64,000 bases of DNA from Patescibacteria group bacterium. Lineage in GTDB: Bacteria; Patescibacteriota; Minisyncoccia; Phycocordibacterales; UBA9973. The translations under genes and the position numbers were made by a program. Below are positions 1 through 64,000 of this stretch, one piece after another. The stretch lies in contig JBBTUE010000001.1 in the NCBI GenBank assembly GCA_038063915.1, forward strand, positions 107,905 through 171,904, in the 5' to 3' direction. Every line of letters begins with the position of its first letter. The stretch's first letter is position 1. The notes under the pieces were generated by a model, which was not told the DNA's origin, did no database searches, and saw only the letters and a list, made by a program, of their open reading frames with translations.

Positions 1-174
1 GTAGTGTCTGACCCACTATATGGCGGAGCCAAAGAAAAAGCCTTAGGAATGAAGCGCCTTGCTCTCCACGCTTACTCTATAACTTTTCGCACATTAGATG
101 GTAAAGAAGTAACAATAGAGGCGCCACTCCCAAACGACTTCAAGAAGGCAGTAAAAAGCTACCTAAAACCTTAG
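1..174 (+). CDS. RluA-family pseudouridine synthase, C-terminal fragment (5' end outside window)
   Basis: Frame 1 translation ...RLALHAYSITFRTLDGKEVTIEAPLPNDFKKAVKSYLKP* matches the conserved C-terminal motif of RluA/RluD-type pseudouridine synthases; stop TAG at 172-174. Confidence 0.5.
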   Translation, partial: VVSDPLYGGAKEKALGMKRLALHAYSITFRTLDGKEVTIEAPLPNDFKKAVKSYLKP

Positions 175-179
175 GTTTC

Positions 180-623
180 TTGCTTAAAATAGCTATATAT
201 GATAAAGTGGGCCCTATGGTAACAGCGGAATTAACTAAAAAACAATTTACTTCAGTAGATCAAGCGAGCCGGAAATCTCTCGATTTTAAGGCAGGTGATA
301 CTATCCGTGTATGGAATAAGATTCAAGAAAAAGGTAAAACTCGCCTCCAAGCTTTTGAGGGCCTAGTTCTTGCTCGTAAACATGGCACCGAAAGCGGAGC
401 TACTTTGACTGTACGCAAAGTCACATCAGGAGTTGGAGTTGAACGTATTTTTCCACTTTATTCTCCCAATATAGACAAAATAGAAGTTCTCCGTCACTCA
501 AAAACTCGCCGAAGCAAACTCTACTATATACGTACAAAGGCTGTGAAGGAAGTGAAGAAAAGATTAAAGAGTGTCACTCTTTCAAAAGAAGAGTCGGCTG
601 AAGCATCAACTAAAGTAGAATAA
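180..623 (+). CDS. rplS: 50S ribosomal protein L19
   Basis: Translation contains DTIRVWNKIQEKGKTRLQAFEGLVLARKHG...TLTVRKV..GVGVERIFPLYSPNIDKIEV, typical L19. Track start is TTG at 180; an in-frame ATG at 216 (MVTAELTKK) is an alternative start. Confidence 0.85.
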   Translation: MLKIAIYDKVGPMVTAELTKKQFTSVDQASRKSLDFKAGDTIRVWNKIQEKGKTRLQAFEGLVLARKHGTESGATLTVRKVTSGVGVERIFPLYSPNIDKIEVLRHSKTRRSKLYYIRTKAVKEVKKRLKSVTLSKEESAEASTKVE

Positions 624-630
624 TAATAAT

Positions 631-714
631 GCCCAGGTGTTGAAACTGGTAGACATTTATCCTTGAGGTGGATAAGCCAGCAATGGCGTGGAGGTTCGAG
701 TCCTCTCCTGGGCA
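631..714 (+). tRNA. tRNA-Leu (anticodon GAG), long variable arm, no encoded CCA
   Basis: Acceptor GCCCAGG/CCTGGGC, anticodon stem TATCC/GGATA with loop TTGAGGT (U33, GAG, G37), long variable arm GCCAGCAATGGCGT, T-arm GGAGGTTCGAGTCCTCT. Confidence 0.85.
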
Positions 715-746
715 CAAAGGTTATATTTCTAGTATAATATCTAGGC

Positions 747-1319
747 ATGATTACATTCCTACTCTATATCTTAGTTTGGATACTTATAATAATATTCTTA
801 GTATCTCTTATCCTTTTTATAATAATGATGATTTCTGGGTATCGTGCCAAAGTTCCATTTGTGCCAGTTCCGAATTCAATACTCAAAGATATTTTCAAAG
901 CTCTTAATATAAAGGATGATAGTATACTATATGATCTTGGTTGTGGTGAAGGACGTGTACTTTTTTATATATCACGACTAGTTCCAAAAGCTAAATACAT
1001 CGGCATAGAGAATAGCACATTTCCGCTCATTCTTGCTCGAGTGCGGGCGTGGTGGCACAGAAAAGTAACAGGTAAAAAAATAAATATAATAAATAGTGAT
1101 TTTTTTAATCACGACCTTTCTGACGCTACGCATATATTCACCTATCTATATCCAAACGTTATGGACGATCTTTTACCAAAGTTGGATAAGGAACTAAAAA
1201 AGGGAACTAGATTAGTATCGGTTACTTTTAAATTTACAGCTAAACAACCATCCTCTGAGATAGACTTGAAAAGAGGCAAATATCAACTAGCACAAAAGAT
1301 GTATGTCTATGAATTTTAG
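747..1319 (+). CDS. membrane-anchored class I SAM-dependent methyltransferase
   Basis: N-terminal hydrophobic helix followed by SAM-binding motif I LYDLGCGEGRVL and a Rossmann-like pattern. Confidence 0.5.
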   Translation: MITFLLYILVWILIIIFLVSLILFIIMMISGYRAKVPFVPVPNSILKDIFKALNIKDDSILYDLGCGEGRVLFYISRLVPKAKYIGIENSTFPLILARVRAWWHRKVTGKKINIINSDFFNHDLSDATHIFTYLYPNVMDDLLPKLDKELKKGTRLVSVTFKFTAKQPSSEIDLKRGKYQLAQKMYVYEF

Positions 1320-1341
1320 CTTGAAATGATATACTATAATA

Positions 1342-3465
1342 ATGATCAATGATGAACTTATTGCCTATATTCAGACTCAAACTCGAAAAAATATTTCAAA
1401 AGATACAATTGTATCCAAACTGACAAATACTGGATGGCATGCAGATGATATTGATGAAGCTTTTCGCAAACTCACACCACCTAAAATAGTAGAAAATCCT
1501 ACTACTCCAACAGTAAATAAAGCACCTGTCATATCAGATGGCCCTGACTTATACAGAGAACTACCAGGGCGTGACGAACCTGGGGCCATGAATTTAGCCG
1601 AGGTCCTTGGAGGTTCTGCTCTACAAAACGAGCCAGGACCAATAAAACCGATATTTAGTACAAGTTTCAGCGAAGCAAATCCTAAAAATCCAACCCCATC
1701 TTACTATATACCAGATAATGTCACACCAAGCGATAAGAAGAAGGACGAAAAAAATGAAACCAATATAAATTTCGGAGTTATGAGGCCGAAATTAGTACAA
1801 GTACCTCCATCTCAAATACCGAATCCTCCTACTCTTCCACCAAGCCCTTCGTTTAGCCAACCAAAGCCACAAAATTCTGATGGAGAATTTCTACCATCGT
1901 TAAAGCCTAAAACTGTGTCCAGTGCCATAGAATTAAAAGATTTCAAACTGAATGAAGATAAAGCATCTACTCCTTCTGTGATACCTCAAAATGCCATTCT
2001 TCATTCTTATCCACAAATACTGTCTTCGTCGGTGGATGCTCAGGAGTCATTTTTTACTAGAAAGAAAAAATCACTACTAAAGATATTAATAATAGTATTA
2101 ATAATAAGCTTCATTAGTGGCGCTATATTTGTATTTGCAAATAATTATATAAAGCTACCATCTTTCAACTTTCCATTTATAAAAAAAGACCCCAAAGTCC
2201 TCCTTGCTAATGCCCCGACTATATTAAGTAGTTTGAAATCATACAAAATAGAGACAGTAGTCACTTTATCTACTCCACCATTTGCTGACATTACCAACGG
2301 TTTAGTTAGTGGAGAGGCAGTCCCGTCCCATCAAAGAGATTCTATATCTCTAAGTGCAAAAGGTAGTGTAAATAATAATAACCAATCAACGCCTACGTTT
2401 GATTATCTAGCAAACATAAGAAGTTCACTTCTTAAAAATGATATTTCTTACGGTATTAAATATATAGATAATAAAGTATTCATTACGATGCCTAACTTAG
2501 TAGCCTTCTTAGGTAGCAACGCACCAAAAGAAAGCGTCGTCGTCACTGATCAAACCCAAACTGACTCCATGGTCGGATTGTTACCGGTGAATATTCAATC
2601 AAAAGCAGAGAAAGTAGATATTAATAAGTTTTTATCAACAATATTACCGTCATATATAACCGATGAAACAGCGTCAATATTTAAGGATTTTGTTTTAGAA
2701 TCAAGTGTTCTTGAGAAAGATCCAGAAAAAATTCATGGCGTAGAGGCGTACTATTATGTGCTAAATTCTAGTAGACCTTCTCTAAAAAAACTCCTCAATA
2801 GTTTTGCTGTTATTTTTGCTAAAAATTTATCGTCCAATGATAGTAGCTACCTGAGTGATCTCGCAGGATCTATAACAATAGACAATCTAGGAGTGTGGAT
2901 AGGGAAAGATGATAGTAATATTCACCAATACGAATTCACTCTCTCAGCTCCGCTCTCGAAGGTAATTGGTTTAGAAGACAAGGGGATAGCTGGTAATACC
3001 GTAAGCCTTAACTGGAAGACAACATACTATGACTTTGATATTACAAACAATATTGAAATTCCTCAGACAGCAATAACAACGTCAGATTTCATAAAATCCA
3101 TCAAGGATATGGAAATAAAAAATCTTATATATGACTTCAAACCAGCTGCGGACACTCTACATAATGCCATCGGTAGTTTTGGAAAACGTAGTAATATAAA
3201 TGGAAGCTGTACAACCCCCACTTCTGGTTCGCTGTTTTCTCCAGTCGGACACCCTAAAGGTGCAAATAATGCAGTCAGTAATATATCAAGTGTTATAACT
3301 GGAATCTTAGATAAGAATAGTGGAGTGCTTTCTTGTTATTCAACCCCAAATGCTTGGGCACTTTCTCTACCACTTGTAAGTAACCCAAATTCATTCTTTT
3401 GTTTAGATAGCACAGGGACAACTGAAATATTAAATACTTCACTTACTAGTACAGCCTGTAAATAA
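1342..3465 (+). CDS. hypothetical single-pass membrane protein (707 aa)
   Basis: Long ORF; N-terminal cytoplasmic region, Pro-rich linker (PPSQIPNPPTLPPSPSFSQPKPQ), TM helix LLKILIIVLIISFISGAIFVFA, ~400 aa extracytoplasmic domain ending with Cys-containing segment CYSTPNAWALSLP...FFCLDSTG...TAC. No family recognised. Confidence 0.5.
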   Translation: MINDELIAYIQTQTRKNISKDTIVSKLTNTGWHADDIDEAFRKLTPPKIVENPTTPTVNKAPVISDGPDLYRELPGRDEPGAMNLAEVLGGSALQNEPGPIKPIFSTSFSEANPKNPTPSYYIPDNVTPSDKKKDEKNETNINFGVMRPKLVQVPPSQIPNPPTLPPSPSFSQPKPQNSDGEFLPSLKPKTVSSAIELKDFKLNEDKASTPSVIPQNAILHSYPQILSSSVDAQESFFTRKKKSLLKILIIVLIISFISGAIFVFANNYIKLPSFNFPFIKKDPKVLLANAPTILSSLKSYKIETVVTLSTPPFADITNGLVSGEAVPSHQRDSISLSAKGSVNNNNQSTPTFDYLANIRSSLLKNDISYGIKYIDNKVFITMPNLVAFLGSNAPKESVVVTDQTQTDSMVGLLPVNIQSKAEKVDINKFLSTILPSYITDETASIFKDFVLESSVLEKDPEKIHGVEAYYYVLNSSRPSLKKLLNSFAVIFAKNLSSNDSSYLSDLAGSITIDNLGVWIGKDDSNIHQYEFTLSAPLSKVIGLEDKGIAGNTVSLNWKTTYYDFDITNNIEIPQTAITTSDFIKSIKDMEIKNLIYDFKPAADTLHNAIGSFGKRSNINGSCTTPTSGSLFSPVGHPKGANNAVSNISSVITGILDKNSGVLSCYSTPNAWALSLPLVSNPNSFFCLDSTGTTEILNTSLTSTACK

Positions 3466-3466
3466 T

Positions 3467-3886
3467 ATGCATATTTTTCTCGTGAATTTTATCAGTTTGC
3501 TAGGTTTGTTTGGATTTTGTTTATCATTCTACTTATTTTCTAAAAAAAAGAAAAAAAAGAAATTGATATGTCCAATGAAATCAAACTGCGATACAGTTAT
3601 ACACTCCGATTATTCTAAAATTCTTGGTATACCAGTAGAAGTTCTTGGTATGATCTACTATGCCCTGGTTGGTAGTTCCTATAGCATATTGTTTGCTCTC
3701 AATATTTGGACCACGCCGATTGCTCTGGTATTACTTGGAGTCAGTATGTGCGCTCTACTATTCTCAGCATATCTCGTGTCTTTACAAGCGTTTATTATTA
3801 GACATTGGTGTACTTGGTGTTTATTCTCAGCTCTCAATTCACTCGTTATCTTTATCCTCTCCTACCTACATTTATATACGTATTAA
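3467..3886 (+). CDS. vitamin K epoxide reductase (VKOR) family protein
   Basis: TM1, loop Cys pair (CPMKSNC), ILGIPVEVLGMIYY segment and active-site CxxC (WCTWC) in the last TM helix, the VKOR pattern. Confidence 0.65.
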   Translation: MHIFLVNFISLLGLFGFCLSFYLFSKKKKKKKLICPMKSNCDTVIHSDYSKILGIPVEVLGMIYYALVGSSYSILFALNIWTTPIALVLLGVSMCALLFSAYLVSLQAFIIRHWCTWCLFSALNSLVIFILSYLHLYTY

Positions 3887-3956
3887 ATTAATAGATCCTA
3901 GATTTATAAGTCATTTTCTGGTATAACAGGGTAATCCGACGAAGCTCGGATATTAT

Positions 3957-4032
3957 GGTGCCTATAGTGTAATGGTTAGCACTAGAGTTTGTGGAACTCT
4001 CAGTTCGGGTTCAAATCCCGGTAGGCACCCCA
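3957..4032 (+). tRNA. tRNA-His (anticodon GTG) with encoded G-1 and 3' CCA
   Basis: G(-1) at 3957 opposite discriminator C; acceptor GTGCCTA/TAGGCAC; anticodon stem AGAGT/ACTCT with loop TTGTGGA (GTG); T-arm TCGGGTTCAAATCCCGG; CCA 4030-4032. Confidence 0.85.
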
Positions 4033-4242
4033 ATCATTTTTTTCTATGAAAGATTTTTTAGTTATTATAATCTGGATGAGTTGCGGAGTTACTTTCGAAG
4101 TATTAAACTAGAAATAGTATCAGAAAATATTGTTAATTCAGGAAGAACAAACTGGATTAACGTTATAAGTAAAAAGACAAGTTAGCACTATACTATATAA
4201 TAAAAAAGCTGATCATTTTGAATCCAACTTGATATATAAGAG

Positions 4243-4989
4243 ATGTCTGACATTATTATAATTTTCATCACTTCACTCATAGCAACCCTACTCTCCTCCA
4301 TGTCTGGTGGTGGCGCTTCAGTGATCACTATACCAGTTATGATGTGGATGGGGATATCGTTTCCACTTGCATTATCTGCCCAAAAATTTTCTTCTATATT
4401 TTGGATGTTGCCGGCTTCGCGTAATTATTTAAAGGACCGCAAAATTGACTGGAAATTTATCTTACTTTTCAGCCTTCTAGGATTACTTGGGGTTTATATT
4501 GGAGTCACTTGGGTATTGAAAGTGGACCAAAGAGCCATGGAATTATTTATAGGTACCCTTATCCTTGCTCTAGTTGTATATACGTTCCTAAGGAAAAATG
4601 TTGGATTGAGAGAAGAAAAAATATATTCAAAATTTAAAAAGACACTTTCATATCTATTTGCGCCAATATTAGGATTCTATGAATCTATTTTTGGCTCAGG
4701 GAATGGTATTATGTTTGCTATTGTCACTCTAAAAACAAGAGGTTTTGATTTTGTAGATTCGCTTGGTTATTATTACTCCGTGGCATTTCCATGGCAAATA
4801 TTTACTGCAGCTCTATTCATACACAAAGGCTATTTTAGTTCTGAGGTGATAATTCCTACGGTTATAGGATCGCTGATAGGTGGGTATGCTGGTTCTAAGT
4901 ATGCGAAGTATAAGGGTAATAAATTCATCAAACTCATGTTCGTATTTGTTGGCACGATTTTAGGGGTAAAGTTATTGATTGGATTTTAA
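4243..4989 (+). CDS. TSUP (TauE/SafE, DUF81) family membrane permease
   Basis: Multi-TM protein with N-terminal SGGGASVITIPVMMWMG motif and internal repeat typical of TauE/SafE 4+4 TM transporters. Confidence 0.55.
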   Translation: MSDIIIIFITSLIATLLSSMSGGGASVITIPVMMWMGISFPLALSAQKFSSIFWMLPASRNYLKDRKIDWKFILLFSLLGLLGVYIGVTWVLKVDQRAMELFIGTLILALVVYTFLRKNVGLREEKIYSKFKKTLSYLFAPILGFYESIFGSGNGIMFAIVTLKTRGFDFVDSLGYYYSVAFPWQIFTAALFIHKGYFSSEVIIPTVIGSLIGGYAGSKYAKYKGNKFIKLMFVFVGTILGVKLLIGF

Positions 4990-5015
4990 GGTCAAGTTTT
5001 ACTCCATACTGTATT

Positions 5016-5042
5016 TTGAAATAGTCTAGAAGTTGCTATAAT
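5016..5042 (+). promoter_or_regulatory. candidate sigma70-like promoter (TTGAAA - 15 nt - TATAAT) upstream of 5064 CDS
   Basis: TTGAAA at ~5016-5021 and TATAAT at ~5037-5042; spacer is short (15 nt), so weak call. Confidence 0.3.
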
Positions 5043-5063
5043 GCCATATAGCAGGCGCGCCCC

Positions 5064-5552
5064 ATGAAAAGCTCACTCAAGAAAAATAAAGAAAAAACTA
5101 AATTAAAAAAGCCCAAGCTTGTAATGGTTAGTGGTGGTTTCGATCCAATACATCATGGGCATGTGCGATATTTCCATGAAGCAAAGAAATTGGGGGATAG
5201 GTTAGTGGTTGTTATAAACAACGATCATTGGATCAAACTTAAAAAGGGTAAAGGATTTATGAGTGCTAAAGATCGCGCAGAAGTAATACGTGGGCTTCGT
5301 GATGTCGACAGTGTAGTAATATCTAGCCACAAAAAAGGTACGAAAGATATAAGTGTTTGCGAAGATATTAAAAAAATCAGACCAAATATTTTTGCTAACG
5401 GTGGTGATAGATTTGCTAATAACGTACCTGAATTTAAAATTTGCAGAGATTTAGGAATCAAGATGGTTTTTAATATTGGTAAAGGAGGCAAAGTTAGAAG
5501 TTCCTCAGATTTGCTCAGAGAGTATTCAAAATATCTAAATAATAAAAAATGA
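5064..5552 (+). CDS. cytidylyltransferase-fold nucleotidyltransferase, RfaE domain II / heptose-1-phosphate adenylyltransferase-like
   Basis: HIGH-type motif VSGGFDPIHHGHVRYF, then LGDRLVVVINND...KGKGFMSAKDRAEVIRGLRDVDSVVI, matching the HldE C-terminal / TagD cytidylyltransferase family pattern. Confidence 0.6.
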   Translation: MKSSLKKNKEKTKLKKPKLVMVSGGFDPIHHGHVRYFHEAKKLGDRLVVVINNDHWIKLKKGKGFMSAKDRAEVIRGLRDVDSVVISSHKKGTKDISVCEDIKKIRPNIFANGGDRFANNVPEFKICRDLGIKMVFNIGKGGKVRSSSDLLREYSKYLNNKK

Positions 5553-6211
5553 AACTTGGACCACTATATATTCCGAAACAGATTTTAATATTATTACTTT
5601 TGGCTGTGATATTAAATCTGGCTCGAGTTGCTATCTTCGATTCTTTATATTTTATCTATTTGTTATGGAATATATTCTTGGCCATATTGCCTTTCATCGC
5701 AAGTTCACTATTACTAAACTATTTTAACAACAAGAGACTTACTAAAATCACATTCACAATAGGTTTTGTAGCATGGCTGTTACTATTACCGAATGCACCA
5801 TATATAGTAACCGATATGATTCACCTTGGACGTGGAAGGAGTGCCATACTTCTATACGATACATTCCTCTTATTTAGTTCTGCTTGGGCAGGGCTTCTTT
5901 TAGGCATATACTCTATATCACACATCGAGAAGATAATTAAGTCTAAATATTCAAGTAAAGTAACATCTATACTTGTCGGGTTTATTATCTTATTAACTTC
6001 CTTTGGGGTGTATCTCGGTAGATTTTTGCGTTTCAATAGTTGGGATGTTATATCTGACACGTCATTTTTATTTAAGAATCTATGGAGTGTTGTCTCTAAC
6101 CCAAATGAATATATAGATGCTTATCTTTTTACGGGTCTCACTTTTCTTTTCATCTTTGTATCTTATAGAGCTTGGAAGTATACACAAATAGAGCCAAAGA
6201 GTAATATCTAG
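5549..6211 (+). CDS. hypothetical polytopic membrane protein
   Basis: ~6 predicted hydrophobic helices; start overlaps stop of upstream gene (ATGA). Confidence 0.45.
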   Translation: MKLGPLYIPKQILILLLLAVILNLARVAIFDSLYFIYLLWNIFLAILPFIASSLLLNYFNNKRLTKITFTIGFVAWLLLLPNAPYIVTDMIHLGRGRSAILLYDTFLLFSSAWAGLLLGIYSISHIEKIIKSKYSSKVTSILVGFIILLTSFGVYLGRFLRFNSWDVISDTSFLFKNLWSVVSNPNEYIDAYLFTGLTFLFIFVSYRAWKYTQIEPKSNI

Positions 6212-6267
6212 TTTAGTATTTTTTATGTTATAATAAAGATATTAATAACACCTAATATTATTTATAT

Positions 6268-6822
6268 ATGAATCATATTCAATATGAAGAGGCTCCCTTT
6301 GCAAAGTTTATCTTTGGCAATACAAAAATGTCTTGGTTCTGGTTACTGGCTCGAGTATATGTAGGGTGGGAATGGTTTCATGCAGGTTGGACTAAGTTTG
6401 CTGGCACAGGCTGGGTTGGTGACGGAGCCGGTAATTCTATCTCAGGGTTTGTAAAAGGCGCTCTGGCAAAAACTACAGGAGCTCACCCAGATGTGCAAGG
6501 TTGGTATGCAACATTTCTTGAAAATGTAGTTTTACCCCATGCTTCATTTTGGTCACACTTAGTTGTATATGGTGAGATTCTTGTTGGCGCTGCTCTCATA
6601 CTTGGGATATTTACAGGTATCGCTGCATTTTTTGGACTCTTCATGAATCTGAACTTTATGCTTGCAGGAGCATTAAGTACAAACCCAATTTTATTTACAC
6701 TAAGTATAGGGTTAGTATTAGCTTGGAAGATAGCAGGGGAATTTGGAGTCGATCGTTACTTATTGCCTGCACTTGGCACATATTGGCAACCTGGAAAGCT
6801 TTTTAAACCCAATAATATCTGA
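6268..6822 (+). CDS. DoxX/DoxD-like family membrane protein
   Basis: WLLARVYVGWEWFHAGWTKF motif and 4 TM helices resembling the DoxX family; TGA stop. Confidence 0.45.
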   Translation: MNHIQYEEAPFAKFIFGNTKMSWFWLLARVYVGWEWFHAGWTKFAGTGWVGDGAGNSISGFVKGALAKTTGAHPDVQGWYATFLENVVLPHASFWSHLVVYGEILVGAALILGIFTGIAAFFGLFMNLNFMLAGALSTNPILFTLSIGLVLAWKIAGEFGVDRYLLPALGTYWQPGKLFKPNNI

Positions 6823-6856
6823 CCCATATACAATCTAGGTGTGATATAATCTCAAT

Positions 6857-7210
6857 ATGGCAGGTAAAATTGACATTTATCAAGAAGAAAGACCTTGGGG
6901 GAATTTTCGCAAATTTACAGATAATACTCCTTCGACGGTGAAAATAATAACTATTAAACCCAACGAAGAATTGAGTCTACAGAGCCATGAGAAAAGGTCA
7001 GAATTCTGGCGTGTAATATCTGGTAGTGGAGTTTGGGAGATTGACGGAGTCAAGCACGATTTTAATATTGGTGACGAAAAACTACTTCCAACTTCTGCAA
7101 AGCATAGAATCATTGCTGGCAAAGATGGTATTTCTATCCTTGAGATATCAGTAGGTGAATTTGACGAAGAAGATATTGTGCGTTATGAGGATAAATATGG
7201 ACGGGTATAA
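6857..7210 (+). CDS. cupin domain protein, mannose-6-phosphate isomerase type II C-terminal-like
   Basis: EERPWGNFRKF...TIKPNEELSLQSHEKRSEFWRVISGSG...G matches the PMI type II cupin fold. Confidence 0.6.
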   Translation: MAGKIDIYQEERPWGNFRKFTDNTPSTVKIITIKPNEELSLQSHEKRSEFWRVISGSGVWEIDGVKHDFNIGDEKLLPTSAKHRIIAGKDGISILEISVGEFDEEDIVRYEDKYGRV

Positions 7211-7213
7211 ATT

Positions 7214-8377
7214 ATGGCAAAGATAATTAAAAAAATAAAAACTAAAAAAACACCCAAAAAAAGTCCACTAAAAAAGCGTGTCACTAAAACTGTAATTAAA
7301 AAATCAAAAGTTAAAATAAAATCTAAGCCCAAAAAGGTAGTTCTTAAAAAAAGAATTTCAAAAAATTTACCAGTAAAGCTCGAGCGCAATATTAACAATC
7401 CGATAATCAAACCAAGTTTCTATCCATGGGAATCTAAAGCGACATTTAATCCAAGTGCGTTTGAATCCAACGGCAAGATTCATATTGTATATCGCGCTAT
7501 AGGTGAAGACGATTCATCTGTGATCGGTTATGCTTCAAGTTATGATGGTTTAAATATTGAAGAGCGACCAACACATTCCATATATCAAAGATTTCATCAA
7601 GTAGTAAAAATAGGCGAACCAATAGACTATATCTCTGGTGGTGGCTGGGGTGGTGGTTGCGAAGATCCTAGGCTGACACTTCTAGAAGATACGGTCTACA
7701 TGCTCTACACTGCATTTGATGGTTGGGGTTCTGTACGTATTGCTATGACCTCGATAAAACTTGAAGATTTCAAGAAAAAAAAGTGGAATTGGGAAAAACC
7801 AGTAACTATTTCACCTCCAGGTGAAATCAATAAAAACTGGGTTCTTTTTCCTGAAAAAATAAATGGTAAGTTTGCAATCCTACATAGTATATCCCCAGAA
7901 GTCATGATTGAGTTCGTAGATAACTTAAATTATTTCAATGGAAAGAATTTTATATATAGTATTAATCAATCAGACCCTCGCTGGCAGTTGCGCGAAAAAG
8001 GCATAAGAGGGGTAGGCCCATCGCCAATTAAGACAAAATTGGGCTGGCTAGTCCTATACCATGCTATAGAAGATAATGATCCCAACCGCTATAAACTCTT
8101 TGCTATGATTCTCGACAAGAATGACCCGACAAAAATACTTTATCGATCAAAAAAGCCAATCCTAGAGCCAGATGCCTATTACGAAAATGAAGGATACAAA
8201 AGTGGTGTGATCTACTCGTGCGGAGCAGTCATTAAAGACGGTACATTTTTTGTTTATTATGGTGGGGCTGATATGGTCACATGCGTTGCCTCTATAGAAC
8301 TTGATGAATTATTAGAAAGTTTAAAGAAAGATAAATTTGTAAAACTTAGAAATAATAAACTACAGAGAGTTCTATAG
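7214..8377 (+). CDS. GH130-family (DUF377) glycoside phosphorylase-like protein with N-terminal Lys-rich tail
   Basis: Residues 1-50 are K-rich (KKIKTKKTPKKSPLKKRVTKTVIKKSKVKIKSKPKK); then NPIIKPSFYPWESKATFNPSAF..GKIHIVYRAIGEDDSSVIGYASSYDGLNIEER, the GH130 5-bladed propeller signature. Confidence 0.6.
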   Translation: MAKIIKKIKTKKTPKKSPLKKRVTKTVIKKSKVKIKSKPKKVVLKKRISKNLPVKLERNINNPIIKPSFYPWESKATFNPSAFESNGKIHIVYRAIGEDDSSVIGYASSYDGLNIEERPTHSIYQRFHQVVKIGEPIDYISGGGWGGGCEDPRLTLLEDTVYMLYTAFDGWGSVRIAMTSIKLEDFKKKKWNWEKPVTISPPGEINKNWVLFPEKINGKFAILHSISPEVMIEFVDNLNYFNGKNFIYSINQSDPRWQLREKGIRGVGPSPIKTKLGWLVLYHAIEDNDPNRYKLFAMILDKNDPTKILYRSKKPILEPDAYYENEGYKSGVIYSCGAVIKDGTFFVYYGGADMVTCVASIELDELLESLKKDKFVKLRNNKLQRVL

Positions 8378-8379
8378 AT

Positions 8380-10320
8380 ATGTACGTTACTAAAAGATCA
8401 ACTCATAACCCTATACTCATTCCTAATCGAGATCACTATTGGGAGGCGTTCGCGACTTTTAATATGTGCCCGATAAAGAAAGGTAAAACAACTTATGGAT
8501 TATATCGGGCTATTTCGGCAGTAGACCACATGGCTATCCAACAGCAAGTATCTACTATTGGTATAGGCAAAAGTAAGGACGGCGTTCATTTCGAAGAACG
8601 TAAACCATTTATAACACCGACCGAAGAATGGGAGGCACATGGTTGCGAAGATCCTAGAGTAACGTACTTCGAAGGAAAGTATTATATATTTTATACAGCG
8701 TTATCGAGGTATCCATTTGGGCCGGAGGGGATCAAAGTTGCCGTAGCTGTGTCAAAAGATTTAAAGAATGTCGACGAACGTCACTTCGTCACACCATTTA
8801 ATGCAAAAGCCATGACGCTCTTCCAAGAACGTATCAATGGTAAGATCACTGTTATATTTTCTGCCCATACAGATAGTCCTCCAGCAAAAGTATGCATTGC
8901 GCAATTTGATAATATCGAGCAACTTTGGGATCTGGATTTCTGGGAAGAATGGGTTAAAGATATCGACAAATATGCTGTAGATTTCCGTCGTAACCCATAC
9001 GACCACTTAGAAATTGGTGCACCTCCATTACTTACGAAATACGGTTGGCTTCTAATATATTCACATATTCAAAATTACTTTCAATCCCCAGAGAGGCTCG
9101 ATCGCATTTTTGGCATAGAAGCACTCTTGCTTGATATCAGCGATCCAACAAAAATTTTAGGCAGGACAAAAGGACCGATATTAGCACCAGAAGAGTCGTA
9201 CGAGATGTCAGGCTATGTAGGGAATGTTGTCTTTCCAACTGGTGCACTTATAGAGAAAGATACACTAACTATTTACTACGGTGCTGCCGATACTACCACT
9301 TGCTCTGCACATTTGAATTTAACCGACCTGATTTCCACCATGGCAGATCTAACTTCAAATGATTGGAAGTTCAAGCGTGCACCTACTAACCCTATAATAT
9401 CTCCTAGAGAAGAGTTTAAATGGGAATCCAAGGCAACTTTTAATCCAGCGGCAATTTATCTCGGCGGTCAAACACACATTTTGTATCGAGCGCTGTCAGA
9501 CGATAATACTTCGTCTATCGGCTATGCAACAACAAAGGACGGTATTAATGTAGTTGATCGTTTAGATGCCCCAGTTTATGTGCCTCGTGAAGATTTCGAA
9601 TTAAAAAAAATTGGCGGTGGTAACTCTGGGTGTGAAGATCCACGACTGACCAAGATAGGTAAGAATATTTATATTTGTTATACATCTTATGATAGTATTG
9701 GGCCACCGCACGTAGCCATATCTTCGATATCTGAGAAAGATTTTATGGCTCACAGGTGGAATTGGGATAAACCAATTCTAATAACACCAGCCGGCTTCGA
9801 CGATAAAGATGCTTGTCTGTTCCCAAAGAAGTTTAAAGAAGGTTACTTCATCATTCATCGTGTCGGCAACGACATATGTGGTGATTATCTAAAGTCGCTT
9901 GATTTCAAGAAAGATACTGTAAGTAAGTGCATACGAATATTGAGTCCACGCTCAAATTTATGGGATAGTGCTAAAGTTGGAGTAACTGCTCCACCAATTA
10001 AAACAAAGTATGGATGGTTAATGCTCTATCATGGTGTATCGAAAAGCCATGGGACCTATCGTGTGGGGGTGGTGTTACTTGACCTAAAAGATCCTGGCAT
10101 AGTTCTTGCTCGCGCTACAGATGCTATATTTGAACCAGAAGAATTATATGAAAAAATAGGCGTTGTGAGCAACGTCGTTTTCCCTTGTGGTATGGTTATA
10201 AAAGATGACACAATATATATATACTATGGTGGTGCAGATAAGGTTGTCGGAGTAGCTACTATGAAGCTATCTATTATCATCGATGCGCTAGTTCACGGAG
10301 TAAAATTCAACTATAAATAA
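8380..10320 (+). CDS. tandem double GH130-family (DUF377) phosphorylase-like protein
   Basis: Two consecutive ~320 aa GH130-like domains (NPILIPNRDHYWEAFATFN...YRAISAVD...IGIGKSKDGVHFEER and NPIISPREEFKWESKATFNPAA...YRALSDDNTSSIGYATTKDGINV) each with GCEDPR motif. Confidence 0.6.
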   Translation: MYVTKRSTHNPILIPNRDHYWEAFATFNMCPIKKGKTTYGLYRAISAVDHMAIQQQVSTIGIGKSKDGVHFEERKPFITPTEEWEAHGCEDPRVTYFEGKYYIFYTALSRYPFGPEGIKVAVAVSKDLKNVDERHFVTPFNAKAMTLFQERINGKITVIFSAHTDSPPAKVCIAQFDNIEQLWDLDFWEEWVKDIDKYAVDFRRNPYDHLEIGAPPLLTKYGWLLIYSHIQNYFQSPERLDRIFGIEALLLDISDPTKILGRTKGPILAPEESYEMSGYVGNVVFPTGALIEKDTLTIYYGAADTTTCSAHLNLTDLISTMADLTSNDWKFKRAPTNPIISPREEFKWESKATFNPAAIYLGGQTHILYRALSDDNTSSIGYATTKDGINVVDRLDAPVYVPREDFELKKIGGGNSGCEDPRLTKIGKNIYICYTSYDSIGPPHVAISSISEKDFMAHRWNWDKPILITPAGFDDKDACLFPKKFKEGYFIIHRVGNDICGDYLKSLDFKKDTVSKCIRILSPRSNLWDSAKVGVTAPPIKTKYGWLMLYHGVSKSHGTYRVGVVLLDLKDPGIVLARATDAIFEPEELYEKIGVVSNVVFPCGMVIKDDTIYIYYGGADKVVGVATMKLSIIIDALVHGVKFNYK

Positions 10321-10322
10321 AA

Positions 10323-11249
10323 TTACGCAAGGGCCATAGGTGTTGCCATTTTTGATTTGAAAAAGAAGTAACTAATGATTAGGAATGTAACTACAGGAGA
10401 GACAAGAGCAGGTATATGAACTCCAAATCCGTCGGCGACCATAATGATACCAAGTGCAAATATTGAATACATTGCACCATTTTTCAAGTACATATATTTT
10501 TTAATTCTCTCAATATTTCCAATTGTAAGTTTACGAAGTACGAATGCACCTATACCATTACCAATAAGTATAAGGGGGATAGAAAGTGTGAATGCAAATG
10601 CTCCAAGCACTCCATCGATAGAGAATGTTGCATCTATTATTTCAAGATATAAGATCTTGGACATATCACTCATATTACTTTTACCTTCAACAAGTTCTCG
10701 TTCTACCTTCTCGGCGTTCTCTTTAAATCCATGAGTAATGAAAAATGCAGTAGATCCTATAACAGCACCAAAAGCAAGCATAGGGCTTATTTTCATCGCA
10801 TGCCATACTATTGCTGCAAGTATTACAGATACTGTAGCAAAGAACCACACCCCGTGTTTCTGAAAGAATTTTTCTCCAAAGAGCCCAAAGTTCTTTTTTT
10901 CAAGAAATAACCAATGGAAGAATAAGAATATTAAGAAAATTCCACCACCCATAAGTAGAACTGGAGCAGCAGATTCTATGGCTTTATAAACCGCAGGGTC
11001 ATTGGAGAATGTAGCTGTAAGAGCTCCAATAGGGCCTATTCCTGGAGTTGCTCCCCATATAATGGCCCAAGGTAGTAATCCGCGTACGAGAAATACAGCG
11101 ATGAAGAAGCCCCATAGTAAGAACCATCGACGAGCTTTTTTACCCATCGTTCCTAGGACTTCTGCATTTATTACTGCATTATCGATGCTAGAAACAATCT
11201 CAAAAAGGCATAGCCCCAGGACTGTAACTATCATTGTTCCAATTTCCAT
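10323..11249 (-). CDS. TerC-family (DUF475-like) integral membrane protein
   Basis: N-terminal EIVSSIDNAVINAEVL motif characteristic of TerC superfamily, multiple TM helices. Confidence 0.5.
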   Translation of the reverse strand: MEIGTMIVTVLGLCLFEIVSSIDNAVINAEVLGTMGKKARRWFLLWGFFIAVFLVRGLLPWAIIWGATPGIGPIGALTATFSNDPAVYKAIESAAPVLLMGGGIFLIFLFFHWLFLEKKNFGLFGEKFFQKHGVWFFATVSVILAAIVWHAMKISPMLAFGAVIGSTAFFITHGFKENAEKVERELVEGKSNMSDMSKILYLEIIDATFSIDGVLGAFAFTLSIPLILIGNGIGAFVLRKLTIGNIERIKKYMYLKNGAMYSIFALGIIMVADGFGVHIPALVSPVVTFLIISYFFFKSKMATPMALA

Positions 11250-11273
11250 AGGGTTAGTATACTATATGTATAT

Positions 11274-13058
11274 ATGAATACAGAAGCCCGCCAGTGTCAG
11301 AACTGCAAAAACTCCTTTAATATTGAGCCGGATGACTTTTCGTTCTACGAGAAAATGAAGGTTCCACCACCGACTTTTTGCCCAATGTGCCGTACGCAGA
11401 GGCGTTGGGCTTTTCGGAATGAACGTGGGCTCTATAAAAGAAAGTGTGATTTCAGCGGCAAAGATATATTTTCAATGTACTCACCCGATTCTCCTGTGAA
11501 AGTTTATGATAGAGATATTTGGATATCAGATGCATGGGATCCAATTGACTACGGTCGCGATATTGATTGGTCAAAACCATTTTTATCTCAGCTTTACGAA
11601 CTTATGCTCGAAGTACCATTTAAGTCAAATAATGTTATACGTGGCGTTAATAGTGATTACTCTAACAATGCGACTGATCCAAAGAACTGTTATCTTGTTT
11701 TCAACACAACTGTTCCTGAAGACTGCATGTATTCAAATGGACTTAATTATTCTAGGGAATGCGTGGATGTTTCTCATGTATCAAAATGCGAAAGCTGCTA
11801 TCAGAGCTTCTGGTTAGGGTCATGTTATCGATCACATTATTGTTCGCAGTGTGTAGATTCTAGTGATTTGTGGTTTTGTAAGGATTGTCAGGGTTGTATG
11901 AACTGTTTCGGATCAGTGAACCTTAGAAATAAAAATTACCATTTCTTCAATGAGCCACTTTCAAAAGAAGATTATGAGGAAAAAGTAAAAGAGTATAAAC
12001 TACATACTAAAAATGGTATAGAAAAAGCCCTAGAAGAGACACGTAAGTTTTGGAAAAAGTTTCCCAACAAGAATCACCAAGGCATCAAGAATCTTGACTG
12101 CACTGGATCGTACGTTAGTAATTCAAAAAACGTAAAAGATTCATTCCTTGTTCGTGAGAGTGAAAATATGCGCTACTGTCAATATATACAAGAGACCCCT
12201 GGATCAAAGGACTGTTATGACTATTCTAACTGGGGCTGCGGGGCAGAACTCGTGTATGAGTCTATTTCTTGTGGCAATGGAGTTCAGAACCTAAAATTTA
12301 CATGGCTGACTCAAGAGAGTACCCATGATGCCGAGTATACTATTGCATGCTTTGGATCAAGCTACTTATTTGGTTGCGTTGGGATTCGCAAGAAAGAATA
12401 CTGCATACTAAACAAGCAATACACAAAAGATGAGTATCTGGATCTTATTGAAAAAATAAAGAAACACATGAATGATCTGCCTTATACTGATAAGAATGGA
12501 AATATTTACAGGTACGGGGAGTTCTTGCCTGCAGAAATGAGTCCATGGGCTTACAATGAAACAATTGCTCAAGAGTATTTTCCTTTAACAAAAGAAGAAG
12601 CCATTGCAAAAGGTTATAGATGGCGTGACCCGGATGTAAAAGACTATAAACCTACTTTACTTATAGAAAACGTTCCTACTGATATTACCAATGCAGATGA
12701 TTCTATCACGAAAGAAATAATTGAATGTGCCCACAGAGGGGAATGCAATCAGGGTTGTACAAAAGCCTTTCGTATAATTGCTGACGAATTCGCTTTCTAT
12801 AAAAAGATAGGAGTACCTCTGCCGATACTTTGCCCTGCCTGTCGTACTATGGAAAGACTAAAATTAAGACTCGGAGTTGAATTATATGATGGTACATGTA
12901 TGTGCGGTGGGGTAGAATCTAAAGATGGAATTTATAAAAATCAAGTTACACACCCACATAGCGATGCACAATGCCATAATAATTTTAAAACTGGATTTAA
13001 GCCAGGCAGAGGCGATGTAGTTTACTGTGAATCTTGTTATCAACAAGAAGTGGATTAG
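11274..13058 (+). CDS. cysteine-rich zinc-ribbon-repeat protein, paralog 1 (unrecognised family)
   Basis: 594 aa, no signal peptide, many Cys. N-terminal module CQNCKNSFNIEPDDFSFYEKMKVPPPTFCPMCRTQRRWAFRNERGLYKRKC repeated near C-terminus (CTKAFRIIADEFAFYKKIGVPLPILCPACRTMERLKLR...YCESCYQQEV). Collinear with 13062, 14789 and 23946 ORFs. Confidence 0.7.
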   Translation: MNTEARQCQNCKNSFNIEPDDFSFYEKMKVPPPTFCPMCRTQRRWAFRNERGLYKRKCDFSGKDIFSMYSPDSPVKVYDRDIWISDAWDPIDYGRDIDWSKPFLSQLYELMLEVPFKSNNVIRGVNSDYSNNATDPKNCYLVFNTTVPEDCMYSNGLNYSRECVDVSHVSKCESCYQSFWLGSCYRSHYCSQCVDSSDLWFCKDCQGCMNCFGSVNLRNKNYHFFNEPLSKEDYEEKVKEYKLHTKNGIEKALEETRKFWKKFPNKNHQGIKNLDCTGSYVSNSKNVKDSFLVRESENMRYCQYIQETPGSKDCYDYSNWGCGAELVYESISCGNGVQNLKFTWLTQESTHDAEYTIACFGSSYLFGCVGIRKKEYCILNKQYTKDEYLDLIEKIKKHMNDLPYTDKNGNIYRYGEFLPAEMSPWAYNETIAQEYFPLTKEEAIAKGYRWRDPDVKDYKPTLLIENVPTDITNADDSITKEIIECAHRGECNQGCTKAFRIIADEFAFYKKIGVPLPILCPACRTMERLKLRLGVELYDGTCMCGGVESKDGIYKNQVTHPHSDAQCHNNFKTGFKPGRGDVVYCESCYQQEVD

Positions 13059-13061
13059 TTT

Positions 13062-14750
13062 ATGGAAACAAAGACTTGTGTCAAATGCAAAAATAGTTTC
13101 ATTATTGAACCAGAAGATAAGGACTTATATTCTCGGCTTGGTGTACCGATTACGAATAAATGCTTTGAGTGTCGGAAGCAACATCTCTATGCATTCCGAA
13201 ATGAAAGAAAGTTGTACAGACGCAATTGTGATCTATGTAGTAAAAGTACAGTCACTATATATTCTAAAGACAAACCCTTCAAAGTCTATTGCCCACCTTG
13301 TTTTTGGAGTGATAATTGGGATGCCAAGGATTACGCACAAGAGTTTGATTTCAGTAAACCATTCTTTGAACAATTTAGAGAATTACAACTAAAGGCTCCT
13401 CGCATGGCTCTTCTTACTAAAAATAGTGTTAATTCAGAATATACTAACCACTCAGGAGAGAATAAAAACTGCTATCTATCTTTTGCTACATTTGCCTCAG
13501 AGAATGTTCTTCATTCGTCTGATATTTGGAATAGGGGACAAGATATTATGGACTGCGCTATGATTACCGATTCGGCGACACTTTGTTATGAATGTGTTGA
13601 CTGTGAGAAGATAAACAGTTGCCAGTTCTGCTTGTTAGTCAAAGAATCAAACAATTGTTCCTATTCTTATGACCTGAAGAATTGCAACGACTGCTTCTTA
13701 TGCTACAACCTAAGGAATAAAAGTTTCTGCATTCTCAATAAACAATATACTCGAGAGCAATATCAAGAAGAGATCAAGAAATACGATCTCGCATCTAGAT
13801 CATCTAGGAAGCTCCTATGGGAGGCCTTTATTGATATGATGACTAATTTTGCAGTTCATAAGGCGTATATTATAGAAAAATCTAGTAATTGCACTGGCAA
13901 TATGCTCTATAATTCTAAGAATACAAAATATTACTTTGATGCCGAAGACGTGGAAGATTGTAGATATTCAGTTCAATGCCCTAATATGAAAGACTCTATA
14001 GATAACTATCACGTCGGCTTGCCAGTCACCCAATATGTTTATAGTAGCCACGGAGTTATTCGTTCGACAAACATTACTTGCTGTCATCTTAGTTACGACA
14101 ATACATATATTTCATATTGTGATAGTTGTCAGAATAGTAATAATTTATTTGGATGTGTTTCGATTAAGAAGGGTTCGTATTGTATTTTGAATAAGCAGTA
14201 CTCGAAAGAAGAATATGAAGAGTTAGTGCCTAAAATAAAAGAACATATGAAAAGTACTGGAGAGTGGGGCTCATTCTTTCCGATCAGTATCTCCCCAGTC
14301 TGTTACAATGAAACTCTTGCGCAGATACACATGCCACTTTCAAAAGACGAAGCACTCTCTCAAGGATTCACTTGGCAAGATGATTTAGAAGGTATATATG
14401 GAAAAGAAACTATAAAAGAAATACCCGACCTTATTAGTGATGTCGACGAGTCTATGGTAAAAGAAGTTTTAAAATGTTCAAACTGTAGTAAAAATTATAA
14501 TATAATCCAAGCAGAACTAGAACTTTACCAAAGAATGAAAATTCCAGTTCCCGATCAATGCCCCGACTGTCGCTACATCAGCAGGATATCTTTGCGATTA
14601 CCATATAAACTCTGGAGTAGGTCATGTATGTGTGATAAATCAAATCACGGACACCAAGGTAAATGTCCGAGTGAGTTTGAAACAAGTTACGCACCAGAGC
14701 GACCAGAGATTATATATTGTGAACAGTGTTATCAACAAGAGGTAATTTAG
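13062..14750 (+). CDS. cysteine-rich zinc-ribbon-repeat protein, paralog 2
   Basis: 562 aa; shares blocks CxKCKNSFxIEPED, DxWDxxDYxxxFDFSKPFFEQ, KNCYLxF, YCILNKQYSKEEYEELVPKIKEHM, YNETLAQ, C-terminal CPDCR...SCMC...EFETSYAPERPEIIYCEQCYQQEV with its neighbours; 4 nt after paralog 1. Confidence 0.7.
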   Translation: METKTCVKCKNSFIIEPEDKDLYSRLGVPITNKCFECRKQHLYAFRNERKLYRRNCDLCSKSTVTIYSKDKPFKVYCPPCFWSDNWDAKDYAQEFDFSKPFFEQFRELQLKAPRMALLTKNSVNSEYTNHSGENKNCYLSFATFASENVLHSSDIWNRGQDIMDCAMITDSATLCYECVDCEKINSCQFCLLVKESNNCSYSYDLKNCNDCFLCYNLRNKSFCILNKQYTREQYQEEIKKYDLASRSSRKLLWEAFIDMMTNFAVHKAYIIEKSSNCTGNMLYNSKNTKYYFDAEDVEDCRYSVQCPNMKDSIDNYHVGLPVTQYVYSSHGVIRSTNITCCHLSYDNTYISYCDSCQNSNNLFGCVSIKKGSYCILNKQYSKEEYEELVPKIKEHMKSTGEWGSFFPISISPVCYNETLAQIHMPLSKDEALSQGFTWQDDLEGIYGKETIKEIPDLISDVDESMVKEVLKCSNCSKNYNIIQAELELYQRMKIPVPDQCPDCRYISRISLRLPYKLWSRSCMCDKSNHGHQGKCPSEFETSYAPERPEIIYCEQCYQQEVI

Positions 14751-14788
14751 CTACTTTAGTTAAGTAAAGTGGGGTAGAAAAAGTAAAA

Positions 14789-16543
14789 ATGGAAGACAAA
14801 AACGAAAAAAGAATATGTCAAAATTGTAAACAAGATTTTACTATCGAGCCGGACGATTTTTCATTCTATGAAAAAATGAAGGTCCCAGCGCCTACTTTTT
14901 GTCCAGAATGTCGATTTGTTCGACGTCTTAACTCAAGAAATGAACGCTCACTTTTTAAGACTATATGTGGCCTATGTAATAAAAGTACAATAACTATGTA
15001 TAATCCAGTTGCTGGGTATATTGTATATTGCTCATCGTGTTACCAGAGTGATGCATGGGATCCCTTATCTTATGGTAAAGAATATGATTTCTCTAGACCT
15101 TTTTTTGAACAATATAGGGATTTATTGCAAATAGTACCCAAGAGGGCTGTTCATGGGATTAACCCTGGTAGAAATACAGAATATTCGAACTATATTTTCA
15201 ATTCTACCGATGTGTTTCTTGCGTATTCAGTAGTGAGATCGGAAGGAATTTATCATAGTCGAGGAGTAGATATATCAAAACAATGTATTGATTGTACTAA
15301 TATTAAAGAGTGTGAATCTTGTTATCAGATAGTTCAGGGAACAAGAAATTATGGTTCAAAATTCTTGGTTGATTCTAGAGACTGCATTGATTCTCAATAT
15401 TTATATGACTGCGCGAATTGTTCTAGTTGCTTTATGTCGTCTAACCTCAGAAATAAACAGTATGTCTATAAAGGCGAGCAACTAACAAAAGAAGTATATC
15501 AAGAAGCAATAAAAAAATATAACATTGGTTCTTTTAAAGTAAAGACTCAATTGATGGCTGAGTTTAAAGAACTTATTGAAAACAAAACAATACATCGCTT
15601 TGCCAGAATTTTTAAATCAGTAGATTCAACTGGTGATTATATTGAAAATTCAAAAAGTGTTAAAAAATCATTTGAAGTTTTTGAAGCTGAGAACGCTAAG
15701 TATGGTTGGAGGTTAACAGATGGACCTACTGATATGTATGACGTAGCTGGTTCAGGTAAAAGTGAGTTATTATACGAAGCAGTTGGAGCCGCCTGGGGTT
15801 CAAGAAATTCATCATTCTTTATCGTAGGAAATGCGACAATTGATTCAAGTTATTGTGATTACTGTCTCAATGTCTCAAATATTTTTGGATCTGTAAGTTT
15901 AAGAAATGTTCAGTATGTAATTTTAAATAAACAATATACAAAAGAGGAGTATGAGATACTTATACCGAAAATCATCGAACATATGAAAACTATGCCCTAT
16001 ATAGATCAAAAAGAGAGAATATATAGTTATGGTGAATTCTTCCCTCAAATATGTGTTGCACACGCATACAATGAAAGTTTAGCTCAAGAATATTTTCCAT
16101 TGTCTAAAGAGGAAGTTATTAGTAGAGGGTACTTATGGAGAGATCCTGAGATAAAGAATAATCAATCAACTATTGCGGTACAAGGAATACCTGACTCTAT
16201 AGAGGATATTCCTGACGACTTTATAAAGGAAGCCATAGAATGTATGCATAATAGTGTTGCTTGTGATCATCAGTGTACAAAAGCATTTAGGTTAAATTCT
16301 GACGAATTAGTTTACTTAAAAAAATGGAATCTACCAATACCACGATTATGTCCAAATTGTAGACACTGCGAGCGATTAGATTTTAGAACTCCTGCAAAGC
16401 TCTGGCATAGGTCCTGTATGTGCGACCTGAAGGGGCATTTTCATGGGGATGGGCATTGTGAGGTGGAATTTGAGACGAGTTATGCGCCCGAGCGGCCTGA
16501 AAAGGTCTACTGCGAGCGATGCTACCAAGCAGAAGTACTATAA
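14789..16543 (+). CDS. cysteine-rich zinc-ribbon-repeat protein, paralog 3
   Basis: 584 aa; same collinear blocks (CQNCKQDFTIEPDDFSFYEKMKVPAPTFCPECR, ILNKQYTKEEYEILIPKIIEHM, CTKAFRLNSDELVYLKKWNLPIPRLCPNCR, YCERCYQAEV). Confidence 0.7.
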   Translation: MEDKNEKRICQNCKQDFTIEPDDFSFYEKMKVPAPTFCPECRFVRRLNSRNERSLFKTICGLCNKSTITMYNPVAGYIVYCSSCYQSDAWDPLSYGKEYDFSRPFFEQYRDLLQIVPKRAVHGINPGRNTEYSNYIFNSTDVFLAYSVVRSEGIYHSRGVDISKQCIDCTNIKECESCYQIVQGTRNYGSKFLVDSRDCIDSQYLYDCANCSSCFMSSNLRNKQYVYKGEQLTKEVYQEAIKKYNIGSFKVKTQLMAEFKELIENKTIHRFARIFKSVDSTGDYIENSKSVKKSFEVFEAENAKYGWRLTDGPTDMYDVAGSGKSELLYEAVGAAWGSRNSSFFIVGNATIDSSYCDYCLNVSNIFGSVSLRNVQYVILNKQYTKEEYEILIPKIIEHMKTMPYIDQKERIYSYGEFFPQICVAHAYNESLAQEYFPLSKEEVISRGYLWRDPEIKNNQSTIAVQGIPDSIEDIPDDFIKEAIECMHNSVACDHQCTKAFRLNSDELVYLKKWNLPIPRLCPNCRHCERLDFRTPAKLWHRSCMCDLKGHFHGDGHCEVEFETSYAPERPEKVYCERCYQAEVL

Positions 16544-16580
16544 TAATTAAAAGTTACGAATTACTAATTAAGAATAAGGC

Positions 16581-16620
16581 AAAAATCACACAAAAATTTA
16601 CGAATTTTTGTGTGATTTTT
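16581..16620. terminator. perfect 18-bp inverted repeat with 4-nt loop (AAAAATCACACAAAAATT-TACG-AATTTTTGTGTGATTTTT); likely terminator of the paralog operon, or a regulatory palindrome
   Basis: Exact reverse-complement arms read directly from the sequence; followed by T-rich tract; lies between paralog-3 stop and nrdJ. Confidence 0.5.
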
Positions 16621-16749
16621 AATATCGAATTTTTTGTCAATTTTTGTCCCAAAATACCCTCTAGTAGAACGACCTTTTAGAATTTTTTGCTTTGGGTGTT
16701 GACGAAGTTGCGAGCTTAAGACATAGTTGTGGATTTGTCTGTTATGCAC

Positions 16750-16779
16750 TTGTGGCAAATCTTCTTATGAGAGTATAAT
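16750..16779 (+). promoter_or_regulatory. candidate promoter for nrdJ (TTGTGG - 18 nt - TATAAT)
   Basis: Consensus TATAAT at ~16774-16779 with a -35-like hexamer 18 nt upstream, ~50 nt before nrdJ start. Confidence 0.3.
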
Positions 16780-16827
16780 GTGTACCCGAGCAAAATGGAG
16801 CCACATTATTAACTAAAATTTACAAAC

Positions 16828-19161
16828 ATGCCTTCCAAAAAAAGAGTCGTAAGTAAGAAAAAAGTTAGTGTAAAAAAAGTTTCACCCCAAGCGACGAAAC
16901 TCGCTATCAAGAATGATTTTATTAAAAGCGTTCAAAAAAGAGATGGTGCAATTGCTCCGTTTGATATTGAAAAGATCGTGAATGCTATTAATAAAGCTAT
17001 GCTTGCGTGTAATGAAGGCTCAATTAAGGAAGCAGAGATGGTTTCCAATAGGGTATTCATGGAGCTAGTGAAAATTGCCAAGCGACATAAGAGTTTTATC
17101 CCAACAGTTGAAGGTATTCAAGATGCAGTTGAGCAAGAATTAATGCTTTCTGACTATACTAAAACTTCCAAACATTATATTTTATATCGTGAAGAGCGTG
17201 CGAGGTTGCGTTCTCATAGTATCACTGTACCCGATCGTGTAAAAAAACTTACAGATGAGAGTAAAAAGTATTTTAGGAATCCACTTTCTGAATTTGTTTA
17301 CTATAGAAGTTACGCAAAATGGATTGAAGAAGAAGGAAGACGTGAGACATGGATCGAGACTATTGATAGATACATAGACTTCATGAAAAAGAATCTTGGT
17401 AACAAGTTGAAGGAAGCTGAGTATAAAGAAATCCGCGAAGCAATACTCAAACAAGAATCCATGCCATCGATGAGGTTACTCCAGTTCGCAGGACCTGCTG
17501 CAGAGAAGACAAATGTTTGCGCATACAACTGTTCGTTCATTGCACCGTCTCGCTTCGAAGATTTCGGAGAGATTATTTATATCTCTATGTGTGGTACAGG
17601 AGTAGGGTTCTCTGTTGAAAGTAAAAATATTCAAGCCCTCCCTCAGATTAAAAATCAATCTGGTAAAAAGCTAGCGGCGTATGTCGTGCCTGATACAAAG
17701 GAAGGTTGGGCGGATGCGTTTGTTATTGGAATGAAAACTTGGTTTGATGGTAATGATATTAATTTTGATTTCTCTCAACTTCGTCCAGCAGGTGCGAGAC
17801 TAAAAATAATGGGAGGTAAAAGTTCAGGTCCGAAGCCACTTATGGACTTACTAGGATTCACCCGTGAACGTATACTAAAGCGTCAGGGTAGACACCTACG
17901 CAATATAGATGCACATGACATAATCTGTAAGATTGGAGAGTGTGTAGTCTCAGGAGGAGTGCGCCGCAGTGCTCTTATCTCACTATCTGACTTGGATGAT
18001 CAAGATATGCGCGATGCAAAGAATGGCCAGTTTTGGAACTCTGAAGGCCAGCGCATGCTTGCCAACAACTCGGCAGTTTATAATACAAAGCCTACAGAGA
18101 CTGAATTTCTAAGGGAATGGATTGCCCTTATGGAGTCAGGCTCAGGGGAGCGAGGCATATTTAATCGTGGTGCACTTACTACATCTTTACCAAAACGCAG
18201 ATTAGAAGTTTCAAAAGATTATATAGGAGAGATGGGGACAAATCCTTGCGGTGAGATAGTGCTCAGGTCAAGACAATTTTGTAATCTTTCAGAAGTCGTT
18301 GCGCGAGCCGAAGATACAGAAGAGACGCTAATGAAGAAGATCCGTATCGCGACAATTCTCGGTACTTATCAGTCGACTCTTACAAAGTTTGGATATCTTT
18401 CAAAAGAATGGCAAGAGAATTGTGAAGCAGAAAGATTACTCGGTGTATCTGTCACCGGACAGTGGGATTCAAAGTTTGCACGTGATCCGGAGGTACTAAA
18501 GAAACTCAAGAATGAAGCAATTCGTGTGAATAAAATATATGCAAAAAGATTTGGAGTAAATGAATCTACCTGTATTACTTGCGTAAAACCATCTGGTACG
18601 GTATCTCAGACAGTTGATTGTGCATCAGGCATGCATCCACGTCATGCCCCTTACTATATTCGCCGCGTCCGTATTTCTGCCACGGATTCATTATTTAAAA
18701 TGATGAAAGATCAAGGGGTACCTTACTATCCAGAAATAGGTCAGGCACATGACAGTGCAAATACTTTTGTTTTGGAATTTCCAATGAAAGCGCCTCACGA
18801 TGCAATATGTAAAGATGATATATCTGCGATAGATCAGCTTGAACACTGGAAAGTAGTAAAAGTTAATTTCACAGAACACAATCCTTCGGTGACTGTATCA
18901 GTCGGAGAAAATGAATGGATAAAAGTAGCTCATTGGCTTTACCAGAACTGGGAGATTGTCGGAGGGCTATCATTTTTACCTAGAAGTAACCATGTCTATC
19001 AGCTTGCTCCGTACGAAGCAATAAGCGAGAAGACTTACAGAGAACTTGCTAAAAAAATGCCAGATTTTGATTTCTCTAAGATTGTTACTTATGAAGTAAG
19101 AGATGAAACAGAAGTCAAAAGAGAGCTTGCTTGTGTAGCAGGAGTCTGTGATATAGTCTAA
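16828..19161 (+). CDS. nrdJ: ribonucleotide reductase, class II (adenosylcobalamin-dependent) with N-terminal ATP-cone
   Basis: ATP-cone (VQKRDGAIAPFDIEKIVNAINKA), catalytic NPCGEIVLRSRQFCNLSEV loop typical of NrdJ, C-terminal Cys pair (CVAGVC); no NrdB/NrdF-like gene adjacent. Confidence 0.7.
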   Translation: MPSKKRVVSKKKVSVKKVSPQATKLAIKNDFIKSVQKRDGAIAPFDIEKIVNAINKAMLACNEGSIKEAEMVSNRVFMELVKIAKRHKSFIPTVEGIQDAVEQELMLSDYTKTSKHYILYREERARLRSHSITVPDRVKKLTDESKKYFRNPLSEFVYYRSYAKWIEEEGRRETWIETIDRYIDFMKKNLGNKLKEAEYKEIREAILKQESMPSMRLLQFAGPAAEKTNVCAYNCSFIAPSRFEDFGEIIYISMCGTGVGFSVESKNIQALPQIKNQSGKKLAAYVVPDTKEGWADAFVIGMKTWFDGNDINFDFSQLRPAGARLKIMGGKSSGPKPLMDLLGFTRERILKRQGRHLRNIDAHDIICKIGECVVSGGVRRSALISLSDLDDQDMRDAKNGQFWNSEGQRMLANNSAVYNTKPTETEFLREWIALMESGSGERGIFNRGALTTSLPKRRLEVSKDYIGEMGTNPCGEIVLRSRQFCNLSEVVARAEDTEETLMKKIRIATILGTYQSTLTKFGYLSKEWQENCEAERLLGVSVTGQWDSKFARDPEVLKKLKNEAIRVNKIYAKRFGVNESTCITCVKPSGTVSQTVDCASGMHPRHAPYYIRRVRISATDSLFKMMKDQGVPYYPEIGQAHDSANTFVLEFPMKAPHDAICKDDISAIDQLEHWKVVKVNFTEHNPSVTVSVGENEWIKVAHWLYQNWEIVGGLSFLPRSNHVYQLAPYEAISEKTYRELAKKMPDFDFSKIVTYEVRDETEVKRELACVAGVCDIV

Positions 19162-19166
19162 ATTAT

Positions 19167-19694
19167 ATGAAAAGGAATTGGATTAAATATACAATTGCAT
19201 TTATAGCAGTCCTAGGCTTACGGCTGATACCATTTAGAGCTCCAAATGTGGAGCCTGTAATGTCAGCGATTATGCCCTTTGGCCGAGTCTATGGCAAACT
19301 ATCTGCTTTCTTATTTGGAGCTATGAGTATTGTCATATACGATAGTTTAACCTCAGGATTAGGCGTCTGGAGCGCTATTACAGCCGTTGCTTATGGACTT
19401 GTTGGACTTGGCGCGGGGTATTACTTCAAAAATAGGACAGGATGGAGAAATTATGCTCTCTTTGCTATCTTTACGACTATACTTTATGACGTCGTGACTG
19501 GGCTTACCCTCGGGCCACTCTTTTTCGATCAAACACTTTCCAACGCCTTGGTAGGTCAGATTCCTTTTACCCTACTGCACTTGCTTGGCAACGTAGTATT
19601 TGCTATAGTGCTTTCACCGGTGATAGAAACGTGGATTAGAAAAGAGTCAAAAGTTGTCGTGCCTGTTACTAGAAAAGTCGCATTGAGTAGTTAG
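19167..19694 (+). CDS. small polytopic membrane protein (ECF S-component-like size/topology), co-transcribed with nrdJ
   Basis: 175 aa, ~5-6 hydrophobic helices; starts 5 nt after nrdJ stop; no recognisable named motif. Confidence 0.45.
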   Translation: MKRNWIKYTIAFIAVLGLRLIPFRAPNVEPVMSAIMPFGRVYGKLSAFLFGAMSIVIYDSLTSGLGVWSAITAVAYGLVGLGAGYYFKNRTGWRNYALFAIFTTILYDVVTGLTLGPLFFDQTLSNALVGQIPFTLLHLLGNVVFAIVLSPVIETWIRKESKVVVPVTRKVALSS

Positions 19695-19704
19695 TGTATT
19701 TTTA

Positions 19705-19870
19705 AAATTCAACCTATTGTGTTTGGAAGTGAGGTGAGATTCCTCCACTGTGCCGCAACGGTAAAGCTCTATAAAGAGACGAGTCCGATCTTAACACACT
19801 AGCGTATCCCGAGCAGGAGATAGATGTATTTATACATCTACCCAAATCTTCTGCTCACACAGGAGTTTTT
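19705..19870 (+). ncRNA. candidate cobalamin (B12) riboswitch with expression platform
   Basis: GGAAGTGAGGTGAGATTCCTCCACTGTGCCGCAACGGTAAAGC matches the conserved cobalamin aptamer core (GGGAA..GGUG.AA.UCC...CUG.CCCGCAACGGUAA). P1-like pairing TTGTGTT(~19717)/AACACA(~19793). B12-box-like GAGCAGGAGA at ~19811-19820. Downstream hairpin TAGATGTA-TTTA-TACATCTA inside a longer stem GAGCAGGAGA/TCTTCTGCTC, then AGGAG RBS and ATG 19881. Confidence 0.6.
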
Positions 19871-19880
19871 TTATTTTATT

Positions 19881-20312
19881 ATGAAAAACAAGAAATACTA
19901 CATATTTATAACAGTACTCGCGCTATCACTTACATTTGGTTGTGCACATTTTGCGTTGGCAAAAAATACTAAATACGTTGTAAAGAAACCTATTGCCAAG
20001 GTGAAGGCCATAAAAATAGAAAATCTTGTCACATTAGATGTGCTAGGTAGTACGTATAAAGTAAGCATTAAAGACAAGGATACTGCATACGATGCAATGG
20101 TTGGTCTTCAGAACAATAAAAATAATAATTTTTCCTTTCGTTCCAAAAATTATTCAAGTCTAGGAAACTTTATTTATGAGATAAATGGGATAAAAGGCAC
20201 CCCTGGTCGTTATTGGATTTATTATATTAATAACAAGAAGGCAACACTTGGTGTTTCTAAGTATGTCCTCAAATCTGGGGATATAATTTCTTGGAAACAA
20301 GAAGGAATTTAA
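19881..20312 (+). CDS. secreted small protein resembling the transcobalamin/intrinsic-factor beta-domain (DUF4430-like); start moved from track 19824 to 19881
   Basis: From ATG 19881 the product begins MKNKKYYIFITVLALSLTFGCAHFALA (signal peptide, possible lipoprotein Cys). C-terminus GRYWIYYINNKKATLGVSKYVLKSGDIISWK fits the yWxLL...G..Y.lk.GD.I..r.W motif of the B12-binding beta-domain. 19824-19880 overlaps the riboswitch platform. Confidence 0.5.
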   Translation: MKNKKYYIFITVLALSLTFGCAHFALAKNTKYVVKKPIAKVKAIKIENLVTLDVLGSTYKVSIKDKDTAYDAMVGLQNNKNNNFSFRSKNYSSLGNFIYEINGIKGTPGRYWIYYINNKKATLGVSKYVLKSGDIISWKQEGI

Positions 20313-20315
20313 TTC

Positions 20316-22388
20316 ATGAAAAAACTAATCATACTATTAATAAGTTTCGCAAGTATTTCTTTTTTCAGTGTTGCTTCTGCTGATACAACAATCCACTTGG
20401 ATGTAGTGACATCTACTGGCTCACTCTACAACCAAGATATCACAGTCGCCCCTTGTGATAGTGACAATGCAGGCACTATGGCCGTCACTGCATACTGTGC
20501 AGTCTTGCAATCAGGCTTGGCTAACGATTGGTCGTGGTTTGGATCTGATGCGTTTTTAAATTCCATTGATACAAAAGTTAATAATGATAATAATAATGGT
20601 ATTTATTGGGGTTGGTTTGCTAATCTTGAACTCGGTCAAACAGCTCTCAATAAATACGTACTCATGGAAGGTGATTCCATCCTTATAAATTACGACATTA
20701 ACCCATTAAAAATTGCAGTTGATAATACTAATCCATCTGTCGGCAGTAGTATTAAGTTTACTGTTATGTCGTTTGGTTTTGACTCTAGTTGGAACCCAGC
20801 TTGGTCTCCTGTTGTTGGGGGGAAAATTGTTATAGGGCCAGATACTCTAGATCTTGATTTAGATGGCACGTATTCATTTATAGTTATAGATACAACCCCA
20901 CTGATAGTAAAAGGACAAGCTATCGGATTTCTAGAAACTAAAGAATTAGTTATAACCCCAACTGTTTCTTTAGATGTCACAGCGCCTATAATTACCTTGA
21001 TTGGTGATACGACAGAATCTATAAACGTAGGCAGTGATTATATAGAAAAAGGTGCAACTGCTACAGACGATATAGATGGAGATATAACTAGTAAAATAGT
21101 AATTACTGGTAATGTTGATACTTCTAAAGTAGGTAGCTATGATATTTTATTTGATGTGAGTGATTTGTTAGGGAATAAAGCAAACACAGTAACTCGTACA
21201 GTAAATGTTATAAATTCTGGGGGTGGAGGTGGTGGACCAACTCTTTCTACTTTATCTATACCCCAAGCGACACTCTTTCTTGCAAACAACCAGGATATAA
21301 ATGGATCTTTCATAGACTCTCTATATACCGACTGGGTAGCCATAGCGGTAGGTTCACTTGGGTCTTCAGGAGATATTATGAAAGCGAAGATATCTGAGTA
21401 TATGAAGATGAATCCACTTATGTCCTCTGTTATTACAGATAATGAACGCCGTGCTATGGCTCTAATGTCGCTAGGTATCAATCCGTACTCTGGGACAAGT
21501 GTAGATTATATAAATAAAATCGTATCTTCGTATGACGGAACTCAATTTGGAGACAATACACTATTTAATGACGACATCTTTGCTTTAATAGTACTTCAAA
21601 AGGCAGGTTACATCTCCACAGATACAATGATAGTGAAAGATATTGAATATATATTATCATATCAATCTCCTGATGGATCGTGGGGAAGTATTGATATGAC
21701 TGGTGCTGCGTTGCAAGCACTCAGTAACTTTACCGATATTGCTGGCGTGCAATCTTCAATATTAAAAGGGGAGAACTATTTAATAAGTACGCAGCAAGTT
21801 GACGGGGGATTCTATAATTCTTCTTCAACGAGTTGGGCACTCCAAGCTCTATCTAGTAATCCATCTTTCTCATCAGGGGTTGCTCGAGCTGATGATTACC
21901 TTGCTAAGTTACAACAAGCTGATGGGGGAGTGGAGTTGTCGACAAGCATAATCGAGAATCGTATCTGGGCTACTGCATATGCTATACCAGCTGCACTCCA
22001 CAAGACTTGGTCAAATATTCTACAATCATTTCCAAAACCCATCATATCAACTGGTGGAGGTGGAACTTCGACTATATTAATACCAGAAGTGGAATCTTTA
22101 ACTCAAAAATTAGTCAAAGAAGAAGAGAAGATAGATGAAAAAAAGATAGAGGAGTTAGAAGTAATAAATAAAGACTCCTTAATAAAACCAAAACTAAAAA
22201 ATACCCAGAAGGTAACTAAGCCCAAAGTTGTTGCTAAAGCTAACCCTGTACCGAACACCTCAAATGTCTTAGTCGCAAACGCATCCTCTTCTTTAGAAGC
22301 TGAAACGCCATCTAGGTCATTTTTCAGTAGGATAGTGGGGACAATCAAAGTCCCGTTTATATGGCTTTGGGACAAGCTCGGATTTTGA
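20316..22388 (+). CDS. secreted multi-domain surface protein with Ig-like (DUF5011-type) domain and prenyltransferase/terpene-cyclase-like alpha/alpha-toroid repeats
   Basis: Signal peptide; DUF5011-like segment PIITLIGDTTESINVGSDYIEKGATATDDIDGDITSKIVITGNVDTSKVGSYDILFDVSDLLGN; Gly7 linker; repeated Q/DGxW-type motifs (YQSPDGSWGS, QQVDGGFYNS, QQADGGVEL) of alpha-alpha toroid proteins; K-rich tail and hydrophobic C-terminus. Confidence 0.55.
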   Translation: MKKLIILLISFASISFFSVASADTTIHLDVVTSTGSLYNQDITVAPCDSDNAGTMAVTAYCAVLQSGLANDWSWFGSDAFLNSIDTKVNNDNNNGIYWGWFANLELGQTALNKYVLMEGDSILINYDINPLKIAVDNTNPSVGSSIKFTVMSFGFDSSWNPAWSPVVGGKIVIGPDTLDLDLDGTYSFIVIDTTPLIVKGQAIGFLETKELVITPTVSLDVTAPIITLIGDTTESINVGSDYIEKGATATDDIDGDITSKIVITGNVDTSKVGSYDILFDVSDLLGNKANTVTRTVNVINSGGGGGGPTLSTLSIPQATLFLANNQDINGSFIDSLYTDWVAIAVGSLGSSGDIMKAKISEYMKMNPLMSSVITDNERRAMALMSLGINPYSGTSVDYINKIVSSYDGTQFGDNTLFNDDIFALIVLQKAGYISTDTMIVKDIEYILSYQSPDGSWGSIDMTGAALQALSNFTDIAGVQSSILKGENYLISTQQVDGGFYNSSSTSWALQALSSNPSFSSGVARADDYLAKLQQADGGVELSTSIIENRIWATAYAIPAALHKTWSNILQSFPKPIISTGGGGTSTILIPEVESLTQKLVKEEEKIDEKKIEELEVINKDSLIKPKLKNTQKVTKPKVVAKANPVPNTSNVLVANASSSLEAETPSRSFFSRIVGTIKVPFIWLWDKLGF

Positions 22389-22401
22389 TATAATAATAAA
22401 C

Positions 22402-22962
22402 ATGAAATCAAAATTTATAGCACTGGTAGTTGTGGTAATATTGTTCGTCGTTGGGCTAGGGGTTTTTATGAATAAGAATACAAGCATTGGTAAATATGAT
22501 GATTTTGCCAAAAGCTTGACTACACAGGGAGCCAAATTTTATGGTGCCTTTTGGTGCCCACACTGCTTGGCCGAGAAGGCCCTGTTTGGAAGTTCAAAGC
22601 GATATTTACCATATGTTGAGTGCTCTAATCCTGACAAAACTCAAGTTCAAATATGTATAGATAATAAAATAGAGAATTATCCAACTTGGACATTTAGAGA
22701 CGGTATAACTTTACTTTCAGAGAGTACTCCTACAATCTGTGAAATTAGTCCTGGCAAAGATGGAGAAGAACCTATATGTGAGCAAGTAGCTTCGAAATAT
22801 TATCGTACCTGGATATTCCCAGAGCATCGGTTATCTATAAAAAGTCCGACTGACCCTATTGTCAAAGATGGTGTTTGGAAATTCGAAGTTGGTTCCAAAG
22901 CAACGGGGGAGATACCTCTTGAATTCTTGGCACAACAGATAGGATATACACTTCCACAATAA
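22402..22962 (+). CDS. membrane-anchored thioredoxin-like protein (VKOR/DsbB partner type)
   Basis: N-terminal TM anchor then FYGAFWCPHC CxxC motif typical of Trx-like domains partnered or fused with VKOR. Confidence 0.6.
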   Translation: MKSKFIALVVVVILFVVGLGVFMNKNTSIGKYDDFAKSLTTQGAKFYGAFWCPHCLAEKALFGSSKRYLPYVECSNPDKTQVQICIDNKIENYPTWTFRDGITLLSESTPTICEISPGKDGEEPICEQVASKYYRTWIFPEHRLSIKSPTDPIVKDGVWKFEVGSKATGEIPLEFLAQQIGYTLPQ

Positions 22963-22963
22963 T

Positions 22964-23512
22964 ATGCCAGCATACATAGAAACATTGAATCAGTTTTTAT
23001 CACTTGGCATAATCGGTTTGCAAGTTATAATTGTGGCCTTGCTTTTAAATCTTGTTTTTTTTAGATCACATACAAATCAAATATTAATTTTCTTTAAGAA
23101 AAATACTTTTACATTTGGATTCATGGTTGCTCTCTGCTCGACCCTTTTTAGTCTATTCTATTCAAATGTTGTTGGCTTCCCACCGTGTGAACTTTGCTGG
23201 ATAAATCGAATATTTATTTATCCGCAAGTCATACTTTTTGGTATGGAGTTGTACAAGCGAGACAAAGCTATAATTGATCAGAGTCTAGTCCTCGCAGTGT
23301 TTAGTGCTCTGACATCAATACTACATGTGTATGTCGAGAATGGAGGAGCGTCGTCACTTGCATGTGCGACAGGGGGACCGGCTACAATCTCATGTGCGAC
23401 CCTATATGTCTATGAATTTGGTTATATTACTATTCCTTTGATGGCGCTCACTGCTGCAGTATTTACCATCTTAATTTTAGTTAATTATAAGTACATGTCT
23501 AAGGCTAAATAA
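22964..23512 (+). CDS. disulfide bond formation protein, DsbB/BdbC family
   Basis: 4 TM helices, first periplasmic loop PCELCWINRIFIYPQ (CxxC) and second loop Cys pair (ACATGGPATISCA), as in Bacillus BdbC. Confidence 0.6.
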   Translation: MPAYIETLNQFLSLGIIGLQVIIVALLLNLVFFRSHTNQILIFFKKNTFTFGFMVALCSTLFSLFYSNVVGFPPCELCWINRIFIYPQVILFGMELYKRDKAIIDQSLVLAVFSALTSILHVYVENGGASSLACATGGPATISCATLYVYEFGYITIPLMALTAAVFTILILVNYKYMSKAK

Positions 23513-23515
23513 AAT

Positions 23516-23944
23516 ATGTTAGTAGAAAAAATAAACAAAGAATCCAAAGATATAGTATTCATATATACAACTTGCCCAACTCTCGACGAGGCTCGTTCTA
23601 TAGGGCTCTCTGTCATAAAGGAGAAGCTCGCTATATCCGCTGACTACTGGGTTATCGGATCTATTTACCCATGGCACAATGTTATCCAAGATGTTGGCCA
23701 ATATATGCTTATGCTCACCACAGAAAAAGAGCTCAGTGAAAGACTTACGAAGCATATAGGTAGTATGCACTCGTACAGTGCGCCGATGATTGCAAGGCTA
23801 AACACTTCTTTAATTAACCCCAACTATACATTTTGGGTTGATAATACACTGCGAAGCAAGGACGACTATATATCTGAGCATGATAGTAAAATAAAAGAAA
23901 GAAATGACGATGAAGACGGATACCGTTATGGTAAGTTGAAATAG
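23516..23944 (+). CDS. cutA: divalent-cation tolerance protein CutA family
   Basis: IVFIYTTCPTLDEARSIGLSVIKEKLAISADYWVIGSIYPWHNVIQDVGQYMLMLTTEKELSERLTKHIGSMHSYSAPMI matches CutA1 fold. Confidence 0.6.
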   Translation: MLVEKINKESKDIVFIYTTCPTLDEARSIGLSVIKEKLAISADYWVIGSIYPWHNVIQDVGQYMLMLTTEKELSERLTKHIGSMHSYSAPMIARLNTSLINPNYTFWVDNTLRSKDDYISEHDSKIKERNDDEDGYRYGKLK

Positions 23945-23945
23945 T

Positions 23946-25691
23946 ATGGAAGCTCAAAATAAAATATGCCAGAATTGCAAAAATTCCTTCGTCATCGAAC
24001 CAGAGGATTTTTCTTTCTACGAAAAGATAAAAGTTCCTCCACCGACATTTTGCTCTGAGTGTAGTTTGATACGACGTATGGCGTTTCGTAACGAAAGAAC
24101 TCTATATCGACGCAAATGCCAAGCTCCAGGACATGGTGAAGATATGCTCAGTGTCTTTTCACCAGACAAAGAAGCAACGATATATTGTCACTCCGCGTGG
24201 TGGGGTGATTCTTGGGATGGATTGAGCTACGGACGCGACTACGATTTCTCTAGGAATTTTTTCGAACAAATAAATCATCTCTGGAGAGAAGTTCCAGACA
24301 TAGGGCTATTTAATATAAATCCAGTGAATAGTGATTATTGTAGTATTACAGAGGGAAACAAGAATTGTTATTTAGTTATTGGGGGAGATTTTAATGAAGA
24401 TTCACTCTATTCCGCGTTTATATTTAATTCTAAATTTTTAGTTGATTGTTACTGGGTTTCAAAAAGCGAATGGAATTATGAGACCATTGATTGTATTTCA
24501 TGTTCACGATTGTTATTTAGTCGCTATTGCGAAGGATGCTATGGAAGTACTTTTATGTTTAACTGCCGCAATTGTCATGACTGCTTTGGGTGCGTTAATT
24601 TATCAAATAGATCGTATTGCATTTTTAACGAACAATACTCTAAGGAAGAATATCATAATAAATTAAAAGAGTTCAATATATCATCATGGAAAGAACTACA
24701 AAAAATTAAAGCGACATTTACTGAATTTAGTAGAAAGTTTCCAAGGCGCTTTGCCAAGATTATCAAGTCGGTTGATGTAACAGGGGACGATATAGAAGAA
24801 TCAAAGAATTGCAAAAACTCCTTCTCGATTTTTGGAGGAGCCGAAGATTCAAAAAATCTATGGCTTGTTTACTCGTCAGTAAAGAATTGCTATAACATAG
24901 ATCACTCAGGACTCTCTTCAACTGATTGCTACGAAGTATCAAGCGCATATCCTGGAAACAAAGTCCTTTTTTCACGTTTTATCTTTGAAGGTTTTAATAT
25001 TGAATACAGCTATAATTGCCATAACTGTTCAAATTTATTTGGTTGTATTGGATTACGTAACAAGCAATACTGTATCTTAAACAAACAATATTCTAAAGAG
25101 GATTATGAGGTCCTAATTCAAAAAATAAAAGCTCATATGAATGATAATAAATATATTGACCAAGGCGGAAGGGTATATGGCTATGGAGAATTTTTCCCGA
25201 TAGAGATATCGCCATTTCTTTATAATGAAACAGTAGCTCAAGAACTCAAGCCAATATCTAGAGATGAAGCAAATGCAAGTGGCATTAGATTAATGGAAAG
25301 TGTAGATAGGAATTACAAGATTACAAAGAATATGGAAGACCTTACTGACACAATTGAAAAAGTTGAGGACTCAATACTAGATGACGTGATAAGTTGTGCA
25401 CATAAAGGCAGCTGTGCACATGAGTGTGCAACTGCATTCAAAATTACAAAAGCTGAACTCGAGTTCTATAGAAATTTGAAGTTACCATTGCCACACTTAT
25501 GTCCAAATTGTAGACATTACGAGAGAATAAGCCAAAGAAATCCAATGAAACTCTGGCATAGGTCGTGTATGTGTGAAAAGAAAGGGCATATCCATGAGGC
25601 AAAATGCACAGTAGAATTTGAGACTAGCTATTCTCCGGAGCGACCAGAGATTATATACTGCGAAAAGTGCTATCAACAAGAAGTAATCTAG
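23946..25691 (+). CDS. cysteine-rich zinc-ribbon-repeat protein, paralog 4 (distal copy)
   Basis: 581 aa; N-term CQNCKNSFVIEPEDFSFYEKIKVPPPTFCSECSLIRRMAFRNERTLYRRKC, central YCILNKQYSKEDYEVLIQKIKAHM, C-term CATAFKITKAELEFYRNLKLPLPHLCPNCRHYER...EFETSYSPERPEIIYCEKCYQQEVI; collinear with 11274-16543 paralogs. Confidence 0.7.
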   Translation: MEAQNKICQNCKNSFVIEPEDFSFYEKIKVPPPTFCSECSLIRRMAFRNERTLYRRKCQAPGHGEDMLSVFSPDKEATIYCHSAWWGDSWDGLSYGRDYDFSRNFFEQINHLWREVPDIGLFNINPVNSDYCSITEGNKNCYLVIGGDFNEDSLYSAFIFNSKFLVDCYWVSKSEWNYETIDCISCSRLLFSRYCEGCYGSTFMFNCRNCHDCFGCVNLSNRSYCIFNEQYSKEEYHNKLKEFNISSWKELQKIKATFTEFSRKFPRRFAKIIKSVDVTGDDIEESKNCKNSFSIFGGAEDSKNLWLVYSSVKNCYNIDHSGLSSTDCYEVSSAYPGNKVLFSRFIFEGFNIEYSYNCHNCSNLFGCIGLRNKQYCILNKQYSKEDYEVLIQKIKAHMNDNKYIDQGGRVYGYGEFFPIEISPFLYNETVAQELKPISRDEANASGIRLMESVDRNYKITKNMEDLTDTIEKVEDSILDDVISCAHKGSCAHECATAFKITKAELEFYRNLKLPLPHLCPNCRHYERISQRNPMKLWHRSCMCEKKGHIHEAKCTVEFETSYSPERPEIIYCEKCYQQEVI

Positions 25692-25726
25692 GCTCTAAGA
25701 GTGGGTGATATGATATACTATATAGT

Positions 25727-27484
25727 ATGCACGTTGATGAGAAAACAATTATAGATCTCCTAAATAACTCCGGCCTTGTTTCGAAGACTGATGTGGCTAT
25801 GGCTCAAAAGAAAGCCAAAGAGACCAACCAATCTATTGGTGGGGTACTTGTGAGCGACGGTAAGTTGACTGAGAAAGATTGGAATAGCATGCAAGCAGTA
25901 TCGCTTGGCATTCCTTTTGTGAGCTTAAAAGGGGAGAAAATAGAGCCAAGTGTTCTCTCTATGATTCCAGAGCCAATTGCTCGCAATAATAATATTATTG
26001 CATATAAGAAAACTAAAGCTGGGCTAGAAGTGGCGATGCTAGATGTGGACAATCTTTCTGTTATCGACTTTATTAAGAAAAAAGTAGGGCTCAAAATTCT
26101 TCCCCGCATGACGAGTTCAGATTCTATCAAAGAAGCCCTCACTCAATACAAGAAAAGTCTGCAAGCTGACTTTGAAGATATTATCAAAAAAGAAAGTGCT
26201 TCTATTAAAGCTGTATCTGAAGATGGAAAACCTGGCGAAGAAAAATCCGAGAAAGAATTAAAGGAATTAGCTGAAGATTTACCAATAGTTAAAATTGTGG
26301 ATACTCTTATTTCCCACGCTATTCTCCAAGGATCATCTGATATACATATCGAGCCTGGCGAAGCTTCTCTTGTCGTGCGCTATCGTATCGACGGTATATT
26401 ACATGACGCTATGGTCTTACCCAAAGACACAGCTCCAGGAATCGTCGCTCGTATTAAAGTATTATCTAATCTGAAACTTGATGAGAAACGTCTTCCCCAA
26501 GACGGGCGATTTAAAATTGTGAGTGACGACGGCAATGTATCTTTTCGTGTATCGACGCTACCGACATATTTTGGAGAGAAGACAGTTATACGTATACTGC
26601 GTGAGAACTCAAAAGGATTTTCACTAGAGACTCTTGGTTTCCACGGTGAAGCGCTTGAGCGTATTCACGAAGGAATGAAACAGCGCAATGGAATGCTTCT
26701 TTGTGCTGGTCCTACAGGTTCAGGTAAAACTACAACTCTCTATACAATGCTCGATTTACTTAATACTCCAGAAGTTAATATTTCGACAGTTGAGGATCCA
26801 ATCGAGTATCAAATGGCACGCATAAATCAGACTCAAACTAAAGCGGAAATAGGCCTCACTTTTGCCAATGGTCTGCGTACACTTCTTCGTCAAGACCCAG
26901 ATATTATCATGGTGGGGGAAATCCGTGATGGTGAAACTGCTTCACTTGCGGTCAATGCCTCCCTAACAGGTCACTTGGTTCTATCGACTATCCATACGAA
27001 TTCGGCTGCAGGTGCTATCCCTCGTATGATCGACATGGGAGTCGAACCTTTCCTTATAGTTTCCACGGTTCGTAATGTTATTGCCCAGCGCTTAGTTCGA
27101 GTTCTTGATACTAGTAAAGAGAAGTATTTCCTAAGTGACGCCGAGAAAAAATCTCTAGAGAAAGTTATAGATATGAATCGTATGCTTGAAATTCTTAAAA
27201 AAGAGAAAGTTGTACCTACAGATGCGACGTGGGAGACTATTCCTCTCTATAAACCTAAACCAAGCGAAGAGTCCGAAAGTGGATACAAGGGTCGCTTGGG
27301 AATACATGAAGTTATGAAAATCACCCAGACTATCAAAGAGCTCATTTTAAAAGGTGCCTCCGCTGATGAAATTGAAAAAAGGGCTAAAGTAGAAGGAATG
27401 ATGACAATGCTCGAAGACGGTATTTTCCTTGCGGTCCAAGGGCGAACTTCAACAGAAGAAGTTCTCCGTGTAGTCTCAGAGTAA
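25727..27484 (+). CDS. pilB: type IV pilus assembly / type II secretion ATPase (PilB/GspE family)
   Basis: GspII_E N-domain, Walker A LLCAGPTGSGKTTTLY, Asp box, Walker B, His box; Zn-binding region. Confidence 0.85.
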   Translation: MHVDEKTIIDLLNNSGLVSKTDVAMAQKKAKETNQSIGGVLVSDGKLTEKDWNSMQAVSLGIPFVSLKGEKIEPSVLSMIPEPIARNNNIIAYKKTKAGLEVAMLDVDNLSVIDFIKKKVGLKILPRMTSSDSIKEALTQYKKSLQADFEDIIKKESASIKAVSEDGKPGEEKSEKELKELAEDLPIVKIVDTLISHAILQGSSDIHIEPGEASLVVRYRIDGILHDAMVLPKDTAPGIVARIKVLSNLKLDEKRLPQDGRFKIVSDDGNVSFRVSTLPTYFGEKTVIRILRENSKGFSLETLGFHGEALERIHEGMKQRNGMLLCAGPTGSGKTTTLYTMLDLLNTPEVNISTVEDPIEYQMARINQTQTKAEIGLTFANGLRTLLRQDPDIIMVGEIRDGETASLAVNASLTGHLVLSTIHTNSAAGAIPRMIDMGVEPFLIVSTVRNVIAQRLVRVLDTSKEKYFLSDAEKKSLEKVIDMNRMLEILKKEKVVPTDATWETIPLYKPKPSEESESGYKGRLGIHEVMKITQTIKELILKGASADEIEKRAKVEGMMTMLEDGIFLAVQGRTSTEEVLRVVSE

Positions 27485-27488
27485 TAAG

Positions 27489-28703
27489 ATGAAATTTAAA
27501 TACAAAGCACAAAATAAAGCAGGTGGTGTTATCGAAGGAGTAAAAGAAGCACCTGATAAATTTGCACTTGCACGTGAAATAAGGGAAGAGGGTAATGTAC
27601 CTCTTTCAATTGAGGAGTCCAAAGAAAAATCCATTGGAAAATTTCTACAGTTTAATTTGTTCAGTGGGGTTTCACTATCAACAAAGATAACTTTTACAAA
27701 TAATTTAAGCGGGATGTTATCTGCAGGTCTATCACTAACTCGAGCACTTTCAATTTTCGAAAAGCAAACCAAAAATGTCACCTTTAAAAAAACTCTAACG
27801 AGCTTAGTTGAAGACGTAAATAGTGGTAATACTCTCTCAGACGCTATGAAGAAATTCCCAAAGATTTTTTCACCACTTTTTGTTTCAATGGTTCGCTCTG
27901 GAGAAGAGTCAGGTGGCCTACCAAAGGCACTTTCAGAAGTTGGTATAAATCTAAAGAAATCTTATGATTTAAAGAAAAAAATCAAAGGTGCACTAATGTA
28001 TCCGAGTATAATATTGTGCGCTATTTTCCTCATTGGTGTGCTCATGATGATTTATGTTGTTCCGACTCTCACTAAAACTTTTAAAGATCTAGGTGGTGAT
28101 TTACCAAGCTCTACTAAATTTATAATTTGGCTCTCTGACACTATTAGTCAGCATACACTACTGTTTTTAACAGTGACTTTTCTAATTGTTGGGTCATTTG
28201 TACTTTTTGCAAAATCAAAAGTGACGAAAAAATATTTTGATTACATTATTTTAAGAATTCCAGTTATAGGTAACCTTACCCGAGAAGTAAATACTGCCAG
28301 AACAGCTCGTACGCTCTCATCGCTACTTACCTCAGGGGTTGATATGTCTAGGGCACTTTCCATAACTGAGGATGTCTTACAGAATATGTATTACAAGAGA
28401 TTAGTTCACGAATCAATTATATCTATAGAGAAAGGCGGAGTGCTATCTGCCTCATTCAAAGGAGCGACGCATCTCTATCCTATGATGATGGGTGAGATGA
28501 TAGAAGTCGGCGAAGAGACTGGGAATTTATCCAAGATGTTGCTAGATATTGCCAATTTTTATGAATCAGAGGTTGATAATAAAACCAAAGATCTCTCCGT
28601 TATTGTTGAGCCTATACTCATGGTCTTTATTGGTGGCGCAGTCGGGTTCTTTGCTGTATCGATGATCACACCTATGTATTCGGTTATGAGTAATATTAAA
28701 TAA
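27489..28703 (+). CDS. pilC: type IV pilus / T2SS inner-membrane platform protein (PilC/GspF family)
   Basis: Two GspF repeats, 3 TM helices, immediately downstream of pilB. Confidence 0.85.
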   Translation: MKFKYKAQNKAGGVIEGVKEAPDKFALAREIREEGNVPLSIEESKEKSIGKFLQFNLFSGVSLSTKITFTNNLSGMLSAGLSLTRALSIFEKQTKNVTFKKTLTSLVEDVNSGNTLSDAMKKFPKIFSPLFVSMVRSGEESGGLPKALSEVGINLKKSYDLKKKIKGALMYPSIILCAIFLIGVLMMIYVVPTLTKTFKDLGGDLPSSTKFIIWLSDTISQHTLLFLTVTFLIVGSFVLFAKSKVTKKYFDYIILRIPVIGNLTREVNTARTARTLSSLLTSGVDMSRALSITEDVLQNMYYKRLVHESIISIEKGGVLSASFKGATHLYPMMMGEMIEVGEETGNLSKMLLDIANFYESEVDNKTKDLSVIVEPILMVFIGGAVGFFAVSMITPMYSVMSNIK

Positions 28704-28707
28704 AGTT

Positions 28708-29184
28708 ATGTATATACAAAAAAATGGAGGAGTAAGTTTAATAGAAATAGTTATAGCAATTAGTATTATTGCTCTAATATCCGTAGTCGTAATACTAAAT
28801 CTATCAAAATTTAGAGATGAGCGAACACTAGATAATATGACTCAAGACGTTATTTCAGTGCTAAATAAAGCAAAAAGTGATACTATTTCGTCGTTAAATT
28901 CTAATTCATACGGAGTCCATTTCCAGACAGATAAAGTTGTATACTTTGTTGGAACTACTTATAATTCATCTGATGCTGGTAATATTGTTACAAATCTTGA
29001 TTCGAGTGTCACTATCCCTGTAAGCGGTGGGATAAATTTAAATGGCGGAGGTAGTGATGTGACATTTACAAGACTCACAGGGGATACAACAAAATATGGT
29101 ACAATTATAATACGCCTGACATCTGATGCTACTCGTCAAAAAACCGTCACTATTAGTCAAACTGGTGTTATAAGTTCAAATTAG
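28708..29184 (+). CDS. prepilin-type (type IV pilin/pseudopilin) protein
   Basis: N-terminal KNGGVSLIEIVIAISIIALISVVV class III signal/methylation motif (G-x-x-x-x-E). Confidence 0.6.
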   Translation: MYIQKNGGVSLIEIVIAISIIALISVVVILNLSKFRDERTLDNMTQDVISVLNKAKSDTISSLNSNSYGVHFQTDKVVYFVGTTYNSSDAGNIVTNLDSSVTIPVSGGINLNGGGSDVTFTRLTGDTTKYGTIIIRLTSDATRQKTVTISQTGVISSN

Positions 29185-29703
29185 ATGCAAATCTTTTCTA
29201 AACAAAAAAACATAGGACTTCCAATAAATAAACAGGCTGGATTTAGTCTAGTAGAAGTTTTAATTGCAAGCTTAATTATTTCTGCGTCAATTTTCGCCTT
29301 GGTATCTGCTTCAACCCAAGGTATTCAACTCTCAAGAGAGGCATTACAACAAACTCAAGCCAGCTTTATTTTAGAGGAAGGTGCTGAAGCAGTAAAATCT
29401 ATTCGCGATGCTGCTTGGACCAACATCTCAGGTCTCACGCTCGGCAGTGACTATTATATAGCTTATAATACTGGCACAAATACATGGGGTCTTACCGCTA
29501 CCAATCCAGGATCCATAGATTCACTCTTTACTCGTACAATCCAATTTGGAGCAGTCAGTCGCGATGGCAATGATGATATAGCTTCTTCGGGCACGACAGA
29601 TGTGCGTACCAAAAAAGTCACTATTACTGTCACATGGCCACGCTCAGATCAAACGACGTCTACTAGGGATTTAAGTTTTTATATAAGCGACATTTTTAAT
29701 TAA
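29185..29703 (+). CDS. prepilin-type minor pilin/pseudopilin
   Basis: N-terminal QAGFSLVEVLIASLIISASIFAL prepilin motif. Confidence 0.6.
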   Translation: MQIFSKQKNIGLPINKQAGFSLVEVLIASLIISASIFALVSASTQGIQLSREALQQTQASFILEEGAEAVKSIRDAAWTNISGLTLGSDYYIAYNTGTNTWGLTATNPGSIDSLFTRTIQFGAVSRDGNDDIASSGTTDVRTKKVTITVTWPRSDQTTSTRDLSFYISDIFN

Positions 29704-30216
29704 ATGAATAAAAAATACAAAAGTGGATATAGTATTGCCGAGATAATAGTCTATTTGGCTGTATTCACTCTTTTATCAATCACAGTTATTAATTCATTTA
29801 TTGTTGTCTTAGGGTCTTATAATAACACACGCACTAATCGTGATCTATTAGAGTCTGGATCAGCAGTAATAGAGCGAGTTTCAAGAGAAATCCGTCAGGC
29901 CAAAAATATTGATGTAGTTAATAGCACACTTGCATCGAGTCCCGGAGTCCTGCAATTAAATAGTACTACTTCAGGTGGAACTGCTATGGTTATAAAGTTT
30001 AGTGTTACTAGTGGAGCACTTAATTTATATCAAGATGGAACTTTGATTGGTAATCTTCTAGGCCAAAATGTCTCTGCGACAGCGTTAATCTTTAGACGTA
30101 TCGTCACAACCAACGGAGAAGCTGTTAAAATTGAATTGACATTACAAGACACAAGAAGTAAGACAAGTCTGTCTGCAAATTTTTACGATACCATAATCCT
30201 CCGAGGAGCATATTAA
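29704..30216 (+). CDS. prepilin-type minor pilin/pseudopilin
   Basis: N-terminal SGYSIAEIIVYLAVFTLL prepilin-like motif. Confidence 0.55.
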   Translation: MNKKYKSGYSIAEIIVYLAVFTLLSITVINSFIVVLGSYNNTRTNRDLLESGSAVIERVSREIRQAKNIDVVNSTLASSPGVLQLNSTTSGGTAMVIKFSVTSGALNLYQDGTLIGNLLGQNVSATALIFRRIVTTNGEAVKIELTLQDTRSKTSLSANFYDTIILRGAY

Positions 30217-30219
30217 TAT

Positions 30220-31956
30220 ATGAAAATAAATACTAATTTTCCAAGAACAAATAGCGGTGCGGCAATGATGATTGTCGTCTTATTCTTTGTATTTATTAGT
30301 CTGACTATTCTCGTTGGCATTATCGCACCATCTGTTCGCGAGTTTAAAATAGCAGGCACAACATTTAACTCTAAAAACGCATATTTTCTAGCGGAATCTG
30401 GAGTAGAAGATGCATTATATAGAATAAGAAACAATAAGCAAATCAGCGCCAGTGAGATAATAGTATTAGGGACTTCAAGTACCACCACCACTATCACCGA
30501 TATTTCAAGTAGCCAAAAACAAATTGTCTCACTCGGTGATAAAAGTTCTAATGAAAGGAAAGTAGATGTCACTGTGACGACCGGTGTGGGTGTATCATTT
30601 AGTTACGGAGTCCAAGCTGGCAAGGGTGGGTATAGTATGGGTAATAATTCAAGTGTTATTGGAAGTGTCTACTCGAACGGGCCAATAACAGGCTCTGGTT
30701 CAATCACTGGTAGCGCGACTTCGGCGAATTCCGGAACTCTTACACCAGATCAATCCAATGGGTCCGGAACACCGGCTTATGATGTATCTTTTGGTAATGC
30801 AAATGGCACACAAGATTTCGCTCAGAGTTTTCAAGTGAGTACAGATGAAGTTGCAAACAAAGTTCAGCTTTATATAAAAAAAGTTGGTAGTCCGTCAAAC
30901 TTAACTGTGAGAGTAGTGAATAACTCAAGCGGAAGTCCATCTACAACAGTTAAAACTTCTGGTACACTTTCTGCCTCACTCGTATCTACAAACTATGGCT
31001 GGGTAGATGTAGTATTTTCTACAAACCCACAACTCGACGCTGGTACTACCTACTGGATAGTATTAGATGCAGCTACTTCTACTTCAAATTATTATAAGAT
31101 TGGTGCAAATGATAATGGCTATGCAAATGGTGCAAGCAAGATAGGTCAGTATAGTGGCACATGGAATAACAATAGCCCTTCCACTCTCGATGGTTTCTTT
31201 AGTCTGTACATTGGAGGGATCACTGGACTTATAAGTGGTATCACCATAGGTACAGGCTCTGTCGGTAATGCCTATTCTCATACAACAAATAATTCTACCA
31301 TCAGAGGTACAAATTACTGCCAGACAGGTACTGGCAACAATAAGGCTTGCAATACTACCCTTGCTGATCCAGTTGAAGTTACTATGCCTATATCTGATCA
31401 AAATATTCAAGACTGGAAAGACGCTGCTGTTGCTGGAGGGACGTATACAGGTACCTATACTGTTTCTGGCTCTACTGCTACCCTAGGCCCCAAAAAGATT
31501 ACTGGTGATTTGGTTGTTGATAATAATGGTACCCTCATTGTCAGTGGAACTCTTTGGGTGCAAGGCAATCTTGATGTGAATAATAACGGACTTGTCAAAC
31601 TTGTATCAGGCTATGGAAGCTCTGAGGGGGTCATAATTGTTGATGGTACTGTCGATGCTAGTAATAACGCTAATTTCCAAGGTTCTGGTACATCAGGCAG
31701 TTATATGATGGTACTCTCTACATCTACGTCAGCAAGTGCTATAAAGGTAGGTAATAACGTCGGTGCTGTTATCTTATATGCTGCGAATGGAACCATTGAT
31801 ATAAATAATAATGGTGCTGCCAAGTCACTCAATGGCTATCTAATAAAATTAGGTAATAATGTCACAATTACCTATGATAGTGGGCTTGCGAATGCAAATT
31901 TCTCAAGTGGTCCGTCTGGGTCTTATAATATCTCAAGTTGGAAAGAAACCCAATAA
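30220..31956 (+). CDS. large pilus-associated protein with N-terminal TM/prepilin-like helix (PilX-like)
   Basis: 578 aa; N-terminal SGAAMMIVVLFFVFISLTILVGII hydrophobic helix; Gly/Ser/Thr/Asn-rich beta-type body; last gene of pilus operon. Confidence 0.45.
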   Translation: MKINTNFPRTNSGAAMMIVVLFFVFISLTILVGIIAPSVREFKIAGTTFNSKNAYFLAESGVEDALYRIRNNKQISASEIIVLGTSSTTTTITDISSSQKQIVSLGDKSSNERKVDVTVTTGVGVSFSYGVQAGKGGYSMGNNSSVIGSVYSNGPITGSGSITGSATSANSGTLTPDQSNGSGTPAYDVSFGNANGTQDFAQSFQVSTDEVANKVQLYIKKVGSPSNLTVRVVNNSSGSPSTTVKTSGTLSASLVSTNYGWVDVVFSTNPQLDAGTTYWIVLDAATSTSNYYKIGANDNGYANGASKIGQYSGTWNNNSPSTLDGFFSLYIGGITGLISGITIGTGSVGNAYSHTTNNSTIRGTNYCQTGTGNNKACNTTLADPVEVTMPISDQNIQDWKDAAVAGGTYTGTYTVSGSTATLGPKKITGDLVVDNNGTLIVSGTLWVQGNLDVNNNGLVKLVSGYGSSEGVIIVDGTVDASNNANFQGSGTSGSYMMVLSTSTSASAIKVGNNVGAVILYAANGTIDINNNGAAKSLNGYLIKLGNNVTITYDSGLANANFSSGPSGSYNISSWKETQ

Positions 31957-31982
31957 TACAAGGTCTATGGTATAATAGGCTT

Positions 31983-32747
31983 ATGTCGAGGAAGCTCATT
32001 GTTGGTAACTGGAAAATGAATCCGCAATCGTTTAAAGATGCGGAAGTTCTTTTTAAGGGCGTCAGCCAAGCCGTAAAAGATGTAAAAGGTACTGACATCG
32101 TTATATGTCCACCGTCCCTATTCTTATCTATAGCTCGTAAATTCAAGAATAAAAAAATTGCACTAGGGGCCCAAGATGTGTTCTATGAACAAAGTGGGGC
32201 ATATACAGGTGAGATATCGACGTCTATGCTACGTGACCTCGGAGTGAGATATGTTATTGTCGGGCACTCAGAGCGCAGATCTCTTGGTGAGACGGATAGT
32301 ATTGCAAATAAAAAATTACTTGCAATACTGAAAGCGAAACTCACTCCTATACTATGTGTCGGGGAATGGGCTCGTAGTCACGATGGCTCCTACTTGCAAG
32401 TTGTAAAAGAACAACTCCTTTCATGCCTTGGTGGAGTTCCTAAAAACCAAATTAAAAATATTGTGATTGCATATGAGCCAGTCTGGGCTCTATCGTCCAC
32501 AGCCAATCGTTATGATGCTACTCCTCATGATTTTGAAGAGATGAAGATATACATTCGTAAAACTCTCACCGATATGTTTGGTTCAAGTACAGCCCTTTCT
32601 GTGCGGATTCTTTATGGTGGATCTGCAAATAAAGACAACGCAGAGTCGTTTCTAAAGGCTGGCGCGGATGGTCTACTTCCAGGGAAAGCCAGCCTTGATC
32701 CGCAGAATTTTGGAGCTATTGTCAAAATCGCGAGTAAAATAAAATGA
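31983..32747 (+). CDS. tpiA: triosephosphate isomerase
   Basis: LIVGNWKMNPQ, VGHSERR, YEPVWA motifs. Start moved to ATG ~31983 (MSRKLIVGNWKMN) because the track start 31938 overlaps the upstream gene and adds a non-conserved extension. Confidence 0.85.
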   Translation: MSRKLIVGNWKMNPQSFKDAEVLFKGVSQAVKDVKGTDIVICPPSLFLSIARKFKNKKIALGAQDVFYEQSGAYTGEISTSMLRDLGVRYVIVGHSERRSLGETDSIANKKLLAILKAKLTPILCVGEWARSHDGSYLQVVKEQLLSCLGGVPKNQIKNIVIAYEPVWALSSTANRYDATPHDFEEMKIYIRKTLTDMFGSSTALSVRILYGGSANKDNAESFLKAGADGLLPGKASLDPQNFGAIVKIASKIK

Positions 32748-33865
32748 AATCAATAAAAGACATTGAGAATTTGTCAGGTAAGCGTGTGCTCGTACGTGTA
32801 GATTTTAATTTGCCGACTAAAGACGGAAAGCTCCTAGAAGACTTCCGTATTAGAAAAGCACTTCCAACAATAGAGTATTTAAATAAAAAAGGTGCCATAG
32901 TGATATTGATTACTCACATAGGCGAAGATGGGAAGGAGAGTCTAAAGTTGGTAGCCGCCAGACTCAAAAAATACCTTCCAAAAATCAACTTTGTTACAAC
33001 CCCTATATTTTCAGATGAGACAGAAAATATACTCAAAAAAGCCAAGAAGAAAGATATAATATTGCTCGAGAACCTTCGTCGCGAAACAGGAGAGAAGAAT
33101 AATTCTCCTTCCTTTGCTCGAGCGCTATCACGCTATGGTGATGTATATGTCAACGACGCTTTCTCCGTATCACACAGGCCTCACGCTTCTATTATTGGTA
33201 TTACTAAGTATCTGGATGGTTATGCCGGATTTCAACTAGAGGAGGAAATTAAGAGTCTTTCGGTAGCATTTAATCCATCACATCCATTTCTTTTCATACT
33301 AGGTGGAGCCAAGTTTGACACCAAAATGCCACTTATCAAGAAATTCCTGCGAGATGCAGACAAAGTCCTTATCTCCGGTGCGCTCTCCAACGATTTCTTT
33401 AAAGCCAAGGGGTATGAAGTTGGCACCTCGCTAGTTGAAGATAAAAACTATGAAATTCCGTCACTACTTAAACATAAAAATTTGCTTTTGCCACTGGATC
33501 TTGAAGTAGCAAAAGGTTCGAAAGTTCGTTTTACTAAACCTGACGGCGTTCTTCCGGATGAAAATATCGTCGATGTAGGACCACAAACAGTAGAATTGCT
33601 CAGAGATTTAATAACAAAATCCAAATTCATACTCTGGAATGGGCCACTCGGTAAATACGAGAATGGTTTTGGTGGTGCAACCGAGAAAGTTTTAAAAATT
33701 ATTTCTAAATCAAAAAGTCAAAGTATTATCGGTGGGGGAGATACAGTGGTACTAATATCCAAACTAAAACTAGAGGACAAGCTAGGCTTTGTTTCGACCG
33801 GCGGCGGCGCAACCCTCGATTTTCTCGTGAAAGGCACACTACCAGGAATTAAAGTATTAAAATAG
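32744..33865 (+). CDS. pgk: phosphoglycerate kinase
   Basis: LVRVDFNLP N-terminus, hinge and nucleotide-binding motifs (GGGATLDFL), overlaps tpiA stop. Confidence 0.9.
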   Translation: MKSIKDIENLSGKRVLVRVDFNLPTKDGKLLEDFRIRKALPTIEYLNKKGAIVILITHIGEDGKESLKLVAARLKKYLPKINFVTTPIFSDETENILKKAKKKDIILLENLRRETGEKNNSPSFARALSRYGDVYVNDAFSVSHRPHASIIGITKYLDGYAGFQLEEEIKSLSVAFNPSHPFLFILGGAKFDTKMPLIKKFLRDADKVLISGALSNDFFKAKGYEVGTSLVEDKNYEIPSLLKHKNLLLPLDLEVAKGSKVRFTKPDGVLPDENIVDVGPQTVELLRDLITKSKFILWNGPLGKYENGFGGATEKVLKIISKSKSQSIIGGGDTVVLISKLKLEDKLGFVSTGGGATLDFLVKGTLPGIKVLK

Positions 33866-33874
33866 AATGATATA

Positions 33875-34402
33875 ATGATAAGTATGAACGAAGAAAACAA
33901 GTTACATTTTATATTAACAGGAGGCACTATCGACTCATATTATGATGGTACAATAGATACAGCTGTCCCGAATGAACACTCAGGAATTCCTAAATTTATT
34001 AAAATTCTAAAACTCTATGAAGAATGCGAATTTTCAGAAATATGCATGAAGGATAGTAGAAATTTGACCAATGAAGATAGAGAAAATATTTGTAAAACCG
34101 TAAGTAACAGTAAAGCAAAACGGATAATAATTACACACGGAACTTATACCTTACCTGATAGTGCAAGGTATCTTCAGGCCAACATCAAGGACCACAACAA
34201 GGTTATTATATTTGCTTGCTCTATGATTCCGCTTGAGGGTTTCGTTCCAACCGACGCTGGATTTAATCTCGGGTATGCTGTGGCAAAGTCTCAAGACCTA
34301 AAAGAGGGAATATATGTTTGTATGAACGGAAGAATCTTTAGTCCTGAAGAAGTGGTAAAAATATTATCCGAAGGCAGATTTGGATCTATATATACTAAAT
34401 AG
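33875..34402 (+). CDS. L-asparaginase N-terminal-domain-like protein (single domain)
   Basis: ILTGGTIDS (cf. TGGTIAG) and IIITHGTYT (cf. HGTDT) catalytic-threonine motifs, but only ~175 aa (C-domain absent). Confidence 0.45.
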   Translation: MISMNEENKLHFILTGGTIDSYYDGTIDTAVPNEHSGIPKFIKILKLYEECEFSEICMKDSRNLTNEDRENICKTVSNSKAKRIIITHGTYTLPDSARYLQANIKDHNKVIIFACSMIPLEGFVPTDAGFNLGYAVAKSQDLKEGIYVCMNGRIFSPEEVVKILSEGRFGSIYTK

Positions 34403-34409
34403 CAACAAA

Positions 34410-34955
34410 ATGAAACTATATAGATTTAGTCCAATAGAAACAAAAGAGCAACTGATTGAGGCTGTAAAACATACTCATTTTGCATGTTTTGAGCTATGTA
34501 AAAAGGCTTTTGGTAATTATCTTCCAGTAGCAGGAAATATGGGAGTATTCTGTCATTACGATGATGAATATAAATTTCTCATAAAACTTCGTGAGGAACT
34601 AACGGAATCAACTGACAATTTAAACCAAAAATACTTTCGTTTACATAATCCAATAATTATTCCTACTAAAGATGATATACCTGAAACAATATATACTTAT
34701 CTTTATATTCGCAGACCAGATCAGTATAGGGCTCAAGTAGGGGATGTTGATTTTGTTATTAATGATGAGGAATACACGATACTTAAAAAAACCTTGTTAG
34801 AAGATTCAAAAATAAATGGGGCTAAAGTTTTTGACCGCCCCGATTTAGATATGATCGAGTTATCAGATCCCGATATCGATACTCTTGCCTATGTGAGTAC
34901 AAAAGCAATGACCGAAAAAGTGAGAGTAAAACAATCAGAAATTACAAAACTGTAA
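34410..34955 (+). CDS. hypothetical protein
   Basis: ORF with no recognisable motifs; start placed at ATG ~34410 (MKLYRFSP) to avoid overlap with upstream gene (track start 34380). Confidence 0.4.
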   Translation: MKLYRFSPIETKEQLIEAVKHTHFACFELCKKAFGNYLPVAGNMGVFCHYDDEYKFLIKLREELTESTDNLNQKYFRLHNPIIIPTKDDIPETIYTYLYIRRPDQYRAQVGDVDFVINDEEYTILKKTLLEDSKINGAKVFDRPDLDMIELSDPDIDTLAYVSTKAMTEKVRVKQSEITKL

Positions 34956-34985
34956 GACGAGTAGTATTCGTGTTACAATCATAAA

Positions 34986-36638
34986 ATGCCAAATCATACT
35001 GAATTGCTTGAACTATTACTAAAAAACAGAGGGATTTTAGCTGAAAACCAGGAGAGATTTTTGAATCCTCTATATGAACATCTTCATGACCCATATTTAT
35101 TGAAAGATATGGAACGTGCAGTTGTGCGGATTTTTGAAGCGATAGAAGCAAAAGAAAAAATTGTAATATATAGTGATTATGACTGCGATGGTATTCCAGC
35201 CGCGGTTATAATGCACGATTTTTTAAAGAGAATTGAATATGAGAACTTTCTAGTATATATTCCACATCGTCACGATGAGGGTTATGGACTTCACGCAGAT
35301 GCAATTCTACAATTTATAAAGGACGAGGTAAAACTTCTAATCACTTTTGATTTAGGTATTACGGCTGTGGACGAAGTAGCGCAGGCACAGGCCTCAGGTA
35401 TAGATGTTATCATTACTGATCACCACTTACCCCAAGAAGACACACCTCGAGCCTTTGCAATTATCAATCCAAAGCAAGATGGATGCGAATACCCGGATAA
35501 AAATCTCTGTGGGGCCGGACTCGCGTTTAAACTAATACAAGCACTTGTAAAAAAGTATGGAGAATACTGGAAGATAAATGAGGGATGGGAGAAATGGTTA
35601 CTCGATATGGCAGGCTTAGCTACACTTGCTGACCAAGTACCACTCACAGGTGAGAACCGAGTACTTGCTTACTATGGACTCAAAGTTTTGCAAAAAGGTA
35701 AACGCCCTGGACTCGCTGAACTTTTCAAAAAAGCTGGAGTAGATACATCTCGACTTACAGAAGAGGATATTACTTTCACCCTAGCACCAAGGCTCAATGC
35801 TGCATCTCGTATGGGCGACCCTATGCGAGCATTTGAAGTACTTGCGACAACTGACGTAACTGAAGCACGGACACTTGCTGATCATTTGGCAAAGATAAAT
35901 GACGAGAGGAAGCTCGTGGTAGCGCATATTATGAAAGATGTGAAAAAAACTTTAAGCAAAAGGGAAGAAAAATCTCTAATAGTTATTGGCAATCCAGCTT
36001 GGAGAGTTGGCGTACTTGGACTTGTAGCTTCGAAAATTGCTGAAGAATATAAAAGACCAGCATTCGTCTGGGGATCGGAGGGTAGTGATGTTATTCGAGG
36101 GTCCTGCAGAGGTTGGGGTGAAGTAAATTTAGTTAGTCTTATGAGTAATATGCCTGAAAATAGCTTAATTGAATGGGGTGGGCATATAAGCGCTGGAGGA
36201 TTTTCAGTTTCTCATACAGAAGTTCACTTTTTAGAAGAGAGATTACTTAGCGTTTTTGATGGAATTGTCGACAAAAAAGAAAGCAATCAAGAAATAAACA
36301 TTGATGCGTCTATTACTCTTGATGATGTGACTATGGAGAATTATAATATCATAGAAAAGTTAGCACCATATGGTACAGGGAACCCGAAACCAACATTTAT
36401 GTTCGAAGACGTTGCGGTAACAACAATCAAAGAATTTGGCAAAGAGAAAAATCATCTTGAACTTATGTTTACAAATAGTAAAGGCCGACCAGTCAAAGCT
36501 ATTACATTTTTCAAAGACAGGACAAGCTTTGGTCGCTCACTTTCTGCTGGTGAGAGGATAAACTTAACTGCCACATTCGATAAAAGCACCTTCGGTGGAC
36601 GCACCGAGCTTAGACTTCGAATTGTTGATATATTATGA
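34986..36638 (+). CDS. recJ: single-stranded-DNA-specific exonuclease RecJ
   Basis: DHH motifs (IVIYSDYDCDGI, HRHDEG, ITDHH), DHHA1 domain (GGHISAGG) and C-terminal OB-like region. Confidence 0.8.
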   Translation: MPNHTELLELLLKNRGILAENQERFLNPLYEHLHDPYLLKDMERAVVRIFEAIEAKEKIVIYSDYDCDGIPAAVIMHDFLKRIEYENFLVYIPHRHDEGYGLHADAILQFIKDEVKLLITFDLGITAVDEVAQAQASGIDVIITDHHLPQEDTPRAFAIINPKQDGCEYPDKNLCGAGLAFKLIQALVKKYGEYWKINEGWEKWLLDMAGLATLADQVPLTGENRVLAYYGLKVLQKGKRPGLAELFKKAGVDTSRLTEEDITFTLAPRLNAASRMGDPMRAFEVLATTDVTEARTLADHLAKINDERKLVVAHIMKDVKKTLSKREEKSLIVIGNPAWRVGVLGLVASKIAEEYKRPAFVWGSEGSDVIRGSCRGWGEVNLVSLMSNMPENSLIEWGGHISAGGFSVSHTEVHFLEERLLSVFDGIVDKKESNQEINIDASITLDDVTMENYNIIEKLAPYGTGNPKPTFMFEDVAVTTIKEFGKEKNHLELMFTNSKGRPVKAITFFKDRTSFGRSLSAGERINLTATFDKSTFGGRTELRLRIVDIL

Positions 36639-36720
36639 TAAACCATAATGTACCAACTGCTCTAAGACATCGAACAAGTAAAACTTGTTCATGCTCTTCA
36701 TTTGTTGCTAAAATATAACC

Positions 36721-37188
36721 ATGTCTAAGATAATAGAAATATATACAGATGGGTCGTCACTTGGGAACCCTGGCCGAGGGGGGTGGGGGATGGTAGTTAC
36801 CTCTGGTACCAAGACCATAAAAGAGCTTGGGGGATATGAGAAAAATACGACCAACAACCGTATGGAGCTCATGTCGGTAATTTCTGCAATCAAATATATA
36901 ATCGAAAACCATAAAAATGGCGACGTTATAATTCACGCTGATTCTACATATGTCCTCGGAGGTGTGACGACTTGGATACACAATTGGGAGAAAAATGGCT
37001 GGCGGACTGCCAATAAGAAGCAAGTTTTGAATAAAGATTTATGGCAAGAGTTAATCGCGCTCGTGCGGACGTTTGATGGCAAACTTTCTTGGCAGAAAGT
37101 CAAAGGTCACGATGGCCATGTTCATAACGAACGCGCAGATACTATTGCTACAGAATGTTCTTCGTTACAGAAAAATTATATTTTATAA
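36721..37188 (+). CDS. rnhA: ribonuclease HI
   Basis: IEIYTDGSSLGNPG, NNRMEL, ADSTYV, KVKGHDGHVHNERAD catalytic DEDD pattern. Confidence 0.85.
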   Translation: MSKIIEIYTDGSSLGNPGRGGWGMVVTSGTKTIKELGGYEKNTTNNRMELMSVISAIKYIIENHKNGDVIIHADSTYVLGGVTTWIHNWEKNGWRTANKKQVLNKDLWQELIALVRTFDGKLSWQKVKGHDGHVHNERADTIATECSSLQKNYIL

Positions 37189-37275
37189 AGCACGAATAAT
37201 TTTCTGGTGAAAATTTTCTCTGCTCGGTTACCCGCCTGAGCAAGTCTTTCTAAAACATAATTTTTCTTTCACTTT

Positions 37276-38574
37276 ATGAAAATTACTAAGAGAGAAATTT
37301 TTATAATAATTATTCTTATATGTATTGCACTGGTGCGGTTTTCTTTTTCGCGGCCTTTGCCACCAGCCTATGATAGTGCGATAGGTAGAGAAGTAAGTGT
37401 ACAGGGGGTCGTGGTGAATCCACCAGATATACGTTTAAATAATATAAGGCTTACTATCAGACCTAAAAACCAAGAAGCAAATATTTTAGCTGTAGTTCCG
37501 AGGACTAGTGACGTTTCTTATGGTGATATGGTAAAGGCTCACGGGGTTCTTTCTACGCCAGAGAATTTTGAAACATCGTCGGGTAAAGAATTTAATTATA
37601 TAAGATATCTGGCCAATCAAGATATATATTTTATTATCCAGGATGCTGATATTGAAGTCGTGTCCCACGGTAATGGCAACTCCATAAAGTCGCTACTTTT
37701 CAAGTTCCGAGAGTCGTTTATGAAAAACATCGATCGTGTAATAGCTCCACCAGAGAGTGACTTGGCTGACGGATTGATTCTTGGAGCCCGTGGAGGGTTT
37801 GACAGTAAGACTCGCGATGAGTTTATCTCTACCGGGACAATTCATATTATTGCCCTCTCTGGATACAATGTAACTATAGTTGCCGAAGGGGTAATGAAAT
37901 TACTAGGAGTCATATTTGCCCAAGTATTGTCGATTCTTGCAGGAATCGTTGTTGTTATTTTATTTGTAATTATGGCTGGAGCATCTGCTACAGCAATTCG
38001 GGCTGGAATCATGGCAGTTATCTTACTCTTTGCTAGACTAACAGGTAGGAAATATGATGCTATACGCGCGCTTGTCATCGCTGGGCTATTGATGATAGCC
38101 TACGATCCGCGATTGCTCTCTGATATTTCGTTCCAACTTTCATTCATAGCTACAAGTGGGGTGCTACTCGTTACACCTAAAGTTATAAAGTGGGTCTGGT
38201 TCTTGCCGATGGGATTTAAACTGCGCGAGCTTGTGGCGACTACAATTGCAGCAACGGTATCTGTCCTACCCCTTCTTCTTTATAGCACAGGAGTGTTTTC
38301 ACTAGTTTCTCTTCCGGCAAATATTCTCATTTTGCCGCTCATTCCACTTACTATGTTTATGAGTTTCCTTGCAGGAGTCCTTGGTTTTATTAACCCAATC
38401 ATTTCACTCCCGTTTGCTTATATTTCAGACCTCCTACTTTCATATATCCTATCCGTCATCCACTTTTTCGCCTCACTTCCGTTTGCAAGTATTAACATAA
38501 AGTCATTTCCATTAGTTCTGACTCTTGCGTTGTATGCACTCATAATTTGGTGGGTGTCTAAAAAGAGGTCTTGA
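37276..38574 (+). CDS. comEC: ComEC/Rec2 competence protein, N-terminal membrane part (DUF4131 + competence channel domain)
   Basis: N-terminal TM + OB-like DUF4131 region, then channel domain with HIIALSGYNVTIV motif and ~8 TM helices; lacks the C-terminal MBL domain. Confidence 0.7.
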   Translation: MKITKREIFIIIILICIALVRFSFSRPLPPAYDSAIGREVSVQGVVVNPPDIRLNNIRLTIRPKNQEANILAVVPRTSDVSYGDMVKAHGVLSTPENFETSSGKEFNYIRYLANQDIYFIIQDADIEVVSHGNGNSIKSLLFKFRESFMKNIDRVIAPPESDLADGLILGARGGFDSKTRDEFISTGTIHIIALSGYNVTIVAEGVMKLLGVIFAQVLSILAGIVVVILFVIMAGASATAIRAGIMAVILLFARLTGRKYDAIRALVIAGLLMIAYDPRLLSDISFQLSFIATSGVLLVTPKVIKWVWFLPMGFKLRELVATTIAATVSVLPLLLYSTGVFSLVSLPANILILPLIPLTMFMSFLAGVLGFINPIISLPFAYISDLLLSYILSVIHFFASLPFASINIKSFPLVLTLALYALIIWWVSKKRS

Positions 38575-38707
38575 CATATATTTTATTTAGAGTATCGTTT
38601 TAGCTGAAGGAGGTTAAAAAGGGTTATAAAATAAAACCCAAAACCACGTTTTAAAGAGTTCTAACTCTCCCTACTAGTAGGGATGCTGTAAAATCAATTA
38701 GTTTTGT

Positions 38708-38744
38708 AGCCAGTCCGTGACGGTCTCTCGGGCTGGCTTTTTTA
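38708..38744 (+). terminator. GC-rich imperfect hairpin (AGCCAGTCCG...CGGGCTGGCT) followed by T6
   Basis: Stem-loop plus TTTTTT read from the sequence; T-run abuts the SOD stop codon (convergent with comEC N-part). Confidence 0.45.
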
Positions 38745-39332
38745 TTGCACTTTTCTAAAATTCTCTTCTACTACCCCCCAATTCAAATTCTCAAAAAATG
38801 CTTCAACATATTTTTTCTTTTCACTTGTAGGATAATCATAGACATACGCATGCTCCCACATATCAAGGCATAGTACTGGGGTAAGACCTATTAAGTGTCC
38901 TAATTGCTGCTCTTCCACCCAAGCGTGAAGAAGTTTATCAGAGAGTGGATCATAGAAAAGTATAGCCCAACCAACACCGCGCGTCATAGCGAGAGATTTG
39001 AATTGGGCAAACCACGCATCTAGGGTACCCCATGTTTGTGTAATTTTTTCTTTTAGTGGACTATCACTAGAGGGGACATAGCCACCTTCAAATTGTGCAA
39101 AATAGTACTCATGGTTACGCATACCATTGAATTCAAAACTAAATCGTCGCTGAAGTTCGGCGATAACATAAGTATTGGCTTCAAGGTCTTTATTATACCC
39201 TTCTATTTTTTCTAGAATCAAATTTGTATTTGTTACGTAGCCCTTATACAGCTTTAAATGCTCCTCAATATTTTTAGAGGATATCCCTTTTAACTCCCCA
39301 ATATTGAAAGCTTTTTCTGTAAATTTTTCCAT
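38742..39332 (-). CDS. sodA: Fe/Mn-family superoxide dismutase
   Basis: N-terminal HxxKHH-type and C-terminal DMWEHAYY metal-ligand motifs. Confidence 0.85.
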   Translation of the reverse strand: MEKFTEKAFNIGELKGISSKNIEEHLKLYKGYVTNTNLILEKIEGYNKDLEANTYVIAELQRRFSFEFNGMRNHEYYFAQFEGGYVPSSDSPLKEKITQTWGTLDAWFAQFKSLAMTRGVGWAILFYDPLSDKLLHAWVEEQQLGHLIGLTPVLCLDMWEHAYVYDYPTSEKKKYVEAFFENLNWGVVEENFRKVQ

Positions 39333-39372
39333 ACGATTTTATTCTAGTAAGTGTTAATATATATATTATACC

Positions 39373-40239
39373 ATGAAAAATCTCCGTAGATATTTACCAC
39401 ACATTCTATTTACTATTATAGTAATTTCAGCTTTCGGTATATGTTATCTCCTATACAGTCAAGATCACAGGGGTAATGTATTAAAAGTTGCATTTCTCGA
39501 TATTGGCCAAGGTGATGCTATATACATAGAGGCACCAAATGGCAAACAAATGCTCATAGATGCCGGCTCCGGGTCAATAATATTACAGAAGCTTGCACAA
39601 GTTATGCCATTTGGAGATAGATCTATCGATATGATTGTGGTTACTAACCCAGATAAAGATCACATAGGTGGATTTATCGATGTGCTCGAGAATTTTAAAG
39701 TTCTGCGAGTCCTTGAGGCAGGCACAAAGAAAAATACGTTAATATATAAAAGTTTTGAGGATGAAGTCGCAAATCAAAAGATCGAGAAAGGGATAGCTTT
39801 ACGCGGAATGAAAATATTGCTAGACAAAGAGCATAATATTTATTTTGAAGTTTTATTCCCTGATCGAGATGTTAGTACTTGGTCACCGAACGATGGATCT
39901 ATAGTAGGGAAGCTAGTATATGGCAGTGAATCTTTTATGCTGATGGGCGATGCCACGAAATATACTGAACTCCTAATCACCCAAAATGAAAATCCAGAAA
40001 CTCTCCATTCCCAAGTTCTAAAACTTGGCCATCACGGGTCCCATACATCCTCGAGTGAATTTTGGCTAGAAGCTGTAGATCCAGATGTAGCCATTATCTC
40101 TGCGGGTAAAAATAATAGTTATGGTCACCCCCACCAAGATATACTAGGTAGACTTCAGTCATTTCATATTCCATATTTAGGTACATATGAGAAAGGGACG
40201 ATTATATTTAAGACAGATGGAACAAAACTTTCTTACTAA
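39373..40239 (+). CDS. comEC: ComEC-type metallo-beta-lactamase domain protein (C-terminal part of ComEC encoded separately)
   Basis: VAFLDIGQGDAIYIEAPNGKQMLIDAG, LKLGHHGSHTSSS...AIISAGKNNSYGHPH motifs of the ComEC MBL domain; own N-terminal TM helix. Confidence 0.7.
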   Translation: MKNLRRYLPHILFTIIVISAFGICYLLYSQDHRGNVLKVAFLDIGQGDAIYIEAPNGKQMLIDAGSGSIILQKLAQVMPFGDRSIDMIVVTNPDKDHIGGFIDVLENFKVLRVLEAGTKKNTLIYKSFEDEVANQKIEKGIALRGMKILLDKEHNIYFEVLFPDRDVSTWSPNDGSIVGKLVYGSESFMLMGDATKYTELLITQNENPETLHSQVLKLGHHGSHTSSSEFWLEAVDPDVAIISAGKNNSYGHPHQDILGRLQSFHIPYLGTYEKGTIIFKTDGTKLSY

Positions 40240-40243
40240 AATA

Positions 40244-40272
40244 AAACCCCGATTCAATCGGGGTTTTATTTT
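40244..40272. terminator. bidirectional intrinsic terminator AAAACCCCGA-TTCAA-TCGGGGTTTT
   Basis: 6-bp GC stem flanked by A4 and T4+; between convergent comEC-MBL (+) and rpmB (-). Confidence 0.6.
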
Positions 40273-40511
40273 ATGATTCCAGCTTTTTTGAGGACTGCAT
40301 ATGCGCCGTGTTTATTTATGGTCTTTATAGCGCTTGTCGATAGAGTTAGAGGATAGTATTTCTTGAGTTCAGGGACATAGACACGTTTCTTTTGAAGATT
40401 GGCGTATTTGCGTACCATGCCTGTAGGGTTAAATTTGGTAGCACGAACTACGTTCGAGTAACCACCCGCAACCAATGAACCCTTTTTAGTTATAGCGCAA
40501 ACTTTTGCCAT
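40266..40511 (-). CDS. rpmB: 50S ribosomal protein L28
   Basis: MAKVCAITKKGSLVAGGYSNVVRATKFNPTG...KRVYVPELKKY typical L28. Confidence 0.8.
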   Translation of the reverse strand: MAKVCAITKKGSLVAGGYSNVVRATKFNPTGMVRKYANLQKKRVYVPELKKYYPLTLSTSAIKTINKHGAYAVLKKAGIIK

Positions 40512-40545
40512 ATGTGACCCCTATGCTATCATATAGGACATACAT

Positions 40546-41187
40546 ATGCAAGCTATCGATGGAATATTTTATGTGGCCATACTTATAATGTCTGTTGTAA
40601 TTCATGAGTTTGCTCACGGCTATAGTGCTTATTTACTCGGGGACAACACTGCTCGTCTTTCTGGACGTCTAACTCTTAATCCTCTAAAACATCTAGACCC
40701 ATTTGGCTCTGTGATATTACCACTTCTCTTAATATTATCTCAGGCTGGCTTTGTTATAGGCTGGGCTAGACCTGTACCATATAATCCTGCTAATTTACGT
40801 AATGTAAAGAAGGGGACATTCATTGTGGCTTTTGCTGGGATTTTTGCAAATATAGTGATTGCTGTTATTTTTGGTTTGCTTATAAGATTTGCTCCTAACT
40901 TTGGACTACCACCATATATTCTAGGTACAGAGCTCCTCCATCCTTTCTATAAAATTACGACTATTATCGTGGTTACTAATCTAATACTTGCTCTGTTCAA
41001 TCTTATTCCAATTCCTCCACTTGATGGGTCAAAGATACTATTCTCATTCTTGCCGAACAGTCTACGTTTTATTGAAAATTTCTTAGAAAGATGGGGTATA
41101 TTCTTCTTACTCATATTCATTATTTTCCTATGGGGTCTAGTTTCACCTATTATTTATATGGCTTTTTCTCTGATTACTGGCTTATAA
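40546..41187 (+). CDS. site-2 protease-like zinc metalloprotease (peptidase M50 family) membrane protein
   Basis: HEFAH zinc motif in first TM helix, NPLKHLDPFGS second motif, polytopic. Confidence 0.6.
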   Translation: MQAIDGIFYVAILIMSVVIHEFAHGYSAYLLGDNTARLSGRLTLNPLKHLDPFGSVILPLLLILSQAGFVIGWARPVPYNPANLRNVKKGTFIVAFAGIFANIVIAVIFGLLIRFAPNFGLPPYILGTELLHPFYKITTIIVVTNLILALFNLIPIPPLDGSKILFSFLPNSLRFIENFLERWGIFFLLIFIIFLWGLVSPIIYMAFSLITGL

Positions 41188-41289
41188 TTAGACTCTTGCA
41201 TTTTTAACCCTTATATAGTAAAGTATTCTGACTAGTCAATATGACTTTCCAGCCAAAGGCTGGTCCGCCTCTGGCGGATGTTTTAAATT

Positions 41290-41712
41290 ATGCCCACAAT
41301 CAATCAATTGGTTCGTAAGAGCCGTAAAATTACAAAAAGAAAGTCAAAGGCTGTAGCCCTTGCACGTGGTTTTAATTCAATCAAGAATAAACCAGTGTTT
41401 TATCCTGCTCCATTTAAGCGCGGAGTTTGTACAAAAGTTTCGACCACTACTCCAAAGAAGCCGAACTCTGCTCTACGTAAAATTGCTCGTGTTCGTCTCA
41501 CGAATGGAATGGAAGTCACAGCTTATATCCCAGGTGAAGGACACAATCTCCAAGAACACTCAGTTGTCATGATTCGCGGTGGTCGCGTCAAAGACTTGAT
41601 TGGAGTTCGCTATCACATTGTTCGTGGACGCCTAGATGCTACAGGTGTAGACAAGCGTCGCCAATCTAGAAGTCTCTATGGTGCTAAAACTCCTAAAGAA
41701 GTTAAGAAATAA
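41290..41712 (+). CDS. rpsL: 30S ribosomal protein S12
   Basis: [10 protein letters not shown]...[10 protein letters not shown]...GGRVKDLPGVRYH pattern. Confidence 0.95.
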
Positions 41713-41719
41713 ATAATTT

Positions 41720-42190
41720 ATGCGAAGAAAAATAAAAAATAGAAATATAGTTGAGGCAGATATTATATATAATTCTCAAAAGCTAGCGAAATTTATAAAC
41801 AATATCATGCTTCATGGTAAAAAAGAGACTGCTCGCAAGAGTGTGTATAAAGCATTTGATATTATTAAAGAAAAAACAGGGAACCCAAATCCTCTGGAAG
41901 TATTCGACACAGCCATCAAAAATGCTGGTCCACAAGTAGAAGTCCGCTCACGTCGTATCGGTGGTGCCAACTATCAAGTTCCTCGTGAAGTCAGACCAGA
42001 GCGACGCACAGCACTTGCTATGAGATGGATAATACTGGCTGCTCGTGGCAAGAAAGGTGCACCTATTCACGAAAAATTAGCTGAAGAATTAATCCTCGCT
42101 TCAAAAAACGAAGGCTCTGCAGTCAAGAAGCGCGATGATACTCACAAGATGGCCGAAGCAAACAAAGCCTTTGCCCACTTCGCTTGGTAA
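41720..42190 (+). CDS. rpsG: 30S ribosomal protein S7
   Basis: Conserved S7 sequence (IMLHGKKETARK, QVEVRSRRIGGANYQVP). Confidence 0.95.
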   Translation: MRRKIKNRNIVEADIIYNSQKLAKFINNIMLHGKKETARKSVYKAFDIIKEKTGNPNPLEVFDTAIKNAGPQVEVRSRRIGGANYQVPREVRPERRTALAMRWIILAARGKKGAPIHEKLAEELILASKNEGSAVKKRDDTHKMAEANKAFAHFAW

Positions 42191-42199
42191 TTTAAATAT

Positions 42200-44341
42200 A
42201 TGGAACGAGATTATCCTCTAGAGAAAGTTAGGAATATTGGAATTATTGCACACATCGACGCAGGTAAGACTACGACTACCGAGCGTGTGCTTTTCTATAC
42301 CGGTGTATCACACAAGATAGGCGAGGTTCATGATGGGGAGACGACGACAGACTGGATGGAGCAAGAGCGTGAGCGCGGGATTACTATTACATCTGCTGCC
42401 GTGACTTGTTTTTGGACTCCAACATATGCCTTAACTGACAAGACTAAAAAGCATCGCTTCAACATTATTGATACTCCTGGTCACATCGACTTCACTGTTG
42501 AAGTGAAGCGTTCACTTCGCGTACTTGATGGCGCAGTCGTTGTATTTGATGGAGTAGCTGGGGTGGAGCCTCAATCAGAAACGAACTGGCGCTATGCCGA
42601 TGAAGCCAAGGTTCCTCGCATTTGCTTCATAAACAAACTTGATCGCATAGGTGCTTCTTTTGAGCATTCTTATAAAACGATACACGAACGTCTTACAAAA
42701 AAGGCAATTCGCATGCAGATACCAATTGGTCTTGAAGAAAATCACGAAGGAGTTATTGATTTGCTAAAGATGAAGGCATATTACTTTGAAGGAGAAATGG
42801 GGAACAAAGTTATCGAGAAAGAAATTCCTGATAATCTAAAAGCTGACGCTGAGAAATACCACGCTGAGCTTGTTGAGAAAGTTGTCGAGCAAGATGATGT
42901 AGTCATGAACGATTACCTCGAAGGTAAAATTCCTGATTTAGATACTCTAAAGTCACTCATGCGAAAAGGAGTAATTGCTAATGAAATCTTTCCAGTTTTT
43001 GCAGGATCAGCACTCAAGAATAAAGGTGTTCAGCTCGTGCTCGATGCAGTCGTAGATTATTTACCAAGTCCTCTTGATATTCCAGCAATTGGTGGTATCA
43101 ATCCTGAAACTGAAGAGGTTATGACAAGACCCGCATCTGACGATGCGCCATTCTCTGCGCTTGCTTTTAAAGTAGCTACAGATCCATTTGTTGGACAAAT
43201 TATTTTCTTCCGAGTCTACTCTGGGACACTTACTGCTGGATCCTATGTTTACAATCCTCGCACTCGTAATAAAGAGCGTATTGGACGTATCCTTCGTATG
43301 CATGCCAACGATCGCGAAGAGGTAAAGAAAGTTTATGCAGGAGAGATCGCTGCCGCAGTTGGACTCAAAGATACTATAACTTCAGATACACTTTGCGACG
43401 AAGAAAAGCCGATAGAGCTCTACCGTATCGTATTCCCAGAACCAGTTATTTCACTTCGCGTAGAACCCAAAACTAAAGCTGACCAAGAAAAAATGGGCAT
43501 GGCTCTTTCTCGTCTAGCCCAAGAAGATCCGACTTTTAAAGTATCAACAGATGCAGAAACAAACGAGACTATTATCGCTGGTATGGGAGAACTCCATCTT
43601 GAAATTATTGTTGATCGAATGAAACGTGAATTCACTGTCGAGACAAATGTTGGTAAACCACAAGTTGCTTACCGCGAGACTATTACAGGCGTGGCTTCTG
43701 TAGAAGGTAAATACATCAAGCAGTCTGGAGGCAGAGGTAACTACGGTCACGTCAAAATCAAAATTAAACCAATGGACATGTCTGTTGACCCAGAAGATGT
43801 ACCAAAGAATACTAAACGCGAAAAAGATTTTGAGTTCGTCAATACTATCAAAGGTGGTGCTATTCCCCAAGAGTATATTCCAGCGTGTGAGAAAGGATTT
43901 AAAGAAGGACTCGATCGTGGAGTGCTGGCTGGATTTAAATTGGTCAATGTCTCGGTTGAGCTTTGGGATGGTTCATATCACGATGTAGACTCAAACGAAA
44001 TGGCCTTCAAAATTGCTGCTTCTATGGCAGTGCAAGATGCATGTAAGATGGCCAAGCCGGTAATTCTTGAACCGATGATGAGTGTTGAAGTAGTAACTCC
44101 TGATAAATTCATGGGTGATGTCACTGGTAGTCTATCATCTAAGCGCGGACTTATTGAAGGAATGGAAGCTCGCGGTATGAACCAAGCGGTCAAAGCGATC
44201 GTCCCTCTCTCTGAAATGTTCGGCTACATGACCACCCTTCGCTCTATGACTGAAGGCCGTGCAGGATTTACTATGGAGTTCCTACGCTATGATATCGTGC
44301 CACAAAATGTAGCAACAACTATCATAGAATCACGCAAATAA
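42200..44341 (+). CDS. fusA: elongation factor G
   Basis: GTPase G1-G5 motifs ([21 protein letters not shown]), domains II-V conserved. Confidence 0.95.
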
Positions 44342-44409
44342 AATCTCAGATTTCAAAATATTATCAGTAAATGTTATACTGTACTCATATCAGTTAATTT
44401 TTCCTAAAT

Positions 44410-44982
44410 ATGAAAAATCAAAAAGGGAACACAAGCGTTATAGTTTCTTTTATTATTGTCGCAGGTATTATCGGGTTAGTGGTCTATTCTCTCATGAGAA
44501 AGACAGCTAGTACTAATATAGAAGAAGATTCATATAAAAGTACAGAAGTAAACGAAAATACAAATAACAACCAAGAAGTTAAAAAAGATACTTCTCAAAA
44601 ACCCATGGAACAAAACAAAAGATTATTATCCGATTTCACTCCAGTCGCAAATGTGGCTACACTACAAAAAATTGATCTGGTTACTGGTACGGGCACAGAA
44701 GTCAAAGCAGGTGCCACGGTCAGTGTGCATTATACTGGCGCAGTAGCATCGACTGGGGCAGTTTTTCAGAGTTCAAAAGATTTTGGATCAGAGCCTATAA
44801 CATTTCCACTCTCTGGTGTAATAAAAGGCTGGACGGACGGCATACCAGGTATGAAAGTCGGCGGTACTCGAAGACTTATAATACCAAGCGCTCAAGCTTA
44901 CGGGGCCAACCCTCCAGGCGGTTCCGGTATTCCAGCAAATGCGGATCTAGTATTTGATGTAGAGTTAGTGAACGTAAAATAA
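44410..44982 (+). CDS. FKBP-type peptidyl-prolyl cis-trans isomerase, membrane-anchored
   Basis: N-terminal TM helix; C-terminal FKBP domain VSVHYTG...FDSS....PITFPLSGVIKGWTDGIPGMKVGGTRRLIIPSAQAYG. Confidence 0.85.
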   Translation: MKNQKGNTSVIVSFIIVAGIIGLVVYSLMRKTASTNIEEDSYKSTEVNENTNNNQEVKKDTSQKPMEQNKRLLSDFTPVANVATLQKIDLVTGTGTEVKAGATVSVHYTGAVASTGAVFQSSKDFGSEPITFPLSGVIKGWTDGIPGMKVGGTRRLIIPSAQAYGANPPGGSGIPANADLVFDVELVNVK

Positions 44983-44989
44983 TTGTTTT

Positions 44990-46492
44990 ATGGAGAAAAA
45001 GAATTTATCATTTTTTAAGAGAATTATAAGAAAAAAACGTACTTGGGTTCTCCTTGTGCTAATCCTTGCCGTTTCTTCTTATTTCATCTTTAGGACAAAT
45101 GATAATTCAAAAAATGTTGTTAGTGATACTGCAAAGTACACAGATTTAAAACAAACTATCCTTGCCACAGGTCAAGCAACCTCAAAAACCGATTTGAATT
45201 TGTCCTTTAATTCAAGTGGCACTGTGCGGTCCCTTAGAGTATCAGTGGGAGACAAAGTTTCCACTGGACAAATACTGGCGAATATTGATCAAGGAGCACA
45301 GCTCGCAAGCCTAACTCAGGCACGTGGTGCCTTGGCAGCAGCCCAGGCCCGTCTTAAAAAGACTTTAGAAGGGGCATCAAGTGAAGATATATCTCTTGCG
45401 CAAGTAAATTTAGATCAAACAAGATTAACCCAAGCAACACTAGTTAAAAATGCTTACCATAATCTTTTAAATTCTACTCCAGAGGCTCTACCTGAAGGTG
45501 GTGTTAGTGATTATATAGCACCGACTATTAGTGGTAGTTATAATGGGGATGTTGAAGGAGATATAAAAATCACAATATATTATACAGGAAGTGGCTCTAG
45601 TTTCTTGGTATCAGGTCTGACATCTGGGGTTGGAGTTGTGACCACAACTACATCTCAGCCGATAGGCAACTCTGGTTTATATATCAAGTTTCCCTCTATA
45701 TCTAATAGTGTTACTAACTGGGTTATAAAAATTCCAAATAAAAAAGCACCAGATTATTTAATCAATTACAACGCCTACCAAGCAGCACTTTCTCAAGCTG
45801 ACCTTGCCATCAAAGCACGTGAAGCCGAACTCGCTATCAAAAAAGCCCAAGCGCGCCCTGCAGATGTAGATCTTGCCCGTGCAGATATTACGACAGCAGA
45901 AGGTCAGGTTCAAGCTGCACAGTCCAAATATGAAGATACAATAATACGTGCACCGGCAGATGGTACAGTCACTAGTATTGATGTCAAAATAGGAGAGTTG
46001 GCCTCGGCTTTAAAGGAGGTTATAATCCTACAAGATATATCAAATGTTTATCTTGAAGCAAATATTAACGAAGCCAATGTAGCAAATGTTAGCATTGGGA
46101 TGCCAGTCGATATTAATTTCGACGCATTTGGAATTGATAAAACCTTTAAAGGTTCTATAACTAAAATTAATCCCTCTTCGACTCTTGTATCTGGGGTAGT
46201 TAGTTATAAAGTAACCTCAAGTATTGAACAATTCAAGGATATAAGACCGGGCATGACCGCAAATATGACTATAAATGTGAAAGATAAACCGCATATAATT
46301 GCAGTTCCAGCCCGCTCAATAATTACCGACAAGGCAGGTAAAAAGACTATTCGAGTTATAACAAATTCAAAAACCAAGACATTTAAGGAGGTAGAAATTT
46401 CAACTGGGTTAGAAGGTGACGGCGGTATGATTGAAGTTACAAAAGGACTAAAAATCGGAGACGAATTTGTAGTTCTAATAAAGACATCATAA
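44990..46492 (+). CDS. HlyD-family periplasmic adaptor (MacA-like membrane fusion protein)
   Basis: N-terminal TM anchor, biotinyl/lipoyl-like hairpin, coiled-coil, beta-barrel; followed by MacB-type ABC genes. Confidence 0.65.
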   Translation: MEKKNLSFFKRIIRKKRTWVLLVLILAVSSYFIFRTNDNSKNVVSDTAKYTDLKQTILATGQATSKTDLNLSFNSSGTVRSLRVSVGDKVSTGQILANIDQGAQLASLTQARGALAAAQARLKKTLEGASSEDISLAQVNLDQTRLTQATLVKNAYHNLLNSTPEALPEGGVSDYIAPTISGSYNGDVEGDIKITIYYTGSGSSFLVSGLTSGVGVVTTTTSQPIGNSGLYIKFPSISNSVTNWVIKIPNKKAPDYLINYNAYQAALSQADLAIKAREAELAIKKAQARPADVDLARADITTAEGQVQAAQSKYEDTIIRAPADGTVTSIDVKIGELASALKEVIILQDISNVYLEANINEANVANVSIGMPVDINFDAFGIDKTFKGSITKINPSSTLVSGVVSYKVTSSIEQFKDIRPGMTANMTINVKDKPHIIAVPARSIITDKAGKKTIRVITNSKTKTFKEVEISTGLEGDGGMIEVTKGLKIGDEFVVLIKTS

Positions 46493-47205
46493 TGTTGATC
46501 GAACTCAAAAATATTATTAAAAATTACGTGAATGGTGACGTAGTTACAAAAGTTTTGCGTGGAGTTGACCTCTCTATAGACGAAGGGGAATTTCTTGCGA
46601 TTATGGGTCCGTCTGGTTCTGGTAAATCTACTCTCATGCATATCATAGGCTTCTTGGACAGACCAACAGAGGGTTCGTATAATTTTAACGACGAAGATAC
46701 TAAAGATTTTACTGACGATGAGTTAGCCCATATTCGTAACGAAAAAATTGGATTTGTCTTCCAGTCTTTTAATCTACTTCCACGTACTACCGTCCTTGAT
46801 AATGTTATGTTGCCTTTACTCTACAGCAGTTCACAGAAAAATAGTGTTCATCGGGCAAAGGTTGCTCTAGAATCCGTAGGACTTACTGACCGTATGGATT
46901 TTATGAGTAATCAAATATCTGGTGGACAAAAACAACGTGTCGCTATAGCTCGCGCACTAGTGTGTAATCCAAAAGTTATATTTGCAGATGAGCCTACTGG
47001 TAACCTTGATTCCAAAAGCGGGGCAACGGTTATGAATATTCTGGAGACATTAAATAAAGAAGGTCGCACTGTGATACTAGTGACGCATGATATGAATGTG
47101 GCTCTTCATGCAGAGCGTATTGTCACCATAAAAGATGGTGAGATAGTTTCTGATAAAAAAGTCCCAAGTGGAGAGCGAATACACTCCAAGGCATCAATAG
47201 ATTAA
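46492..47205 (+). CDS. ABC transporter ATP-binding protein (MacB/LolD type)
   Basis: Walker A GPSGSGKST, Q-loop, signature ISGGQKQRVAIARAL, Walker B IFADEPTGNLD, H-loop. Confidence 0.9.
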   Translation: MLIELKNIIKNYVNGDVVTKVLRGVDLSIDEGEFLAIMGPSGSGKSTLMHIIGFLDRPTEGSYNFNDEDTKDFTDDELAHIRNEKIGFVFQSFNLLPRTTVLDNVMLPLLYSSSQKNSVHRAKVALESVGLTDRMDFMSNQISGGQKQRVAIARALVCNPKVIFADEPTGNLDSKSGATVMNILETLNKEGRTVILVTHDMNVALHAERIVTIKDGEIVSDKKVPSGERIHSKASID

Positions 47206-47210
47206 TATAT

Positions 47211-48476
47211 ATGAGTAAACTATTCGCAAGCCTACGGTCTACAGTTAAAGATTTACTTACTAGGAAAGGTAGATCTTTTTTGACAGTTTTAGGTATAGTC
47301 ATAGGAGTATCGGGTGTGATAATAATAATTTCACTCGGGGCTGGGGCTCAAACTCTTGTTCTTGGTCAGATCACAAAATTAGGAACTAATATAATAGGTG
47401 TTCTACCAGGCAAAAGCAATGACAACGGTCCACCGGCAGCGGTTTTTGGTGTCCAAGTAAAAACCCTAGTCGAGTCTGATCTTGAGGCTATAAAAGATAA
47501 AAAGAAAGTTCCCAATGTAGTTGAAATAGCTTCTTTTGTGCGCGGAAATGTAACAATTACATCTGGCAAGGAGAGTGTTGACACTAGTTTTACTGCAACA
47601 GATAGTAGTTATCCAAGAGTTCAAAATGTAGAGATGGACCACGGTTCTTTCTTCTCTGATGAAGAAGGCCGAGCATCAGCCAATGTCATAGTCCTCGGCT
47701 ATGATGTGGCTTTGGCGCTTTTTCCTAACGGTGGCGATATGGGCTCAATAGTGAAAATAAAATCCCCTAATAATGATATAGGCAGTATACCTTTTCGAGT
47801 TATTGGTGTACAAAAAAAGCTCGGCACCGTGGCATTTCAAAATCAAGATGATCAAGTTTTCATACCTTTCTCTATTGGCCAGAGGCAATTACTAGGGATT
47901 AACTATATCCAGTTTGTGCGTATGAAAGTTGACGACTCACAAAACATAAAAATTGCCATGGAAGATGTTAGAAGAGTTCTGCGCGAAGAACATCGGATAA
48001 CTAATTCAGAAAATGATGATTTTTCTGTGCGCGATTTAGTAGACGCAATAAAGGTTCTCACTAGTATCACCGATGCCCTCCGGATGTTCTTGGGTCTAAT
48101 GGCCTCTATATCACTTATTGTCGGAGGGATTGGTATTATGAATATTATGCTAGTTACAGTATCAGAGCGTACTCGCGAGATTGGCTTACGTAAATCAATA
48201 GGAGCAACTAGGAAGCAGATACGCAATCAGTTTTTATTTGAGGCCATCCTACTTACTTTTACAGGTGGCATTATAGGAATATTGTTTGGTATATTACTTT
48301 CGTATCTTATAACTATAGGCGTAAGATTTGCAGGATACGATTGGGCATTCATTATTTCTCCAACTGCAGTAGTACTCGCCACTTTAGTCTCTATAATCAC
48401 CGGGATAGTTTTTGGCTTATATCCGGCACTTAAAGCTGCCAAACTTGACCCGATTGTAGCCCTACGATATGAGTAA
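47211..48476 (+). CDS. ABC transporter permease, FtsX/MacB-type
   Basis: N-terminal TM, large periplasmic MacB_PCD domain, C-terminal FtsX 3-TM bundle. Confidence 0.8.
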   Translation: MSKLFASLRSTVKDLLTRKGRSFLTVLGIVIGVSGVIIIISLGAGAQTLVLGQITKLGTNIIGVLPGKSNDNGPPAAVFGVQVKTLVESDLEAIKDKKKVPNVVEIASFVRGNVTITSGKESVDTSFTATDSSYPRVQNVEMDHGSFFSDEEGRASANVIVLGYDVALALFPNGGDMGSIVKIKSPNNDIGSIPFRVIGVQKKLGTVAFQNQDDQVFIPFSIGQRQLLGINYIQFVRMKVDDSQNIKIAMEDVRRVLREEHRITNSENDDFSVRDLVDAIKVLTSITDALRMFLGLMASISLIVGGIGIMNIMLVTVSERTREIGLRKSIGATRKQIRNQFLFEAILLTFTGGIIGILFGILLSYLITIGVRFAGYDWAFIISPTAVVLATLVSIITGIVFGLYPALKAAKLDPIVALRYE

Positions 48477-49725
48477 ATATTTTAAACAAGCATTAAAAGG
48501 TATTATGGCAAGTCCATCTCGGACGCTATTAACCACACTTGGTATCATGATAGGTATAGGCACAGTCATACTCGTCTTATCGACTGGAGAAGGTTTTAAA
48601 AGTTATATTAATTCCCAGATTGATGCTTTTGGTTCCAATACTGTCATTGTTCAAACATCCGTACCTTCCTCTACAAAAGCTCGTGCGGGGGGTGAATCAA
48701 AAGATCCCAATAACTCTGCGGTAAATGCTGTCCCCATAACAACATTAAAAGAAAAAGATATAAAAGATATTAAAACTCTTTCAAATGTCAAGAATGCTTA
48801 TGGAGCTACACTGGGCCAGCAGGTTGTGACTTATGAGAGTGTATCAAAAAATGTATTTATATTTGGTGCAGATAGCTCGAGGTTTGATATTGATAAAGGT
48901 GTTATCTCAAATGGGAGAGGGTACTCCAATGAAGAAGACAAATCCCTTTCGCAAGTAGCAATACTAGGTCACGATATATCAGTCGATTTATTCGGAGAAA
49001 ATGACCCAATTGGTAAAATTGTAAGAGTTGGTAATTATAATTTTGAAGTTATTGGAGTTTATGATCGTCGAGGTAGCTTTGGGTTCTCAAATGATGATGA
49101 ACAAGTATTCATACCTCTATCTACCTTACAGAAGAAAATACTTGGTATCGACTACCTACTATATTCCGTAGTAGAGCTTGAGGACAATAAGAAGGCTGAT
49201 GCGACATCATTAGATATTGGTGACCTTCTAAGACACAATCACTCTATAACAGATCCAGTCCGTGATGACTTCAAAGTTCAAACTCAAGCGGAAAGTTTGA
49301 GTACGTTTGATTCAATACTTCAAGCTGTTACGCTCTTGCTCATCGCTATTGCTTGTATATCACTGGTTGTAGGGGGAGTCGGAGTGATGAATATTATGTA
49401 TGTGGTAGTGACTGAGCGCATAGCCGAGGTAGGCTTAAAGAAAGCACTAGGTGCACGAAATCGCGATATACTCTATGAGTTCCTAATTGAAGCTGTAATG
49501 CTTACTGTCTTGGGTGGAGTTTTGGGTATAATAGGCGGAGCATTCTTTTCTTTTATAGTGTCGAAAATTGCCCAGAGTTTAGGCTTCGCCTGGAAACTTA
49601 TCATACCTCTCTGGGGGATAATTTTATCAGTTTCTATATCTATGATTATAGGTGTGGTTTTTGGGGTTTTTCCAGCTCGTAATGCAGCCCGCCTCAACCC
49701 GATTGAGGCTCTTAATAAAGAGTAA
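48469..49725 (+). CDS. ABC transporter permease, FtsX/MacB-type (second copy)
   Basis: Same architecture as 47211 gene; overlapping start. Confidence 0.8.
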   Translation: MSKYFKQALKGIMASPSRTLLTTLGIMIGIGTVILVLSTGEGFKSYINSQIDAFGSNTVIVQTSVPSSTKARAGGESKDPNNSAVNAVPITTLKEKDIKDIKTLSNVKNAYGATLGQQVVTYESVSKNVFIFGADSSRFDIDKGVISNGRGYSNEEDKSLSQVAILGHDISVDLFGENDPIGKIVRVGNYNFEVIGVYDRRGSFGFSNDDEQVFIPLSTLQKKILGIDYLLYSVVELEDNKKADATSLDIGDLLRHNHSITDPVRDDFKVQTQAESLSTFDSILQAVTLLLIAIACISLVVGGVGVMNIMYVVVTERIAEVGLKKALGARNRDILYEFLIEAVMLTVLGGVLGIIGGAFFSFIVSKIAQSLGFAWKLIIPLWGIILSVSISMIIGVVFGVFPARNAARLNPIEALNKE

Positions 49726-49746
49726 TAAAAATGATATAATCTAGAT

Positions 49747-50532
49747 ATGGAAACAATATTAAACAATAAGAGGTTTATAAAAATAACAGTTATTTTTATG
49801 GCGCTACTGTCATTACTAGTACTTGCCAAATTTATTAATGAGGTTAAAAAAGGTGATCACATTAGCCGAAACGGAAGTCAGCAGAATGTTATTACAGTAA
49901 GTGGTAAAGGGGAAGTCATAGCAATATCAGACATAGCGATAATATCAGTTAATCTAAATAGAGAAGGAGCAACAGCAAAAGAAGCACAGAATCTTTTGAA
50001 TGCGCAAATTACCAAAACTCTCGAATATTTAAAAACTCAAAAAATTGAGGACAAAGATATAAAATCAGAATATGGAGGCATAAATCCAAAATATTCATAC
50101 AATCCAATGAATTGCTTTACCTATCCTTGCCCACAAAATACAAAGATCACTGGTTACACTGCTACCCAGTCCATTACAATAAAAGTTCGTGAAGTTGATA
50201 ACTCAAATGAAGTTCGTACAGGATTAGCAAATCTTGGAAATACCGATATTAGTGGCCCAACCTTTTCAATAGATAATCAAGATGTTCTCAATGATCAGGC
50301 CAGAAGTATAGCCATCAATGATGCTCGAGAGAAAGCCAAAGTTCTCGCCCGTGATCTCCATGTTCGTTTAGGAAAAATTACTAGCTTCTCAGAAAATGGT
50401 GGTGGGTATCCGATGATGTATGCCAAGGCAGAGATGATGGATTCTTCCGCTGGCTCTGCTCCAGCGCCGACACTACCCAAAGGCGAGAACAAGATAATCT
50501 CAAACGTCACTATTACATACGAGATAAGATAA
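49747..50532 (+). CDS. SIMPL-domain (DUF541) secreted/periplasmic protein
   Basis: Signal/anchor helix then ITVSGKGEV...ISVNLNREGATAKEAQN...ITGYTATQSITIKV pattern of DUF541. Confidence 0.55.
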   Translation: METILNNKRFIKITVIFMALLSLLVLAKFINEVKKGDHISRNGSQQNVITVSGKGEVIAISDIAIISVNLNREGATAKEAQNLLNAQITKTLEYLKTQKIEDKDIKSEYGGINPKYSYNPMNCFTYPCPQNTKITGYTATQSITIKVREVDNSNEVRTGLANLGNTDISGPTFSIDNQDVLNDQARSIAINDAREKAKVLARDLHVRLGKITSFSENGGGYPMMYAKAEMMDSSAGSAPAPTLPKGENKIISNVTITYEIR

Positions 50533-50550
50533 CTAGTTTATATCAAAAAT

Positions 50551-50573
50551 GCCCCTGTTTTAGGGGCGTTTTT
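50551..50573 (+). terminator. intrinsic terminator GCCCCT-GTTTT-AGGGGC + T-run
   Basis: Perfect 6-bp GC stem followed by GTTTTTG; after SIMPL gene. Confidence 0.6.
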
Positions 50574-50578
50574 GATAT

Positions 50579-50607
50579 TTGACTTTATGGCTCTAAAAGC
50601 GTACTAT
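50579..50607 (+). promoter_or_regulatory. sigma70-like promoter for secE-nusG-rplK (TTGACT - 17 nt - TACTAT)
   Basis: Near-consensus -35 and -10 hexamers with 17-nt spacer ~55 nt upstream of secE; followed by CCC-UUCG-GGG mini-hairpin + U-run in the leader. Confidence 0.5.
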
Positions 50608-50663
50608 ATTTGCATAAGCCCTTCGGGGTGGTTTTTAATAAGAGGAGATAAATCAGATTATAT

Positions 50664-50849
50664 ATGAACAAAACTATTGAATATTTTAAAGAGGTAAGAG
50701 CTGAGATGAAGAATGTAACTTGGCCAACCCGCAAACAAACCATGTTTTTCACATTGGCCGTCTTAATAGTTTCTTTATTTGTGGCCTATTATCTAGGTGC
50801 ATTAGACAAGGTATTCTCAAAAGGTCTTGAATGGGTACTTACAAAATAA
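50664..50849 (+). CDS. secE: preprotein translocase subunit SecE
   Basis: 61 aa, KEVRAEMKNVTWPTRKQTMFFTLAVLIVSLFVAYYLGALD single-TM SecE. Confidence 0.85.
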   Translation: MNKTIEYFKEVRAEMKNVTWPTRKQTMFFTLAVLIVSLFVAYYLGALDKVFSKGLEWVLTK

Positions 50850-50886
50850 CCTGCCTGCCGGTAGGCAAGCAATATATTTATAAAAT

Positions 50887-51441
50887 ATGGCAAAACAAGA
50901 ATTAAAAGGTGAGAGAAATTGGTACGCGATACATACATACGCAGGGTATGAGAATGCTGTTATGCGCAATTTAAAACAGCGCATTGATTCGCTCGGCATG
51001 AATGATAAAATTTTTAGCGTCGTGGTACCAACTGAAAATAAAATAAAAATCAAAGGTGGTAAACGCGTTGAAGTAGAAGAGAAAGTTTACCCTGGCTACG
51101 TACTTGTAGATATGATAGTTGATGACAATTCTTGGTATGTAGTTCGCAATACTCCTCGTGTGACTGGATTCGTTGGAGCAGGAGTTAATCCTGTCCCACT
51201 AAACAAACAAGAAGTGGATGATTTGTTTGGAAGAATGGATAAAGCAAGTGGCGCTGCTGGTAAGCATCAGATTGATGTCGAGGCAGGTGAGATAGTCCGC
51301 ATAGCCGACGGTCCATTCAAAGATCTAGAAGGCAAAGTTAGTGACGTAGATGTTGAGCGTGGTAAAGTCAAAGTTCTGGTCTCGATGTTCGGTCGTGAAA
51401 CACCAGTAGAATTAGACTTCTTGCAAATTAAAAAATTATAA
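50887..51441 (+). CDS. nusG: transcription termination/antitermination factor NusG
   Basis: NGN domain (NWYAIHTYAGYENAV) and C-terminal KOW (GEIVRIADGPFKDLEGKV). Confidence 0.9.
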   Translation: MAKQELKGERNWYAIHTYAGYENAVMRNLKQRIDSLGMNDKIFSVVVPTENKIKIKGGKRVEVEEKVYPGYVLVDMIVDDNSWYVVRNTPRVTGFVGAGVNPVPLNKQEVDDLFGRMDKASGAAGKHQIDVEAGEIVRIADGPFKDLEGKVSDVDVERGKVKVLVSMFGRETPVELDFLQIKKL

Positions 51442-51454
51442 TTAATAAAAATAT

Positions 51455-51880
51455 ATGGCAACTAAAAAAATAACAAAAAAAGTAAAATTACAAATCCCAG
51501 CTGCAAAAGCAACCCCTGCGCCACCACTCGGTCCTGCGCTCGGTCAAGCTGGAGTCAACATTGCAGAGTTCTGTCAGAAGTTCAATGCCATGACGCAGTC
51601 TATGGCAGGTGAGATAGTCGGATGTGTAATCTCAGTTTATGAGGATCGCACTTACGATATCAAAGTCAAGACTCCTCCAGTTGCTGGCCTTATATTCAAA
51701 GCTGCAGGCATAGAAAAGGGTTCAGGCAAGCCAAATACCGCAAAGGCAGGCAAGATCACAAAGGCTCAGGTAAAAGAGATAGCTATAAAGAAAATGCCAG
51801 ACTTAAACGCAAAAGATATCGAAGGCGCTATGAAAATCATCGAGGGTTCAGCTCGTTCTGCAGGAATTACAGTTGAATAG
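51455..51880 (+). CDS. rplK: 50S ribosomal protein L11
   Basis: [22 protein letters not shown]... conserved L11. Confidence 0.95.
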
Positions 51881-51886
51881 TTTTTT

Positions 51887-51912
51887 AAAATCTCCCTTTA
51901 TGGGGAGATTTT
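51887..51912 (+). terminator. hairpin AAATCTCCC-TTTATG-GGGAGATTT after rplK
   Basis: 9-bp stem read directly; A/T tracts are part of the stem. Confidence 0.45.
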
Positions 51913-51919
51913 AGTTCAT

Positions 51920-52924
51920 ATGAAAAAGAAAAGCCAGACATCATTACTTGGTAATATTTTACAGAAAGTCGCACCGAAGATAGGCGCAACTGTGCTTATG
52001 GAACCCGAGTGGGGAGTTGTCGGGCAGATTACATTCAAGAGTGGCAAGAAGAGCTACACCAGATATAACACTGTAGATATGAATAGTATCGGCTCGTCAG
52101 ATGTCGCTCGCGACAAAGACTATGCCAACTTTTTTATGAAGCGCATGGGGTATCCGGTAGTAGAAGGAAAAACGTTTTTCTCTAAGACTTGGGCTCGCGC
52201 TATAGGGTCTAAAAGAAATATTGATACAGGTTATAAATATGCGAAAAAATTGGGATTTCCAATAGTGGTCAAGCCCAATAGCGGTAGCCAAGGCGTGGGC
52301 GTTGCCCTCGTTTCAAATAAGCAAGAATTCTATAGAGCAATGCGGTTCGTATTTAAAGGTGATAAAGTTGCTCTTGTGCAGAAATACCTTGTGGGTAAAG
52401 ATTATAGAATTGTTGTTCTAGATAAGAAAATAATTTCTGCCTACGAGCGTATACCGCTCTCTGTCATGGGCGACGGGAAACTTTCCATAGAGAAGTTACT
52501 AAACAAAAAGAAAAAATATTTTAATAATATAAATCGCGATATAAAAATTGATACAAAAGACTCAAGAATTAAAGAAAAGTTAAAAAGGCAAAAGCTGAGC
52601 TTGAAATCTGTATTACCAAAAGGAAAGCTTGTCTACCTCCTCGATAATGCAAATCTTTCTACAGGGGGAGATTCGGTAGATGTAACAAACGCGATACACC
52701 CACTATTTAAAAAGCTCGCAGTAAAACTGACTAGTGATATGGGTCTTCGGCTTTGCGGGGTAGACTTGATGATAGTAGGAAACATAAAGGAAAAACCTAA
52801 TAAATATTGGGTTCTAGAGGTAAACGCTGCCCCAGGACTAGACCACTACGTAACTACAGGTAAGGCTCAACAAAAAATTGTCGAGGATCTTTATCTTGAG
52901 GTTCTAAAAAGTATGGATAAGTAG
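51920..52924 (+). CDS. stand-alone ATP-grasp enzyme, cyanophycin-synthetase-N-domain-like
   Basis: ATP-grasp fold motifs: FPIVVKPNSGSQGVGV, KYLVGKDYRIVVLD, NLSTGGDSVDVTNAIHP, WVLEVNAAPGLDHY (resembles CphA ATP-grasp). Confidence 0.55.
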   Translation: MKKKSQTSLLGNILQKVAPKIGATVLMEPEWGVVGQITFKSGKKSYTRYNTVDMNSIGSSDVARDKDYANFFMKRMGYPVVEGKTFFSKTWARAIGSKRNIDTGYKYAKKLGFPIVVKPNSGSQGVGVALVSNKQEFYRAMRFVFKGDKVALVQKYLVGKDYRIVVLDKKIISAYERIPLSVMGDGKLSIEKLLNKKKKYFNNINRDIKIDTKDSRIKEKLKRQKLSLKSVLPKGKLVYLLDNANLSTGGDSVDVTNAIHPLFKKLAVKLTSDMGLRLCGVDLMIVGNIKEKPNKYWVLEVNAAPGLDHYVTTGKAQQKIVEDLYLEVLKSMDK

Positions 52925-52974
52925 TTCTTGACTCAATCATAATTTAGGGTAGTATAAAAGAAAAACTTCATTTT

Positions 52975-53775
52975 ATGAGACCTAAAAAGCTTCTCTGGAA
53001 AGATAGGGATGCTGACCTCAAGGGTCTCATCCGCTACTATGACCTGAACCATAGGTTCAAAGTCATGTATTACCGGACCAACCTTTTGGTCCATACAAGG
53101 CGAGTTGAAGCCATAATAGAGACTCTTATACCGTTAGCGCAAAAGTGCTACGAAGGATTTGACCCTCATTTGGCACGGCTTATAAGTCGGTATCACGATG
53201 ATCCTGAACTTATAGCAAAGCGGGGGGATGTATCTCTACAGCTTAAACTTAAAATGGGAGACTATGAAAAAGAAGTATTGAAAAAAGAAGAAATAAGAGC
53301 AATCGATAAAATATCAAACTACTACCCTAAAATGGTAGATGAATATTGCTACAGAGAAATCTTATTGCATGCTCTAAACAAAGACTGTCGTGAGGCACAA
53401 TTACATTCATTTGCGGATAAACATGACGGCAATTGTGAAGCTCTCCATGAAGTTCTTGCTGGAAATACAGTATTCCTTGAGCCGGTTTTAAACTACAGCT
53501 CAGAGATATTCACTAAGCGCAAAAGCAAGTTCTTCCTGATTGAAGAAATGTTTGATTCTGATATAGAAAAACAGAATCCATTTCTACAGTTTCCAGTACT
53601 TGATCTCATGAACTTTTTTAAGAATGGCAAGCTGAAAACTGTTCCTCATACCGAGGAGACGATAAAGCGCAACAGCTATATTCCATATTATGAAATGTGG
53701 AAAAATGTTACTCTGAGTACTTTCCCAAATGGTATTGAATTACTCACAAAACAAACAGAATTTCAAAACAAATAA
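52975..53775 (+). CDS. HD-domain protein (putative phosphohydrolase)
   Basis: LLVHTRRVEAI ... RYHDDPE (H...HD motif) ... D; weak. Confidence 0.4.
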   Translation: MRPKKLLWKDRDADLKGLIRYYDLNHRFKVMYYRTNLLVHTRRVEAIIETLIPLAQKCYEGFDPHLARLISRYHDDPELIAKRGDVSLQLKLKMGDYEKEVLKKEEIRAIDKISNYYPKMVDEYCYREILLHALNKDCREAQLHSFADKHDGNCEALHEVLAGNTVFLEPVLNYSSEIFTKRKSKFFLIEEMFDSDIEKQNPFLQFPVLDLMNFFKNGKLKTVPHTEETIKRNSYIPYYEMWKNVTLSTFPNGIELLTKQTEFQNK

Positions 53776-53806
53776 AAAGGCCCCAGTCTCTACTGGAGCC
53801 TTTTTA
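53774..53806. terminator. bidirectional terminator AAAAAGGCCCCAGT-CTCT-ACTGGAGCCTTTTT
   Basis: Stem with one mismatch flanked by A5/T5; between convergent HD gene (+) and efp (-). Confidence 0.55.
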
Positions 53807-53819
53807 AGTTCAAGGTTAT

Positions 53820-54395
53820 TTACGAAACCCTCTCGACATATTCACCAGTCTCAGTATTGACTCGGATTTTATCTCCAGCTTCTATGAAGAATGGGGCACT
53901 GATTTTTATACCATTCTCTAGTATGACAATTTTCCCTCCGCCGTTGGCAGTATTGCCCTTTATAGATGGGGGAGCTTCTTTGACGATAAACTCCATCTTT
54001 ACTGGTAGTTTTATATTTATTATCTGGTCTTCTCCATCATTGTCCCATACCATGGCAGTTACTATCTCATCGGGTTTTAAATATTTTGATGTTTCACCGA
54101 TTATTTTCTCTGGTAACTGAAATCTATCTTTTGGATTCTCTGGATCTGCGAACCAGAACTCGCCTTTGTTCGTATAAAGAAACTTCACATCTTTTTTATT
54201 TATTTCCGCTTCATCAGCTTTATCGGATGCATGGAAAACTGTATTCCAAGTACGGCCGGAAAGTAGGCTCTTGAGCTTGACCTGATTTTGGGGTTTTCTC
54301 TGTTGTGTCCGTGCAACATGAGCCTCCATGACTTCACACGGCTCATTCTCATATATTATTATTTTCCTTTCTCTTATTTCGCTGTATTCAAGCAT
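53820..54395 (-). CDS. efp: elongation factor P
   Basis: Three OB/KOW-like domains, conserved EF-P sequence; N-terminal region matches the conserved EF-P KOW-like domain. Confidence 0.9.
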   Translation of the reverse strand: MLEYSEIRERKIIIYENEPCEVMEAHVARTQQRKPQNQVKLKSLLSGRTWNTVFHASDKADEAEINKKDVKFLYTNKGEFWFADPENPKDRFQLPEKIIGETSKYLKPDEIVTAMVWDNDGEDQIINIKLPVKMEFIVKEAPPSIKGNTANGGGKIVILENGIKISAPFFIEAGDKIRVNTETGEYVERVS

Positions 54396-54501
54396 GCGCT
54401 ATTCTAGCTCATTTTCTATACCTTTTCAACCCATTGACAAATCATATAAAAACGTTAGAATTATAAAAAACTAGTTTCATTCAAACCTTAAAAGTATTTG
54501 T

Positions 54502-54870
54502 ATGAACCATCCACATAGAACTGCTGCAAACATTTTTTTTACACTTAGTACATTACCAATATTAGGGATATACATTCTCTATTTCAGTAAGAGTCTCACT
54601 ATCACTGAAGTATGGGGATTACTTGCCTGTAGCATGCTCCTGGTGCTTATGTGTAAAAAATTTGAAGAAACAATGGCCGATTACATGAGTCCACAATTAG
54701 TTGAGCCCCTCATTATAATTAAATTATTGAGCTACATATTGCTATGTAAAGTGCTAATAAACCTTATAAGTCCAGGCTGGGGTTGGTGGATACTAAGTAC
54801 ACTCGCCGGTGTTATAGCAATCGCCATAGAAATATATGGTCCGCCTTTAAGACGAGGTAGAGATAATTAA
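54502..54870 (+). CDS. hypothetical small membrane protein
   Basis: 122 aa, 3-4 hydrophobic helices, no motif. Confidence 0.35.
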   Translation: MNHPHRTAANIFFTLSTLPILGIYILYFSKSLTITEVWGLLACSMLLVLMCKKFEETMADYMSPQLVEPLIIIKLLSYILLCKVLINLISPGWGWWILSTLAGVIAIAIEIYGPPLRRGRDN

Positions 54871-54888
54871 ATATTTTTTGATGAAAAT

Positions 54889-54920
54889 AAAAAAGGTGCA
54901 TCTTACGATGCACCTTTTTC
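54889..54920. terminator. bidirectional terminator AAAAAAGGTGCATC-TTAC-GATGCACCTTTTT
   Basis: Perfect 8-bp stem with A6/T5 flanks between convergent genes (54502 + and recA -). Confidence 0.65.
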
Positions 54921-55990
54921 TATTCCCCCGCACTAGTAACTTGAATTTCATCAAAGCGCCCACGCACTTCTTTTAGAATTTCATCAGAGAGCTTTTTGTT
55001 ATCACGGAGATATGTCCTTGCCGCATCATATCCTCGGCCGAGCTTTATTTCTTCCACTGCTCCCTTCTCTTGAGCCTTCTTGCTACCCAGATACGAGAAT
55101 ATTGCACCACTTGTTTTTGATATAATTCCGAGCTTCTCACCGAGTGCCATGATTTCACCTTCGCGCGAAATACCTTCTCCGTAGAGAATATCAAATTCTG
55201 TTTGTTTAAATGGCGCTGCGACTTTGTTCTTCACGACTTTCACACGAGTGCGTGAACCCACCACTTCCTCACCCTTTTTAATCTGAGCGATACGGCGGAT
55301 ATCTAAACGGATAGATGTATAGAATTTCAGCGCCTTTCCCCCTGGAGTCGTCTCTGGATTGCCGAACATAATACCGATTTGCATACGAATCTGATTTATG
55401 AATATGACTACAGTCTTTGATCGAGCGACTATGGCAGTTAGTTTGCGGAGTGCTTGTGACATCAGGCGAGCTTGCTTGCCCACATGTGATTGACCCATGT
55501 CTCCCTCTATCTCATCGCGGGGAGTAAGTGCGGCCACTGAATCTATGACTATCACATCAATTTTTCCAGAGCGAATAAGACTCTCAGTAATTTCGAGTGC
55601 CTGCTCACCATTATCTGGCTGGGATATTAGGAGGTCTTTGATATTTACCCCGAGCTTCTTTGTATACTCTGGGTCCATAGCATGCTCGGCATCTATATAT
55701 GCGCATACTCCACCTTTCTTCTGAGCTTCAGCTACGATATGTAGAGCAAGCGTAGTCTTACCAGATGATTCTGGTCCAAATATTTCTATCATACGTCCAC
55801 GTGGCACACCACCAATACCGAGCGCCATATCAAGGCCGATAGATCCAGTAGGGATGACATCTATGTCGACTTTCGGAGAGTCGCCCAATTTCATTATCGA
55901 GCCTTCGCCGAACTTAGTCTGAATTGATTTGATTGTATCTTCTATAGCTCCACCTATTTCCTTTGGTTCTTTTTTTGCTTTTTTTTGCAT
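54920..55990 (-). CDS. recA: recombinase RecA
   Basis: Walker [11 protein letters not shown]1/L2 loops, full-length conservation. Confidence 0.95.
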
Positions 55991-56044
55991 ATCCTATAAT
56001 TATAAGTGAACGCTCGTTCACAGTCAAGAAATACCTGTTGATAA

Positions 56045-56443
56045 CTAATTAGTATTGATAATTTTACCCCCAACTGCGACTGCCCCAGTAGATTCTTCAT
56101 ATATTACTTCGAGGGTTTTCTCTCTCGTATTTCCAAATTTATCCTTTGCATCCAAAGTCAGCACAGAGAGTCCAGGAAGAAGAGCTACGTGTTCGCTATA
56201 TGTTCCATCCTTATCGATAAATATTTCTCTACCATTTAAAGACAGGTAAATAGCATTTTTGGCGTTACCAGTAACTTTTACAAGTGGGGAATTACTATTT
56301 TTATTGATGCTAGCACTAATCTGTACCCCCTTGATGAGGAATCCCATTTTCATATAAGCAAAAGTTCCAATAAAAACAAACAGGACACCACAAGATATCA
56401 CCCTAACCCACCATTTTATATTTTTATTCTTATTGAATCGCAT
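56045..56443 (-). CDS. hypothetical membrane-anchored protein
   Basis: 132 aa with single N-terminal TM; immediately downstream of ftsK on - strand. Confidence 0.35.
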   Translation of the reverse strand: MRFNKNKNIKWWVRVISCGVLFVFIGTFAYMKMGFLIKGVQISASINKNSNSPLVKVTGNAKNAIYLSLNGREIFIDKDGTYSEHVALLPGLSVLTLDAKDKFGNTREKTLEVIYEESTGAVAVGGKIINTN

Positions 56444-56444
56444 T

Positions 56445-58667
56445 TTATAAATTATTTAAATCTTTTGAATTATCCATACCTCCTGACATCCCAGTTGGTC
56501 GAGCTTCCAATACATCACGAGGCTTTGCCCCATTACCCGCACCGATAACTCCTCGCTCCTCTAGCATGTCTATGAGCTTAGCCGCTCTTGCATATCCGAC
56601 TCCGAGTTTTCTTTGCAAGTAAGATGTTGAAGCCTTACCAGCTTCAATGACAGTGAGCCTTGCATCCTCATAAAGATCGTCATCCTCACTACCTTCCAAA
56701 CTATCAGAGAATAATCCACCACCATTCTTTTCAATTGAGCCCGAGAGTTCGATAGTATCAGGCAGTTCATCTATATAAGCCTTCTTCAGATATTCTACCA
56801 CCTTTTTGACTTCGTCCTCAGAGATAAAGGCACTCTGGAGTCTCTCGGGCTGGGACATCTCGCCTGAGGCGTAGAGCATGTCTCCCGCGCCTAGGAGCTT
56901 CTCGGCTCCACCAGCGTCCAGTATTGTTCTTGAATCTATCTGTGAAGAAACTTGAAGGGCGATTCGAGTCGGAACATTTGCTTTAATGAGTCCAGTGATG
57001 ACATTTACAGAAGGTCGCTGAGTTGAGAGGATAAGATGTATACCGACAGCACGAGACATCTGGGCTAGACGCACGATTGCGCTCTCAAGTTCTCTTGGAT
57101 AAGCGTGCATAATATCTGCCAATTCATCAATAATAATGACTATATAAGGCATACGCTCTGCCTCCCCATCTTTTTTGGTCTTATTATAAACGTTCGCATG
57201 ATAAGACTCTATGTCACGAACCGATTCTGTTTCAAGTATATCATATCTACGGTCCATTTCTTTTGCCGCCCATTTTAGCGAGAGGATAGTTTTCTTTGGA
57301 TCAGTGATGACCGGAGTCAGTAAGTGGGGGATTTTATTATAAAGAGTAAGTTCTACGCGCTTCGGGTCCACCATTATGAGTCTCAAATCTTCCGGCCCGT
57401 TTCGATATAGAAGTGATGTTATGATCGAGTGTATTGTTACAGATTTACCAGAACCTGTCGTACCAGCTACGAGTACGTGGGGCATCTTTGCCAAGTTACC
57501 AAATATTGCTTTACCAGAGAGTCCTCTTCCGAGCGCGATAGTCAGAGGCTTTGGAGAATTTTGGAATTTATCATCCGAGAGGAGTGTTGCCAGTCCGACT
57601 GTCGATTTTACTTTATTTGGTATCTCTATTCCGACTAGGGATTTACCTGGGATAGGTGCTTCTATGCGTATTGGGTGGGCAGCGAGTGCTAGCGACAAAT
57701 CATTTTGAAGTCCAACTATACGCGATAGCTTTACTCCTTGGGCAGGTTTCAGTGCATAACGAGTGACAGTCGGACCGATAGTTACTTCATCCATCTCGAC
57801 TGATATTCCGAAATTTAAAAGTGTCCGCTGAATAATATTCATATTACCTTTCAAATCTCCGACATTTGGTTTACCCTTATCTTTCTCCAGAAGTACAAGT
57901 GGGGGAGGGACATAGGCCGTGTGGAATTTCTTCTTGGTTTTAAATATTTCCTCTTCCTCTTCGATCGGGTTCTCATCATAAGCTAGAGATTCTTCACTTT
58001 CATTCACATCCTCTGCAGATTCTGGTAGTGGTAGAGGTTCGTTCAGATCTAGATCGGAGTCTAGATTTTCCGAATTGAATTTTGGCATTTTTATATCTTG
58101 CCCAAAGAAACGAAGAATTCTCTTCCAGATTGTCATAAGATTTGGTCTCTCATCGAGCAGTATGATCAGAGATATTATTAAAAGTGTTCCGAGTAATAGT
58201 ATGCCAGCATAAATTCCAAAAAGTTTTACAAATGGCCACGCGACTATACTTCCTAAATATCCACCCAAAACTATACTCGTCGATGTACCGGCACCATTGC
58301 TTGCTATGTCCATGATTGCGAGCGTTGAGAGTAATACACAAATAGATGTAATGGCGTGAAGTTTTGCTACTTGAGGTTTGCCTCTTCGCATAAATGATAT
58401 TCCAAGTATGACGAGAAGTATTGGTATAAGATAATATCCAAATCCAAAGAATGCGCTAAATACGCTAAAGAAAAAATTACCTGCCACTCCGGCAAGTTTA
58501 AATGTGGATAACAATATAAAGAGTCCTAGCACGAGTAGGGCAATACCCCAGACACTATGTCTAGTCTCATCCTTTAGCTCAACTTTAGTTCGTTTATTTT
58601 TCTTCCCCTTACTCCTTCTGGCTATGGGTTCGTCTTCCTCTTCATCGTCAATATCTTTTTTTGCCAT
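56445..58667 (-). CDS. ftsK: DNA translocase FtsK
   Basis: N-terminal 4-5 TM, acidic linker, motor domain Walker A VAGTTGSGKSV, Walker B IVIIIDELADI, C-terminal gamma wHTH (KASTSYLQRKLGVGYARAAKLID). Confidence 0.9.
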   Translation of the reverse strand: MAKKDIDDEEEDEPIARRSKGKKNKRTKVELKDETRHSVWGIALLVLGLFILLSTFKLAGVAGNFFFSVFSAFFGFGYYLIPILLVILGISFMRRGKPQVAKLHAITSICVLLSTLAIMDIASNGAGTSTSIVLGGYLGSIVAWPFVKLFGIYAGILLLGTLLIISLIILLDERPNLMTIWKRILRFFGQDIKMPKFNSENLDSDLDLNEPLPLPESAEDVNESEESLAYDENPIEEEEEIFKTKKKFHTAYVPPPLVLLEKDKGKPNVGDLKGNMNIIQRTLLNFGISVEMDEVTIGPTVTRYALKPAQGVKLSRIVGLQNDLSLALAAHPIRIEAPIPGKSLVGIEIPNKVKSTVGLATLLSDDKFQNSPKPLTIALGRGLSGKAIFGNLAKMPHVLVAGTTGSGKSVTIHSIITSLLYRNGPEDLRLIMVDPKRVELTLYNKIPHLLTPVITDPKKTILSLKWAAKEMDRRYDILETESVRDIESYHANVYNKTKKDGEAERMPYIVIIIDELADIMHAYPRELESAIVRLAQMSRAVGIHLILSTQRPSVNVITGLIKANVPTRIALQVSSQIDSRTILDAGGAEKLLGAGDMLYASGEMSQPERLQSAFISEDEVKKVVEYLKKAYIDELPDTIELSGSIEKNGGGLFSDSLEGSEDDDLYEDARLTVIEAGKASTSYLQRKLGVGYARAAKLIDMLEERGVIGAGNGAKPRDVLEARPTGMSGGMDNSKDLNNL

Positions 58668-58769
58668 AATATTCCTACATTATATCATAAACATTTGCAT
58701 AACATTTATATGGGTGTATAATGGACAAATTCAAATATAAAACTAATCCGTCCCTGACGGAAAAGACAC

Positions 58770-59579
58770 ATGAATTATCAAAAAGACACATCAAAAAAGG
58801 ATCAAGATTCATATGGACAGACAAATGGTCCACAGGTTAATTCTTTGGTAAATAAGCCTCTTTATGGGTATGTCAATAAAAAGACAGAAAAGCTAGTTAC
58901 GGCACTCTATATGGTTACAGATTGTATGGATACCGACGAGGCTCTTAAAATTAAGATCCGCTTGTTAGGGGTAGAGCTCCTGTCCGATATGTATAAACTA
59001 CCCAATCTCTCGCCTGTGGATAAGCACAATCACATATCTCTGACCCTATCCCACATCAACGAGGTTTTATCGCTCATAGAGATATCCTGCACTATTGGTT
59101 TTATCTCGGAGATGAACACTCAAATATTAAAAAGTGAGCTCGGATTATTAATTACAAAACTCGAAGATAACAAATCAAAAGACAATCATTTTGCCTTCAC
59201 CCTAGATGACAAAATGTTTGATCTACCCGCTGGCGAGACGGATGTCCGTTTGCAGTCCAATAGCCTTATAAAGGACAAAAGGACAAGTTATAGCATGTCT
59301 TTTAATAAAGTGAATTCATCTTTGTCTTTAACAAAAGGAGTTAATGTAAATAAATATAATCCTATTAATAAACAAGAAAGAAAAGACAAAATATTAGCGC
59401 TTATAAAAGACAAGAAGGACCTACCTACCGGCGAGGCAGGTCTATCCATAAAAGACATTTCAACTGCTTTTACTGACTGTTCTGAAAAGACAATTCAACG
59501 CGAACTCAACCTACTTGTTTCCAAAGGTCAAATCAAGAAAACTGGCGCAAAGCGTTGGAGTCGCTATCAGGCTCTGTAA
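58770..59579 (+). CDS. hypothetical protein with C-terminal winged-helix DNA-binding-like domain
   Basis: C-terminal ILALIKDKKDL...ISTAFTDCSEKTIQRELNLLVSKGQIKKTGAKRWSRYQAL resembles wHTH; N-terminal ~190 aa unassigned. Confidence 0.35.
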   Translation: MNYQKDTSKKDQDSYGQTNGPQVNSLVNKPLYGYVNKKTEKLVTALYMVTDCMDTDEALKIKIRLLGVELLSDMYKLPNLSPVDKHNHISLTLSHINEVLSLIEISCTIGFISEMNTQILKSELGLLITKLEDNKSKDNHFAFTLDDKMFDLPAGETDVRLQSNSLIKDKRTSYSMSFNKVNSSLSLTKGVNVNKYNPINKQERKDKILALIKDKKDLPTGEAGLSIKDISTAFTDCSEKTIQRELNLLVSKGQIKKTGAKRWSRYQAL

Positions 59580-59592
59580 TTAAAGGCTACAT

Positions 59593-59671
59593 GAGATTTG
59601 AAAGAAAAAAGTCCTCGGATCTCCTGTCCGGCTCACGCCTGGCAGGCCAGACATTTTTTCTTTCAAATCTC
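59593..59671. other. long imperfect inverted repeat (AT-rich 21-bp arms GAGATTTGAAAGAAAAAAGTC / GACATTTTTTCTTTCAAATCTC) enclosing a GC-rich ~36 nt core; candidate terminator or structured RNA
   Basis: Arms are reverse complements except one indel; GC-rich core stands out in an AT-rich spacer. Confidence 0.4.
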
Positions 59672-59755
59672 ACTCCGCCCCTGAAGCCCCACTTATCCAC
59701 ATTTTAGGCCTTATTTGTTGCCTATTTATATACCTTTAGTATATAATGTTATTGC

Positions 59756-59792
59756 GTGCTAGTACTGGTGTATATACACCAAATGTGCTAGT
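59756..59792. promoter_or_regulatory. perfect 16-bp palindrome TGGTGTATATACACCA flanked by direct repeats GTGCTAGTA; candidate operator
   Basis: Read directly: GTGCTAGTAC-TGGTGTATATACACCA-AAT-GTGCTAGTAT; a TATAAT hexamer lies ~20 nt upstream (~59741-59746). Confidence 0.35.
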
Positions 59793-59997
59793 ATTGCATT
59801 ATCCCTTATGTGTTGATTTATCAATACATTTTCGGGAGCGATCATTGAAAATTTAATACTATTACAGTCTAATACCAAGAAAGTAATAGCCCTATATTAT
59901 GTTTTGCTTTTTATCTATGTATTTTCATTCGTAACTAGTAATTCATAAATTAGTAATTGGATTTCAATCGGTCGCATCCACTTTTAGTTTTTCTTTT

Positions 59998-60192
59998 GAT
60001 AGAGGAGAATATTAGAAGTGTGCATCGGCCCTGTCGACAAGGCAGATAGCTTGTCCACTTCGCAAGAGGTGAGCAAGTATTCACTTAGTTAGTTATTTTT
60101 CAAATAGTTATTCACGCTGATAGAGGCGAGGCTAATTATTCGAAAGCAAATTTATTCATGGCATGTTTGCTGATAGAGGCAAACGATAGAGG
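59998..60192 (+). repeat. four copies of the octamer GATAGAGG (two as GCTGATAGAGGC) within ~200 bp upstream of the 60300 surface-protein gene
   Basis: Copies at ~59998-60005, 60118-60125, 60172-60179, 60185-60192; candidate regulator-binding sites or 5' UTR repeats. Confidence 0.4.
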
Positions 60193-60299
60193 TCATTAAT
60201 AAATAAAAAGATATGCACCCAATATTGGTTTCACCCTTTGTATTTATTTACAGACGGGTGAGTCGAAACTGATCTAATCGTGCATATGATTTAAAAATT

Positions 60300-63200
60300 A
60301 TGTTAAAAATTAATTCAAAAATAATCGCTGGTTTGTTCGTAGCAGTTCTCTTGTTTGTCGGTGCAGTTTCTGCATCTGCAGCATGGATGCCTTCTACAGC
60401 AACTAAAATCATGAAAGGTTCGCCTAAAGCGGACGTTATGTGGTTACAGCAAACTTTGAATGCAACTGGTACAGTACCAGCGCTCGTTGAAGACGGCCTT
60501 TACGGCAAGAAGACAACAGCTGCAATCAAAGCTTTCCAAGTAGCACATCCTGCATCAGGAGCTGCTGATGGAATCGCTGGCAAGAAGACAATGGCTGCTC
60601 TTAATGCAGCAGGTGCAAACGGCGCTCCAGCAGGAAGCCTTTGTCCAAATGGAATGACATTAGCAAGCAACTGTACAGTTGCTCCTAATGGAAATCCAGG
60701 TCCTACTCAGACTGGTCCAGTGACAGCTATGCTCTCAATGGACAATCCTGCAGCAGGTACAATAATTGTAGGTCAAGCTGGTGCTGATTTAGCACACATC
60801 ACATTCTCAGGAAGTGGTACAGTTTCATCTATAACACTTACTCGTGGTGGTGTATCTAACTCAAGTACACTTTCAAATGTTTATCTATATGATGGCGCAA
60901 CTCGCGTTACAGACGGATACTCATTCAACAATACAGGTTCACTTACAATGAACAATGTTAACCTTATGGTGAATGGTTCAAAAACTATTTCTATAAAGGC
61001 TGATGTTGCTGTCGCTGATTACAGTGTTTCTGTTACTCTTACATCATTCACAACTGGTGGCGTAGCCACTGTTGTAAGTATAAAGGGTAATGAAATGTTC
61101 ATCGCTAGTGGCACAGGTCTTCTTGGAACAGCAAATCTAGCAACAGCAACACCATCACCTGTAGCAACATCAATCAATGCTGGCTCAATGAACCAGACTC
61201 TCTGGTCAAACAGTATCAACATTGGTTTACATGCTTCAAAGTTACACGGTATGACTGTTAAACAAATTGGTTCTGCTCCTGCAAATGCACTTGCAAACGT
61301 TGCATTGTATGTTGACGGAGTAAATACAGGAACAGCTATGATTAATGCAAACATGCAGTTTGTATTTGATCTAGCTACACCATTGTCACTAACTACTGGC
61401 GCTCATTTCTTTGAGGTCCGTGGTGATGTAATAGGTGGTGCATTCAGAAACTTCTACATATCACTTGAAAAAGCTGCTGATCTTTCAATCAAAGACGGTC
61501 AGGTTCAAGGTGGTGGTGTAGTTTCTATTGCTCCAACATACTTAGCAGGTACACTTAACAATGTAAATGGTGGTTTGGTTACTATCAACAACGGTACTCT
61601 TACTATCACTCAAGACCCAGCATTTAGTAACACAACTACTCTTGTAGGTGGTGCTACTACTACAAAGCTTGCGGCTTGGAAATTTACAGCGTACGGTGAA
61701 GATGTAAAGGTAAACAGTCTAGCATTTATGCCTACATTCACAGCACTTTCAGCTGGTACTACTCTTCAAAATGTAGGATTGTATGTAAATGGCGGTCAAG
61801 TTGGTTCAAACGCTACTGCTACAACAGCAGTATCTCTTCCATTCACTAACCTTGGTTCAAACCTTACAGTGTACGTAGGTACACCTGCTGTCGTTGAACT
61901 TCGTGGTGATGTAGTAAGTAACTCTCCTGCGGGAACAGCACTTACTTCAGGAACAACCAAGTTTGATCTATCAGTTGGCTCAAGCAATGCGCAAGGTCTA
62001 AGTTCAAGTCAATTGACTTCGACTGCTGCTGCTGGAGGCCAGACGCTTACAATTGGTAACAACGTAACATTCGGTGCAACAGCTGGATTCTCTACTTCAA
62101 CAAAGGCTCCAAACACAGCTGGTGTAAAGATTGGTTCATTCTCACTTTCTGCTGGTTCTGCTGAAGGTCTTACAGTAAGTAATGTTTCTGTAACACTTCC
62201 TGCGGGCGCTGGAAACACAATGCAACCTGCAAGTCAACTCACAAACCTAACGGTTAAAGTTGCTGGTAATGTTATTGGTACTCCAATTGGTAACCCAGTT
62301 ATCACGACTTCAAACAGTTACTCTTCCAACCTAGCGGTTGCTCAGGGTACAGCTGCAGTATTTGAGGTGTATGCGGACTTCGGTTCCGGTGCTGCTACTC
62401 TAACAGTAACTCCTTCAATGGCAGTTACATACCGTGGTGGTACTTCAAACCTTACAACTACATCTTCAACTGTTGCTGGTTCACAGACAACATCAAACGT
62501 TGCAACTATTGCAGCGGGTGGCGTTAAAGTAGACACAGGTTTGTCATTATCATCACGAAATATTGTTACAAGTAGTAATTTCCCAATCGCTACTTACAAC
62601 TTCAAAGTTAGTAACAGTGTAGCTGGCGCTGTGATCAAGGATGTTACATTTACATTCCCTGCAAACACAGTTACAACTATAACAATGAATGGTAAGACAC
62701 AAGGATCTATTAGCGGCACAACAGCAACTGTCTACAACGTAGGAGTTACTGTCCCTGCTACAACTGATGGTGTTAATGTACCTGTTACTGTTGGTCTCGT
62801 ATGTACTGGTACAGCAAATGGTTGTACAGCTAACTCTCCAGTTACTGTAAACCTTATTGCTTCTACTGTTACTTATAACGATGGTTCAGCAGTTCAGAGT
62901 ATTACTCCAACAGCTGGAGGCGCAGGATCAGGTTCTGGTGCTGCGACAGTAAGTCACTTCGTTTATGCCTCTGTTCCATCATTTGCTGTAGATTCTGTTC
63001 AAAAGACAGGTCTTATCATTGGTGCTGAAAACAAGGTAGGCGAAGTTACAATTTACGCTGATGCTGCAGGCCAGATAAAGGTAAATAACCTTGCCTTTAA
63101 CGTTGCAAGTACAGGTCTCAGTGCTATAACTACAACTGGTACAAGAATCGCAGATGGTAATACTACTGTCTCTGGTTCATCTGTATCTTCTGGTTGTAAC

Positions 63201-63464
63201 GTAGCTGCTGCTGCAAGTATCGGAGCTTGTGTCATGACATTTGGTACTTCACCAAGTGGATTCTCAATAGCGGCTGGTGGGTCAAAGACCTTCAGTCTCT
63301 ACATGACAATCGCTGCTACTGTAGCTGCAAACACTTTGATCTCAGTATCTTCAAGTGTAACTCCAGGAACAACTACATGGGATGATCCAATAGGTGGTGG
63401 TACTGCTCAGGCAGCAACCAACGTCTACAACTTCCCAACTGCTTCTTACTCAATCCGTCAGTAA
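60300..63464 (+). CDS. large secreted cell-surface protein with N-terminal peptidoglycan-binding (PG_binding_1-like) domain and ~900 aa Thr/Gly/Ala/Ser/Val-rich beta-type region (S-layer/adhesin candidate)
   Basis: Signal peptide MLKINSKIIAGLFVAVLLFVGAVSASA; PG-binding-like helices (VMWLQQTLNATG...LYGKKTTAAIKAFQV...GIAGKKTMAALNAAG); remainder almost devoid of charged residues; codon usage shifts to GGT/GCT/ACT. Confidence 0.6.
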   Translation: MLKINSKIIAGLFVAVLLFVGAVSASAAWMPSTATKIMKGSPKADVMWLQQTLNATGTVPALVEDGLYGKKTTAAIKAFQVAHPASGAADGIAGKKTMAALNAAGANGAPAGSLCPNGMTLASNCTVAPNGNPGPTQTGPVTAMLSMDNPAAGTIIVGQAGADLAHITFSGSGTVSSITLTRGGVSNSSTLSNVYLYDGATRVTDGYSFNNTGSLTMNNVNLMVNGSKTISIKADVAVADYSVSVTLTSFTTGGVATVVSIKGNEMFIASGTGLLGTANLATATPSPVATSINAGSMNQTLWSNSINIGLHASKLHGMTVKQIGSAPANALANVALYVDGVNTGTAMINANMQFVFDLATPLSLTTGAHFFEVRGDVIGGAFRNFYISLEKAADLSIKDGQVQGGGVVSIAPTYLAGTLNNVNGGLVTINNGTLTITQDPAFSNTTTLVGGATTTKLAAWKFTAYGEDVKVNSLAFMPTFTALSAGTTLQNVGLYVNGGQVGSNATATTAVSLPFTNLGSNLTVYVGTPAVVELRGDVVSNSPAGTALTSGTTKFDLSVGSSNAQGLSSSQLTSTAAAGGQTLTIGNNVTFGATAGFSTSTKAPNTAGVKIGSFSLSAGSAEGLTVSNVSVTLPAGAGNTMQPASQLTNLTVKVAGNVIGTPIGNPVITTSNSYSSNLAVAQGTAAVFEVYADFGSGAATLTVTPSMAVTYRGGTSNLTTTSSTVAGSQTTSNVATIAAGGVKVDTGLSLSSRNIVTSSNFPIATYNFKVSNSVAGAVIKDVTFTFPANTVTTITMNGKTQGSISGTTATVYNVGVTVPATTDGVNVPVTVGLVCTGTANGCTANSPVTVNLIASTVTYNDGSAVQSITPTAGGAGSGSGAATVSHFVYASVPSFAVDSVQKTGLIIGAENKVGEVTIYADAAGQIKVNNLAFNVASTGLSAITTTGTRIADGNTTVSGSSVSSGCNVAAAASIGACVMTFGTSPSGFSIAAGGSKTFSLYMTIAATVAANTLISVSSSVTPGTTTWDDPIGGGTAQAATNVYNFPTASYSIRQ

Positions 63465-63534
63465 TCATTTGATTACTTAGGTTAGTAAGTCTAGGTAGAG
63501 TTCTAGGTGGTTTGTCAGAACTTTAAACTGTCAC

Positions 63535-63561
63535 AAAAAATCCCCGAAAGGGGATTTTTTG
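63535..63561 (+). terminator. intrinsic terminator AAAAAATCCCC-GAAA-GGGGATTTTTT
   Basis: GC stem with GNRA loop and flanking A6/T6, ~70 nt after the 60300 gene stop. Confidence 0.7.
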
Positions 63562-63683
63562 TTGTCTGACTATAAACTTTGCAATAAAATACGCCCGAGG
63601 TCGTCATCATGGTAGTAGTAAATATCACATCTAATAGTGCTACAATATATAATTATAAGTTAATAGATGATGTATTAATTTTT

Positions 63684-64000
63684 ATGGAAAATAATGTTGC
63701 AAAGAAAAGCCCCCTTTTGATAATCCTAGTCGCTATTTTAGTCGTAGTTATCGGTATATGGATATACAACAGGCAAGCTGAAGTTGACGTCGATGTGAAC
63801 TCTCCTACAGTAGAAACACAAATCGATTCTACCGAAGATATCGGTTCTACACCTCCGACAGGCACAGTTTCGATAAGCTATACAAAAGCACTTCAAGTGT
63901 ACAAAGACAAGCGTATTCAGCTTGGTGTCGGCAGCGGTTGCCCTGCTCATCCCCGTGCTATGACTTTCAAGAATAATACGACCATCATGATAGACAATCG
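63684..64000 (+). CDS. hypothetical membrane-anchored protein, 5' part (continues past window end)
   Basis: ATG ~63684, MENNVAKKSPLLIILVAILVVVIGIWIY TM helix then soluble region; open to the end of the window. The - strand track ORFs at 63653-63950 are likely spurious. Confidence 0.35.
   Translation, partial: MENNVAKKSPLLIILVAILVVVIGIWIYNRQAEVDVDVNSPTVETQIDSTEDIGSTPPTGTVSISYTKALQVYKDKRIQLGVGSGCPAHPRAMTFKNNTTIMIDN

Follow-up and report, generated by a model that had tools for sequence, protein, structure and literature searches.

In cobalamin riboswitches of the Cbl-IIb type, J1/3 is short and either paired or mismatched, and P6 is extended by a short hairpin (PMC7367189). In characterised cobalamin riboswitches, a CCG in loop L5 pairs with a CGG in loop L13 (PMC10653944; PMC7367189). 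In the repressing metE riboswitch of Priestia megaterium, this contact stabilises a weak P13, whose 3′ side would otherwise form an antiterminator with the 5′ arm of an intrinsic terminator (PMC10653944). On the protein side, secreted bacterial transcobalamin-like domains paired with toroids have been predicted to bind B12 (Burroughs et al. 2007, PMC1796856). In the literature we searched, we found nothing relevant on cobalamin riboswitches in Patescibacteria or CPR, nothing relevant on the function of DUF4430 (PF14478), and no report showing B12 binding for any member of the bacterial DUF4430/SLBB group.

Here we describe a riboswitch and its gene neighbourhood in a window of 64,000 nucleotides, the whole stretch of DNA that was analysed, from a Patescibacteria group bacterium. 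Coordinates are those of the window.

A cobalamin riboswitch of a known family

A sequence-only reading had proposed a candidate cobalamin riboswitch at this locus, and an Infernal/Rfam check against cobalamin models returned a significant match. When the whole 64-kb window was compared with 4227 Rfam families, the covariance model RF01482 (AdoCbl riboswitch) matched at 19699-19859 on the + strand with 58.5 bits (gathering score 50, E 3.7e-8), covering model positions 1-149, its full length. RF01482 was the top-scoring family of the cobalamin clan CL00101 at 19699-19859, with other clan members scoring lower, and it also matched 10 of the 18 relatives tested. Our own clade model, R1, placed the element once in the window at 136 bits, in the upper part of the clade score range. 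In both the Rfam scan and the R1 search this was the only riboswitch match in the window, and all clade-invariant positions are intact in this copy. Across related Patescibacteria, the R1 element was present in 71 of 80 loci, always directly 5′ of an orthologous DUF4430 gene. Loci retrieved by the RNA motif alone showed an association with B12-related downstream genes in 52 of 95 cases. By its covariance-model matches, 19699-19859 is a genuine cobalamin riboswitch of a known family and ordinary in kind. As a riboswitch it is routine, belonging to one of the most widespread classes, and a standard Rfam search is enough to detect it.

As aligned to RF01482, the aptamer is 19714-19802 and consists of P1/P3, P4, P5, and P6 with one short hairpin extension. 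Its parts and the preceding leader are:

19696-19713, + strand: A/U-rich 5′ leader GTATTTTTAAAATTCAAC, conserved across loci and unpaired in the RF01482 model.
19714-19722, + strand: 5′ strand of the P1/P3 helix, CTATTGTGT, pairing with 19794-19802 with a U-C mismatch at 19717/19799.
19725-19728, + strand: junction GGAA, part of UUGGAAGU, fitting the RF01482 consensus UGGAAGU.
19729-19746, + strand: P4 hairpin GUGAGG-UGAGAUU-CCUCC with the conserved GGUGAnAUUCC loop (RF01482 alignment, compensatory changes).
19749-19757, + strand: P5 stem (U-A, G-C) with loop L5, UGCCG, at 19751-19755 (Rfam alignment, covariation).
19759-19787, + strand: P6, CGG at 19759-19761 with CCG at 19785-19787, extended by one short hairpin.
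19781-19793, + strand: P6 3′ strand and J6/3, GAGUCCGAUCUUA, in the aptamer's B12-box position.
19794-19802, + strand: 3′ strand of the P1/P3 helix, ACACACTAG (Rfam alignment, covariation).

The leader starts at 19696, 2 nt past the stop codon (19692-19694) of the upstream ECF-S-like gene. In loci without the upstream genes, a TTGACA-17-TAnAAT promoter puts the transcription start about 18-20 nt 5′ of P1, so the leader 19696-19713 probably lies within the RNA. We found no convincing sigma-70-type promoter belonging to the window riboswitch itself, the only possible one being TAAAAT at 19703-19708.

Every string quoted in the sequence-only reading was recovered in place, including the core GGAAGTGAGGTGAGATTCCTCCACTGTGCCGCAACGGTAAAGC at 19725-19767 and the P1-like pairing of TTGTGTT (19718-19724) with AACACA (19793-19798). 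Every one of the 9 pairs of the P1/P3 helix varies on both sides, with 90% of cells paired (72 sequences). P4 shows compensatory changes from GAGG/CCUC to CUGG/CCAG with 99% of cells paired, and the P6 extension hairpin (19767-19769 with 19776-19778) has double changes at all 3 pairs. Invariant positions include G30, G31, and A33 of the junction segment UUGGAAGU and the AGTCCG of GAGUCCGAUCUUA, which aligns to the RF01482 consensus AAGUCAGGUCUUU; L5 is UGCCG in 70 of 72 sequences. The alignment of the same 72 sequences was fitted to the model and so favours the structure; in it, 95.3% of cells were paired versus 74.7% in shuffles, 22 of 26 pairs had double changes, and the covariation score was 0.512 versus at most 0.08 with partners slid. 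The four-way junction P3-P6 with its conserved core is thus backed by covariation, and slid controls collapse. RNAalifold, run without the model, recovered P4, the P6 extension, and P13. It also offered an alternative pairing of UGCCG with CGGUA, which we rejected because it lacks covariation, whereas the Rfam P5 covaries (its U-A pair becomes A-U in 18 of 72 sequences).

The suggestion of a compact class-II-type aptamer fits the data, given that RF01482 is the best of its clan, the P6 extension is one short hairpin, and P1-P3 is an unbroken helix. Class I identity (RF00174 type) was rejected because P6 carries only the short hairpin at 19767-19778, with the P7-P11 extension absent, and RF01482 scores higher. 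Like RF01482 and Cbl-IIb (PMC7367189), the element has a P3-P6 four-way core with GGAAG, GGUGAnAUUCC, CACUG, and AGUCCG. It also has the single short hairpin of the Cbl-IIb P6 extension and a P1-P3 continuous except for a single U-C mismatch (PMC7367189), and as with RF01482 it sits in the 5′ leader of a B12-related gene. Judged by sequence, the architecture is of Cbl-IIb type, while AdoCbl selectivity is only putative. The clade nevertheless departs from Cbl-IIb in its L5, which reads UGCCG against a reported consensus of UCCCG, in an invariant L13 hexaloop CGAGCA that would give a putative 5-bp kissing loop with a bulged A, and in a P13 of only 3-5 bp. Unlike RF01482, it has P13 and then an antiterminator/terminator at the position of the model's 3′ stem-loop. 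The cobalamin aptamer core and the L5-L13 kissing loop (putative here) are shared with env8HyCbl and E. coli btuB, and the compact class II aptamer and bulged nucleotide in L13 are shared with env8 (as cited in PMC10653944).

From aptamer to terminator

Downstream of P1, we assigned three overlapping elements:

19807-19818, + strand: P13 mini-hairpin UCC-CGAGCA-GGA, 3 bp, with loop L13 at 19810-19815.
19811-19856, + strand: antiterminator, GAGCAGGAGA (19811-19820) with UCUUCUGCUC (19847-19856) (folding, comparison).
19848-19872, + strand: intrinsic terminator CUUCUG-CUCACA-CAGGAG (19848-19865) followed by U7 (19866-19872) (terminator scan).

The sequence-only reading had described GAGCAGGAGA as B12-box-like. 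This string lies 3′ of P1, outside the aptamer junction, and not in J6/3 as a class I B12 box would. The model puts GAGTCCGATCTT (19781-19792) at J6/3, and we rejected the B12-box reading because that position is already filled by GAGUCCGAUCUU. Instead, GAGCAGGAGA is the loop and 3′ arm of the small P13 hairpin, which has a UCC/GGA stem. A CCCGAGCAGGA motif follows the aptamer in about 66 of 80 loci, and the P13 stem covaries around a constant CGAGCA, as in ACC/GGU (locus L033) and GCC/GGC (L049). The loop is likewise kept in the stem variants UUCUU/AAGAA (L063), UUCUC/GAGAA (L073), and UUUUCUU/GAGAAAA (L048). L13 CGAGCA and L5 UGCCG could form 5 pairs with A19812 bulged. Two distant loci have L5 CCCCCG, and their P13 loops differ too (GCGG in L067, GGGGG in L072). 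Because L5 and L13 are both invariant within the clade, we infer the L5-L13 kissing loop from complementarity and analogy rather than from covariation.

The same GAGCAGGAGA pairs with TCTTCTGCTC (19847-19856), both strings being present as the sequence-only reading gave them, and encloses a variable nested hairpin, TAGATGTA-TTTA-TACATCTA, at 19821-19840. At -21.0 kcal/mol, this pairing dominates the unconstrained minimum-free-energy fold. We read this big hairpin as the antiterminator and rejected it as the terminator: 9 nt lie between it and the U-run, it is the small hairpin that directly adjoins U7, and the same arrangement of three strands recurs in relatives. The terminator shares its 5′ arm with the antiterminator. 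In the window it is weak, with 6 bp including one G-U and -4.8 kcal/mol. With a strict detector, 60 of 66 relatives had an equivalent hairpin and T-run after the box and ahead of the start codon, the other 6 having imperfect versions by eye. In 59 of 60 relatives, the P13 box had its best duplex on the 5′ arm or loop of the terminator. The median box/terminator duplex was -11.5 kcal/mol versus -6.8 for shuffles (60 relatives), with only 34 of 60 loci better than shuffles at p <= 0.05, and the window duplex was among the strongest at -18.4 kcal/mol (z -5.2). The terminator/antiterminator logic is conserved across the clade.

When P13 was enforced in folding, the window sequence went over to the terminator. 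This P13-plus-terminator state is 8 kcal/mol less stable than the antiterminator, so the switch must be kinetic or lean heavily on kissing-loop and ligand energy. We consider it probable that the element is a compact class-II-like AdoCbl riboswitch working as a transcriptional OFF switch, with ligand binding and the direction of regulation predicted from its sequence. With corrinoid bound, the L5-L13 kissing loop would hold P13 closed, leaving UCUUCUGCUC free to pair with CAGGAG; the terminator at 19848-19865 would then form before U7 and end transcription ahead of the start codon at 19881. When ligand is absent, the weak P13 would open, GAGCAGGAGA and UCUUCUGCUC would form the -21 kcal/mol antiterminator, and RNA polymerase would read through, resulting in two exported proteins.

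This scheme has its nearest counterpart in the metE riboswitch (PMC10653944), with which it shares a kissing loop (putative here) stabilising a deliberately weak P13, a P13 whose 3′ side can pair with the terminator 5′ arm, and a structured spacer, dispensable in metE and here the nested hairpin at 19821-19840. In contrast, the metE aptamer is of class I, its P6 extension is long, and the riboswitch regulates a B12-independent enzyme rather than putative capture proteins; at our locus, the antiterminator strand additionally includes the bases of the L13 loop. Mutagenesis has been used to test the metE model, whereas ours derives from comparison alone.

The foremost alternative is translational control, in which AGGAG (19861-19865) is a ribosome binding site hidden by a ligand-dependent CUUCUG/CAGGAG hairpin, as in E. 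coli btuB and env8HyCbl. Within the small hairpin, AGGAG matches a Shine-Dalgarno core perfectly, ribosome-binding-site hairpins under kissing-loop control are documented (PMC10653944), and this layer could act on top of termination. The sequence-only reading had likewise called AGGAG the ribosome binding site, placing it after the U-run, although CAGGAG (19860-19865) in fact precedes the T-run (19866-19872). However, AGGAG ends 15 nt 5′ of the AUG, beyond the usual spacing, and relatives read GCAGAAU, CAGAAG, GGAGGGG, and the like at this site, with the T-run always next and no Shine-Dalgarno sequence before the ATG. Moreover, only 8 of 59 window genes have a Shine-Dalgarno-like 4-5-mer within 25 nt, at scattered distances, which implies that the genome barely uses such sites. 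For these reasons we read AGGAG as the 3′ arm of the terminator and regard translational control as unlikely. While env8HyCbl and btuB hide the ribosome binding site, this locus has an intrinsic terminator in a genome without Shine-Dalgarno usage.

A second alternative is an activating (ON) riboswitch of the A. halodurans cobT type, where 19811-19856 would be a ligand-stabilised P13 that prevents termination when B12 is present. The long hairpin and the terminator share a strand, the 3′ arm of the former doubling as the 5′ arm of the latter, which is the geometry of an activating riboswitch (PMC10653944), and RF01482 aligns the long hairpin to the model's 3′ stem-loop. Yet the loop of this strand-sharing hairpin varies between loci and, unlike in the cobT type, has nothing complementary to L5. 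The L5-complementary CGAGCA sits instead in the stem of the long hairpin, and in relatives it is the loop of a separately covarying mini-hairpin. It would also make little physiological sense for B12 to induce B12-capture proteins, and we consider an ON switch highly improbable. Equally hard to credit is a decayed, non-switching copy with a real aptamer whose antiterminator always beats the terminator: although the terminator is weaker than most relatives' and far weaker than the antiterminator (-4.8 versus -21 kcal/mol), the clade-invariant positions, the clade-model score of 136 bits, the antiterminator-terminator complementarity (z -5.2), and the U7 directly after the stem all argue against decay.

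Proteins encoded around the switch

The preferred OFF switch would govern the two genes that follow it, with two further genes of interest located upstream:

16828-19161, + strand: class II AdoCbl-dependent ribonucleotide reductase, upstream and not behind the switch.
19167-19694, + strand: ECF S-component-like membrane protein, 175 aa (PF07155), upstream and not behind the switch.
19881-20312, + strand: first gene under predicted control, encoding a DUF4430 protein of 143 aa that has the transcobalamin beta-domain fold and, at its N-terminus, a signal or anchor helix.
20316-22388, + strand: second gene under predicted control, encoding a 690-aa protein (Pfam, predicted structure).

The sequence-only reading had preferred a start codon at 19881 over the open-reading-frame start at 19824, and both parts of this claim stood: 33 homologues open at an equivalent MKNKK, the public annotation has an identical 143-aa product, and the ATG at 19824 is not conserved. 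Since that ATG also falls within the variable nested hairpin, we rejected it as a start or as a leader peptide. A two-gene operon is reasonable because 71 of 80 loci keep both the DUF4430 and the 690-aa gene and the following gene has an extended -10 promoter-like site of its own (22367-22394); no terminator was found between the two-gene unit and the next gene.

Searches of PDB chain sequences with both proteins gave marginal or irrelevant matches only, making fold comparison necessary. The first protein matched PF14478 (DUF4430) with E 6e-13 and 49.4 bits against a gathering score of 23.8. Its AlphaFold model (pLDDT 82.7) has a beta-grasp fold with a transcobalamin-type insert. The top Foldseek matches were the beta domains of transcobalamin, haptocorrin, and intrinsic factor, and the best PDB match was the human transcobalamin beta domain 5no0 (TM 0.82, rmsd 1.7 A). 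The 690-aa protein has a signal peptide and beta domains that weakly match DUF4430, together with an Ig-like domain, an alpha/alpha toroid (about residues 315-568), a disordered linker, and a C-terminal membrane helix. Its fold matches were terpene cyclases, thioester domains, and transcobalamin 2v3n, with the toroid closer to terpene cyclases than to transcobalamin. Homologues often have PF01122 (Cobalamin_bind), PF14478, and PF13243.

Transcobalamin, intrinsic factor, and bacterial SLBB proteins share the beta-domain fold of the first protein and the alpha/alpha toroid of the second, and both proteins are exported, in keeping with the predicted extracellular B12 binders (PMC1796856). Here, unlike in transcobalamin, beta domain and toroid reside on two polypeptides, although the larger one may have its own beta domain, and sequence identity to transcobalamin is 18-23%. 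Both proteins may bind B12, as their predicted structures suggest. The upstream reductase matched TIGR02505 (RTPR) with E 4.5e-84, below that model's cut-off, and PF21995 (NCBIfam, Pfam). The reductase and ECF-S-like genes lie directly 5′ of the riboswitch in 33-34 of 80 loci. The likely role of the exported pair is to capture B12 outside the cell for the AdoCbl-dependent ribonucleotide reductase encoded nearby.

Discussion

Our results correct the gene calling at this locus, in that the start is not at 19824 and what looks like a Shine-Dalgarno site is one arm of the terminator. Beyond this, the riboswitch ties a conserved, uncharacterised Patescibacteria gene pair to B12 by regulation. The pair adjoins an AdoCbl-dependent ribonucleotide reductase and supports the 2007 prediction of extracellular B12 binding.

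More tentatively, and with somewhat greater doubt than confidence, we propose that these genes form a B12-scavenging module of Patescibacteria in which a two-piece 'bacterial transcobalamin' feeds an ECF-S-like transporter and, in turn, the ribonucleotide reductase, and that the clade harbours an unexplored B12 regulon. If so, the regulon, with its invariant L5 and L13, would take in Pfam-less proteins of ~450 aa in Saccharimonadia, a family whose gene neighbourhood gave no functional clue. The free beta-domain protein and the membrane-anchored toroid protein would take corrinoid from hosts or neighbours, and the adjacent solitary ECF-S-like transporter would pass it to the AdoCbl-dependent ribonucleotide reductase. 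Borrowed B12 would then gate DNA synthesis in these reduced cells. Our findings suggest that these uncultivated, probably symbiotic bacteria depend on acquiring B12.

A cobalamin riboswitch upstream of the DUF4430 gene

A search of the entire 64-kb window with all 4227 Rfam families gave two matches above the gathering score, one tRNA and RF01482, described as 'AdoCbl (Cobalamin/B12) riboswitch aptamer'. The latter match, at 19699-19859 (+), covers the full model (positions 1-149) with 58.5 bits vs a gathering score of 50 (E = 3.7e-8). A permissive rescan of 19600-19960 again placed RF01482 best, with two clan members of lower score suppressed, and the fold of the region was more stable than 200/200 shuffles (z = -3.3). 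Given these three results, the cobalamin riboswitch is real rather than a chance observation, and the element belongs to a curated Rfam family and is picked up by a routine scan. The sequence-only reading had called a candidate cobalamin riboswitch here and proposed the Rfam search, whose significant match to RF01482 bears out the call. All of its quoted strings are present on the + strand where it placed them. Its main interpretation is supported, with anatomical details in need of correction.

The downstream open reading frame encodes a DUF4430 protein of 143 aa, and public annotation of a 'Patescibacteria group bacterium' metagenome-assembled genome contains the same sequence. Alignment of DUF4430 homologues provided 80 loci from species-representative genomes (given L numbers below), nearly all titled Patescibacteria, Paceibacteria, Nomurabacteria, Magasanikbacteria or similar, or uncultured bacteria, and a few Gammaproteobacteria or Bacteroidetes. 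Of the first 18 loci, 10 had an above-threshold RF01482 match just upstream of the DUF4430 gene. We then built a covariance model for the clade from 28 sequences; it detected exactly one copy in the window (19696-19826, 136 bits) and one in 71/80 loci, in each case directly preceding the gene on its own strand.

Aptamer architecture and covariation

The aptamer comprises the following elements:

19714-19722 with 19794-19802 (+): P1/P3 helix, continuous, one mismatch
19729-19746 (+): P4
19749-19757 (+): P5 with its loop, L5
19759-19761 with 19785-19787 (+): P6, bearing a single short hairpin
19781-19792 (+): GAGUCCGAUCUU, J6/3, the B12-box position by Rfam alignment

The B12-box label had been given to GAGCAGGAGA (19811-19820), which sits 3' of the closing helix and therefore is not J6/3. 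The guess of a compact class-II-type aptamer agrees with this layout, which fits the Cbl-IIb description of Chan and Mondragon (PMC7367189). The aptamer is compact and class-II-like, and Cbl-IIb-like in its architecture.

The pairing was measured on an alignment of 72 sequences fitted to the clade model, a fit that leans towards the structure. Standard pairs filled 95.3% of base-pair cells vs 74.7% after shuffling, 22/26 pairs changed on both sides, and the covariation score was 0.512 vs at most 0.08 with partners slid by 1-3 columns. Independently, RNAalifold on a plain MAFFT alignment recovered P4, the P6-extension hairpin and a small 3' hairpin, including a compensatory change in P4 from GAGG/CCUC to CUGG/CCAG. 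The raw sequences also show a P5 pair that changes from U-A to A-U. Some relatives carry elements absent in the window: an additional hairpin separating P1 from P13, which recalls P8-P9 of B. subtilis yvrC (L039, L042, L049, L053, L054, L059, L071, L075-L078), or a long insertion within the P4 loop (L004, L005, L013, L014, L016, L020, L026, L030, L031, L033, L052, L066).

A very short putative P13 and a proposed kissing loop

The 11-nt CCCGAGCAGGA (19808-19818 in the window) recurs 3' of the aptamer in ~66/80 loci. With the preceding U, RNAalifold folds it into a mini-hairpin, UCC-CGAGCA-GGA, with a constant loop and a covarying stem (ACC/GGU in L033, GCC/GGC in L049, UUCUU/AAGAA in L063, UUCUC/GAGAA in L073, and UUUUCUU/GAGAAAA in L048). 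Complementarity between this loop, CGAGCA, and L5 (UGCCG) extends over five pairs and leaves A19812 as a bulge. UGCCG is the L5 of 70/72 sequences; in the two loci where L5 differs (CCCCCG), the corresponding hairpin loop differs as well, reading GCGG in one and a G5 run in the other.

Characterised cobalamin riboswitches connect aptamer and platform through an L5-L13 kissing loop (CCG with CGG), in which bulges are known (PMC10653944, PMC7367189). Because of this precedent and the complementarity to L5, we read the mini-hairpin at 19807-19818 as a putative P13/L13; complementarity and analogy likewise point to the kissing loop itself. The invariant, putative L5/L13 pair with its bulged A and the very short P13 are specific to this element.

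Expression platform

A three-strand logic downstream of P13 is common to every locus: a variable spacer hairpin, a strand complementary to L13 plus the P13 3' arm, and a strand mimicking the box, as we term the conserved P13 sequence. The third strand also pairs with the second, and a T-run abuts the resulting hairpin. With a strict detector, this terminator was recovered in 60/66 loci, and inspection by eye showed imperfect versions in the remaining six. The best duplex of the box fell on the terminator 5' arm or loop in 59/60 loci, with a median of -11.5 kcal/mol vs -6.8 for shuffles (p ≤ 0.05 individually in 34/60 loci). The corresponding structures in the window are:

19811-19820 (GAGCAGGAGA) with 19847-19856 (UCUUCUGCUC) (+): antiterminator, -21.0 kcal/mol
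19848-19853 (CUUCUG) with 19860-19865 (CAGGAG) (+): terminator before U7, -4.8 kcal/mol

The antiterminator duplex energy in the window was -18.4 (z = -5.2), and forcing P13 shut with L13 unpaired flipped the predicted fold to the terminator. [quoted passage not shown] By analogy, our platform appears to follow this published mechanism: a closed P13 would free the terminator 5' arm and permit termination, and the 3' side of an opened P13 would pair as antiterminator. An activating reading takes the long hairpin for P13, but the loop of that hairpin varies and offers no complementarity to L5, so this reading fails.

The AGGAG had been taken for a ribosome binding site behind a U-run, but the order is reversed, with CAGGAG (19860-19865) before the T-run (19866-19872). 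AGGAG stops 15 nt short of the AUG, relatives carry other, non-SD sequences at this position and have no SD before their ATG, and SD-like 4-5-mers lie within 25 nt of just 8/59 window genes, with scattered spacing. Because of its distance from the AUG, the non-SD relatives and the near-absence of SD motifs from this genome, AGGAG is a terminator arm. The proposed start at 19881 agrees with the conserved MKNKK N-termini of homologues and with public annotation, and the start at 19824 was rightly doubted, as that ATG falls inside the variable spacer hairpin. In many window genes, a TGnTATAAT-like box stands 6-10 nt ahead of the ATG (e.g., 22377-22401, 25702-25726, 6832-6856), which suggests widespread leaderless mRNAs.

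Transcription unit

Loci without upstream genes have a clear TTGACA-17-TAnAAT promoter ~26-31 nt before P1. No promoter of this type precedes P1 in the window, where 19 nt separate the stop codon of an ECF S-component-like gene from P1. Transcription of the riboswitch probably starts at the promoter of nrdJ (16752-16779), the class II ribonucleotide reductase gene upstream, with the switch as an attenuator inside the operon, or at a weak TAAAAT (19703-19708). Its probable location within an operon, behind nrdJ and a solitary S-component, is specific to this element. The promoter-like site for nrdJ at 16752-16779 follows a 19-bp perfect palindrome (TAAAAATCACACAAAAATT..., 16580-16621) in the 285-nt gap between a zinc-finger gene and nrdJ; the palindrome resembles a terminator that could work on either strand.

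Downstream, a separate extended -10 promoter-like site (22367-22394) precedes a thioredoxin-like gene, so the switch-specific unit is probably the two genes originally proposed as an operon, although no terminator separates the pair from what follows.

Genes behind the switch and their neighbours

The AlphaFold model of the DUF4430 protein (pLDDT 82.7) best matched the human transcobalamin beta domain (5no0, TM 0.82, rmsd 1.7 Å), followed by haptocorrin and intrinsic factor. The second protein encoded behind the switch has 690 aa and combines a signal peptide, beta domains, an Ig-like domain, an alpha/alpha toroid, a disordered linker and a C-terminal helix. Its fold matches include terpene cyclases, thioester domains and transcobalamin, and many of its homologues match Pfam Cobalamin_bind and DUF4430. 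Secreted bacterial beta-grasp-plus-toroid proteins were predicted to bind B12 by Burroughs et al. 2007 (PMC1796856), and the genes behind the switch belong to this family.

Upstream and outside the switch, the reductase has an ATP-cone domain, a best NCBIfam match to TIGR02505 (AdoCbl-dependent RTPR, E = 4.5e-84, below the equivalog cut-off) and a PF21995 match. Five nt after nrdJ lies the 175-aa S-component-like membrane protein (19167-19694; PF07155, with DUF6580 just under cut-off). A search of window ORFs for ABC-ATPase motifs turned up no ECF A/T energising module, and the protein may be a solitary S-component-type corrinoid transporter. Since its gene is upstream of the riboswitch, the switch would not repress it.

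DUF4430 and toroid proteins occur together in 71/80 loci, the reductase and S-component directly upstream in 33-34/80, and thioredoxin-like and DsbB-like proteins downstream in 34/80 and 27/80, respectively. In the window, the genes right after the two exported ones (22402-23512) encode a membrane-anchored thioredoxin-like protein (CxxC) and a DsbB-like protein, which could be a dedicated disulfide-forming pair for the secreted proteins. Four paralogues of ~560-595 aa with CxxC pairs at both ends and a weak PF23477 treble-clef zinc finger match flank the B12 cluster, three in tandem before nrdJ (11274-13058, 13062-14750, 14789-16543) and one after cutA (23946-25691), a layout shared by related loci.

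Breadth of the riboswitch clade

A literature search for cobalamin riboswitches in Patescibacteria found nothing, and the Patescibacteria setting is specific to this element. Scanning metagenome contigs with the 18-nt L5 core, independently of any gene, yielded at least 119 loci. Among the matches listed, 81 of 119 have the P13 box, the clade model matches 77/77 loci tested, and a DUF4430 gene is next in 52/95 loci with enough downstream sequence. Also among these, ~17 loci instead precede proteins of 400-590 aa from several families, some with C-terminal CxxC pairs (L081, L088, L092-L094, L101/L166, L105, L117, L136, L142, L143, L150, L159, L163, L179, L183, L198); L200:6798-8359 is a further case. 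CxxC...CxxC motifs end many of these proteins. None of the six scanned had a Pfam match. One family consists entirely of 'hypothetical proteins', with Candidatus Saccharimonadales the sole informative source name and a weak partial match (E = 4.9e-10, 9% coverage) labelled Verrucomicrobiae. A related riboswitch lies upstream of a member of this family on a 310-kb contig. These functionally uncharacterised proteins would be under B12 control.

Follow-up and report, generated by a model that had tools for sequence, protein, structure and literature searches.

A cysteine-rich β-solenoid protein family of Paceibacteria with predicted zinc-ribbon ends, viewed from the copy between cutA and pilB

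The protein encoded between cutA and pilB in the window (the whole 64,000-nucleotide stretch of DNA analysed here) belongs to a large family, known from Patescibacteria and without a curated model, whose members are soluble, cytoplasmic and about 580 aa long. It is tentatively read as a zinc-stabilised scaffold or adaptor that would work with VirD4/TraG-like ATPases, an explanation which is held with low confidence and which, taken as a whole, we judge possible but short of probable. The coordinates are collected in Table 1, where the gene is called the D copy and its three tandem paralogs A, B and C.

Table 1. Features of the D copy, its paralogs and its surroundings (positions in the window)
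Feature	Position	Strand	Description
D copy (family gene)	23946..25691	+	581 aa, ATG start, intact ORF
Thioredoxin-like protein	22402..22962	+	membrane-anchored; WCPHC motif alone, no Pfam match; precedes DsbB
DsbB gene	22964..23512	+	Pfam E 9e-10; precedes cutA
cutA (CutA1)	23516..23944	+	Pfam CutA1 E 3e-18; 1 nt before the D-copy ATG
pilB	25727..27484	+	T2SSE E 3e-121; begins 35 nt past the D-copy stop
pilB-pilC	25727..28703	+	Pfam T2SSE and T2SSF; directly downstream of the D copy
Paralog A	11274..13058	+	594 aa; 43% identity to the D copy; family HMM 811 bits
Paralog B	13062..14750	+	562 aa; 40% identity to the D copy; canonical CxxC-x17-CxxC second ribbon
Paralog C	14789..16543	+	584 aa; 42% identity to the D copy; sub-threshold zf_Tbcl_2/TIGR04272 match at aa 53-87
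D copy, module Z	23946..24299	+	aa 1-118; invariant Cys columns; AF2 pLDDT above 90
D copy, module S	24300..24731	+	aa 119-262; predicted β-solenoid, about 7 coils of 12 residues
D copy, module S′	24732..25151	+	aa 263-402; predicted second homologous β-solenoid and cap helix, fewer Cys
D copy, acidic linker domain	25152..25376	+	aa 403-477; family-wide YGEFFP and SPxxYNETxAQE motifs
D copy, module Z′ and stop codon	25377..25691	+	aa 478-581; duplicate of Z

The D copy, its paralogs and the family

The sequence-only reading had described the D copy as a fourth collinear paralog of 581 aa, lying about 7.4 kb from a tandem trio, and the alignments bear this out: they run end to end at 40-43% identity, and 7,402 nt separate the end of the trio from the D-copy start. 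The four proteins align with 131 invariant columns (39-43% identity between the D copy and the trio), a paralogy far beyond chance. The placement directly behind cutA and a DsbB/thioredoxin pair and 35 nt before pilB also agrees with the coordinates; pilC and the pilins come after pilB. The scan for promoters and terminators detected no terminator-like site on the + strand from cutA through the D copy to pilB, and promoter-like sites were just as common as expected from shuffled sequence and thus uninformative. The D-copy protein holds 35 Cys and 15 His and is acidic overall, with a net charge of -10.

The family comprises more than 7,900 clusters at 90% identity (more than 7,905), with all named sources among the Patescibacteria/Paceibacteria, ultra-small bacteria of the CPR. 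There are 4,931 representatives at 50% identity, of which 2,144 reach E<=1e-30, and the species-representative genomes contain at least 581 relatives, whose titles, with the exception of one record, read Patescibacteria or unclassified bacterium. In the genomes, family genes are arrayed in one direction, with 1 to 11 copies to an array. Full-length homologs of the D copy occur at 55-87% identity, every one of them named 'hypothetical', and the D type is the slowest-evolving and best-conserved paralog lineage among those observed. A second lineage is conserved at 55-62% identity; several paralog lineages are therefore ancient and each separately conserved. The strong conservation within each lineage led us to reject a rapidly diversifying family of the antigenic or defence-like kind.

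None of the four paralogs had an above-threshold match in Pfam, NCBIfam, PADLOC or PHROGs; weak PHROG matches were to groups of unknown function (best E 2.4e-4, paralog A). With nothing in PADLOC and only these weak PHROG matches, membership of an anti-phage defence system was dismissed. Relatives were absent from IMG/VR, the INPHARED phages and the PLSDB plasmids, and a mobile-element origin was rejected on that account. A sequence-profile search of the PDB returned two spurious matches (E about 1) and nothing else, and our searches found no curated family, structure or paper describing the family. A metagenome scan with a single protein recovered 3 distant loci and added nothing further. As for cellular location, neither a signal peptide nor a membrane segment, taken as a Kyte-Doolittle 19-mer above 1.6, was found in any of 192 members (the D-copy maximum is 0.86).

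Domain architecture and the role of the cysteines

The D-copy protein is internally duplicated, with the domain order Z-S-S′-linker-Z′. Comparison by hhalign pairs Z with Z′ at a probability of 99.1% (E 4e-19) and S with S′ at 99.7% (E 1.4e-26), and the two outer modules are best described as putative homologous double zinc ribbons. The metal content and the solenoid handedness given here are those predicted from sequence patterns and the AlphaFold model. In Z, the first ribbon has the candidate ligands C8, C11, C36 and C39, and an Arg-rich helix comes next (R40, R44, RNER at 48-51). The second ribbon is degenerate in the D copy (C58, H63, C81, H82, occupied in 78, 71, 37 and 71% of D-type orthologs, respectively); a further helix lies at aa 105-115. 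Candidate ligands in Z′ are C484, H486, C490, C494, C519, C522, C541, C543, H548, H550, C554, C572 and C575, and at the C-terminus the tail YCExCYQxEV stays conserved up to the final residues. The linker between the solenoids and Z′ carries a net charge of -7, and its motifs are conserved across 453 sequences.

The PF23477 zf_Tbcl_2/TIGR04272 domain has the spacing CxxC-x17-CxxC, which the second Z ribbon reproduces exactly in paralogs B and C; the D copy lacks this spacing and has no match to either model. Scores are 23.0 and 21.8 bits for paralog C and 18.0 and 15.3 bits for paralog A, below the curated cut-offs of 27 bits (Pfam PF23477) and 36 bits (NCBIfam TIGR04272). In another paralog lineage, some members do pass PF23477 in precomputed annotations, and one was so named by JGI. 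[quoted passage not shown] It covers only about 35 of 581 residues here, and its known examples are small stand-alone proteins, such as those of Methanosarcina mazei, or short tails, unlike a 580-aa protein with a duplicated solenoid between such ends.

The two S modules have the geometry of a 12-residue-coil β-solenoid, as far as sequence and model can tell. Hydrophobicity in both has periods of 3.0 and 11.5-12, and nearly all Cys-Cys spacings are multiples of 3. In the 12-residue register, column profiles show the interior positions 2, 5, 8 and 11 of S filled with Cys, Ser, Thr, Asn or Val, so that small residues would face inward at every third position. The last coil of S reads C207-x2-C210-x2-C213-x2-C216, and the module is closed by the cap FGCxNLxNxxYCIFNxQYSKEEY and a helix. 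The AF2 model (pLDDT 90.7, pTM 0.91) places β-bridges 12 residues apart and gives S′ regular short strands over 303-377 (pLDDT 83-98); the first solenoid is its least confident part (pLDDT 66-88). Foldseek with this model gave no significant fold match in the PDB, and its best matches, all of them β-helix proteins, were non-significant (E 6e-3 or worse, TM-score <0.2).

Three known classes bear on this geometry. The classic 12-residue-coil β-helix is the Tenebrio molitor antifreeze protein (TmAFP, PDB 1EZG), a secreted protein of about 84 aa with disulfides linking position 2 to position 8 and a TxT face that binds ice. The family shares with it the 12 residues per coil, the inward positions 2, 5, 8 and 11 with residues of Cys, Ser or Ala size, and a Cys richness of steric origin. 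It differs in being cytoplasmic, in having Cys chiefly at positions 2 and 5, in lacking the TxT face and any sequence or Foldseek match, and in carrying two solenoids per chain with zinc ribbons on either side; the likeness is geometric, not ancestral. The best Foldseek matches all belong to the left-handed β-helices (LpxA, LpxD, GlmU, γ-carbonic anhydrase), which are locally alike in geometry but superpose at an rmsd of 10-20 Å. With a period of 12 against 18, no Hexapep Pfam match and no Foldseek E-value below 6e-3, the family was not assigned to the class with [LIV]-G-x4 hexapeptide repeats. The pentapeptide-repeat proteins (Qnr, MfpA) are cytoplasmic β-solenoids that offer rigid surfaces to macromolecular machines; to these the likeness is one of functional analogy only, as the family has periods of 3/12 instead of 5/20, no homology and no gyrase link, and a net charge that is just mildly acidic. 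A role as a DNA mimic is weakened likewise by the net charge of only -10 and by solenoids that are not strongly acidic.

The abundance of Cys invites a role in metal or redox handling, that is, cytoplasmic binding or buffering of Zn, Cu or Fe, or rubredoxin-like or Fe-S centres, possibly alongside CutA. Apart from the sheer number of Cys and His, four CxxC...CxxC knuckle pairs speak for it, as does the C207-C216 coil, whose four Cys are 85-96% conserved. Most solenoid Cys, however, are freely replaced by Ser, and they are not the same from paralog to paralog. Ser is a poor metal ligand. The many invariant non-ligand residues in 453 sequences and the separately conserved paralog lineages are also unlike a simple buffer, and no Fer4 or rubredoxin Pfam match was obtained. 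Such a role is therefore considered rather unlikely. Since ribbon ligands and the packing of an extremely narrow solenoid core, whose inward-facing positions hold Cys and Ser interchangeably, can account for it, the Cys richness appears mainly structural and no mark of disulfide or redox chemistry. The C207-C216 coil may nevertheless form a genuine metal or Fe-S site, and to call the richness 'purely structural' would then overstate the case. A ferredoxin-type 4Fe-4S or DnaJ-type zinc centre was discarded, as the conserved coil reads CxxCxxCxxC instead of CxxCxxCxxxCP or CxxCxGxG and neither Fer4 nor DnaJ_CXXCXGXG matched at E<=1.

The same architecture might be taken for a self-assembling structural or cytoskeletal element, somewhat like a bactofilin, with solenoids polymerising head-to-tail through Z and Z′. 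A β-solenoid core with homologous modules at both termini would suit this, and so would several co-encoded, separately conserved paralogs and a genomic investment of up to ~20 kb in genomes assumed to be <1 Mb. A pTM of 0.91, however, suggests a compact, well-defined monomer and not an extended rod with free ends, and nothing in the family was found to resemble bactofilin or any other polymer family, which makes polymerisation very unlikely.

Gene neighbourhoods across relatives

Synteny was compared over 82 non-redundant loci, with 10 kb on either side of each. The order cutA-paralog-pilB is kept in only two relatives: the contig of the 87%-identical ortholog (L001) has cutA-family-pilB-pilC, and a Paceibacteria MAG with 48% identity (L072) has the same block with three family copies between cutA and pilB. 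The sequence-only reading had named loss of this synteny in every relative among the grounds for its refutation, and that outcome did not occur. The trio and D positions are the two flanks of one RNR...DsbB-cutA block that L001 and L072 also conserve, a gene order inherited in the lineage; the location of the D copy between cutA and pilB carries little functional information, with the exception of the cutA adjacency. This also bears on the earlier argument that a family both dispersed and in tandem is functionally important. The dispersal part of it falls away, as the two places are flanks of a single block, while the importance itself is upheld, resting on family size and conservation.

cutA is the sole gene flanking the D copy whose adjacency to the family recurs in distant lineages. 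It was present in 9 of the 82 loci and directly adjacent in all 9, against a background of 19% (binomial p 3.6e-7, kinship ignored), and one further case came from an independent look-up. These loci belong to at least four named candidate lineages, including Nomura-, Jorgensen- and Liptonbacteria as well as other Paceibacteria. This link, spread over several lineages, favours metal handling, and CutA is known to bind copper, with pteridines modulating the binding (PMC12685090); on the other side, cutA is missing from 73 of the 82 loci. In genomes as compact and co-directional as those of CPR bacteria, adjacency is weak evidence of co-function.

Of the metal/redox context proposed earlier, then, the cutA half found support and the DsbB/thioredoxin half did not. 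DsbB and the thioredoxin-like protein form an extracytoplasmic disulfide system, whereas no signal peptide or membrane segment was seen in the 192 family members, so the pair is probably irrelevant, mere context for the D copy, and counts against a redox role. DsbB lies within 10 kb of a family gene in 3 related loci only, adjacent in none, and the D protein was rejected as a substrate of the DsbB/thioredoxin pathway for want of any signal for export or anchoring in the membrane. An oxidoreductase family of comparable kind, common among CPR bacteria beyond expectation, has been connected with the folding of pilins (PMC6744442).

From the downstream neighbours the sequence-only reading had raised a pilus or competence association, in which the protein would assist the type IV pilus and DNA-uptake machinery from the cytoplasm, for example by binding incoming DNA or PilB. 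In its favour are the 35 nt to pilB with no terminator-like site between, the order kept in the two relatives above, a PilM gene 1 kb downstream in the contig of the 78%-identical ortholog, and ComEC and RecJ genes about 9-12 kb downstream in the window; the Arg-rich helices behind the zinc knuckles and a recurrent ATPase neighbour of the DNA-translocase superfamily could be added. The generality of this context nevertheless fails. pilB adjoins a family gene in 3 of 82 loci, all of one lineage (besides a single PilB paralog encoded on the other strand), and is absent beside the orthologs at 58-78% identity. The 78%-identity ortholog already differs in its downstream genes, and those at 58-66% lie in unrelated contexts, beside resolvase, GrpE/DnaK, PGK/RNase T, ribosomal-protein or DnaG/RpoD genes. 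Pilus genes are, moreover, very common in CPR genomes (PMC6744442), so that some chance adjacency is expected, and the D protein is acidic. A pilus or competence accessory is accordingly judged distinctly unlikely, and without a conserved cross-lineage linkage to pilB/pilC the family was not counted as a component of such an operon.

Arrays of the Nomurabacteria type interleave family genes with grpE, dnaK and dnaJ, GrpE being the immediate neighbour in 3 of 5 cases, which could point to a client, co-chaperone or holdase of DnaK/DnaJ/GrpE. This association is, however, confined to one sub-lineage; DnaK is directly adjacent in 0 of 9 cases, the proteins have no J-domain or CxxCxGxG motif, and a chaperone role is hard to credit. 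Neither the window nor the 94 loci scanned contain a single CIRCE operator, and a heat-shock regulon is not supported.

VirD4/TraG-like ATPases and the proposed adaptor role

The commonest neighbour of the family is a VirD4/TraG-like ATPase with TrwB_AAD_bind, T4SS-DNA_transf and TraG-D_C domains, present in 29 of 82 loci and adjacent in 23 of 41 genes (p 1.8e-7, kinship ignored). It is absent from the 64-kb window and from 53 of the 82 loci within +/-10 kb; lying outside the window, this strongest neighbour had been missed by the sequence-only reading. The long form of the ATPase carries the same CxxC-x17-CxxC finger as the family, a short and widespread module. In the one sequence whose N-terminus was read directly (L063), there is no evident membrane anchor, and T4SS channel genes were not seen beside the family arrays. 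Orphan VirD4-like ATPases occur by the thousands in CPR bacteria, where the question of their role has been raised (10.1101/2025.01.22.634366). Of 5,713 CPR T4CP homologs, only 148 lie near virB4, and the CPR ATPases may be exapted.

In the preferred reading, the family would be an adaptor or scaffold set for such an ATPase. Each rigid solenoid would offer a paralog-specific binding surface, and the conserved zinc ribbons at either end, Arg-rich helices and invariant C-terminal tail included, would attach it to a shared partner. The likeliest partner would be the orphan VirD4/TraG/HerA-like P-loop ATPase lacking an evident anchor, which stands beside the arrays in roughly one locus in three, with CutA as an occasional accessory. 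VirD4/TraG coupling proteins recognise their partners via C-terminal signals, to which the invariant tail of the family may be compared.

Coupling-protein homologs flanking the arrays, a C-terminus conserved to its last residues and arrays resembling effector repertoires could also describe secreted cargo, exported to host cells via VirD4-like coupling ATPases through the invariant tail. Conservation at 55-65% within paralog lineages across the class is atypical of effectors, though, and zinc-stabilised rigid folds would make poor translocation substrates. The anchor-less ATPase N-terminus and the few T4CP homologs near virB4 also argue against export, which is regarded as highly improbable.

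The adaptor reading may be carried one step further, to a Paceibacteria-specific cytoplasmic machine in which anchor-less, exapted VirD4/TraG-like hexameric ATPases would work with a set of long-diverged adaptors made of zinc ribbons and 12-residue β-solenoids, sometimes with CutA, each paralog presenting a different substrate (protein, DNA or RNA). This extension is speculative and on present evidence doubtful; if true, it would introduce ATPase-adaptor systems of a new type, resting on a fold class unseen in solved structures.

The comparison across genomes counsels caution: where genomes are this compact, lying next to pilB or DsbB is poor evidence of function, and adjacency to cutA alone survives. 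The very small genomes of Paceibacteria nevertheless retain 1 to 11 copies of a 1.75-kb gene, and the conservation of paralog lineages at 55-65% across the class would mark a core function. The family adds a bacterial, cytoplasmic case, as predicted, of the rare 12-residue β-solenoid. Defining it would name and model thousands of 'hypothetical proteins', and it is a candidate partner for thousands of orphan CPR VirD4-like ATPases.

Genomic setting of the D copy

The D copy, the fourth gene of the Cys-rich family in the window, aligns end to end with the tandem trio at 43% (paralog A, 11274..13058), 40% (B, 13062..14750) and 42% (C, 14789..16543) identity, with 131 invariant columns; a 1-nt gap separates it from the cutA stop. 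PilB is followed by PilC, three pilin-like genes and then a large pilin-like protein. The sequence-only reading, which put a fourth family gene between cutA and pilB, was borne out in every detail by ORF, alignment and neighbours; it is correct, but ordinary in itself. The WCPHC protein adjoining DsbB has its membrane anchor at the N-terminus and is probably an MdbA/DsbA-like partner of DsbB. The last gene of the pilB-pilC-pilin cluster encodes a protein that is rich in Ser, Thr, Gly and Asn and has a hydrophobic N-terminus like that of a prepilin; it might form the pilus tip or act as an adhesin subunit. The protein at that position in L001 has 586 aa and likewise no Pfam match.

Features of the window around the D copy and in its other parts
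Feature	Position	Strand	Basis or remark
D copy, ATG start, intact ORF, 581 aa	23946..25691	+	ORF and translation
Thioredoxin-like, membrane-anchored, WCPHC, 186 aa	22402..22962	+	motif alone; no Pfam match
DsbB	22964..23512	+	Pfam
CutA1	23516..23944	+	Pfam
PilB	25727..27484	+	Pfam; 35-nt gap after D copy
Class II (B12-dependent) ribonucleotide reductase (RNR)			inside 7.4-kb gap
ECF-S-like transporter component			inside 7.4-kb gap
AdoCbl riboswitch RF01482	19699..19859	+	Rfam, 58.5 bits vs gathering score 50
DUF4430 protein			inside 7.4-kb gap
690-aa Ig-like protein			inside 7.4-kb gap; weak cobalamin-binding-like match
578-aa Ser/Thr/Gly/Asn-rich protein	30220..31956	+	no Pfam match
Palindrome, 19-bp stem	16580..16621
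707-aa ORF	1342..3465	+	no Pfam or PADLOC match
Separate VKOR homolog	3467..3886
Two adjacent GH130-type genes	7214..10320	+

Between the trio and the D copy lies a gap of 7.4 kb, in which the tabulated B12-related genes are followed by the thioredoxin-like/DsbB pair and cutA. This block recurs with family genes on both sides in two relatives, whereby the number of family genes at each end differs among the three loci. The order in L001 (the locus of an 87% ortholog) is TerC - MFS - one copy - class I RNR α, β - Trx-like - DsbB - CutA - copy - PilB - PilC, and in L072 copies - class II RNR - ECF-S - DUF4430 - Ig-like - Trx-like - DsbB - CutA - three copies - PilB - PilC. Because the conserved block carries family genes at both ends in the window, L001 and L072, the D copy is not a dispersed insertion. 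The cutA-copy-pilB synteny, suggested as a point to check, is kept in L001 and L072, but adjacency to pilB is restricted to this lineage, the window's own.

The riboswitch lies directly upstream of the DUF4430 gene and overlaps its start, the Ig-like gene comes next, and the class II RNR and ECF-S-like genes directly precede the riboswitch (genes 16828-22388); together they have the look of a compact module for acquiring and using B12. In the same slot, the window (16828-19161) has the class II RNR with the B12 module and L001 (4740-8371) a class I RNR (α + β) without B12 uptake genes, L072 siding with the window; these related Paceibacteria thus differ by a swap of RNR class. The perfect, AT-rich palindrome (4-nt loop) in the 285-nt gap between paralog C and the RNR gene could serve as a terminator in both directions or as a site for protein binding. 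In other parts of the window, the 707-aa ORF lies between a methyltransferase gene and the VKOR gene, and a mannose-6-phosphate isomerase-like cupin adjoins the GH130-type pair. The first gene of this pair has one GH130 domain; the second (646 aa; NCBIfam E 9e-127, below cut-off) looks like a double-domain protein of the β-1,2-mannobiose phosphorylase kind.

Extent and predicted architecture of the family

For none of the four paralogs did a Pfam or NCBIfam model reach threshold; the sole matches, to the CxxC-x17-CxxC zinc finger (PF23477 / TIGR04272), fell below it. The Cys-rich family has one short module in common with this finger family, and the D-type copy lacks the features that define the latter. 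More than 7,905 clusters came back from a protein search with the D copy. The 120 best were 52-87% identical over full length; those with a name are called "hypothetical", and Patescibacteria account for every named source (among them Paceibacterota, Nomura-, Staskawicz- and Liptonbacteria and Minisyncoccia). An exhaustive profile search gave 4,931 representatives at 50% identity (2,144 at E<=1e-30), and most of the 150 listed were ~550-600 aa long. At least 581 relatives occur in species-representative genomes and none in the IMG/VR, phage or plasmid collections; a mobile-element protein was accordingly rejected, as was a defence protein. The only match not labelled Patescibacteria, a single member on a 2,185-bp contig binned as "uncultured Gammaproteobacteria" (L014, CAYZAZ010000094.1), probably reflects a binning error.

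In 82 non-redundant loci (+/-10 kb), family genes lie in co-directional arrays, the largest with 11 copies (L068); L027 has 8, and L063, L067 and L078 have 7 each. The D-type is the best-conserved lineage seen (87% identity to L001, 66% to L006). Paralog B reaches only 51% with its best match in the same two genomes, which have a B-like copy in common at 70%; the window's paralog B would be either fast-evolving or not a true ortholog. With the D-type at 55-87% identity and the very divergent L061 paralog in an orthogroup of its own at 55-62% across Paceibacteria, the paralog lineages are ancient and each under purifying selection. Conservation within each lineage rules out a fast-diversifying family.

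Alignment of sub-alignments (hhalign) matched aa 10-85 to aa 493-576 (probability 99.1%, E 4e-19) and aa 125-243 to aa 274-394 (99.7%, E 1.4e-26), showing two internal duplications and a layout Z-S-S'-linker-Z', with zinc-ribbon ends (Z, Z') and a solenoid middle (S, S'). Each of Z and Z' has two knuckle pairs and a helix with many conserved Arg. There is little or no variation at C8/C11/C36/C39 and C484/C494/C519/C522. In paralogs B and C the second pair has four Cys (C4) at exactly x17 spacing; in the D-type it is a degenerate C/H/C/H. The S modules keep a strict 12-residue register, with hydrophobicity periods of 3.0 and 11.5-12 and, among 192 members, Cys-Cys spacings almost exclusively in multiples of 3. 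Coil positions 2, 5, 8 and 11 are C/S/T/N/V, Cys to Ser being the commonest substitution, and only the last coil has all four Cys (C207-x2-C210-x2-C213-x2-C216, 85-96% Cys).

A first AlphaFold2 model (49 sequences) placed β-bridges exactly 12 residues apart, and that from 144 sequences (pLDDT 90.7, pTM 0.91) showed short strands that keep to this register; both the metal content and the details of the solenoid are predicted. Foldseek gave no significant match in the PDB (E 6e-3 or worse, TM below 0.2), its top matches all being β-helices (LpxD, LpxA, GlmU, γ-carbonic anhydrase), and a PDB sequence-profile search gave none. The family is neither a hexapeptide- nor a pentapeptide-repeat protein; its coil geometry is that of the Tenebrio antifreeze protein (TmAFP), without common ancestry. 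We read the Cys richness as owed partly to ligands of the zinc ribbons and partly to close packing inside a solenoid that is extremely narrow. That such solenoids form a polymer we regard as improbable.

None of the 192 members has a signal-peptide- or membrane-helix-like hydrophobic segment, and we read the D copy as a soluble, cytoplasmic protein; a Dsb substrate was rejected on this count.

Neighbours of family genes in related genomes

Genes were called in the 82 loci, all those at most two places away from a family gene were clustered, and the largest clusters annotated. The commonest neighbour was a VirD4/TraG/HerA-like P-loop ATPase (TrwB_AAD_bind, DUF87, T4SS-DNA_transf, TraG-D_C), present in 29 of the 82 loci (+/-10 kb) and absent from the 64-kb window. 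The gene directly adjoins a family gene in 23 of 41 cases, against a background of 19% (p 1.8e-7, ignoring shared ancestry). An independent look-up of a D-type ortholog locus gave the order ATPase - 2 copies - D - ATPase - DnaJ, and a second one CutA - ATPase - at least 7 copies. In a recent preprint, VirD4-like genes number 5,713 in 2,918 CPR genomes, with just 148 near virB4, and their possible exaptation is raised (10.1101/2025.01.22.634366). The single ATPase N-terminus read directly has no membrane anchor. We regard export of the family proteins as cargo as improbable.

By length the ATPases form two groups, one of ~490-510 aa and a longer one of 610-1010 aa, whose members also have a low-complexity tail and a zf_Tbcl_2 finger. 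Matches are to phrog_5156 (E 4e-66) among the PHROGs models and to mad8 (E 3e-15) in PADLOC. The ATPases flank the Cys-rich arrays, often one per side (L006, L008, L011, L019, L022, L026, L029-L032, L034, L036, L038, L039, L041-L044, L049, L058, L063, L064, L066, L067, L078, L079, L081, L086, L087, L094).

Second commonest was cutA, in 9 of the 82 loci (+/-10 kb) and at least 4 named lineages, directly adjoining a family gene in 9/9 (p 3.6e-7, ignoring shared ancestry); in L064, L087 and L078 it lies between ATPase and family gene. The family's link to orphan VirD4-like ATPases and cutA is thus statistically supported. CutA is a cryptic PII-like protein, with recent evidence of pteridine-modulated copper binding (PMC12685090). 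A cytoplasmic metal or redox role together with CutA would suit this adjacency, and the Cys residues find a structural use in the model; we consider such a role unlikely, if the best placed of the alternatives.

The remaining contexts are narrower. DsbB never adjoins a family gene in the 82 loci and PilB does so in one lineage, so the disulfide and pilus readings drawn from context do not generalise; a pilus or competence accessory, suggested by the 35-nt spacing to pilB, is less likely still than the metal or redox role. The neighbours of D-type orthologs at 58-78% identity are unrelated from contig to contig (resolvase; GrpE; acylphosphatase and RNase T; IF-1 and ribosomal proteins; tRNA-binding protein and PilM; DnaG and RpoD): the D copy's gene order is local. 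One Nomurabacteria-type sub-lineage has its arrays interspersed with genes for GrpE, DnaK, DnaJ and a PaaX-like regulator, as might suit a chaperone component; DnaK never directly adjoins a family gene (82 loci), no CIRCE operator was found in the window or in 94 loci, and we hold this role to be very improbable.

A scaffold and adaptor proposal

The zinc-ribbon/solenoid duplication, cytoplasmic location, ancient conserved paralogs, arrays and enriched cutA and VirD4-like ATPase adjacency are taken as established. Each paralog would be a rigid, zinc-stabilised scaffold, whose solenoid surface, variable between paralogs and conserved within them, would confer specificity. A partner common to all paralogs, for which the ATPase with the same finger is the most plausible candidate, would be bound through the zinc-ribbon ends, which the paralogs share, and through the invariant C-terminal tail. 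This explanation, from structure to ATPase adaptor, is tentative as a whole and falls somewhat short of probable; of its parts, the structural description stands well above this level and the ATPase-adaptor step well below it. The building blocks are of known kinds; none of the sources searched describes their combination, a 12-residue solenoid in the bacterial cytoplasm or the link to the ATPase. Overall, Paceibacteria have in this family a large, strongly conserved and unnamed component, whose predicted fold is distinctive.
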